From Chiloscyllium plagiosum (lineage: Eukaryota): a stretch of 40,079 bases of DNA. Position numbers and translations under genes: made by a program. The notes under the pieces were generated by a model. That model was not told the DNA's origin. It made no database searches and saw nothing but the letters and a program-made list of their open reading frames with translations. This document shows positions 1 to 40,079 of this stretch, in pieces. The DNA lies in assembly GCF_004010195.1 (NCBI RefSeq), contig NC_057757.1, positions 7,233,304 through 7,273,382 on the forward strand, in the 5' to 3' direction. Every line of letters starts with the position of its first letter. Positions within the stretch are counted from its first letter, which is position 1.

Positions 1-322
1 AGTACAGGAAGGAGAGGGAAGGGGAGGAAGAATGGAAAGGGGAAGAATGGAGATGGAAGGGGAGGCAGGGACATGGAAAGGGTGAGGGAGAGGTGAGTAG
101 AAGGAGGCTGGAGTGGGAGGTGACAGTGAGGGGATAAAGGACGGTTCTGTGTGAGTGCACGTGGTTTGTGTGCACCATGTGTGTGTATGAAGTGTGAGTT
201 CCATGTGAATGCACTGGTGTGTGAGAGATGTCTGAGTTGGCATGTGTGTGTGCAAGCTGTGTCTGTTAGTAACACTGCTGAGGAAATCTCACCTGTCACT
301 ACTGTATCTCCCCTCACCACAG

Positions 323-480
323 CAAAGGGAGCTAATGCAATAACACTGCAGTCACACGAGGCAACAGATTTCCTGCGGACACCTCCCACTCGCAGCCGAC
401 GCCACATCAAGTGGTACCAACAGAATCCTGACTTCCAAGCGTGGTACAAGTATTACCAGAAAATCGGCCACAATGAAGGG
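323..480 (+). CDS. Actinodin-family protein, internal coding exon (propeptide, RSRR cleavage site, start of conserved N-terminal domain)
   Basis: Acceptor ccctcaccacag|323 (phase 1) and donor GGG|gtgagc at 481 (phase 0). Encodes AKGANAITLQSHEATDFLRTPPTRSRRHIKWYQQNPDFQAWYKYYQKIGHNEG, which matches my recollection of teleost actinodins (RxRR..WY...PDFQ.YY.YY..IGH.EG). Splices in frame to 3008. The paralog (and1-4) cannot be assigned. Confidence 0.85.
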
Positions 481-825
481 GTGAGCACCAGCCGTGGGAG
501 GTCTGCCCCACAATGTTATATCAGCTGGGGGGGCATCGCGGTTACTGTGCAGCTTGAAATGTCACAAATCACGGGAAACTGGAGTCAAGGAAAGAATGAA
601 TCCTGACTTAGAGAAACATGTGTTGAGAAGGGATTTGCAAATCGAGTGGCTAACCTTGTTGAGCTCCTCAATGAAGCAACGGGGAGGGTTGCTGAAAGTA
701 GTCCATCTCTTGCTAGAGTGGGGAGGAAACGTACTTTTGAAGGAACTTTGTGGAGGGGTGCTATAATCGAAATGGGACACATTTGGGGTGGGTGGAAAAG
801 CAGGGGGGTGCTTATACACACCTAG

Positions 826-1115
826 CAGTGGGGCAGTGGTAATGTCATAAGTATTCCAGAGACCTGGGCTCATGGGATCAAATCCCACTATGGCAAACGG
901 TGAAAATTGAATTTTAAAAAAATCTGGAAGGAATGGTGGCCATACAATCACTGTCAAATGTTGTATAAACCCATTTAGTTCACTAATGCCTCTTTAGGGA
1001 AGGTAATCTGCCTTCACGTGACTCCAGACCAATGGAATTGAATCCTTAACTGATAACAATGCAATCAGAGTCAAGCAATGAATGCTGGACCACACACATA
1101 TCATGGACATTTTAA
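826..1115 (+). mobile_element. Second SINE family (core GTTCACTAATGTCCTTTAGGGAAGGAAATCTGCC...GTGACTCCAGA), degenerate
   Basis: tRNA-like head; related copies at about 9790-10115, 12328-12505 and 14527-14858; tail shared with the second LINE family. Confidence 0.65.
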
Positions 1116-2087
1116 AAAAATACCTTGGGGTGGGCGGGAAGAAGAGTTAATAAAAGTGTACACAATACGTGACTTTGTCATTAAACACTAAATCAAAAGA
1201 CAAGGAATGGAAACCAGGAGGAGTAGGCCATTCAGCCCTACAAACCTTCTCCACCATTCAATATGATCATGGCTGACCCTCTATCTCGACGCCATACTCC
1301 CACTTCCTCTCCATAAGTTTAAAAGGCTTCAACCACATTCTTGAATGTGTTCAGCAACTTTCTCTGCACAGCCTTCCTCACAAGTTCACTACTCTGAGTG
1401 AAGAAACATTTCCAGATCTCAATCCTCAGTAGTCTACCCCGTCTCCTGAGACTGTGTTCCTTGTCTCTAATTAACCTTCATGGAGGTTGGATCACAACAT
1501 ATTTTAAGAGCAGGCAGATTTCTGAAAGAAAGGGGGAGTTGAGAACTGGGACAAAAAAGGAGGAATTTCTTATCTCCGAGGGTAGCATACCTGTAGAATT
1601 CTTCACCACAGAGAGCTGTTGAGGCTGGGTCATTAAATACATTTGAGACAGAGATAGATTTTTAGTCAGTAAGGGTGTCATGGGTTATAGAGAAAAGGAG
1701 GGAGTCTCTTCGAGTGTCTTCTCACGTGGGGATGTCGAAGGTTTCAAAATACCTGTTGTGTATTTATGGCGAATCAGGAATTGAATACAGGCAGCTATCG
1801 CTGCTTTCAGTCTTTTCTCAAATCCTCCGTCTTACCCGCGGTGATTGGAGCTATCCAATTGCTAATAGTGCCAAGAGGCACTGACCAAACAGCAGCAACC
1901 ACTGACTAAACAAGCAGTTGGCCGGGGACTGCAGTACTAAAAGATAACTTTGATGTGGATAAAATAGCTTGAGGAATTAAAGGTGGAGGAGGTGGGTACA
2001 ACATTGAAAAGGCATCTGGATGAGTACATGAATAGGAAGGGTTTAGAGGGAATACAAGCCAAAATGCTGGCAAATGGCAGTAGATCA

Positions 2088-2375
2088 GCACGGTAGCTCA
2101 GTGGTTAGCACTGTTGCCTCACAGCGCCAGGGTCCCAGGTTCAATTCCAGCCTTTGACGACTGTCTGTGTGGAGTTTGCACATTGTCTGCGTGGGTTTCG
2201 TCCGGGTACTCTGGTTTCCTCCCACGTTCCAAAGATGTGCAGGTCAGGTGTTGTGGCTATGCTAAATTGTCCATAGTTGCTAGTTGCATTAGTCGGGGGG
2301 CGGGTTACTCTTCAGAGGGTTGGTATGGACTTGTTGGGCCAAAAGGCCTGTTTGCACACTGTAGGGAATCTAATC
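2088..2375 (+). mobile_element. tRNA-derived V-SINE (HE1-like)
   Basis: A box TAGCTCAGTGG, B box GGTTCAATTCC, V-domain TGTGTGGAGTTTGCAC...TCTGCGTGGGTTTC, CR1-like tail. Confidence 0.85.
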
Positions 2376-3007
2376 AGTTTAGGATACGTGAACGAGTTGG
2401 ACTGAAGGGGATGTTTCTGTGCTGTACGTCTCTTTGACCACAATGTTGTTGAATGTTGGAGCAGATCCGATGGGGTCTCCTATATCCTTTGGAAATCTAC
2501 AAGGCTGGAATACAAACCAAAATATTATTACCTGGGATGTTGATGTCTGCCAGTCCCCTCCAGGCCATTATCGTGCCTCTGGTCACAGTACACTCCATCT
2601 TTATGGGCACCATAGCGTGGACAGCAAAAGATGGGCAGTCAGATATCACTGCCACTCCCAACAGTCTGCAGCCTGTTAATGGCCACTTTGGCTGGGGGTT
2701 TTGGGGGGGGTGGGGGGAGCCCCTCCGATCTGGCCGCTCACTCCTAAACCCCTCATTTCTTCAGACGGGGCTTACCCACAGATTTGGAGTTGGCACAATT
2801 TGAGGGGGAGGGAGCGAGATTAAGGGAAGGGGAGGGAAGCTGGAGGAGAGACTAGAAGGCTAACGTTCTCGGGCTGCTGAGATTGGTGAGGGAGGACAGA
2901 GGTGGTTTCCGTGCCGACACTGGGAGCGGACAGCAGCAGGGGTTTTCGCAGCTGGCAATGTAAGGATCAGTTTTCCTCCTGTTTCACCGTCTCTTTGCTC
3001 TCTCCAG

Positions 3008-4216
3008 CTGTACGAAATCGATCGGATTCGGCTAATCTATCTGCAAATGAGGCACCTAGAGAACGTCTACGGAAAGAATGCCCCATTCTATCAATATACC
3101 ATCGGCCTTGCACCGACACACGGCAAAGGGGTGTCCGCTCCCTCCTGTGATCCCAAGACAGACAAGAACTGTAAATCACAGCCACCGCCCCCTAAGGTGC
3201 CCGTGGCCCAACCCCCGCCCCCACCCAAAAAGGCTCAGCCTGCAGATCCACCTCAGCTGGCCTGTAATCCCCATGACCCTGCCTGCCTGCTGCAGTACTT
3301 CTACCAGTTCCTAGCCAATGTTCAGACGGACTCCAAATGTGACCCCAAAACGGATCCCAAGTGCCCACGAGTGGCCAGAACACTGCCCTGCGACCCCAAG
3401 TACGACTCGTCCTGCATGTCCTCCACGTCTGCGGGCAGGCACTACAAATCCATGCACTGTGACCCCGTGTATGACCCGGACTGCGAGGAGGACGAGGAGG
3501 AGGAGGGCAGCGATGGGCAGCCTCCGACGCCTGAGCCGTGGGGAGCTCAGGGTCCTGAGGGAGATGAGCACTCGGAGGACGATGACGTTGATCCTTATGA
3601 CCCATATTATCCTGGTTACTATGACCGCTATCATCAGCAAGGCGCCTCTCCGTATGGAAATCCACATGGTGGCCCTACAAATGAGAATCCATACGATGCC
3701 TCTACGTATGGAAATCCATACGATGCCTCTACGTATGGAAATCCACACAGTGACCCTACAAATGAGAATCCACACAGTGCTTCGGTGAATGGAAATCGAC
3801 ATGGGACCTCTACAGATGAGAATCCATATGCTGTCTCTACATATAGAAATCCAGAGAGTATCTCCACGTATGATAATCCATATGGTTCCTCTCCCTATAG
3901 GAACCCTTATGGTGCTTCTCCTTATGGAAATCCATACGCCGCCTCTCCCTATGGAAGCCCATACGCCGCCTCCCCCTATGGAGACCCATACGCCGCCTCC
4001 CCCTATGGAGACCCATATGGCACCTCTCCCTATGGAGACCCATACAGCGCTTCGCCCCATGAAAACCCATATGGCACCTCGCCCCATGAAAACCCATATG
4101 GATCTCCCTACAACCCACCATACGGATCTCCCTACAACTCCCCTTATGCCTCACCTTATGACCCTCGTTACAATCATGAGGATGAGGACGAGGATGAAGA
4201 TGAGGACGAGTATTAA
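3008..4216 (+). CDS. Actinodin-family protein, terminal coding exon (402 aa + TAA)
   Basis: Polypyrimidine tract ctctttgctctctccag|3008. LYEIDRIRLIYLQMRHLENVYGKNAPFYQ continues the actinodin domain in frame with ORF 3047-4216. Five Cys repeats (CDPKTDKNC, CNPHDPAC, CDPKTDPKC, CDPKYDSSC, CDPVYDPDC) fit the actinodin C(N/D)PxxDPxC motif, followed by acidic and Tyr-rich regions. Confidence 0.88.
   Translation: MYEIDRIRLIYLQMRHLENVYGKNAPFYQYTIGLAPTHGKGVSAPSCDPKTDKNCKSQPPPPKVPVAQPPPPPKKAQPADPPQLACNPHDPACLLQYFYQFLANVQTDSKCDPKTDPKCPRVARTLPCDPKYDSSCMSSTSAGRHYKSMHCDPVYDPDCEEDEEEEGSDGQPPTPEPWGAQGPEGDEHSEDDDVDPYDPYYPGYYDRYHQQGASPYGNPHGGPTNENPYDASTYGNPYDASTYGNPHSDPTNENPHSASVNGNRHGTSTDENPYAVSTYRNPESISTYDNPYGSSPYRNPYGASPYGNPYAASPYGSPYAASPYGDPYAASPYGDPYGTSPYGDPYSASPHENPYGTSPHENPYGSPYNPPYGSPYNSPYASPYDPRYNHEDEDEDEDEDEY
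3641..4099 (+). repeat. Coding tandem repeat, 17 x 27 bp (9 aa, consensus about xASPYGNPY)
   Basis: Units from GASPYGNPH to GTSPHENPY counted directly in the translation; 459 nt = 17 x 27. Confidence 0.9.
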
Positions 4217-4866
4217 GCGGAAAGTGTTAACCCTCCAAGACAACAGGACAAGGGACCACGAATGCATTCTTCACCCCACTCTCCTCCCATCCCTCTCCCT
4301 TCAGCTTCTATGGGACATGGGTTTTTCACTATTTTGGATCAAACCGGAAACAGGCTCAGAGTGGTTTGCACAAAGGAATGGGGGAGGTAGTGAGCACCCC
4401 TCCCTCCCCACACCCCTTGCCCCTTATTATCGCTAGCTGTCCCTCTGCGGACCGCACAGGGTGACAGAGCAGCCGCTTTTCCTCTCTACCCAGAGCTGAG
4501 CTGCAGAGATGAAGGAAGGGGAACCGTCTGTAAACAGCCGGGTGTGGCGGTACCTTTCACAGTGATCATTCTGTGTCCTGTTGTCTTGGAGGTTCACTGT
4601 TAAACTGATGCGATTGTTCAAAAGTAAATACTGAAACAGCATTTGGTGGTTGCATGAAAGTTAATTCACTCTCAGGAGCAAGAGGTGCAAAGCATTCTCT
4701 TTCAATCAGGCACCAATCGCCTCATCTCCCCCTCCCCCGTCCGCTCGGACACCAATCGGCTCCATCCTGGCTTTGTCACTTGTTGCAGATTGACTCGCCG
4801 CTGGGGAGCTGTCTGTCTCCCCGCTGCCAGCCGTTGCTGTAACTAGCTTTGGCTATTGTCGTGTTC

Positions 4867-4872
4867 AATAAA
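4867..4872 (+). terminator. Probable polyadenylation signal of the actinodin gene
   Basis: First AATAAA I found after the stop codon, about 650 nt downstream. Confidence 0.55.
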
Positions 4873-5513
4873 CTCCTCTGCACACCAGCCGCTATCGGTC
4901 TGCTTTAAATTGGACTTGGTCACCGGCTCTCCAACAGCATTGCAGCCTGATCAATGGGATGGGGAGGAGATGCCGAAAGCCCGAATCGAGCCAAGGACTG
5001 AGTTGCCACAACTAATTTGTTGTTGGGGGGGGGGGGGGGCAGATAGAACTGAAACAAATCTTAAGCAAAAGGCTAACCCAAGGGATGATCGATCTTTCAA
5101 CTAAGAACAAAAGAGCAAAGTTTCACCTTCACATTCCGAGTTGCATTTCTGTAGCGCCATGCGCGATAACAATTCATTGTTGTATAGTGCTTTAACGTAA
5201 TAGACGCGAGGTGCTTCACTCGAGCGCTATTGAGCATCAGTCAACACCAAACCACCCCAAGATATCAGTGGCAGGCTTTTAAAAATTAATTGATCATGGG
5301 GAGTGGGCCTCGCTGACTCAGTCAGCATTTTGTTGCCCATCCCTAACTGCCCCTTGAGAAGGTGGCAACAAGCTGCCTCCTTGAACAGCAACACTCCATA
5401 CGGGGGGTATGGGCACCCACTGTGCCATTAGGGAGGGAGGTCCACGTACATTACCTTGGTAACACTGAAGGAACGGTCAAAATATATTTCCAGGTGATAA
5501 TGGTGTGTTGCAG

Positions 5514-5721
5514 GCAAAAGTGAGGACTGCAGATGCTGGAAACCAGAGTTTAGATTAGAGTAGTGCTGGAAAAGCACAGCAGGTCAGGCAGCATCCGAGT
5601 GGGAAAATCAACGTTTCGGGCAAAAGCCCTTCATCATCCCCTATTCCTGATGAAAGGCTTTTGCCCGAAACTTCGATTTTCCCGCTCCTCGATGCTTTTC
5701 CAGCACCACTCTAATCTAAAC
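5514..5721. mobile_element. Short palindromic Penelope-derived insertion
   Basis: Inverted arms of the Penelope terminus; 15-bp TSD AATGGTGTGTTGCAG at 5499-5513 and 5722-5736. Confidence 0.8.
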
Positions 5722-5777
5722 AATGGTGTGTTGCAGCCAGTGGTGTTCCCTTGTGTCTGCTGCCCTGATCTAACTAT

Positions 5778-5906
5778 GAGAAAGTGAGTACTGCAGATGC
5801 TGGAGACCAGAGTTGAAAAACGTGGTGCTGGAAAAACACAGCAGGCCAGGCAGTATCTAAGGAGCAGGAGAATCGACATTTTGGGCATAAGCCCTTCTTC
5901 AGGAAT
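5778..5906 (-). mobile_element. Short Penelope terminal-repeat insertion
   Basis: Same family; 7-bp direct repeat TAACTAT at 5771-5777 and 5907-5913. Confidence 0.7.
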
Positions 5907-6439
5907 TAACTATACTCAACAATCTAATTTAGAGAGTTGCCCGATGTAAAGAAAAACGTTCAACTCAAATATTTGGCAACTTAACAATTGCGTCTTGCAG
6001 AATGCATATATGTTCAATAAAATGCATGTATTGATTTTTCGTACCAAAAGAGCAAAAAAAATTAAAATATACCAAACTGAATTGACACGCAAATGGACTG
6101 TTTTTGAGACTATCATGCTATCAGTAAAGTCGGCAGCACTAACAGATGATGTCTGGAATTAAGAACTCTTTGGGACCATTTTCATAATGCTATAATAGCA
6201 CATGTAGAATAATTTATCATCTCAGCTATTTTAGAAACTACGAACACTTACATTTCCTGACTTAATTTATTTTGGCTTTTTCATGTTAATGCAATCCAGC
6301 TGGATAAGACTGGAAGTTAAAAATGAGATACTGAAGAGCTTTGTTTTACGTTCCGTGATAATTTAAATTTATAGGTTTTCCTTGCTCTAATTGTGTTTTA
6401 TTCCGTTTTCTTCTCTTCATACTCGCCCATGTCCTGTTC

Positions 6440-7400
6440 TCAATAAAGTCATCCAGCATGAAACAGACCCTTCAGTCCATGCCGAACATAATCCCAAACT
6501 AAACTAGTCCCGCCCTACCTGCTCCTGGCCCATAACCCTCCAAAACTTTCCTATTCATGTATCCATCCAAATGTCTTTTAAACGTTGTAATTGTACCGGC
6601 ATCTAACACTTCCTCAGAAAGTTCATTTCACCGTGAACTACCCTCTGTGTAAAAAAAATCGCCTCTCGTGTCTTTTTAAAATCTCTCTCCCATCACATGT
6701 GCCCCCTAGTCTTGAAATCACCCATCCGTTAACTGCTGTTTCTTTTAAAATTTCTACAACTTAATTAATCAAACCCAATATACCTGAGGAAGAATAGAGT
6801 AGCCTTGGAGGCAGTACAACAAAAGATGATCCCTGGACTTCAGAGATTGTGATGAAGAGAGATTATACAAATTAGCCCGCTTTTTCTGAAATTTAGAAGG
6901 TTAAGGGGTGATCTGATTGACGTCGAGATATTAACAGAAGACAGGTTGGACAGATTGTTGCCACTGGTTGGGGATTCTAGAACTGGGGTCACTGTCTATA
7001 CGTTAGGAACAGGAAGAGTCATTAGGAAGCACTTTGACACAGAAAGGGTGGTAGAGATTTCGAATCTCTTCCACAAATGGCAGTGGATGCTGGATCAATT
7101 ATTAGTTTTAAATCTGAGATGCTTTTTTATGTGAAGCAAAAGGCCGATATTTGGAGTTAGGCCAGAGATTAACCATGACCTTAATGAACAGCGGAACAGG
7201 CTTGAGGGGCTGAATGGCCTACTGCCATTCCTACAATCAGTACAGCAGAAGCCACAAGCCTGGTACACAGAGTCAGAGTCCTACAGCATGGAAGCAGACC
7301 CTCTGGTCCAACCAGTCTATGCTGATCATTATTGAAACTAAATTAGTCTGACCTGCCTGCTCCTGGCCCATATCCCTCCAAACCCATCCTATCTCTTACT
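6440..7400. mobile_element. Cluster of CR1 3'-end fragments (6440-6730 minus, 6790-7230 plus, 7270-7400 minus)
   Basis: Similar to the 3' end of the 28685-30555 element (RGDLI, HFxTERVV, LEGYGP motifs). Confidence 0.7.
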
Positions 7401-7506
7401 TTGCCAACAGAAGGAAAATCTGGAGTCATGAGGTGAGTGAGTAAGTGGATAGTTGGGAGAACGAGTGGTGGGAGCAGGAGGTTGGAACAGGCAATCTTGA
7501 GGTAGT

Positions 7507-8218
7507 CAAGATTAGAGTGGTGCTGGAAAAGCACAGCAGGTCAGGCAGCATCTGAGAATCAGGAAAATCGGCGTTTCGGGAAAAAGCCCTTCATTAGGAA
7601 TGAGGCAGGGAGCCTCCGGAGTGGAGAGATAAATGGGAGGAGGGTGGGCTAGGGAGGAGGCAGCTAAGAGTGCAATAGGTGAATGGGGGTGGGGATAAAG
7701 GTGATAAGTCAGAGAGGAGGGTGGAGCGGATAGGTAAGAAGTAAGATTGGCAGGTAGGACAGGTCATGGGGACGGTGCTGAGCTGGAAGGTTGGAACGGA
7801 GGTAAGGTGGGGGGAGGGGAAATGAGGAAACTGGTGAATTCCACATTGATACCTTGGGGTTGAAGTGTTCCGAGGCAGAAGATGAGGCGTTCTTCCTCCA
7901 GGTGTTGGGTGGTGAGGGAGTAGCGATGGAGGCGGCCCAGGACCTGCATGTCCTCGGCAGAGTGGAAGGGGGAGTTGAAATGTTGAGCCACGGAGCGGGG
8001 TGGGGTTGATTGGTGCAGGTACCCCAGAGATGTTCCCTAAAGCGCTCTATGAGAAGGAATCCAGTCTCCCCAATGTAAAGGAGACCGCAACGGATATAAT
8101 AAATGACATTGGTGGATGTGTAGGTGAAACATTTTGGATGTGGAAGGCTCCTTTGGATGGAGGTAAAGGGGGAGGTGTGGGCGCAGGCTTTGCAATTCCT
8201 TCAGTGGCAAGGGAAGGC
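7507..8218 (-). mobile_element. Penelope-like retroelement 3' fragment: GIY-YIG endonuclease remnant plus terminal repeat
   Basis: YIGETG encoded near 8060-8078 and AQHFNSPFHSAEDMQVLG...EEERLIFCLGTLQPQGINVEF, followed by the terminal sequence shared with the short palindromic elements. Confidence 0.85.
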
Positions 8219-9280
8219 AGCCAGATCTGTTTCCAGAGGGTATCAGGGGAATAGTCAGATGTTTCCCCAGTAGCCAAGCTGTGGGGGATAGTCAGTAAGG
8301 AGGGTCATTTGTGGACTTCAAAAAGGACTAGGTTTCTTGAAGCAACTCCCCTGATTAGGTAGTGTGGAGGTGTCCAAAGTCTCTGATTCTGATACAGTGT
8401 CAAAGACATTCACAGAGGATCCCAGTGGAACTGCTTCCTGGATATTTACACTTCAAGGCAACTTCTACATTGGTCCATATGTCTGATCTTCCACAGGGTT
8501 CGAACACCCGTCTTCAGTCGACAGACTGGAAGATTTAGCTCCTCTTCAATCACTCATGGTGACTTGTTAGCGTTTAACTTGGTCTTGCCTTATAGTGGAT
8601 GCATTCTCCTGCACTTTGTTGACCATCATACGAGTTTCCCATTGCGGTTCTGACATATTTTCTCACGTTGTGTTCTCGGTTATTCATTTAAGAAAGTCAT
8701 TAGATGTATTTTTCCATTTCTGACTTTAAATAACTGCCCTCGCTTATCAGAGAACAAAGTCATGCCAATCACCTACCTGCTGTGTTTTTCCAGCACCACA
8801 CTAAACTAGACCATCATTCGATAGCTGCCATTTCTTTTATCCTACTCTCTCTCTCCCCCCATGTGCTTTCTTTCCCTGCCTCCTGGCTCCCCCTTTAACA
8901 TCCTCATGCTTGCCCTGAGCTTTGTCAGAATGGGCATCTCAGCCAGCAAAGGGTTGCTTCTCTTCTGGGTATCCCAGACTTTTCTTGGGAGGGGTAGAGT
9001 TCCAGATTTCCACTCCCCTTTGTGTGAAGCATTCCACTGCTCCTGAAGCTCTACCCAGCTCGAATTCCAAGGTTTGTTCTGGAGGTAGCTTCTCTCTTTT
9101 CTTTACCAACTGCCACCATTAAATATAAAAGGAGAAATATATGATAATGGAACAGAAGCTTGGACAATGCAACACTTCCAAATAAGTTAATCCAGTTAGA
9201 TCCAGTACTGTTCTGATGAAACTACTGCATAGCCAACACACCATTCCTAAGGCGACGTGCACAGAACTGAACAGACTTCA

Positions 9281-9631
9281 TAGAATCACAGAATCCCGAA
9301 AGTGTGGAAGCAGGCCATTCAGTCCATTGAATCCAAACAGACCTTCTGAAGAGCATCCCATCCAGATCCACAGCCCCCCTACCCTAACCCTGCATTTCCC
9401 ATGGCTAATCCATCTAGCCTGCACACCCCTGGATACTATGGACAATTTAGCATGGCCAATCCACCTAACCGGCACATCATTGGGCTGTGGGAGGAAACCG
9501 GTGCAACGGGAGGAAACCCACGCAGACACAGAGATGATTTGCAAATTCCACACAGACAATCATCAGAGGCTGGAATCAATCTTGGGTCGCTGGTGCTATG
9601 AGGCAGCAGTGCTAACCACTGAGTCACCGTG
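9281..9631 (-). mobile_element. tRNA-derived V-SINE (HE1-like)
   Basis: Reverse-complement copy of the 2088-2375 family. Confidence 0.85.
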
Positions 9632-9789
9632 ATGAGGTGTCACGAGTGTTCTGAAAAGCTCTAATATAACTTCCATCCTTGGGTATTCCAACACCTGAGG
9701 TAGACAACTTGCAGTTATTTCTGTGAAATGCCTCAAGGTGGTTCATAGGAGGATTGTTAGACAGTCCTCAAAGAAGTTGGCATATTACT

Positions 9790-10115
9790 AAATGCACTGG
9801 AGACGTGGTTTGACTCCCACGTCAATCAATTAAATTCAATTGATTGATTCATCTGGAACTGAAAGTTACAGCCTGTACAAGTAACCATTGCAACTACTAT
9901 TAATTGTCATGAAAACCCATCAGCTTCACTAATGCCCTTTATGAAGGGAAATCCACTGATTTTACCCAATTTGGTCTACATGGCACTTCAGCCCCATAAT
10001 GATGCTGTTCACTTAATGACTCTCCGATGTGGCCTAGCAAGCCACTCAGTTCAAGTACAAATATGGACAGGCAATAAATGCTGGCCTTGCTTTGGTCATG
10101 AAATAGTGAGTTTTT
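9790..10115 (+). mobile_element. Second SINE family copy
   Basis: TTCACTAATGCCTTTTATGAAGGGAAATC core and GGCCTAGCAAGCCACTCAGTTCAAG...GGCAATAAATGCTGGCC tail. Confidence 0.65.
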
Positions 10116-10249
10116 AAAAAAACTCATACTTATTCCACAATAGGAGATATTAAACCAGATGACCAAATATTTCAACAGAGGTTGGTTTTCATGAGTGTCT
10201 CAAATGAAAGAGAGAGGGAAGTGGGGGTAAGGTGGGATGGAGATCACGT

Positions 10250-10380
10250 GTCAGAGAGAGAGAGTCAGACAGAGGTAATAGAGAGAGCAAGAGACTCAGA
10301 GAGCAAGAGACTCAGAGAGCAAGAGACTCAGAGAGCAAGAGAGGCAGAGAGCAAGAGAGGCAGAGAGGCAGAGAGGCAGA
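10250..10380. repeat. AG-rich compound microsatellite (AGAGAGCAAGAGACTC)n / (AGAGAGGC)n
   Basis: Directly visible. Confidence 0.85.
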
Positions 10381-10896
10381 TTCCGAAATCTCTGTACTGA
10401 AGGCATGGTGAAATGGTTAAAATCAGGAAAGAAACCAGAATTAGTGGACTACAGTGATCCTGGGGAGTTACACAGTTGGATGAGGTTGCAGATGTAGAAA
10501 CTTTAAAAATTGATATAGTGCTCAATTGGAATTCAAGGGAGACAATGAGGACAGGCACGATGAGTGAGTGGAACATACTGTGGGTTAGAGTTTGGTGCGA
10601 ACAGATTTGAAGAAACCCAAGTTTTGCGAGGTTGGAAGTGGGAGGGCAGCTAGGAGCACAACCGAATAGTTAAGCCTGGAGGAAGCACAGGAACGGGCAA
10701 GAGCTCAGGGGCAGGTGGGGTGAGGCATGGGTTACAGAACGGAAGAAACGAAGGGGGCAGTGAATGGGGTGAGATGGTAGAGATGAAATAGAGACAATGG
10801 CATAGAGAGGCATTACACAGAAACGATTCCCAACTGCCGGTCTGGAAGACTCCGGACCAGTTTCAGAAGAGCGACAACAATTGAGTTCCTTTTAAC

Positions 10897-10902
10897 TTTA
10901 TT
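10897..10902 (-). terminator. Probable COPS6 polyadenylation signal
   Basis: AATAAA on the minus strand about 405 nt after the stop, followed by GT/T-rich sequence. Confidence 0.65.
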
Positions 10903-11307
10903 TCTAACACGCATGGTTTTAGCTGCACAACGGACAACCTAGCATCTGCTCGCCAGCAGGAAACACGTGAAGCAACACAGCCACAGTGTGTGAATTCAAA
11001 TTCCCAACCAGCCAGTCACTTTGTCACTGAAGCAACAAACTCAGAGTGAGACGGCAGCCATCAATGAACAGGGTGACAAGTTGCCCCACTTCACAAGGCT
11101 GGCCCGAACATCTCTCAGCAAAGGGAAGGGAAGGAGGGTATGGGGAGGGCCTGAGAGTCGGCGTTGGGTGGGAAGGGGGAGGGGAGGAGGAAGAATCACC
11201 GATACATTTCAGGTCGCCGCCCGCTGCAGTGAAGAGGTTGCCCCGCTCAAGATGTGAACTCTCACAGTGTGCTATACCCAGAGGGTGCAGACTGCTCAGA
11301 CCCTCGG

Positions 11308-11448
<141 letters not shown>

Positions 11449-11744
11449 CTAAGAGACAGGGAGATACAGACAGCAGTGAGAACATCGCATTGCCACAGAG
11501 CCAGACCTCAGCCATCTGGCTGGGCAAACAACGCAGAATCAGAAGATAACTGAGATGCAGGAGGAGCCCACTCCGCGCATCATATCTGCACTGGCTCACC
11601 GATTCTCCCACCTGCTCCCTGCGATCCCACACACTCCCCCTTTTAAGATAACTCTTAATTCCCTTCTGAATGCTTCGATTGAACCTCCCTCCACCATACA
11701 CTGCTCCATGTCTGTAGTGAGCAGACATAATCAAAACATCCGTG

Positions 11745-11915
11745 CGATGGGTTTCCAACGCCCCTCCCCCAAGTCCCTCCTCCCTACCTTTTATCTGAGC
11801 CTGCTTGGCACACTTTCCTCGTTCCTGAAGAAGGGCTCATGCCCGAAACGCCGATTCTCCTGCTCCTTGGATGCTGCCTGACCTGCTGCGCTTTTCTAGC
11901 AACACATTTTCAGCA
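11745..11915 (+). mobile_element. Penelope terminal-repeat fragment with hammerhead-like core
   Basis: CTGAAGA-A-GGGC-TCAT-GCCC-GAAACGCC from 11825, followed by the family tail GATGCTGCCTGACCTGCTGCGCTTTT. Confidence 0.75.
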
Positions 11916-11924
11916 CTATCTTAA

Positions 11925-12830
11925 AGACACTAAATGACTTGAGTTCCACAGCCTTCGCCGTCAGTGACACTCACCAACCTCTGGCTGAAGAAATTTCTTC
12001 TCATCGGAGTTCTAAAGGACAGTCCCTTCACTCCAAGGCTGTGCTCTCGCGTCCTCGTCTCTCCTGCCAGTGGAAATAGTTTCTCCACCTCCATGCTATC
12101 CAGGCCTCTAAGTACTCTGTAAATGTCAATGAAATCTCCAATCCCTCATCTCTTTGAATGCCATCGAGACCTAGAGTCTTCAATTGCTCCTTGTGTAATA
12201 AGCCCCTCATCCCTGGGATCATGCTTATAAACCTCCTCTGGACACCCCCTCCAAGGTCAGCACGTCCTCTTAGATACGGGGCCCAAAACTGCTCGCAATA
12301 TTCCGAACTTGCCTGCTTTATGCAAGGCCTTTAGGGGAGGGAATCTGCTGACCTTACCTGGTCTGGTCTACATGTAACTCCCAATCCACAGCTATGTAGG
12401 TGATTAAGTGCCCTCTGAAAATTGCTGAACATGTTACTCAGTTCAAGGGATGGGTAACAATACCGAGCCAGCAACATCCTCACCACATGAAAGCATGAAA
12501 AAAGATGAGAAGATGTACAAGAGAACACTCAGAGAAATTGCAAAGACGCAAAAGCTACAGAGTAATGATAACGGGAGATTTCAATTAATAAAAATTAAAT
12601 AACTCAAAAACTAGAACAGTGACGACATAAAGGATAGTCATCGATAACATTTTCTTGTTGGTATGTTTCTGACTCCAAAGGGTATAAGGCGCTGCTAATT
12701 TAGTTTTGAAGAATCAAGCTCACCAAATCTCGGTGGGGGAGCATTCAGGGAACAGCAATCATAACACCATAACGTTTAAACTAACTATGGAAAAGTAGGA
12801 ATCCAAAATAAAAATTATTTAGTTAGAGTA
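11925..12830. mobile_element. CR1 fragments: 3' end on minus (11925-12310); degenerate endonuclease region on plus (about 12520-12830)
   Basis: MIPGMRGL..EQLKTLGL on minus; ITGDFN and SVGEHSGNSNHNTITF on plus. Confidence 0.6.
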
Positions 12831-13349
12831 GGTAGGTAGTCAAACAGACAAGGATACAAGCATATCCTTTTGGCAAATATCTGCACATTAGCAAGTTGTT
12901 CCCTCCTTTACTATCCAGTCCAGAGACAAATAGAGCCAAGCTAATTCACTGACTTTTCTCATTAAGCTCTAAGAAACCTCAAGCCATTGATTATTTTGAA
13001 GCTTCTCAAGAGTACATTTGCTGGCACAGATGTATTCTTTTGAACCATGCCTACCCCTGGCCCCTCTTTCCCTGGAATGTAAAAGCTCAACCACGCAACT
13101 GTCTCACCAGTTACATTCCCTTAGCTTGAGTCACAACATTTCTTGGCAATTCTATTTCGACCCATTGCTTTAAAAAAACGATTCTGACCCTCAAAAAAAC
13201 AAAGTCACATTCACAAACTGAAAAACAAACTCCACTTACCTCTACTTTAGGTCCCAAGTTTCCAAATAAGAAGAAAAGACTATAAACGTTCCTCACACTA
13301 TGACCACAACTTAGAAAGAATATACTGGCCTCGGCATGTGGTGCAGAAC

Positions 13350-14145
13350 ATAACTGGGGCTTCCGCAATTAGGTAATGAGAAGACATGACATTTTGTCTT
13401 TGCAGATATGTACAAGGTCAGGGAGATTTGCTTGAGGATTCAAGATTTTGAAAAGAATCGAGGAATATAGAGAAGAACTCCTCCTGCTGATGGTGGGGAG
13501 TTTAGGGTAAAAGGTGCATGACCATAAAATCAGAGCCAGTCTATTCAGGATGGAAGGTAGAAAGCTCTTCTTTATAAAAAGGATGACGTGGATAAGACTT
13601 TTTCACTGTATAAGGATATCAGGAGCTAAAGTGGCAGAGAAAAAAAAATGAAGTAAAAATATAGACGAGGAATTATGAAGGATATTATTAAGCTGGAGAG
13701 AGTTCAGAAAAGATTTATCAGGATGTTGCGGGGTATGGAAGGTTTCAGTTATAAGGAGAGGCTGGGACCTTTCCACTGGATTGTAGTAGGTTGAGGGGTG
13801 ACTTTATAAAATCATGAGGGGTAATAAATAAGGGGAATGGCAGGTGTCTTTTCCCTAGGGTGGGGGATTTCAAGAGTAGGCAGCATATTTGTAAGGTGAA
13901 AGGAGAAAGACTTAAAAATGACATGAGGGACAATTTTATTTCTTTCTTTTACACAGTGTGTGGAACGAACTTCCAGAGGATGCAGGTACAGTTACAATGT
14001 TTAAAAGTCGTTGACATACGTACATGAATAAGAAATGCTTGGAGGGATATAGCTCAAGCACAGGCAGGTGGAGCTGGTTTAGTTTGGGATTATGGTCGGC
14101 ATGGACTGGTTAAACTGAAGAGTCTGTTTCCGTGCTGTATGAGTT
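13350..14145 (+). mobile_element. CR1 3'-end fragments
   Basis: LERVQKRFIRML...VWNELPE...LEGY similarity. Confidence 0.75.
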
Positions 14146-14198
14146 CTGTTCCCCTCAAGGGTGGAGTGATGGGTTTTGCTTTGCATAAGTTAAGCTCA

Positions 14199-14351
<153 letters not shown>

Positions 14352-14526
14352 TTAAGAACACAAATGGAACATTGCAAAACAAGCAGCTCGATGCATCCTA
14401 TCCTGAGCTGAGACTGATATGCACTCCAGCCTGACTGCCCCCCCACATATCCACCTCCTCACAAACAGTATACCCCCTCTCCATGTCCCTTACACCTATC
14501 TCAAAACCCTATCTGCACCAGCCATA

Positions 14527-14858
14527 GGGGAGATGGTGGCATAGTAGTAATGTCCTGGACTAGCAACCCAGAATCACCAGCTAATATTCTGGAGACTTGG
14601 GTTTGGGAGATGGTGAAACTGAGCTCAAGGAAAACCTGGCATTAAAAAGAAGCTAGCATAAGGGCAGCTGCGTAACCACCAACTATCATTATATAAACTC
14701 ATCTGAGTCACTAATGTCCTTTAGAGAAGAAAACCTTACCTGACCTACACGTGATTCCAGAGGCACAACAATGCGTTAATGGCCCTCTGGGCATTTAGCG
14801 GTGGGCAATAAATCCCGGTTCAGCCAATGATCCCCACATTGAATGGATAAAAAAAACT
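14527..14858 (+). mobile_element. Second SINE family copy
   Basis: GGTGGCATAGTAGTAATGTC head, CACTAATGTCCTTTAGAGAAG core, GGGCAATAAAT tail and A-run. Confidence 0.7.
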
Positions 14859-15017
14859 GAGAAGACCTAAAGGGCATACTCCCACTACCAATGCGACACA
14901 GACAGACACACAGACACAGACACACTCCCCTCTCCAGGAGCCACATTGGTTCCTTACACTCCCCACACTACCACCCAGCCACTGACTGCTGGAAGAAGGT
15001 GCAGTGGGCTCTCCTAC

Positions 15018-15110
15018 CTGACTCTACAGCTTTGACGTATTCCAGGATGACACGGACCCGACTGTGCAGCATCTTAATGGCGCTGTGTTGTGCAATGAGA
15101 TGTTCAGCCA
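15018..15110 (-). CDS. COPS6: COPS6 exon 8
   Basis: [31 protein letters not shown]; acceptor ttacag, donor gtagga. Confidence 0.96.
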
Positions 15111-15490
15111 CTGTAACAGGATCAGAAGGGAAGTCAGCTAATTGCTTAGGGGAAGGAGGCAGTAAGTTCCAGGGTTTCCTGTGGTGGAGGGGTTGCTGGG
15201 TCACACTGAGCCACCATTTTACAGGGACATTATCAGACAAACAATACTGAATCACCTTCATAGACAGGAGTCAATTACCAAAAGCTTAGGGATAGGGAGT
15301 TGGCTAGCTCAGTTGGCAGGATGGCCAGTTTATAAAGCAGAGTGTTGCCAACAACATGGGTTCTGGTCACCGACTCAACCTCTTCCCCCTCACCTGAGGC
15401 GTAACCTCAGATTAAACTATCACCAGTTGTCTATCTGTCTGTCTCTCTATGTTCCCAACCTCTTTCTTACCCCTTGATATCTTTTTAAAA

Positions 15491-15789
15491 ACACAGAATC
15501 CCTACAGTGTGGAAAGCAAGCTATTCTGCCCATCGGGTCCACACCAACAATCCAAACAGCATCGCACCCTATCCTTGGGATTCTACATTTCCCATGGCTA
15601 ACCCACCTCGCCTGCGCATCCCTGGACACTATGGGACAATTTAGCATGACCAATCCACCCTAACCTGCACATCTTTGGACTGTGGGAGGAAACCCACACA
15701 GACACTGGGAGAATTTGCAAACTCCACACAGACAGTCGCTTGAGGGTGGATTTGCATCCGGGTCCCTGGCGCTGTGAGGCAGCCATGCT
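15491..15789 (-). mobile_element. tRNA-derived V-SINE (HE1-like)
   Basis: Same family, full length. Confidence 0.85.
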
Positions 15790-15989
15790 CACCACTGAGC
15801 CACCGTACCACTCCATCTCAATTAATATCTCAAATATCAGCTGGGTGTCAATGCAGAACAGCAATAGGGAAGAATATTTATTTAACGGTGACAGCCTGGG
15901 TTGTGTTGAACATCAAAGGAACTTGAATGTCCTTGTGCAGGAGTAACTATGTCTTATTGCAATCATATAGAGCATAGTTTGAGACCAAG

Positions 15990-16440
15990 CCTGCAGCACT
16001 GACGTATTGGCCTCTTTCCACAAGGGAAATGCATATTTGATAAAGATGGAGTGCAATGTATGCCCACCAAACCAGTTCCTGAGATAGATGGACTGTGCCA
16101 GGAGGACAGATTGTGGAAACTGGGCCTGCATTTTCTAGCGTTTACAAGAATGGGAAGTGATCTTATTGAAACCGACAAGGTTCCTACAGTAACCATCAAG
16201 ACAGAGGCAGGAAGGATGTTTCCCCCTAGCTGGGTCAGTGGTCCAGAACCAGGGAATCCAGTCTCAGTGTAAAGGGCAGGCCAATTAGGACAGAGATGAG
16301 GAGCTTCTTCACTTGGGGGCCGAGTGGGGGTGGGGGAGGAGGTGGTGATGGAGAGTTGGTGAATCATTGGACTTCTCTGCCCTAAAGGTCTGTGGAGTAT
16401 CAGTGACTGCCTGTGCACCAGGCAGAGAACAATCAATTAC
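15990..16440 (+). mobile_element. Degenerate CR1 3' fragment
   Basis: RPSLQH..YWP..GSDLIETDK..RMFP similarity to the CR1 ORF2 C-terminus. Confidence 0.65.
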
Positions 16441-16717
16441 TCCATACTAAAACCAGCGAGAGACAGTCAAAGAAAACGGAACTGACGTAAAACAAATTTG
16501 TTCCGATCTCCATGAGTGGCTCGCTCTTCCTGACGAGGCACTGTTCAGTTGGCAAAAGGGCAACTTGTGGCCTGGGACGGTGAGTTCGGTTACATTCTAT
16601 AACTGACAGTTTGCTCCTGTTCGATGGGACTGGGGTTTGCCCCAGTCTCCCGGCAGCTGTGACAAGGATAAGGCATTATCTCTAACCATCCTTGTCGCCC
16701 TCCCCCAGCCCAGCTCA

Positions 16718-16930
<213 letters not shown>

Positions 16931-18399
16931 TCACACGCTCTCCATGGAAACTTGGACTGGGGCTCTGCAGCCAGTGTGTCACTTGGAAAATGCACAGCGT
17001 CCTCCCTGATCAGGATCAGTAGGAATCCACTCATCAGCTCAGTAGGGCTGCCTGCCGCATGTGAGCAGACGAGACAGAACAGCCCTCCTCTGCGAGGCCT
17101 CTTTAGGCAGAATGGCTTGCTGATTCTCACGAGGACTCGCACATTGAGAACGATCTGTCGGTCAGCCAGCCTTCTTGTGGAGCCGTATCCTAGTCGGAGT
17201 CGGTGAACAAGGCACAGACCTAGCAAAAATAGTGGGGGAGGGCAGATAAGCCAAGCTCCAGGACAATTAGGGTCGGGCAATGATTGCTGGCCTGGTCAGC
17301 TGTGAGCACAAAAACAAGGTGATGGGAGGAGGGGGTGGAGGAACTTGCCAGCCCACTCAGGGTGGGTTTGGGAAGGGATTAGTGTCTGCTGTTGTGCGAA
17401 CCCTCCAGCTGGCTGCTGAGCAGAAAGGCAGAGTCCCACATCCCTGGGACTGAGAGCCTCTAGAGTTCACTGCAACGGAGCAGCCAAGGTCAGCAGTGGT
17501 GAATGACCCCAAATCTGTCATGTTGAAACAAGGAGCCATTTTGGATTGCCCGAGCTCTCACTCCTGATAGTCAGTGAGTGGTGAGACAGGAGGTGGAGAC
17601 GTAGTGGCACTGCCTGGACATGGGGCCAGAAGATGACTCAGCCTGGGAAAGTGCCAGGAAATGCCAACATCCTAGGATGCGCCCATTTCTATTCTCGCAC
17701 AACTTAGAACATGAGAACAGTGACCAGAGTCTTCAGACTTGCCTGAAAAGGATTTGGAAAACAGCAAAAGACCAACAGGCAGGTGGAAAAAATGGAACTG
17801 CACCCTCAATAATGTGAAAAGAACTGAGGCAACCATTTGTCGTTCACACAAAGAAAAGTTACTGGCGAGAGTGAATGAATAGAAAGGATCAGGGGTTCAG
17901 AAACACAATCTTTCAGAAATGAGAGAGCGGGGAATACACGGCAACACAATCTGGGGTGTATAAATAAGTGTACTGTGTGCAAGAGCAAACAAATTCACTT
18001 GCAACATTGGTTATTTCACAGCTAGCACAGTGTGTGGAGTTTTGAATACCTCACTCTTCCAAGACATTAAAAGCCACAGAGGTGGAACAGACTAGGCAGA
18101 TTCATCAGAACGTTAGCAGGAATGAGAAACGACTATTACGAGGAGATACTGGTGACGCTAAAAGAGTCAACGGTTATACACAGATTGGAGGCAGCAAGAA
18201 CCCAAGCTATTGACGGGGAGACAATGGCTATTGGTCAATCAGATTAACGGTTAGAAATTGTCACTAAGAAAGTGTCAAAGTCGGGCGAAATTTCATTGGA
18301 TTGCTGAAGCTGGAAAAGTTTGCCACAGGGAACAATGGAGGCAGAGACCATCACATCTTGCAACACAAAATGAGGCAAATATTGGAAACAGAGGAACAT

Positions 18400-18765
18400 A
18401 CAGGGCTACTGCGAGTGAGCACGGCAGTGGGAATAGTTGGGATTTGATACAATGTTATGGGGAGTAAGCAGGGCAGTGGGATTCATTTAGGGTTGATATG
18501 ATGCTATGGTGAGAGTGCGGGGCAGTGGGATCAGTTGGGATTGATACAAGGCTATGGTGAGAGAATGGGACAGTGGAATTAGTTTAGGATTGATATGGAG
18601 CTACGCAATGATAACAGGGCAGTGGGACTAGTTTGAGATTGATATGGGACCTTGGGAAGAGAGCAGAGTAGTGGGGATTACTCTAGGACAGTGAGACAGT
18701 GGGACAGTGAGATTAGTTTGAAGATTGATATGGGGCTCTGGCGAGAGCGTACGACATGGAATTCT
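18400..18765. repeat. Degenerate tandem repeat of about 49 bp, about 7 copies
   Basis: CAGTGGGA-TTAGTTTGGGATTGATA motif recurs at 18425, 18474, 18523, 18571, 18620, 18669. Confidence 0.8.
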
Positions 18766-19424
18766 TAGTTGATTTCACTAGCAACGGGTCAGCATTATGT
18801 ACCAAAAGGTCTTCCCTCCTGTGGTAAGAATGCCCTGGTTACAGTGAAGAGTGAAAATATACTGCGGATTGCTTGAGAGTTGACTATCTGAAGGGTAAGC
18901 GATAAACAGAAAGTGCTATATCTCTGCTTTTTATATGAATGGTGTGGCACAGGTCTGCAAGTCTCATTAATATATGAATTGACTCGAAAAAGCTTTCCTG
19001 GCAGTTAAAATAAAAAGAAAGAAAAGGAATATAAATAAGGTTGAAATGATTATGGAGATGAAATAAAATGCGACTAATTTAGGTTAAAGACATGCACAAC
19101 CTCAGCCAGAGGAAAATACCAAGATGACATTGCAGTAAATGCACGCATACTGATAGCAACAGGCTGGGACTGTACGTGACACACGCTCAGAAACAGCAGG
19201 ATAGTATCCAGTGTAGGATGTGCAAAGACATTCTACAGGATATATCAATTCATACACCATCCTGGCATGGACTATATTGCTATTCCTGTAGTGTCACTGG
19301 GTCCATAGCCTGGAAATTCCTGCCTTAGCAGCAGTGTAGATGGATCTACGCCCAAGGACTGCTGTGGCTCACCCCCACCTTCTCCAGACCTCCAACACCT
19401 ACACAGGGGGGAATTGCACATTGC

Positions 19425-19850
19425 ACCGAATATGACAGAAACAACTGTACATGGCGCAGGATATATACATAGAGCAACATAAACCGAGGGGAACTGTACA
19501 TGATGCAGGGTGTATACACAAACTGACATAAACCCGAGAGGAACTGTACATGATGCAGGATAGACACACAGACTGACATAAACCGAGGGGAGCTGTAGAT
19601 GATGCAGGATATATACACAGACTGACATAAACGAAAGGGGACTGTACATTGTGCAGGATATGTACACAGACTGATTCAAATTGAAGGAAACTGTACATGA
19701 TACATACACAAACTGAGGGGAACTGTAAATGGTGCAGGATATACACAGACTGATGCAAACTGATGGGAACTGTTCTTAGTGCAGGATAGATACACTAACT
19801 GATACAGAGGGGGACTGCACATCATGAATGATACAGACTGACAGGACAGA
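19425..19850. repeat. Degenerate tandem repeat of about 49 bp, about 9 copies
   Basis: AACTGTACATGATGCAGGATATATACACAGACTGACATAAACCGAGGGG-like units at 19443, 19492, 19542, 19591, 19640, 19689 and onward. Confidence 0.85.
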
Positions 19851-19873
19851 ACTGAAGTTGATTAATTCCATAC

Positions 19874-19921
19874 CTCTCCAGCGATGATATCGATGACTGA
19901 CTCATAAACACTCACTGGAAG
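19874..19921 (-). CDS. COPS6: COPS6 exon 6
   Basis: LPVSVYESVIDIIAGE; acceptor cttacag, donor gtatgg. Confidence 0.96.
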
Positions 19922-21370
19922 CTGTAAGAGAAGAACACTGTCAGGCGGTAAACATTTATTACGCGTGTTCTTTTTTCTGAAGCCAAGACTTTTCCAATTA
20001 AGTGCTACATGGTAGGATCAAGCTGTGGTGCCTTCAGAACAGGAACATGCTTTCAATTTTCCAATCTGGTTGCTTTTATGTTTTCCCCTAATTACCTGCT
20101 GCATTTTCAAAGGCAGTGGCCTCCTGTGTTCAAAGTCCATCCCACTGGAGTCAAACTTCTCCCACTTCAAACTGCTTTTTCCAGAACCCCCTCACCACCT
20201 TCAGGTTTCCAATCCGCCCTCAGGTCGGCGGCTTTTAAAACTCCAGCTCAGCCCAATCTAACCACTGCCGATTTCTGATCCTCCACCACCCGCCCTCTGA
20301 TTCCATGCTGGGACCCTAAACTAACTGGGCTTGCTCCTCCCTCCATGATGGTACCTCGTGGGCAGCACTCAAACACGTCGGAGGTGAAACTCCTATAGTT
20401 TTACTTCAGGCAAATTTCACGTTTAAAATATTAACAAGGGCTCCATTCCAATTGCAAACACCTGGATTTTTAGCGCAGTCAACAGCCGTAATCCATAGCA
20501 TCTGTGCTGACGCTCATTTATACTTAGAAAGCTGAACGTGGATGGCTTGTTCGGAATAAATTTGCTTTCTTCTCTGCTGCCCTGTCAATCAGCTCTTCAG
20601 TATTTAAAGCGAGCTGAAAGATATGGGTGAATTTTCAGGTCTGTTCAGTCCCGTTGCTGGGGCAGACTTTCACTCCACTCCTGGGCCCTTATCAAAGTGT
20701 TTGAAGGATTGCAGGGCTGGAGGAGGTCACAGATCCAGAAGGGGTCATGGAGGGATTTAGAACGTTTAATTTTCGGGTCGATCAGTGGATACAGGGGTGG
20801 GGGTGACCGGGACCAGATGGGTTAGATATGGGTGGCAGAGTTTTGGACGAATGCGTGGGGGAGAAGAAACCTACATAACTTGGGCCTCATCCATCCACCT
20901 GTTGCATACACTTATGGTCAACACCTATATTAGGAGTGACTATTGTAGAATCCTTCTGCAGCCAAAAAGTCTTATCTTGTCACAAAGTGGGCCTGCCACA
21001 GAGGACTAACACCATGTTGAATGGACTAGATTCAAAACAGCTCCAAGTGGGCACCCATGACATGAAAAGGAATCATGCACAGGGTTACAAGCCGTGGGAA
21101 TGGCACTAAGACAATTGCTCATTTCGGGAGCCAGCACAAACGTGACGGGCCCACTAAGACCATGAGACATAAGTGCAAAGATGGGCCATTCAGCTCGTTG
21201 GGTCTTCCATGCCATTCAATGAAACCATGGGCAGCTCTGGTAACCCTCAACTCCCCTTTCCTGCCTCTTCCCCATAACCCTCGATTCCCTTATTGATTCA
21301 AAATCTGTCCATCTCAGCCTGAAATGATCCAGCCTCGACAGGAAAATTCCACAGATCCAACATTCTCTCA

Positions 21371-21570
21371 CAGGTCGTTCTGCAATAATGCGTGTTTTGT
21401 CAACGTGAATTCGCTCTAATATGATTGACAAAAAGAGGATACAGTCTCTAAAATGCAAACGTTTAAAATGTGTGTTGGCCAACACTTTAAGTGCCGTTTC
21501 TACAGCGTGATTTTTCTATAATGCAGAGTTGCACAAGAACACTACCATCGCGTTATAGAAAAACGACCTG
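21371..21570. mobile_element. 200-bp MITE with terminal inverted repeats (Tc1/pogo/Tigger-like ends)
   Basis: CAGGTCGTTCTGCAATAATGCG ... CGCGTTATAGAAAAACGACCTG; interrupts a CR1 tail fragment. Confidence 0.7.
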
Positions 21571-23769
21571 TGTTGCATAAATACCGCCCCCTCCACACTT
21601 CACGTCAGCTCTGACGAACAGCCATCTAGCCTCTAAATATTAGCTTGCTCTCTCTCCACAGGTGCTACCTGGCCTGATTTGATTTCCAGCATTTCTGTTG
21701 TCTCCACAGATTCACTACCGCCCGACAGAAGAGATTCCCCCTCATCTCTTCCTTAAATAGATGAGCCATGATTGTGACAACATACTGCCTGGAAGGTTCC
21801 CTCAAGGTTGCGTGACATGCACAGCCTATCTGATCTTCGGCAATCAACTCAGCGTTAAAGTAGTGGTGAATTTTTCTGTTTCAGTCAGACAGTAGATAGT
21901 GAGGGAACTGGTGGTAAGGTACAAGGTTTGAGTAAGGTATGAATGAACAGGTCTTCCAGTGGTGCCCAGACAGGGAAGGGGATATGTCAGGGCCCAATAA
22001 CAGGAGCCCACAACTCAAAAGGCCTTTTGTTTTCAAGTCAGGAACAGGGCCGCTGTGATTTCTGAGTGTCCTCTAGTCTCTCTAGTACTCAACCGAAGGA
22101 AACCATGCAGGACACTGCAGTGGGAGAAGTAGGACTGTGAGGTGAAGTCCGAGGGTCACGGAGTATTACAGCACAGAAAGAGGCCATTCAGCCCATTTAA
22201 GCAGTGATCTACTCTAATCCCATTCCCCAGCCTGTAACTCGGTACTCTTTGGCATTTCAAGTATTGATCTAAATATATCTGAAATACTCTGACACCTTTT
22301 CAGGCAGTGAGTTCCAGATACCCACCAGCCTCTGGGTGAAAAATAAATTCTTTCTAAAATCCCCTCTAAACCACCTGGCCCTGACCTTAAAGCTGTGCCT
22401 TTTGGTTACTGACCCCTCCACCAAGTCTCCTTCTATCTATACTACCAATCCCCCTCAACTTTCCAACAGCTCTCTCAGCAATTTCCCTGCTCCGAGGAAA
22501 ACAACACCAGCCTACTGAGTTGAAAACTTCTTCCAAACAGCACGCCTCCCAGCACCTTTGGTCATCTGTGATGGCTCTGGCTGTTTTTGTGTCACACAAA
22601 AGGCAGAATCCCAACGGAGAGGTTTAAACCCCTGGGCTGCAGGTCAGATCCTGGTTCTTGGGGCAGTGGGTGACAGAGACCAAATAGCAAAAGTGAGTTT
22701 TCTGAGGAGAGTGTGAGACAGCAGTTTTTAAAGGGAGTTGGTGGTGCTGCTGATGGCTTGGTGGTGGTGGTGGGAGGTGGGTGGGTTTCGTTCCTGAGGA
22801 GAGGGGCTGGTTCACAATGTCAGCAATGTGACGGCCAAGAGGGATCAACATGTGATCAATAAAATCGAAGGGTCCCGACAATGTGAAAGCAGGCCATCTG
22901 GCCCATTGAGTTTACACTGACCCTCCAAACAGGAAGCCACCCCCCCCCCTCCAATGGTCGCTTGAGGGTGGAATCAAACCATCCCTGGTGCCTTGAGGCT
23001 AACCCCTGAGCGACTGTGTCATAGCTTAGTGGGAGTGAGGTCAAGGGGGCAGGAGGGGAATCTCAGTAACGATAACATCAAAGACAATCAATCTTTCGAA
23101 TCAGAAAAGCCAGCTAATGCCAGTCTACAGTCCATTTACACAGAATGCGTTGTATTTCTCCATCTCCTCTTCCATCACCAGAGGAACTGTCTCCCTGAAA
23201 CAACTGCAGCTCCTGGAGTATTGACAAATACAGAGACTGGGGCCTCCTAAAGGCCACACATAAAGCAAACACCCGTCAAAAGCACAGACCCTGGCATTTG
23301 TCTGAAGGCACCTGGCTGTAACTTCAGTTGTTGCAGACAATCAAATCAAAAACATTTGTCCGGAGATTAAGTCAGCACAACATTTTAGCAGCCACCGGCT
23401 TTTAAAACTTCCACTCTGCGTCACGAGTGGATTTGGTCACTAGGTTTGAAAATTAGGAAGGCAAAGCTGGTCACCACGCCGATGGCGGGGGATAGATCAG
23501 GGACAGGTTGAGTGACAACCAGGGAGATTGCTTGCAGCAAAAGGGAGAAGCCACAGCAAACAGAGACAGGAGCAAGTTTCAGGACGTAGGGTGACCACGA
23601 GAGGTGGAGGAAAATGAGCAACACCAGTGAGGCGGAATGAGATGCCGGGGTTGAATGAGGGCAAAGGTATTTGGGACGGGGTGGGATTTGACAAGCACCA
23701 CTGTAACAGCATCAGGACCTGTGGAGGGACAGCGAGTTAACAAAGGCAGAACAACAGGGTGGCATGATT

Positions 23770-24390
23770 TAATAGGGGGCAGCAGCACACTACACAGCAA
23801 TTGGGATTTCAGAAGGACAAGCGTGACTTAGCAAGGATTGTGGTAATGGCATCGCGACCTAATGAGAGACAGTGTCACAGGGCATTGGGGCTGGGATCCA
23901 GCAGGTGGCGGGAGAGTGGCAGTTACACAGAACACCAGGATCTAACTGAGGGCATAGGTGGTGTCGGGCAACGTTTCTTTTAAGCCGTGTGCAGCCACTC
24001 TGGTGACCGGTGCGCAGCGCCTGTTTGTGCTGACCCCAGCGTGCAGAATAAAAGAACAATTTAAGGGAATGCTGATTGTTGGGGTGGCAGGGAGGTGCAG
24101 TGGCACAGAACAGAGATTGGAATCGAATGGCAAATGACTTCACAGAACATCAGCATCAGGATCGAACGGTGATCGGTGTCAGAAAACATGAAGATCAGGA
24201 TCTAACAAGGTGCAGTATTCCAAAATACCGGAGCAGGATCTGACGGGGTAGTGCCACAGAGCACAAGGATTGGGATAAGACTGGAACCGTGCGACAGAAC
24301 ATTATCAGAATGTTCTAAGGGGCAGTATTACTGGAGATTAGGATCGCGGGCTAAAGGGGGGTAGTGTAACACTTAACATTAGGATTTAAT
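23770..24390. repeat. Old, highly degenerate tandem repeat of about 40 bp
   Basis: Recurrent GGGGCAGTGTCACAGAACA...CAGGATCTAAC-like motif; period estimated by eye. Confidence 0.55.
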
Positions 24391-24427
24391 GACAGACAGA
24401 GTGGGGTTTTACATGTAAAGTTATTTA

Positions 24428-24532
<105 letters not shown>

Positions 24533-24774
24533 TCAGTTCCGCCCCGGAAAAACCCTACTGGAGGTACCAGCTCCTCCATGCATTTGCTGTATTGTGACAC
24601 TTCGGGATAAGAGGGTCAGTGCCTGGAGAGGAAAAGCACTGGGTGGTCCAGGAGATCAGAGAACTCACGGTGCAGTGTCCAGACAAGGAGCCTGTCAAAC
24701 TATCCCATACAACACCAGGGCTTCAGCCCCTGGCAAAATGCACATCAGTCACCTTTGTGCCCTGGATTCATATG

Positions 24775-24925
24775 CAATCAAAGGCAAATCCATAACCTGG
24801 GCTGAGAAAATGCAATACTGATGGAGTATTGCAGTGTCTTTGGATGAGATGTAAAAGAGAGGGCCCATCTGCCTTCTCAGATGGATGCTCAAGATCCCAC
24901 AGCATTATTTAATGGAATTTTAAAG
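24775..24925 (+). mobile_element. DeuSINE (SacSINE1/AmnSINE1-like) core fragment
   Basis: TGCAATACTGATGGAGTATTGCA..GTCTTTGGATGAGATGTAAAA..CCCATCTGCCTTCTCAGATGGATG..AAGATCCCA resembles the recalled Deu domain. Confidence 0.6.
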
Positions 24926-25400
24926 GACAAATCATATTTAAATAAATTGCTGGAGTTTTCTGATGAATCATAAAATCGATGAGGATAATACTGAAGTGGT
25001 ATGAATGGAATTTGAAGAGACACCTGAAAGTGTCTTACATCAGACTTACGAGGAGCATCTGTGAAGAGAAAAGAAAGTTGACATTTTGAATCCCGTGATC
25101 CTTCGAGGGACTCTGTTTTTCGCTTCACAGATGCTGCTCATAAATCCAAAGTGCGAAAATTTCAGATGTCTTTTCAAATTGCATTTACACTATCTTAACA
25201 GAATTATTCTCATCGATGTGCCATGCTTCACTGGACTTGAAATGTTCTCTCTCCACAGATGCTGCCACCTGGCTAAGTTTCACCAGCAATTTCTGTTTTT
25301 TTCCAGATCTCCAGCATCCACAATTCTTTGCTTTAATTTATACTTATGTACAAGTGACAAAACGAAAGGAGGGACAGAGAGTAACATGGATACAGAATTG

Positions 25401-25544
25401 AGGTAAAAAACAATGACTGCAGATGCTGGAAACCAGATTCTGGATTAGTGGTGCTGGAAGAGCGCAGCATCCAAGGAGCTTCGAAAACTCCTTGGATGCT
25501 GCCTGAACTGCTGTGCTTTTCCAGCACCATTAATCCATAATCTT
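25401..25544. mobile_element. Short palindromic Penelope-derived insertion
   Basis: Inverted arms; 12-bp TSD GATACAGAATTG at 25389-25400 and 25545-25556. Confidence 0.78.
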
Positions 25545-25868
25545 GATACAGAATTGGCTGAACGACGGTAAACAGGCAGTAGTGTTTCATGGGTGTTTTT
25601 GGACTGGAGGAAGGCTGCTGTACCATGATATATAGTCACAATCTAGACCTTGAGCGTGCTGGGCACAATCTCAAAAACTGCAAACAATACAAAACTTGAA
25701 AGCGTCGTGAACTGCGAGGAGGATAAGGCAGAAGTTGAAAAAGACATATAGGTTGGTCAAACAGGCAGACAAGTTTCAGGTGAAGTTTTCAGAAACAGTA
25801 CGAGGTAGGCTGATCTCATGCTGGACAGGAGTCAGCTAGTACAAGTGCAGTGCTGTGGTGTCAGATTA

Positions 25869-26042
<174 letters not shown>

Positions 26043-26498
26043 TTAGCAAGTTGCTCCATTTGGGAAAGACTCAACCCTTGGAAAGGACGCAAGAAGCAAA
26101 CTGAGGTGGTTTTTCTTTAATCCGCTGGTAACGCTATGAAATAGGTTATTAGATGACCACACATGTTGGTCAATAGATTATGTCACGGGCTTCTGGAAGG
26201 GATAGTGGCTCGCTGGATGGTAGTGGGGAGCACAGCACAAAGTGGGAGGTTGGTGCGCCATGGCAAGGAGAAGGGCAATTGTGTCTTGAGGGCTGGTATC
26301 AGCTTGTGGTCTGAATAAATTGTCATCTCAATGACTCAAGGAATGGAAGGATGCAGCATGATAGGGTGGAATGCCACTCAGTGGTAGAGAACACGCCATT
26401 TAGACCACCAGTAATCACCCCTGTATGGCAGCAGCATGGAGGGCCAACACAGCACCCACATTCTGAGGAACTGTCGATACATGGAGGTGAGATTATTA

Positions 26499-26687
<189 letters not shown>

Positions 26688-26758
26688 CTATTTAAACAGC
26701 AAGCAACACAGGGCCGACCGCATCAATATGGGGAGGAAGTCAACAAGTAGAGAAGACA

Positions 26759-26977
26759 GCGCTGAAAATGTGTTGCTGGAAAAGCGCAGCAGGTCAGGCA
26801 GCATCCAGGGAACAGGAGAATCGACGTTTCGGGCATAAGTCCTTTTTCAGGAAGAAGGGCTTATGCCCGAAACGTCGATTCTCCTGTTCCCTGGATGCTG
26901 CCTGACCTGCTGTGCTTTTCCAGCAATACATTTTCAGCTCTGATCTCCAGCATCTGCAGACCTCACTTTCTCCTCCT
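26759..26977. mobile_element. Short palindromic Penelope-derived insertion (arms of about 88 bp)
   Basis: 26761-26848 is the near-exact reverse complement of 26851-26938; 13-bp TSD AGTAGAGAAGACA at 26746-26758 and 26978-26990. Confidence 0.85.
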
Positions 26978-27169
26978 AGTAGAGAAGACACCATGACAGT
27001 ATTAGGAGCAGGAGCCAGCATACAGCACTCGTGTTCCCTATGGTACAATTGGAAGCGCGCACTCATTTCTGAATTCAAGTCCCAATCTAGGTACATTAAA
27101 CCGTGCCCCTCTCACCTGTCTAAGGTTGGTGTGAAAGAACTGCAGGGGTGCTCTGCCCCGCATCAATTT

Positions 27170-27730
27170 CCTTTCTTTATTGGTTTAAGTGATGTGGGTA
27201 TCACTAGGAGGTGAGCATTTATTACCTGTCCCAAATTGCCCTTGTGAAGGTAGTGGGTGAACTGCTTTCTTGAAATGCTGCACTCCACTTCGTGTCAGTA
27301 CATGCACAATGCCATTAGGGAGGGAGTTCCAGGATTTTGATCCAGTGAAGGAATGGTGATATATTTGCCAGTCAGGATAGTAGGTAGATTAGAGGAGAAT
27401 GGCAAGGGGTGGTGGCTCCTACTTATCTGCTGCCCTGTCCTTCTAGATGGTAGCAATTGAGAGCTTGGAAGGTGCTGTCTAAGGTGCTTTGGTGAATTTC
27501 TATGGTGCATCTTGTGTAGGTGGTACACACTGCTGCTACTGAGCGTCAGCGATGGAGGGAATGGATGATGAATTGGGTGTCAATCAAGTAGGCTGCTTTC
27601 TCTCAGATGGTGTTGAGCTTCTTGGGAGTTCCACGCATCCAAGAAAGGTGCGGATATTCCGTCACTACTTCTTTATAGCTGGTGCGCAGGCTTTGGAGAG
27701 TCAGGAGGCGAGTTACACTCACCAGAATTC
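27170..27730 (-). mobile_element. 3' fragment of a second non-LTR retrotransposon family
   Basis: Minus-strand MYHLHKMHHRNSPKHLRQHLPSS matches + strand 39318-39680; related pieces at about 5283-5770 and 33110-34070. Confidence 0.7.
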
Positions 27731-28684
27731 CTACTATAACCCCAGATCCCTCTAATCTTCTAACCCAATTAGTCTCTTATTTTTCACGCTGTACACTGCC
27801 CTTTTATGTTTTCCTGCAAAATGGAAAGACTTCCCTTATCCATATTGAAAATTATTCAGCTGTTGTGCACCTATTCTGCAATTTTATTCATGTTTTCCTA
27901 TATTATGTCTTCTTTCTGGCTGAATGGCAAGTACCTTATTAAAAGTCATGTATAACAAGCAAAGCACTACAATTCATTCCTCCTACAAGTACAGGAACAG
28001 GCCCTTCGGCCCATCACACCTGCGCCAAATCCTAATTCTTTTTTAGACCCACTACTTATTGCCCATGCATGGTTTCTATCCCTGTCTGTCTCCTGTTCAT
28101 GTCTATCAAGATACACCTCAAACATCGCTAACCTGCCTGTTCACCACCTCCACTGGCAATGCGTTCTAAGTACCACAACTCTGTGAAAACGTTTCCCTGC
28201 ACCTGTCCTGTAAACCTTTCCCTCTCTCCTTGAATGTGTGCCCTCTTCTAGTTGACCTTTCCACCCTGGGAAAAAGTCTTTGACTATCCACCCTATGTAT
28301 GGCTCTGTCAAACGATCTAATTGAAAAGCAAAAGTAATATTAACTTCATAGACTTTGGTCAAAGCACAGTCAGATCATCGACTATTCTGGCCTCCACATT
28401 ATATTAAAAAAATGTGGAGAAACTGGAAGGGATGTCAAAAAATTTTAATCAGGCTGCGATGCAAACTTTGGCGTTATAACCATCAGGAAACATCAGATTT
28501 GTTGGGCAATTTCTCTTGTGTATAAACTGAGAGACGATTTGACGGAGGCCTACAAGATTATGAAAGGTTTTGTTAAGGTAGACGTTGACATTTGCAGATG
28601 AAATGAGAATTCAAGAAATTACAAACATATGTCAGTCAATGAAAAATCAGATAGGGAACGGAGGAGAAATTTCTCAGAAGGGTT

Positions 28685-30555
28685 ACAAGTTAGTCAGGCA
28701 AGACCAAAAGACAGAGCTAAGAAGAGCCAGGAAGGGACATGAGAAGTCTTTGGTGGATAGGATCAAGGGAAACCTTAAGGCTTTCTATAGCTATATCAGG
28801 AATAGAAGAATGACTCGAGTAACATTCGGGCCAATCAAGCGTAGTAGTGGGAAGTTGTGTGTGGAGTCAGTAGAGATAGGGGAAGTGCTAAATGAATACT
28901 TTCCGTCAGCATTCACACGGGAAAAAGGCAATGCTGTCAAGGAGAATACTGAGATACAGGCTAGTAGTCTAGATAAGATTGAGGTGCTTAAGGAGGTGGT
29001 GTTAGCAATTCTGAAAAGTATAAAAACAGTTAACTCCCCTGGGCTGGATGGGAATTATCCTAGGATTCTCTGGGAAGCCACGGAGGAGATTGCTGAGCCT
29101 TTGGCTTTGATCTTTATGTTGCCATTGTCTATGGGAATAGTGTCAGAAGACTGGAGGATAGCAAATGTCTTTCCCTTCTTCAAGAAGGGGAGTAGAGACA
29201 ACCCTGGAAATTATAGACCTGTGGGCCTTCCATCAGTTGTGGGTAAAGTGTTGGAAAGGGTTGTAACAGATAGGATTCATCATCATCTCGAGAGGAATAA
29301 GTTGATTAGGGATCGTCAACACGACTTTGTGAACGGTAAGTCATGCCTCACAAACCTTATTGAGTTTCTTAAGAAGGTAACCAAACAGGTTGATGAGGAT
29401 AAAGTGGTTGATGTGGTGTATATGGATTTCAGTAAGGCATTTGATAAGGTTCCCCACATAGGATATTGCACAAAAATACAGAGGATTGGGATCGACGGCA
29501 ATTTAGATCAGAAATTGGCTAGCTGAAAGAAGACACAGGGTGGTGGTTGATCGGAAATATTCACCCTGGAGTTCAGTTACTAGTGGTGTACCGAAAGGAT
29601 CTGTTTTGGGTCCACTGTTGTTTCTCATTTATATAAATGACCTGGATGAGGGCATAGAAGGATAGGTTAGTAAATTTGCGGATGACACTAAGGTTGGTAG
29701 AGTTGTGGATAGTGACAAAAGACATTGTAGGTTACAGAAGAACATAAGCTGCAGAGCTGAGCGGTGGCAAATGGAGTTTAATGCGGAAAAGAGAGAGTGA
29801 TTCACTTTGGAAGAAGTAACAGGAATGCACAGTACTGGGCTAATGGTAAGATTCTTGGTAGTGTGGATGAGCAGAGGAATCTCAGTGTCCAGATACATAG
29901 ATCCTTGAAAGTTGCCACCCAGGTTGATGGGGTTGTTAAGAAGACAAATGGTGTGTTAGCTTGTATTGGTAGAGGGACTGAGTTTTGGAACCATGAGATC
30001 ATGCTACACCTGTACAAAACTCTGGTGCGGTCATATTTGGAGTACTGTGTACGGTTCTGGTCACCGCATTATAGGAAGGATGTGGAAGCTTTGGAAAGGG
30101 TTCAGAGGAAATTTACCAGGATGTTGCCTGGTATGGAGAGAAGGTCTTACAAGGAAAGGCTGAGGGACTCGAGGCTGTTTTCATTAGAGTGAAAAAGGTT
30201 GAGAGGCGACTTAATTGAGACTTATAAGCTAACCAGAGGGTTAGATAGGTTGGCCAGCGAGAACCTTTTTCCTTGGATGTTGATGGCTAGCACGAGGGAA
30301 CATAGCTTTAAATTGAGGGGTGATAGATATAGGACAGATGTCAGAGGCAGTTTCTTTACTCAGAGAGTAGTAAGGGCGTGGAACGCACTGCCTGCAACAT
30401 TAGTTGATGCGCCAACTTTAAGGGCATTTAAATGATCATTGGTAGGCATATGGATGAGAATGGAACAGTGTAGGTTAGATGGGCTTCAGATTGGTTCCAC
30501 AGGTCAGCGCAACATCAAGGGCCGAAGGGTCTGTACTGCACTGTAATGTTCTATT
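28685..30555 (+). mobile_element. 5'-truncated CR1-clade LINE (HER1-like) ORF2 / reverse transcriptase, disrupted; antisense in COPS6 intron 2
   Basis: SPGLDG, PGNYRPV, QHDFVNGKSCLTNL, VYMDFSKAFDKVPH, KFADDTK and LERVQRKFTRMLPG motifs with stops and frameshifts; nested in an older CR1 3' fragment (about 28320-28685 and 30556-30750). Confidence 0.93.
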
Positions 30556-30776
30556 TGGGGTTGGAATGGAGAGCTCACTACCACACTGAACAGTTGGAAC
30601 GCATTGAATGGAACCTGGATAAATACAGAAGGGAAAAAGAAGATAAAGCTTTGTTAATTGGGTTATATGTGGCAAGTAGGGTGGTGGTTCAAGTGGAAGG
30701 TAAACACTGATTGTGATGTAGGAGGCTTAATGGCTGGTCTCTGTACAGCAATTCATGCAGACATGATGGTCTAATG

Positions 30777-30896
30777 ATGACAATCACCTGATGAAGGAGC
30801 GTCGCTCCGAAAGCTAGTGTGCTTCCAATTAAACCTGTCTGGTGTTGTGTGATTTTTAACTTTGTACACCCCAGTCCAACACCGGCATCTCCGAAT
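30777..30896 (+). mobile_element. Second short Penelope-like terminal family with an intact minimal hammerhead core
   Basis: CAC-CTGATGA-A-GGAGC-GTC-GCTCC-GAA-AGCT-A-GTG; TSD-like CATGAyGGTCTAAyG at 30762-30776 and 30897-30911. Confidence 0.7.
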
Positions 30897-31146
30897 CATG
30901 ACGGTCTAACGCTTACTTAAGTAGCCTGTTGAATCCTTTACTGTTACAAACCCCATGCATGGTGCACAGATCCTGCCTGACTGTTTCACCATTTCTGTAC
31001 ACTGTGGGGCTGTCACAGGCCCTAACTATATCTTTAGCCATTACTTCAAACCTTGAGCACCCTCCTTATCCCTTTAACTGTTGCCATATACTCAGTATAC
31101 CACAGAAAGGCCCTCTCAGTCCCGTTAATCATGACTGAGTGCATCA

Positions 31147-31404
<258 letters not shown>

Positions 31405-31860
31405 TCACTGATAGACTGTAACATATTTTCAAAGTGCTCCGCAGCGATACACTCAAATAAAATCTGGCACTGAGTGTCAGAAGGCAGCTGGAAGTCATGG
31501 CACAATGATGAGCCCCAAGTATCCTGCAGAGAGTATGGAGCTGACCAGGGAGGCTTGTGCATCTATTTAGCACTGAAAGAGGCTGACTATACTTGGCGTA
31601 TATGGATAAACCAGGAGGTCACTGTGAAGGCAAGTAATGGCTTCAAACTTTCCTGTCTACAGGTACCTGTTGCACCATCTCCTTTACCCAGGATCACAAC
31701 AGGGATAGGGGTCAGTCGCTGATGACAAGAATGAGCGGAGTAAGAGTTGGGAAGATGGGCTGCTAAGCAGAGGAGCAAGGGGTATCAGGGGGAAGGAGAG
31801 AGAGGGGTGAAGCAGAAAGGAGGAACAGAAAGGAAGGGTGGAGAAGGGGAAGGGAGAAAG

Positions 31861-32520
31861 GGGGCTATGTGTCTGGGGAAGGGGGGCTATGTGTCTGGGG
31901 AAGGGGGGCTATGTGTCTGGGGAAGGGGGGCTATGTGTCTGGGGAAGGGGGGCTATGTGTCTGGGGAAGGGGGGCTATGTGTCTGGGGAAGGGGGGCTAT
32001 GTGTCTGGGGAAGGGGGGCTATGTGTCTGGGGAAGGGGGGCTATGTGTCTGGGGAAGGGGGGCTATGTGTCTGGGGAAGGGGGGCTATGTGTCTGGGGAA
32101 GGGGGGCTATGTGTCTGGGGAAGGGGGGCTATGTGTCTGGGGAAGGGGGGCTATGTGTCTGGGGAAGGGGGGCTATGTGTCTGGGGAAGGGGGGCTATGT
32201 GTCTGGGGAAGGGGGGCTATGTGTCTGGGGAAGGGGGGCTATGTGTCTGGGGAAGGGGGGCTATGTGTCTGGGGAAGGGGGGCTATGTGTCTGGGGAAGG
32301 GGGGCTATGTGTCTGGGGAAGGGGGGCTATGTGTCTGGGGAAGGGGGGCTATGTGTCTGGGGAAGGGGGGCTATGTGTCTGGGGAAGGGGGGCTATGTGT
32401 CTGGGGAAGGGGGGCTATGTGTCTGGGGAAGGGGGGCTATGTGTCTGGGGAAGGGGGGCTATGTGTCTGGGGAAGGGGGGCTATGTGTCTGGGGAAGGGG
32501 GGCTATGTGTCTGGGGAAGG
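31861..32520. repeat. Perfect minisatellite, 30 x 22 bp (GGGGCTATGTGTCTGGGGAAGG), COPS6 intron 1
   Basis: 660 bp = 30 identical units read directly; it explains the three repetitive ORFs here. Confidence 0.97.
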
Positions 32521-32539
32521 GGCTGTGGGGGTGCAGTAA

Positions 32540-32950
32540 CCTAACAGACCGGGGGGTGGTTGCGGACTTCAGGCGGTGATTTCCAGCCTGGCGGCTTCCT
32601 GGCGCCATGGCAACGGTCCAGGGCTAGAGCTCCTCCTCGTCCGTCCGCTCCACCACCTCCACCCTCCTACCGGAGTCCCCGAGCGGCGTCGACACTCGGA
32701 CCCGCCGCTTCACTCGCTCACCCGCCGGCTCCACCTCCATCCCGTTCGCCGCCATCTTGCCGCCCCACGGAGCGCGGCACCTGCGCAGTCGTGGTCGGTG
32801 ACGTCACGGTGCGAAGGCGACCAATCGGAACGCGGCATGGCGGCCAACTTTGTAAAGGACAGCCCGCGGCGGAAGTGTTACCATGTTGGTAAAGAGTTAC
32901 ACCCCCAAACCATTAGCAGCATCTGTCGTGTGGCCATCTTGGTAAAGGAA
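32540..32950 (-). promoter_or_regulatory. CpG-rich COPS6 promoter / first exon region
   Basis: High CpG density against a CpG-poor background. CRE palindrome TGACGTCA 32799-32806, CCAAT 32821-32825, ETS-type CGGAAGTG 32870-32877, YY1-type CAAGATGGCGGC over the ATG. Confidence 0.75.
32722..32755 (-). CDS. COPS6: COPS6 exon 1 (MAANGMEVEPA)
   Basis: gcaagATGG start context in a CpG-rich region; donor G|gtgagc; GMEV motif as in the CSN6 N-terminus; phase 1 matches exon 2. Confidence 0.88.
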
Positions 32951-33245
32951 GGGTTTGTTGCTGAATATAATGCTCTGTCAAATCTAGGGAAGGGGAATTG
33001 CTCAGACTGAGAGGGCAGCACATTCACAAGGAGATATTCCTGCTATACGGGATCATTTTTATTTTTTTTCCTGAACAACTCCAGGGTGTTGGTGGACGGG
33101 ATCATTTTTATTATCTCATGGGATCCGGGTGTCATTGGCTGGGCCATCATTGATTGTTCCATCCCTAATTTCCCATTGAGAAGGCAGTGGTGAGCTGCCT
33201 CCTTGATCCGCTTTGTGGTGTAGGGGCAGCGCCAAAAGGGAGGGA

Positions 33246-33368
33246 CAAAAAAAATGACTGGAGATGCTGTAATCCAAGGTAGACAAGCAGGAGGCTGGAA
33301 GAACACAGCAAACCAGGCAGCATTAGCAGGTGGATGAGCCAAAGTTTCAGGTGTAACGCTTCTTCAGG
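33246..33368 (-). mobile_element. Short Penelope terminal-repeat insertion inside a LINE fragment
   Basis: Family sequence; 9-bp TSD AGGGAGGGA at 33237-33245 and 33369-33377. Confidence 0.65.
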
Positions 33369-33589
33369 AGGGAGGGAATTCCAGGATTTTGACCCAGCAA
33401 CACTGAAAGAATGGAAGATATCCAGGTGGTACAATAATAACGGCTCTGAGAGAGGCCCATCGCTCATCATGTACAGCCAGTCATAAAATATCCATCTATT
33501 CTGATCCCAGTACTTGGGCTGTCGCCCTGCACGCTGCGGTTTTTTAAAGCGTTCATCTATTAAACTACTACCAGCCCTTAGGTGAGTGA

Positions 33590-33793
33590 CTTTGGAAAAG
33601 CACAGCCGGACAGGCAGCATCCAAGAAGCAGAAGAGTCGATGTTTTGAGCATAATTCTTCATCAAGATGGTGAAGAGCTTAAGCTCAAAACTTCAACTCT
33701 TCTGCTCCTTGGATGCTGCCTGACCGGCTGTGTTTTTACAGCACCACACTATTTGGCTCTAATATTCAGCATCTGCAGTCCTTACTTTCTCCT
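33590..33793. mobile_element. Palindromic Penelope-derived insertion (older)
   Basis: Inverted arms centred near 33667. Confidence 0.72.
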
Positions 33794-35124
33794 GAGGCGA
33801 ATGAGTCCAGGATGGTGCATGGCTCAGAGGGGAACCTGCGGGTAGTGGTATCCCTATGCATCTGCTGTCCTTGTTCTTCCAGACAGTGGAATTTGAGAGT
33901 TGGCCCAAAGAATGCTTGTCCTGATGGCTGCTGTGTATTTGCTGTCACAGTGCACCACCTGGTACAGGATGTGCAAATTTAAGGTGATTAATGGATTGTC
34001 AGACAATTGGTTTGCTTTGTGTTGGGTGCAGGTGAGCTCCTTGGGTGCTGTTGGGGTTGAGTTCATTAGGTCATCCCTGTTCTATAAGGCTGTTGGAACC
34101 TGAAAGGGTCAACTCCTTTAAGGAGCTAACCAGCGTATGCGTCTAGTGTTAGTATCATCATTAATGTGTTAGTCTGGAGATTATTTAGGCGGCAGTGCAT
34201 GCACTCATGTTAAACCCAACATCTCACAAGAGATTATCATGTATCCTATATTATCTACTCATTATCCATGGATATCTAGTTTACCTATGTCTATGTTCTC
34301 ATCTGGGTAGCCTTTCCCACTTGGTACCATTATCTCAAATAAAATTAATATGAAGGAGCATATTATAAGCATCATTTGTCTCATTTACTTGCTTATTTAC
34401 TGGGACTCATTTTACATGAATAATGAGATGTAGTCTACCACAAGACATGGTTTATTATCATTGAAACATAAGACATATACATGCAATTGTATGAAACCTA
34501 TCTTTCCCAAATAACTTTACAGTTCTTTAATTACTACGTTCTCACACTGGGTTAAAATCTGCTTTCAAAGCACAAGATGTTAAAGGCTTTTATACCACCC
34601 AGTTTACTACTGGCTGAACAGAGATTGAGGCTAATCTTTTCAGTCAAAAGGTTCCTGCTTCTTGGTGCTGATGTTACCTCTTGAGTTTTAGCACCTCTGA
34701 TTTAAGTGGCCTCTTTTAACACTGTTCTCCAGGTCATCCCAAATACAGTGGCATACTATTGTTTATTACATCAGCATGGTAACTCACATACAAATTCCTA
34801 TGTAGTTCAGCAGTTTGATATAGCAAGGTAATTAACAAAACCACTCACCTAAGGGGTGGTAGTAATATAATAGATGAACACTTTTAAAAAATCACAGTGT
34901 GCAAGGCTACAGCCCAAGTACTGGGATCAGAATAGATGGATATTTGATGACTGGCTCCTATGTAGTTACTGCAGTTTGATATTGCAAAGTAATTAACAAC
35001 ATTCAGTTCTTGATCCAAGCTTTCTATACCTAACATACACTTCCTTCTTTTTATTGACCAGGGACTCAATATTTCTAGTCACCCAGTGTTCCCAAAACTT
35101 CCAAGCTTGCCCTTCAAACTTTTA

Positions 35125-35580
35125 CAGAAGTTCATAAAATCATGAAGGGCATGGATAGGGTGAGTCAAAAAGTGTCGCGCGAGAAAAGCACAGCAGGTCA
35201 GGCAGCATTGAGAAGCAGGAGAATCAACATTTCAGGATAAGATGAATAGACAAGGTCTTTTTACCAGGGTAGGGCAATCCAAAACTAGAGGGCACAGGTT
35301 TAAGGTGAGAGGGGAAAGATTTAAAAGGGACCTAAGTACCAACATTTTCACACAGAGATTGGTGCGTGTATGGAATGAGCTGCCAGAGGTGGTGATGGAG
35401 ATTGGTACAATTACAACATTTAAAAAGCATCTGGATGGGTACATGAATAGGAAAGGTTCAGAGGGATATGGGCCAAATGCTGGCAAATGGGACTAGATTA
35501 ATTTAATCTAGTCCCATTTAAGATCAGCATTGACGAGTTGGACTGAGGGGTTTGTTTCCATGCTGTTCATCTCTGTGACA
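35125..35580 (+). mobile_element. CR1 3'-end fragment interrupted by a short Penelope piece (about 35163-35234)
   Basis: SKTRGHRFKVRGERFKRDL..FTQRLVRVWNELPE..FKKHLDGYMNRKG. Confidence 0.8.
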
Positions 35581-35795
35581 CTACAAATGGAACATACTGT
35601 CACTGGATTCTCATTACCTAATTTTTCAAGTCTCCCACATACCAGATGTCTCTTTACCTGTGAACAGCCTCCCCCAGTCAACATTTGAAAGTTCCTGTGT
35701 AATAACATCAAAATTGACCTTATTCCAATTTAGAAATTTAACTTTTATATCAGGCTTGGTCTTTTCCATAACTATTTTAAAACTAATAAAATTAT

Positions 35796-36072
35796 GTTAA
35801 AAATCACACAACACCAGGTTATAGTCCAACAGGTTTAATTGGAAGCACTAGCTTTCGAAGCGCCGCTCCTTCATCAGATAGTTGTGGGGGACACAATTGC
35901 AAGACACAGAATTTGTAGCATGTCTTACAATTGAGTCCTCCACTACCACCCTGATGCAGGAACAGCGCTCCGAAAGCTAGTGCTTCCAATTAAACCTGAT
36001 GGACTATAACCTGGTGTTGTGTGATTTTTAACTTTGTATACCCCAGTCCAACACCGGCATCTCCACATCATG
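35796..36072. mobile_element. Palindromic insertion of the second Penelope-like family
   Basis: GTTAAAAATCACACAACACCAGG... and ...CCTGGTGTTGTGTGATTTTTAAC inverted arms; AATAAAATT on both flanks; same family as 30777-30896. Confidence 0.75.
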
Positions 36073-36202
36073 AATAAAATTGATAACTGGTCCAAAATGC
36101 TCCCCTCACCAACACCTCAGTCACTTGTCCTGCATTATTTCCCAAGAGAAAGTCGATTTTTGCTCCTTCTTGCAAAAGTACATCGACATATTAAGTAATT
36201 TG

Positions 36203-36490
36203 GGGGTGGCACTGCTGCCTCACAATGTCAGGGTCCCAGGTTCAATTCCAGCCTCGGGTGACTTTCTGTGTGGAGTTTGCACATTCTCCCCGTGTCTGCG
36301 TGGGTTTCCTCCAGGTGCTCCGGTTTCCTCACACAGTCCAAAGATGTGCAGGTCAGGTGTATTGGCCATGCGAAATTGCCCATAGTGTTAGGTACATTAG
36401 TCAGAGGGAAATGGGTCTGGGTGGGTTACTCTTTGGAGGGTCATTGTGGATTTGTTGGGCCGAAGGGCCTGTTTCCACACTGTAGGGAAT
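36203..36490 (+). mobile_element. tRNA-derived V-SINE (HE1-like)
   Basis: Same family; A box region partly deleted. Confidence 0.85.
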
Positions 36491-36529
36491 CTCTTGCACT
36501 GATATCAATGTAGTTTAATTCATCAGTCT

Positions 36530-39317
36530 TACCTCATTTTCCACCAAACTCTTGCCCATGTGGTCTTTTTAACTTGCTCCCTTTAATGGTACCAGTCTCT
36601 CTTTACTTACTACTGCTTAGGACCCCACCACCACTCCCCCATACCAATTTAAAGTCTCCAGAATAGCACAAGCAAATCTGCCCACTAGGATATTTGTTCC
36701 CCTGTTCAGTTGGCTAATGTTGCTTTTAGTGTCCCAAAAGAGCCGTTATTTTCTTTAAAATGGACATTCCCACCATCTACAGTATCTACACAATGCGGAT
36801 TGGCAAGCTTTAATGAGGACAATCTTGAAAGTGTGAATATGGTTGGCTAAAGTAAACTGGGACATTAGTTTAAAAGATAAGTCAGGAGAGATGCAATGGC
36901 AGATATTTAAGACTTGCAAGATATATTCCTGTTGGAAAGAAAAATATAGGGAAGCTTGCACAACCATGGCTAATTAAGGAAATCAAAGATAGGATCAAAT
37001 TGAAAGAAAAAAACATACAATTCTGTAAGTATTAGCAGAAGCCTGGACAGAGTACAATAAACAGCAAAGAATGACAAAAGATGAATGAGGGATAAACTAG
37101 CGTATGAGAGAAAGTTAGAAGTATAAGATGGTAAGCGTTTCTACACATGTTTAAAAAGGAAAAGAGCAAGTGAATGGAGCTGGAGAAGCACAGCAGATAA
37201 GACAGCATTGGATGAGCAGGAAAGTGTGTTGGGCTGAGACTCTTCACCAGGACTGGGGAGCACTGAGCATTCCGAACTCCACATCTATTAGCTCTTCCAG
37301 CATCTGCAGTCCTTACTGTCTCCAAGTAAAAGTGAGTGTTCTCCTCCAGAGTGGGGAAAATAATAATGGAAAGTAAAATACTGAAATGGTTGGAAACTGT
37401 GAGGTCTTTAAAAATGACATCATAAGGATGTTGTGAAACTTGAGAGGGTTCAGAAAAGATTTTCAAGGATGTTGTCAGGGTTGGAGGATTTGAGCCATAG
37501 GGAGAGGCTGAATAGGTTGTGGCTGTTTTCCTTGGAGCATCGGAGGCTGAGGGGTGACCTTATAAAGGTTTATAAAATCATGAGAGGCATGCATAGGATA
37601 AATAGACAAAGTCTTTTCTCTGGGGTGGGGTGTCCAGAACTAGAGGGCATAGGTTTAGGGTAAGAGGGGAAAAATATAAAACAGACATAAGGGGCAATGT
37701 TTTCACACAGAGGGTAGTGGGTTTATGGAATGAGCTGCCAGAGGAAGTGGTGGTGGTTGGTACAATTGCAACATTTAAAAGGCATCTGGATGGGTATATG
37801 AATAGGAAGGGTTTGGAGGGATATGAGCCAAGTGCTGGCAGATTAGGTTGGGCTATCTGGTTTCTGTGCTGTACATTTTAATGACTCTATGACAAGTCCT
37901 GAAACAGGATGTTTCTATTAGTTCAAAGGTGAATGCTAGTAGGCGTTAGGAATGGTGGATAACGAGAGAAATTGAACCTCTGTTAAGAAAAAGGAGCTTT
38001 ATATCAGGGAAAGACTGCAAGGGATCAAGTGAATCCCGAGATGAGTATAAGGGCAGTAGGAGTGTACTCAAGAGGGAAATCAGGAGGGCAAAACAGATCA
38101 ATAAAACCATCTATGTGTGGAACTCAGGAGATGGGTGAGATACTAAGTAAAATATTTCACATCAGCATTTATTGTGAAGCATATGGAAGCTAGACAACTT
38201 TGAGAAATAAAATGATATCTTGAAAAGTGTTCATTTTAAAGATAAAGTGAATAGCGAAGGTCTTTTCCCCAGGGCAGGGGAGTACAAAACTAGAGGACAG
38301 AAGTTTAATGTGAGAGGGTAAAGATTTAAAAGGGTCCTAAGCAGCAACCTTTTCACACAGAGGGTGGTCCGTGTATGGAATGAGCTGCCAGTGGTAGTAG
38401 TGGAGGTTGGTAAAATCACAATATTTGAAAGGCATCTGGATGGGTGCGTGAACAGGAAGGGTTTAGAGGGATATGGACCAAATGCTGACAAATGGGACCA
38501 GATTAGTTTAAGATATCTCATCGTCATGGATGAGTTTGACCATGCTGTACAGCTCTATGACTCCATACTGAGTTTGTTTTAATTTTATTCTCTGCATTTC
38601 TCTACAAAATATGATACATTTGAAGTAGGAGTGGGCCATTGAACCATCATGCCTGTTATGCCATTCAACATGATTGGGGCTGATCTTATTGATCCACATT
38701 TTCCGACTACCCCTTGATAAGTCAATAACTTATCTCCCTCTAGTTGCACCACTCTCTGGAGACACACAACCCTCACAGAAAATTCTTTTCATTTCCACTT
38801 TAAATAAGAAACTTTCTATTCTTACTACTTTCCACAATAGAATCCATCCTTTCAACAAGAAGACAGCTCACCTCCATCTCAAAGGCAGCTAGGGAAAGGA
38901 AATAAATACTGTCCTAGCTAGTAATGCCCTTGTCCCAGTAGAGAATAAAAAAAATCCACCTCTCAAGTCACTTCGGTATCTTGTATGTTTCAAGATCACT
39001 TCTCACTCTTCTAAACTCCAATTCAATTCTATAGGATGTTGGTTAACTTGAAAGGGTTCAGAAAAGATTTACAAGGCTGTTGCCAGGGTTGAAGGACTTG
39101 AGCTATAAGGAGAGGCTGAACAGGCTGGGGCTGTTTTCCCTGGAGCGTCAGAGGCTGAGAGGTGATCTTATAGAGGTTTATAAAATCTTGAGGGGCATGG
39201 ACAGGGTAAATAGACAAGGTCGTTTCCCTGGGGTGGGAGAATCCAGAACTAGAGGGCATAGGTTTAGGGAGAGAAGGGAAAGATTTAAATGGGACCTAAG
39301 GGCCAGCTTTTTCATGC
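36530..39317. mobile_element. Dense cluster of CR1 fragments (3' ends at 37420-37890, 38235-38570, 39030-39315, plus internal pieces)
   Basis: Repeated LERVQKRF.RML.GL..LS..ERLNRL.LFSLE.RRLRGDLI and TRGHRFR motifs. Confidence 0.8.
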
Positions 39318-39680
39318 ATATACCTCTAAATCCACTCACCTGGATGGGGGGAGCCCCAACAGCACTGAAGAAGCTCGACACCATCCAGTACAAAGCAGCC
39401 CTTGCTTGACTAGCACTACATCCTCAAACATCCACTCCCTCCACCACCGACGCTCAGTAGCAGCAGCAGCATGTACTATCCACAAGACGCACAGCAGGAA
39501 TTCACTAAAGATCCTCAGACTGCACCTTCTGAACCCATGACCACTTCCACCTGGAAGGACCAGGGCAGCAGATACATGGGGAACACCAAACCCTGCACGG
39601 TCCCCATCCTGAGTTGGGAATATATCGGCCGCTCCTTCAGTGTTGCTGGGTCAGAACCGCGTAACCCCCTCCCTAAAGGC
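39318..39680 (+). mobile_element. 3' fragment of the second non-LTR retrotransposon family
   Basis: LTWMGGAPTALKKLDTIQYKAA / NIHSLHHRRSVAAAACTIHK, typical of the region C-terminal to RT in CR1/L2/Jockey-group elements. Confidence 0.7.
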
Positions 39681-40079
39681 CCTGTGTGGGTGTCCCCGCA
39701 CCCCCTCCCTAAGGGCCCTGTGTGGGTGTCCCCCTCCCTAAGGTCCCTGTGTGGGTGTCCCCCTCCCTAAGGGCCCTGTGTGGGTGTCCCCGCACCCCCT
39801 CCTTAAGGGCCCTGTGTGGGTGTCCCCCTCCCTAAGGTCCCTGTGTGGGTGTCCCCTCCCTAAGGGCCCTGTGTGGGTGTCCCCGCACCCCCTCCTTAAG
39901 GGCCCTGTGTGGGTGTCCCCCTCCCTAAGGGCCCTGTGTGGGTGTCCCCGCACCCCCTCCTTAAGGGCCCTGTGTGGGTGTCCCCCTCCCTAAGGGCCCT
40001 GTGTGGGTGTCCCCGCACCCCCTCCTTAAGGGCCCTGTGTGGGTGTCCCCCTCCCTAAGGTCCCTGTGTGGGTGTCCCC
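39666..40079. repeat. Minisatellite of about 29-36 bp units (CCCTCCCTAAGGGCCCTGTGTGGGTGTCCC[CGCACC]), truncated by window end
   Basis: Directly visible tandem units with two length variants. Confidence 0.95.

Follow-up and report, generated by a model that had tools for sequence, protein, structure and literature searches.

The 3′ end of an actinodin 3/4 gene in the shark Chiloscyllium plagiosum and its And3/4-side relatives in salamanders

Organization of the locus

The window, a stretch of 40,079 nucleotides from Chiloscyllium plagiosum contig NC_057757.1, contains the last two coding exons (A and B) of an actinodin 3/4 (and3/4) gene on the plus strand and an intact COPS6 gene on the minus strand. 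Four of the 23 listed sequencing runs (X1, X8, X12, and X13) were examined. The features of the locus are as follows.

296..322, plus strand: pyrimidine tract and splice acceptor (AG at 321–322) of exon A, assigned from the sequence; a run X1 contig begins at 322
323..480, plus strand: exon A, the penultimate coding exon, encoding the pro-region, the dibasic site, and the first half of the N-terminal domain
391..402, plus strand: RSRR, putative furin/proprotein-convertase site (predicted cleavage)
481..3007, plus strand: phase-0 GT-AG intron of 2,527 bp (AG at 3006–3007), skipped by the X1 contig and crossed unspliced by X8 contigs
3008..4216, plus strand: exon B, the last coding exon, with 402 codons plus TAA
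3146–3172, 3263–3286, 3338–3364, 3389–3415, and 3458–3484, plus strand: five actinodin Cys repeats
3485..3592, plus strand: acidic spacer (Asp+Glu, 17 of 40 residues)
3644..4174, plus strand: Tyr/Pro/Gly/Ser/Asn nonapeptide tandem tail with a 27-bp unit (Tyr 16%, Pro 19%)
4175..4213, plus strand: terminal acidic run, with Tyr as the last residue
4217..4890, plus strand: probable 3′ UTR with AATAAA at 4867–4872 and a putative end; weaker contigs run on to 5200
11308..32755, minus strand: COPS6, 10 exons, 942 nt, 313 residues, intact, tail-to-tail with and3

Exon A starts in phase 1 and ends in phase 0, with GT at 481, and was 81% identical to residues 39–92 of Heterodontus actinodin3. Exon B encodes the remaining N-domain, Pro-rich linkers, the five Cys repeats, the acidic spacer, and the Tyr/Pro tail. 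The spliced coding part of the two exons comprises 1,367 nt and 454 residues, with a single stop at its end. As the preliminary description had claimed, RSRR is followed by five C(D/N)PxxDPxC-like repeats, all of which were located; two fit the pattern strictly, two are nine-residue variants, and one has eight residues. A relaxed form of the pattern, scanned over the 40-kb window in six frames, gave four matches, each of them within exon B. Tandem arrays with periods of 27, 54, and 81 were found at 3644–4098, and the opposite-strand and shifted open reading frames over exon B were rejected as shadows of this repeat. The intron carries high-copy repeats (about 1915–2436), over which the read depth rose to millions.

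The signal-peptide exon and the short second exon seen in orthologues were absent from the window, and tblastn of four orthologue N-termini against it yielded a best E of only 0.24. The earlier claim of an intact gene is shown only for exons A and B, the signal-peptide and second exons lying outside the window. No second actinodin copy was found in the window, and an Rfam scan of it gave no matches. The last exon of COPS6 was identical to solved CSN6 at 44 of 45 residues (E 3e-26), and its exon model was open throughout; this gene can serve as a synteny marker for tests of and3 orthology.

Transcript evidence and integrity of the exons

Run X1, presumably RNA although none of the listed runs is on record as such, yielded an 867-nt contig whose letters 1–158 matched window positions 322–479 with no differences and whose letters 159–867 matched 3007–3715 with four differences. 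Its junction corresponds to 480/3008 displaced by one base, with G on both sides. Splice signals, open frame, and this contig confirm the earlier proposal that 323–480 and 3008–4216 splice in frame; the contig crosses 480/3008, where an absence of reads would have refuted the proposal. Contigs from run X8 passed the exon borders unspliced (64–651 and 2731–3229). The single-cell runs, with only repeat-derived reads in X12 and none in X13, had no bearing either way on the junction. The depth of X1 contigs was 13 over 3716–4762 and fell afterwards to 6.9 and then 4.5.

The absence of the first coding exons from the window and the simple-repeat nature of the tail would be expected of a decayed or mis-assembled copy with an in-frame splice arising by chance. 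However, the exact spliced contig refutes this for exons A and B, the N-domain was 87–88% identical to shark orthologues across the junction, exon B substitutions in runs X1 and X8 were silent in seven of the nine classified, and the neighboring housekeeping gene is intact. We consider such a copy extremely improbable.

Identification as actinodin 3/4

A search with residues 1–165 of exon B returned 11 matches, eight of them named actinodin3, with a best E of 2e-77. The N-domain was 88% identical to that of white shark And3 and at most 36% identical to that of any And1/2. In the tree, a 100/99 branch separated And3/4 from And1/2, and the window protein stood on the And3/4 side within a clade of chondrichthyan And3 proteins (97/95). 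Joining it with a shark And1-like protein was rejected (p 0.002); And1/2 identity was ruled out by the tree and this test. Against profiles built without it, the window protein scored 145 bits for And3/4 and 65 bits for And1/2. It showed the C(N/D)PxxDPxC repeats by which the family has been defined (PMC4764851), two strict and three variant, and a conserved N-terminal domain after the dibasic site, whose two Arg were invariant in all 26 aligned And3/4-side proteins; a hydrophobic leader was visible in its orthologues. A search for short N-domain relatives yielded one candidate, which was a partial And3. The profile match P0063 was discarded as a false positive arising from a cadherin repeat.

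The sequence, the tree, and the spliced contig mark the two exons as the 3′ part of a functional and3/4 gene in this shark; as to identity alone, this is nearly certain. The previously proposed chondrichthyan actinodin was thus borne out by the similarity search and the N-domain phylogeny, and is refined to And3/4. The expectation that it would be annotated only as uncharacterized was correct for Scyliorhinus and Callorhinchus in some databases, and in five cartilaginous fishes orthologues are already named actinodin3; the window gene is therefore not new as a gene. The and3 of Callorhinchus appears in a 2016 supplement, and epaulette shark And3 was previously annotated by hand.

The AlphaFold2 model of the Heterodontus orthologue reached pLDDT values of 83–91 only at residues 71–120, with about 37–50 in the tail, and contained helices at 76–85 and 89–122. 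The best hit of a PDB profile search was an unrelated protein (E 0.16), and Foldseek with the predicted model gave no matches at E<=0.001. Atlas searches returned actinodin clusters only, with scores of 0.75–0.78, which are leads only. Prediction of an N-domain homodimer gave no answer either way (score 0.00).

And3/4-side proteins in salamanders and lungfish

Unannotated And3/4 proteins were found in three salamanders, namely XP_078527378.1 (Lissotriton helveticus), KAJ1084758.1 (Pleurodeles waltl), and XP_069473502.1 (Ambystoma mexicanum), none of them named actinodin. An African lungfish relative, XP_043933298.1/299.1, is misnamed 'HIRA-interacting protein 3-like'. Each salamander protein has the dibasic site and four Cys repeats, an N-domain 51% identical to that of the window protein and 58–61% identical to coelacanth And3, and the Met/Leu-Glu-Tyr motif that precedes the last repeat in bony-fish And3/4. 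Their tail is short and basic (Lys+Arg 28–35%, Tyr 2%), unlike that of chondrichthyan And3, and no signal peptide is present in the Pleurodeles model. The lungfish protein has diverged further (33%, with three repeats).

The salamander proteins scored 109–118 bits against the And3/4 profile and 38–43 bits against And1/2. Placing them with sarcopterygian And1/2 was rejected (p 7e-6). The data were compatible with a sarcopterygian And3/4 clade (p 0.49) and also with salamanders as the first branch on the And3/4 side (p 0.42, on 91 columns only), so that the proteins may be strict orthologues or an old sister paralogue. Judged by sequence, they group with And3/4 and not with And1/2. Contamination was rejected as their source, given three species, contigs of 922, 727, and 1,522 Mb, newt proteins nearest each other rather than axolotl, and no non-amphibian protein above 61% identity.

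These three proteins contradict the statement, made in the preliminary description, that actinodins are absent from tetrapods. Papers of April and September 2026 describe the family as missing from all tetrapods (including PMC13120675, in its available text), and one 2026 paper used axolotl limb buds as an actinodin-free comparison. Amphibian limbs are described as having no parallel fibers (PMC13573005), so retention of the protein does not require fin rays. And3/4 in axolotl and two newts would confine the loss in that lineage to and1/2 and make it stepwise; published and1/2 experiments are not overturned. The shark gene alone adds one more And3; the salamander relatives, the Augurin matches, and the chondrichthyan tail matter more.

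Proposed role in fin fibers

The signal peptide, shown for orthologues only and encoded upstream of exon A, would direct the protein to the secretory pathway, and a convertase cutting at RSRR would leave about 428 residues as the mature chain (48 kDa, pI 4.6). The basic N-terminal domain, a predicted helix-turn-long-helix, may be the conserved unit for binding. The five Cys repeats would form a series of small disulfide loops on a disordered, Pro-rich chain, and the long, length-variable Tyr/Pro tail with its acidic Tyr end may act as a spacer and as a cross-linking or charge element. And3 would then co-assemble with fibrillar collagen in fin-fold fibers (ceratotrichia, elastoidin). We give this whole explanation, a functional shark and3/4 encoding a processed, fiber-assembling protein, a probability of roughly two in three.

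According to the accessible part of PMC4764851, the non-collagen part of actinotrichia, which are homologous to ceratotrichia, consists of And proteins. In the portions available of two further reports, bowfin and3/4 rose 285-fold as actinotrichia appeared (PMC8423624), and Polypterus and3 marked the fin-ray regeneration domain (PMC12923738). Elastoidin is described in the available sections of PMC13120675 as collagen plus a tyrosine-rich compound, in unmineralized fibers. Its Tyr/Pro tail makes And3 a good candidate for much of the non-collagen, tyrosine-rich fraction in sharks, and gives elastoidin's classical tyrosine-rich component a named candidate.

A Tyr/Pro tail with an acidic-Tyr end was present in all eight chondrichthyan And3 proteins, including the window protein, and such an end in none of 15 other And3/4-side proteins; Tyr past the last Cys was 13–18% in the former eight versus 2–12% in the latter. 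Over the whole protein, Tyr was 6.7–11.3% in And1/2 versus 7.7–11.0% in chondrichthyan And3, so tyrosine content does not single out And3. Rather than in cross-linking, the tail may function in mineral control, by binding calcium, keeping fibers unmineralized, or acting in denticles or tesserae. Its two strongly acidic blocks, the low mature pI, its restriction to cartilaginous fishes in the sample compared, and the unmineralized state of elastoidin are in line with this idea. However, teleost And3/4 also have an acidic block (Asp+Glu 12–27% after the last Cys), so acidity is not shark-specific, and we regard mineral control as improbable.

Some observations count against the fiber role: zebrafish and3/and4 are the minor pair, weakly expressed and not rescuing the loss of and1/and2 (PMC13120675, available text), salamanders keep And3/4, and Tyr richness is unspecific. 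The lack of a solved relative or fold match counts against the collagen-binding mode.

Relationship to augurin and otospiralin

Exon A matched Pfam Augurin (PF15187) with E 2e-4 and 21.9 bits, under the curated cut-off of 27 bits. Augurin was the top Pfam family in all 10 And3 proteins compared, none of which passed the cut-off; it matched 18 of 29 further hits, six of the 29 above the cut-off (best E 6e-8), and one of six actinodins in another set passed. The match covers about positions 16–89 of the 114 in the model, including the dibasic site and both helices. Otospiralin (PF15182) matches to the N-domain were weak (E 0.004–0.24). These matches contrast with the description of the family as having no relatives. 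A reverse profile search of 1.84 billion proteins recovered no recognizable augurin among 57 matches at E<=0.001, of which 23 have known names; a relationship of 22–33 bits would fall below that threshold. At the level of profiles, the actinodin N-domain is related to the Augurin family without being a member of it.

And3/4 might instead act chiefly as a secreted regulator in the manner of augurin/ECRG4, its helical N-domain, once released by a convertase, serving as a ligand or matrix modulator in epidermis or cartilage and its incorporation into fibers being secondary. This would account for its survival in lungfish and salamanders, and agrees with the Pfam matches and with N-domains that are 77–90% identical among salamanders versus 61–73% for the whole proteins, as well as with a tail that is acidic in fishes but basic in salamanders. 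A leader and a furin-like site are also features of augurin (PMC10088197), and its four exons (PMC4287990) recall And3 models, which suggest two short exons before A and B. Against it, the reverse search recovered no augurin, two Atlas searches listed actinodin clusters only (all <0.9), the Cys repeats, which lie outside the Augurin match, are kept in salamanders, and and3/4 expression tracks actinotrichia in bowfin and Polypterus. We consider a mainly regulatory role unlikely and prefer the fiber-assembling protein.

Taking these data jointly, we favor, with some reserve, the reading that only and1/2 was lost at the fin-to-limb transition and that the family survived. An and3/4 orthologue would have remained intact and conserved in salamanders (two families) and divergent in African lungfish, with the acidic tail becoming basic, and the family would also be the repeat-extended branch of a convertase-processed secreted group (augurin/ECRG4, otospiralin) kept by tetrapods. 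If so, axolotl is the animal in which actinodin function without fin rays can be examined, and knock-outs in a model tetrapod could test what And3/4 does.

Comparison with known systems

The closest counterparts are actinodin3 of the cartilaginous fishes Heterodontus (XP_067880140.1), Carcharodon, Narcine (XP_069771449.1), Hemitrygon, and Leucoraja (XP_055486825.1), and Callorhinchus LOC103173745, which resemble the window protein in the N-domain (64–88% identity). Five Cys repeats occur in seven of eight chondrichthyan And3 proteins including that of the window, the skate having two, and a partial Heptranchias model ends exactly where exon A ends. Their tails differ in repeat units and in length, with 127 to 320 residues past the last Cys (243 in the window).

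And3 and And4 of bony fishes (teleosts, sturgeon, and coelacanth XP_064408902.1) share the dibasic site, an N-domain of 45–57% identity, and up to four Cys repeats. Many of their predicted fragments stop at the end point of exon A, which suggests a shared phase-0 intron. They differ in having Pro-rich linkers and neither the long Tyr/Pro tandem tail nor the acidic-Tyr end.

And1 and And2, as in zebrafish, lungfish (QNR56071.1), coelacanth, gar, and bamboo shark (GCC32324.1), share the signal peptide, dibasic site, homologous N-domain (27–36% identity), and Cys repeats, but form their own clade (100/99), are longer, and have 5–15 repeats. The zebrafish pair is essential for actinotrichia, and losing both removes the fibers, as reported in the accessible part of PMC13120675. 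Augurin/ECRG4 and Otospiralin, compared by profile alone, resemble the window protein as secreted, convertase-processed precursors with a match to the N-domain, and differ in that the matched part has no Cys repeats or tail.

Structure of the and3/4 gene in the window

The actinodin 3/4 gene (and3/4) is represented in the window by the following features.

323–480, + strand: exon A, preceded by a pyrimidine tract and AG, starting in phase 1, with GT at 481
391–402, + strand: RSRR, a putative convertase site in exon A
3008–4216, + strand: exon B, preceded by AG and ending with TAA

Joined, the two exons encode 454 residues with no internal stop, confirming the in-frame splicing proposed in the preliminary description. 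Four of the 23 sequencing runs listed were compared with positions 1–5200, and the single-cell runs X12 and X13 gave no coverage of the exons. In run X1, presumed as a guess to be RNA, a single 867-nt contig aligned to 322–479 and then to 3007–3715 without a gap, which corresponds to the predicted 480/3008 junction. Contigs of run X8 crossed the exon borders unspliced. Among the exon B substitutions listed and classified, seven of nine were silent; position 4189, dominated by contigs derived from repeats, was excluded. In the 3′-UTR, the X1 contig had two other letters in place of the 56 bases at 4322–4377, probably an allele or species difference.

Five Cys repeats were present within 3146–3484, as previously described, but only two followed the published motif, C(D/N)PxxDPxC, strictly and three were variants. 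The upstream signal-peptide exon was sought in the window; the first coding exons were not found there and lie outside it, so that the term "intact" holds for the last two exons only.

Subfamily assignment

Residues 1–165 of exon B, used as a query, retrieved 11 proteins (143 candidates), eight of which were named actinodin3, including five from cartilaginous fishes. A profile built from ten And3 N-domains (the conserved region after the dibasic site) was searched against 1.84 billion representatives and yielded 57 hits, with And3/4 first, followed by And1/2, plus many gene fragments; one hit was rejected as a cadherin false positive. In a tree of 30 proteins and 91 columns, from which fragments and duplicates were left out, And1/2 and And3/4 were separated with support of 100/99, and the window protein fell inside the chondrichthyan And3 clade (97/95). 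White shark And3 matched it at 88% identity, and no And1/2 protein exceeded 36%. Its grouping with the bamboo-shark And1-like protein was rejected (p 0.002). The latter protein contains 12 Cys repeats, several of them as near-identical tandem units. The searches and phylogeny thus bear out the proposed actinodin identity, and the window carries a genuine, unexceptional shark and3/4 gene. Shark and3 was already known: Callorhinchus and3 appears in the supplement of the 2016 lungfish paper (PMC4764851), and epaulette shark and3 was previously hand-annotated.

Relatives in salamanders and lungfish

The 14th match of the And3 profile was a palmate newt protein, XP_078527378.1 (E 1e-29). As a query it found three proteins (223 candidates): itself, Pleurodeles KAJ1084758.1 (73% identity), and axolotl XP_069473502.1 (61%). 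The three genes are located on contigs measuring 922, 727, and 1,522 Mb, and their products are currently annotated as uncharacterized or hypothetical. The dibasic site and the N-domain are found in all three, along with four Cys repeats and the motif preceding the last repeat of bony-fish And3/4. The three proteins scored 109–118 bits against the fish And3/4 profile versus 38–43 against the And1/2 profile. The preliminary description held actinodins to be absent from tetrapods, but these And3/4-type proteins contradict that statement. Among the 23 of the 57 hits whose names are known (E ≤ 0.001 only), none came from a frog, caecilian, or amniote.

The nearest non-amphibian N-domain was that of coelacanth And3 (58–61%). 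Grouping the salamander proteins with sarcopterygian And1/2 was rejected (p 7e-6). A clade of the salamander proteins plus the lungfish protein described below and coelacanth And3 was compatible with the data (p 0.49), as was the position of the salamander proteins as the first branch on the And3/4 side (p 0.42); the latter makes it possible that they represent an old sister paralogue. Their tails are basic (28–35% Lys+Arg); since the acidic spacer of the shark protein contains 26% Lys+Arg when read in the +1 frame, an origin by frameshift is conceivable. The Pleurodeles gene model lacks a signal peptide, perhaps through an annotation error.

The Protopterus annectens protein XP_043933299.1, annotated as "HIRA-interacting protein 3-like", matched the And3 profile with E 1e-8. 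Its best whole-protein matches in the compared set were the salamander proteins and coelacanth And3. Its N-domain carries a small insertion, and in the 30-protein tree it formed a long branch whose placement inside And3/4 was not starred. By sequence, it looks like a divergent And3/4. The 2016 lungfish paper (PMC4764851) leaves the loss of and3/4 in lungfish unsettled. Lungfish genome papers published since may have settled it; the main text of one of them (PMC7875771) names and1 alone.

Relation to Augurin and Otospiralin

A Pfam search with exon A matched Augurin (ECRG4) as the sole family (E 2e-4), and Augurin was the top family in all ten relatives. It was also matched by 18 of 29 further hits (six above the cut-off, two And1/2-side proteins included) and by three of six additional actinodins; the highest score among all proteins tested was that of the bamboo-shark And1-like protein (33 bits). 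Otospiralin matches were weak (3/29 and 3/6). No recognisable augurin was among the 57 hits of the actinodin profile in the 1.84 billion representatives (E ≤ 0.001, 23 hits named), and no augurin cluster was among the Atlas matches listed. Actinodin and augurin probably share a common ancestor. Judging from human gene order, actinodin- and augurin-type genes may be whole-genome-duplication paralogues. No paper treating actinodin and ecrg4 together was found in a search of mainly open-access literature. The reference list of an ECRG4 review (PMC4287990) includes the screen of Padhi 2004 on zebrafish fin regeneration, which is also cited for actinodin genes.

Protein architecture and proposed role

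An AlphaFold2 model of the Heterodontus orthologue (26 sequences) had a mean pLDDT of 56 and a pTM of 0.28, and was confident only at residues 71–120, where a 34-residue helix comes after a short one; disorder is predicted for the tail. If a convertase cuts the protein encoded in the window at RSRR, the mature chain would have about 428 residues and a pI of 4.6, and its N-domain would be basic (pI 9.2). Beyond the last Cys, an acidic spacer leads into nonapeptides rich in Tyr and Pro, which extend over about 175 residues, and the chain closes with an acidic run and a final Tyr. This acidic run with terminal Tyr was present in 8/8 chondrichthyan And3 and 0/15 other And3/4-side proteins, and tail Tyr contents were 13–18% and 2–12%, respectively. 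Tail lengths in the chondrichthyan proteins spanned 127–320 residues. Elastoidin chemistry was reportedly first established with shark fibres.

In the favoured reading, secreted And3 would co-assemble with collagen in ceratotrichia as a fibre organiser, with the tail as a spacer and cross-linking element (probability roughly 0.7). This reading draws on actinodin family function (PMC4764851, PMC13120675) and on expression in bowfin (PMC8423624) and Polypterus (PMC12923738). It is weakened by the minor status of the And3/4 pair in zebrafish (PMC13120675) and by And1/2 being likewise Tyr-rich.

Other features of the window

The following features were also identified.

11308–32755, − strand: COPS6, complete, ten exons, 313 residues, the 3′ neighbour of and3
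28582–30500 and 37400–39330: broken LINE-type reverse transcriptase remnants, one within COPS6 intron 2
31856–32522: near-perfect minisatellite (22-bp unit, 30 copies, 99%) in COPS6 intron 1
32760–32900: GC-rich COPS6 promoter, lying upstream of the gene; its plus strand carries two ATGs
39665–40079: 29-bp-based array at the end of the window

The COPS6 intron after exon 16756–16870 has a GC donor. The promoter contains what we take to be a CCAAT box and an ETS-like word, and its plus-strand ATGs possibly mark the start of a head-to-head gene; the ORF at 32540–33010 had no Pfam match. The Pfam search matched RVT_1 at 28582–29523 (E 1e-13).

Comparison with published actinodins

The literature compared comprised PMC4764851, PMC13120675, PMC13573005, PMC6497306, PMC8423624, PMC12923738, PMC6054942, PMC11681717, PMC12521223, PMC10416458, PMC10088197, PMC4287990, PMC7875771, and bioRxiv 10.64898/2026.02.08.704681. 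In the passages compared, the mainly open-access actinodin literature on salamanders, amphibians, and lungfish yielded no tetrapod actinodin or augurin link. According to PMC13120675, And genes occur in every gnathostome group but tetrapods. The salamander and lungfish relatives sit in public annotations, unrecognised in the literature compared, and they matter more than the shark gene itself.
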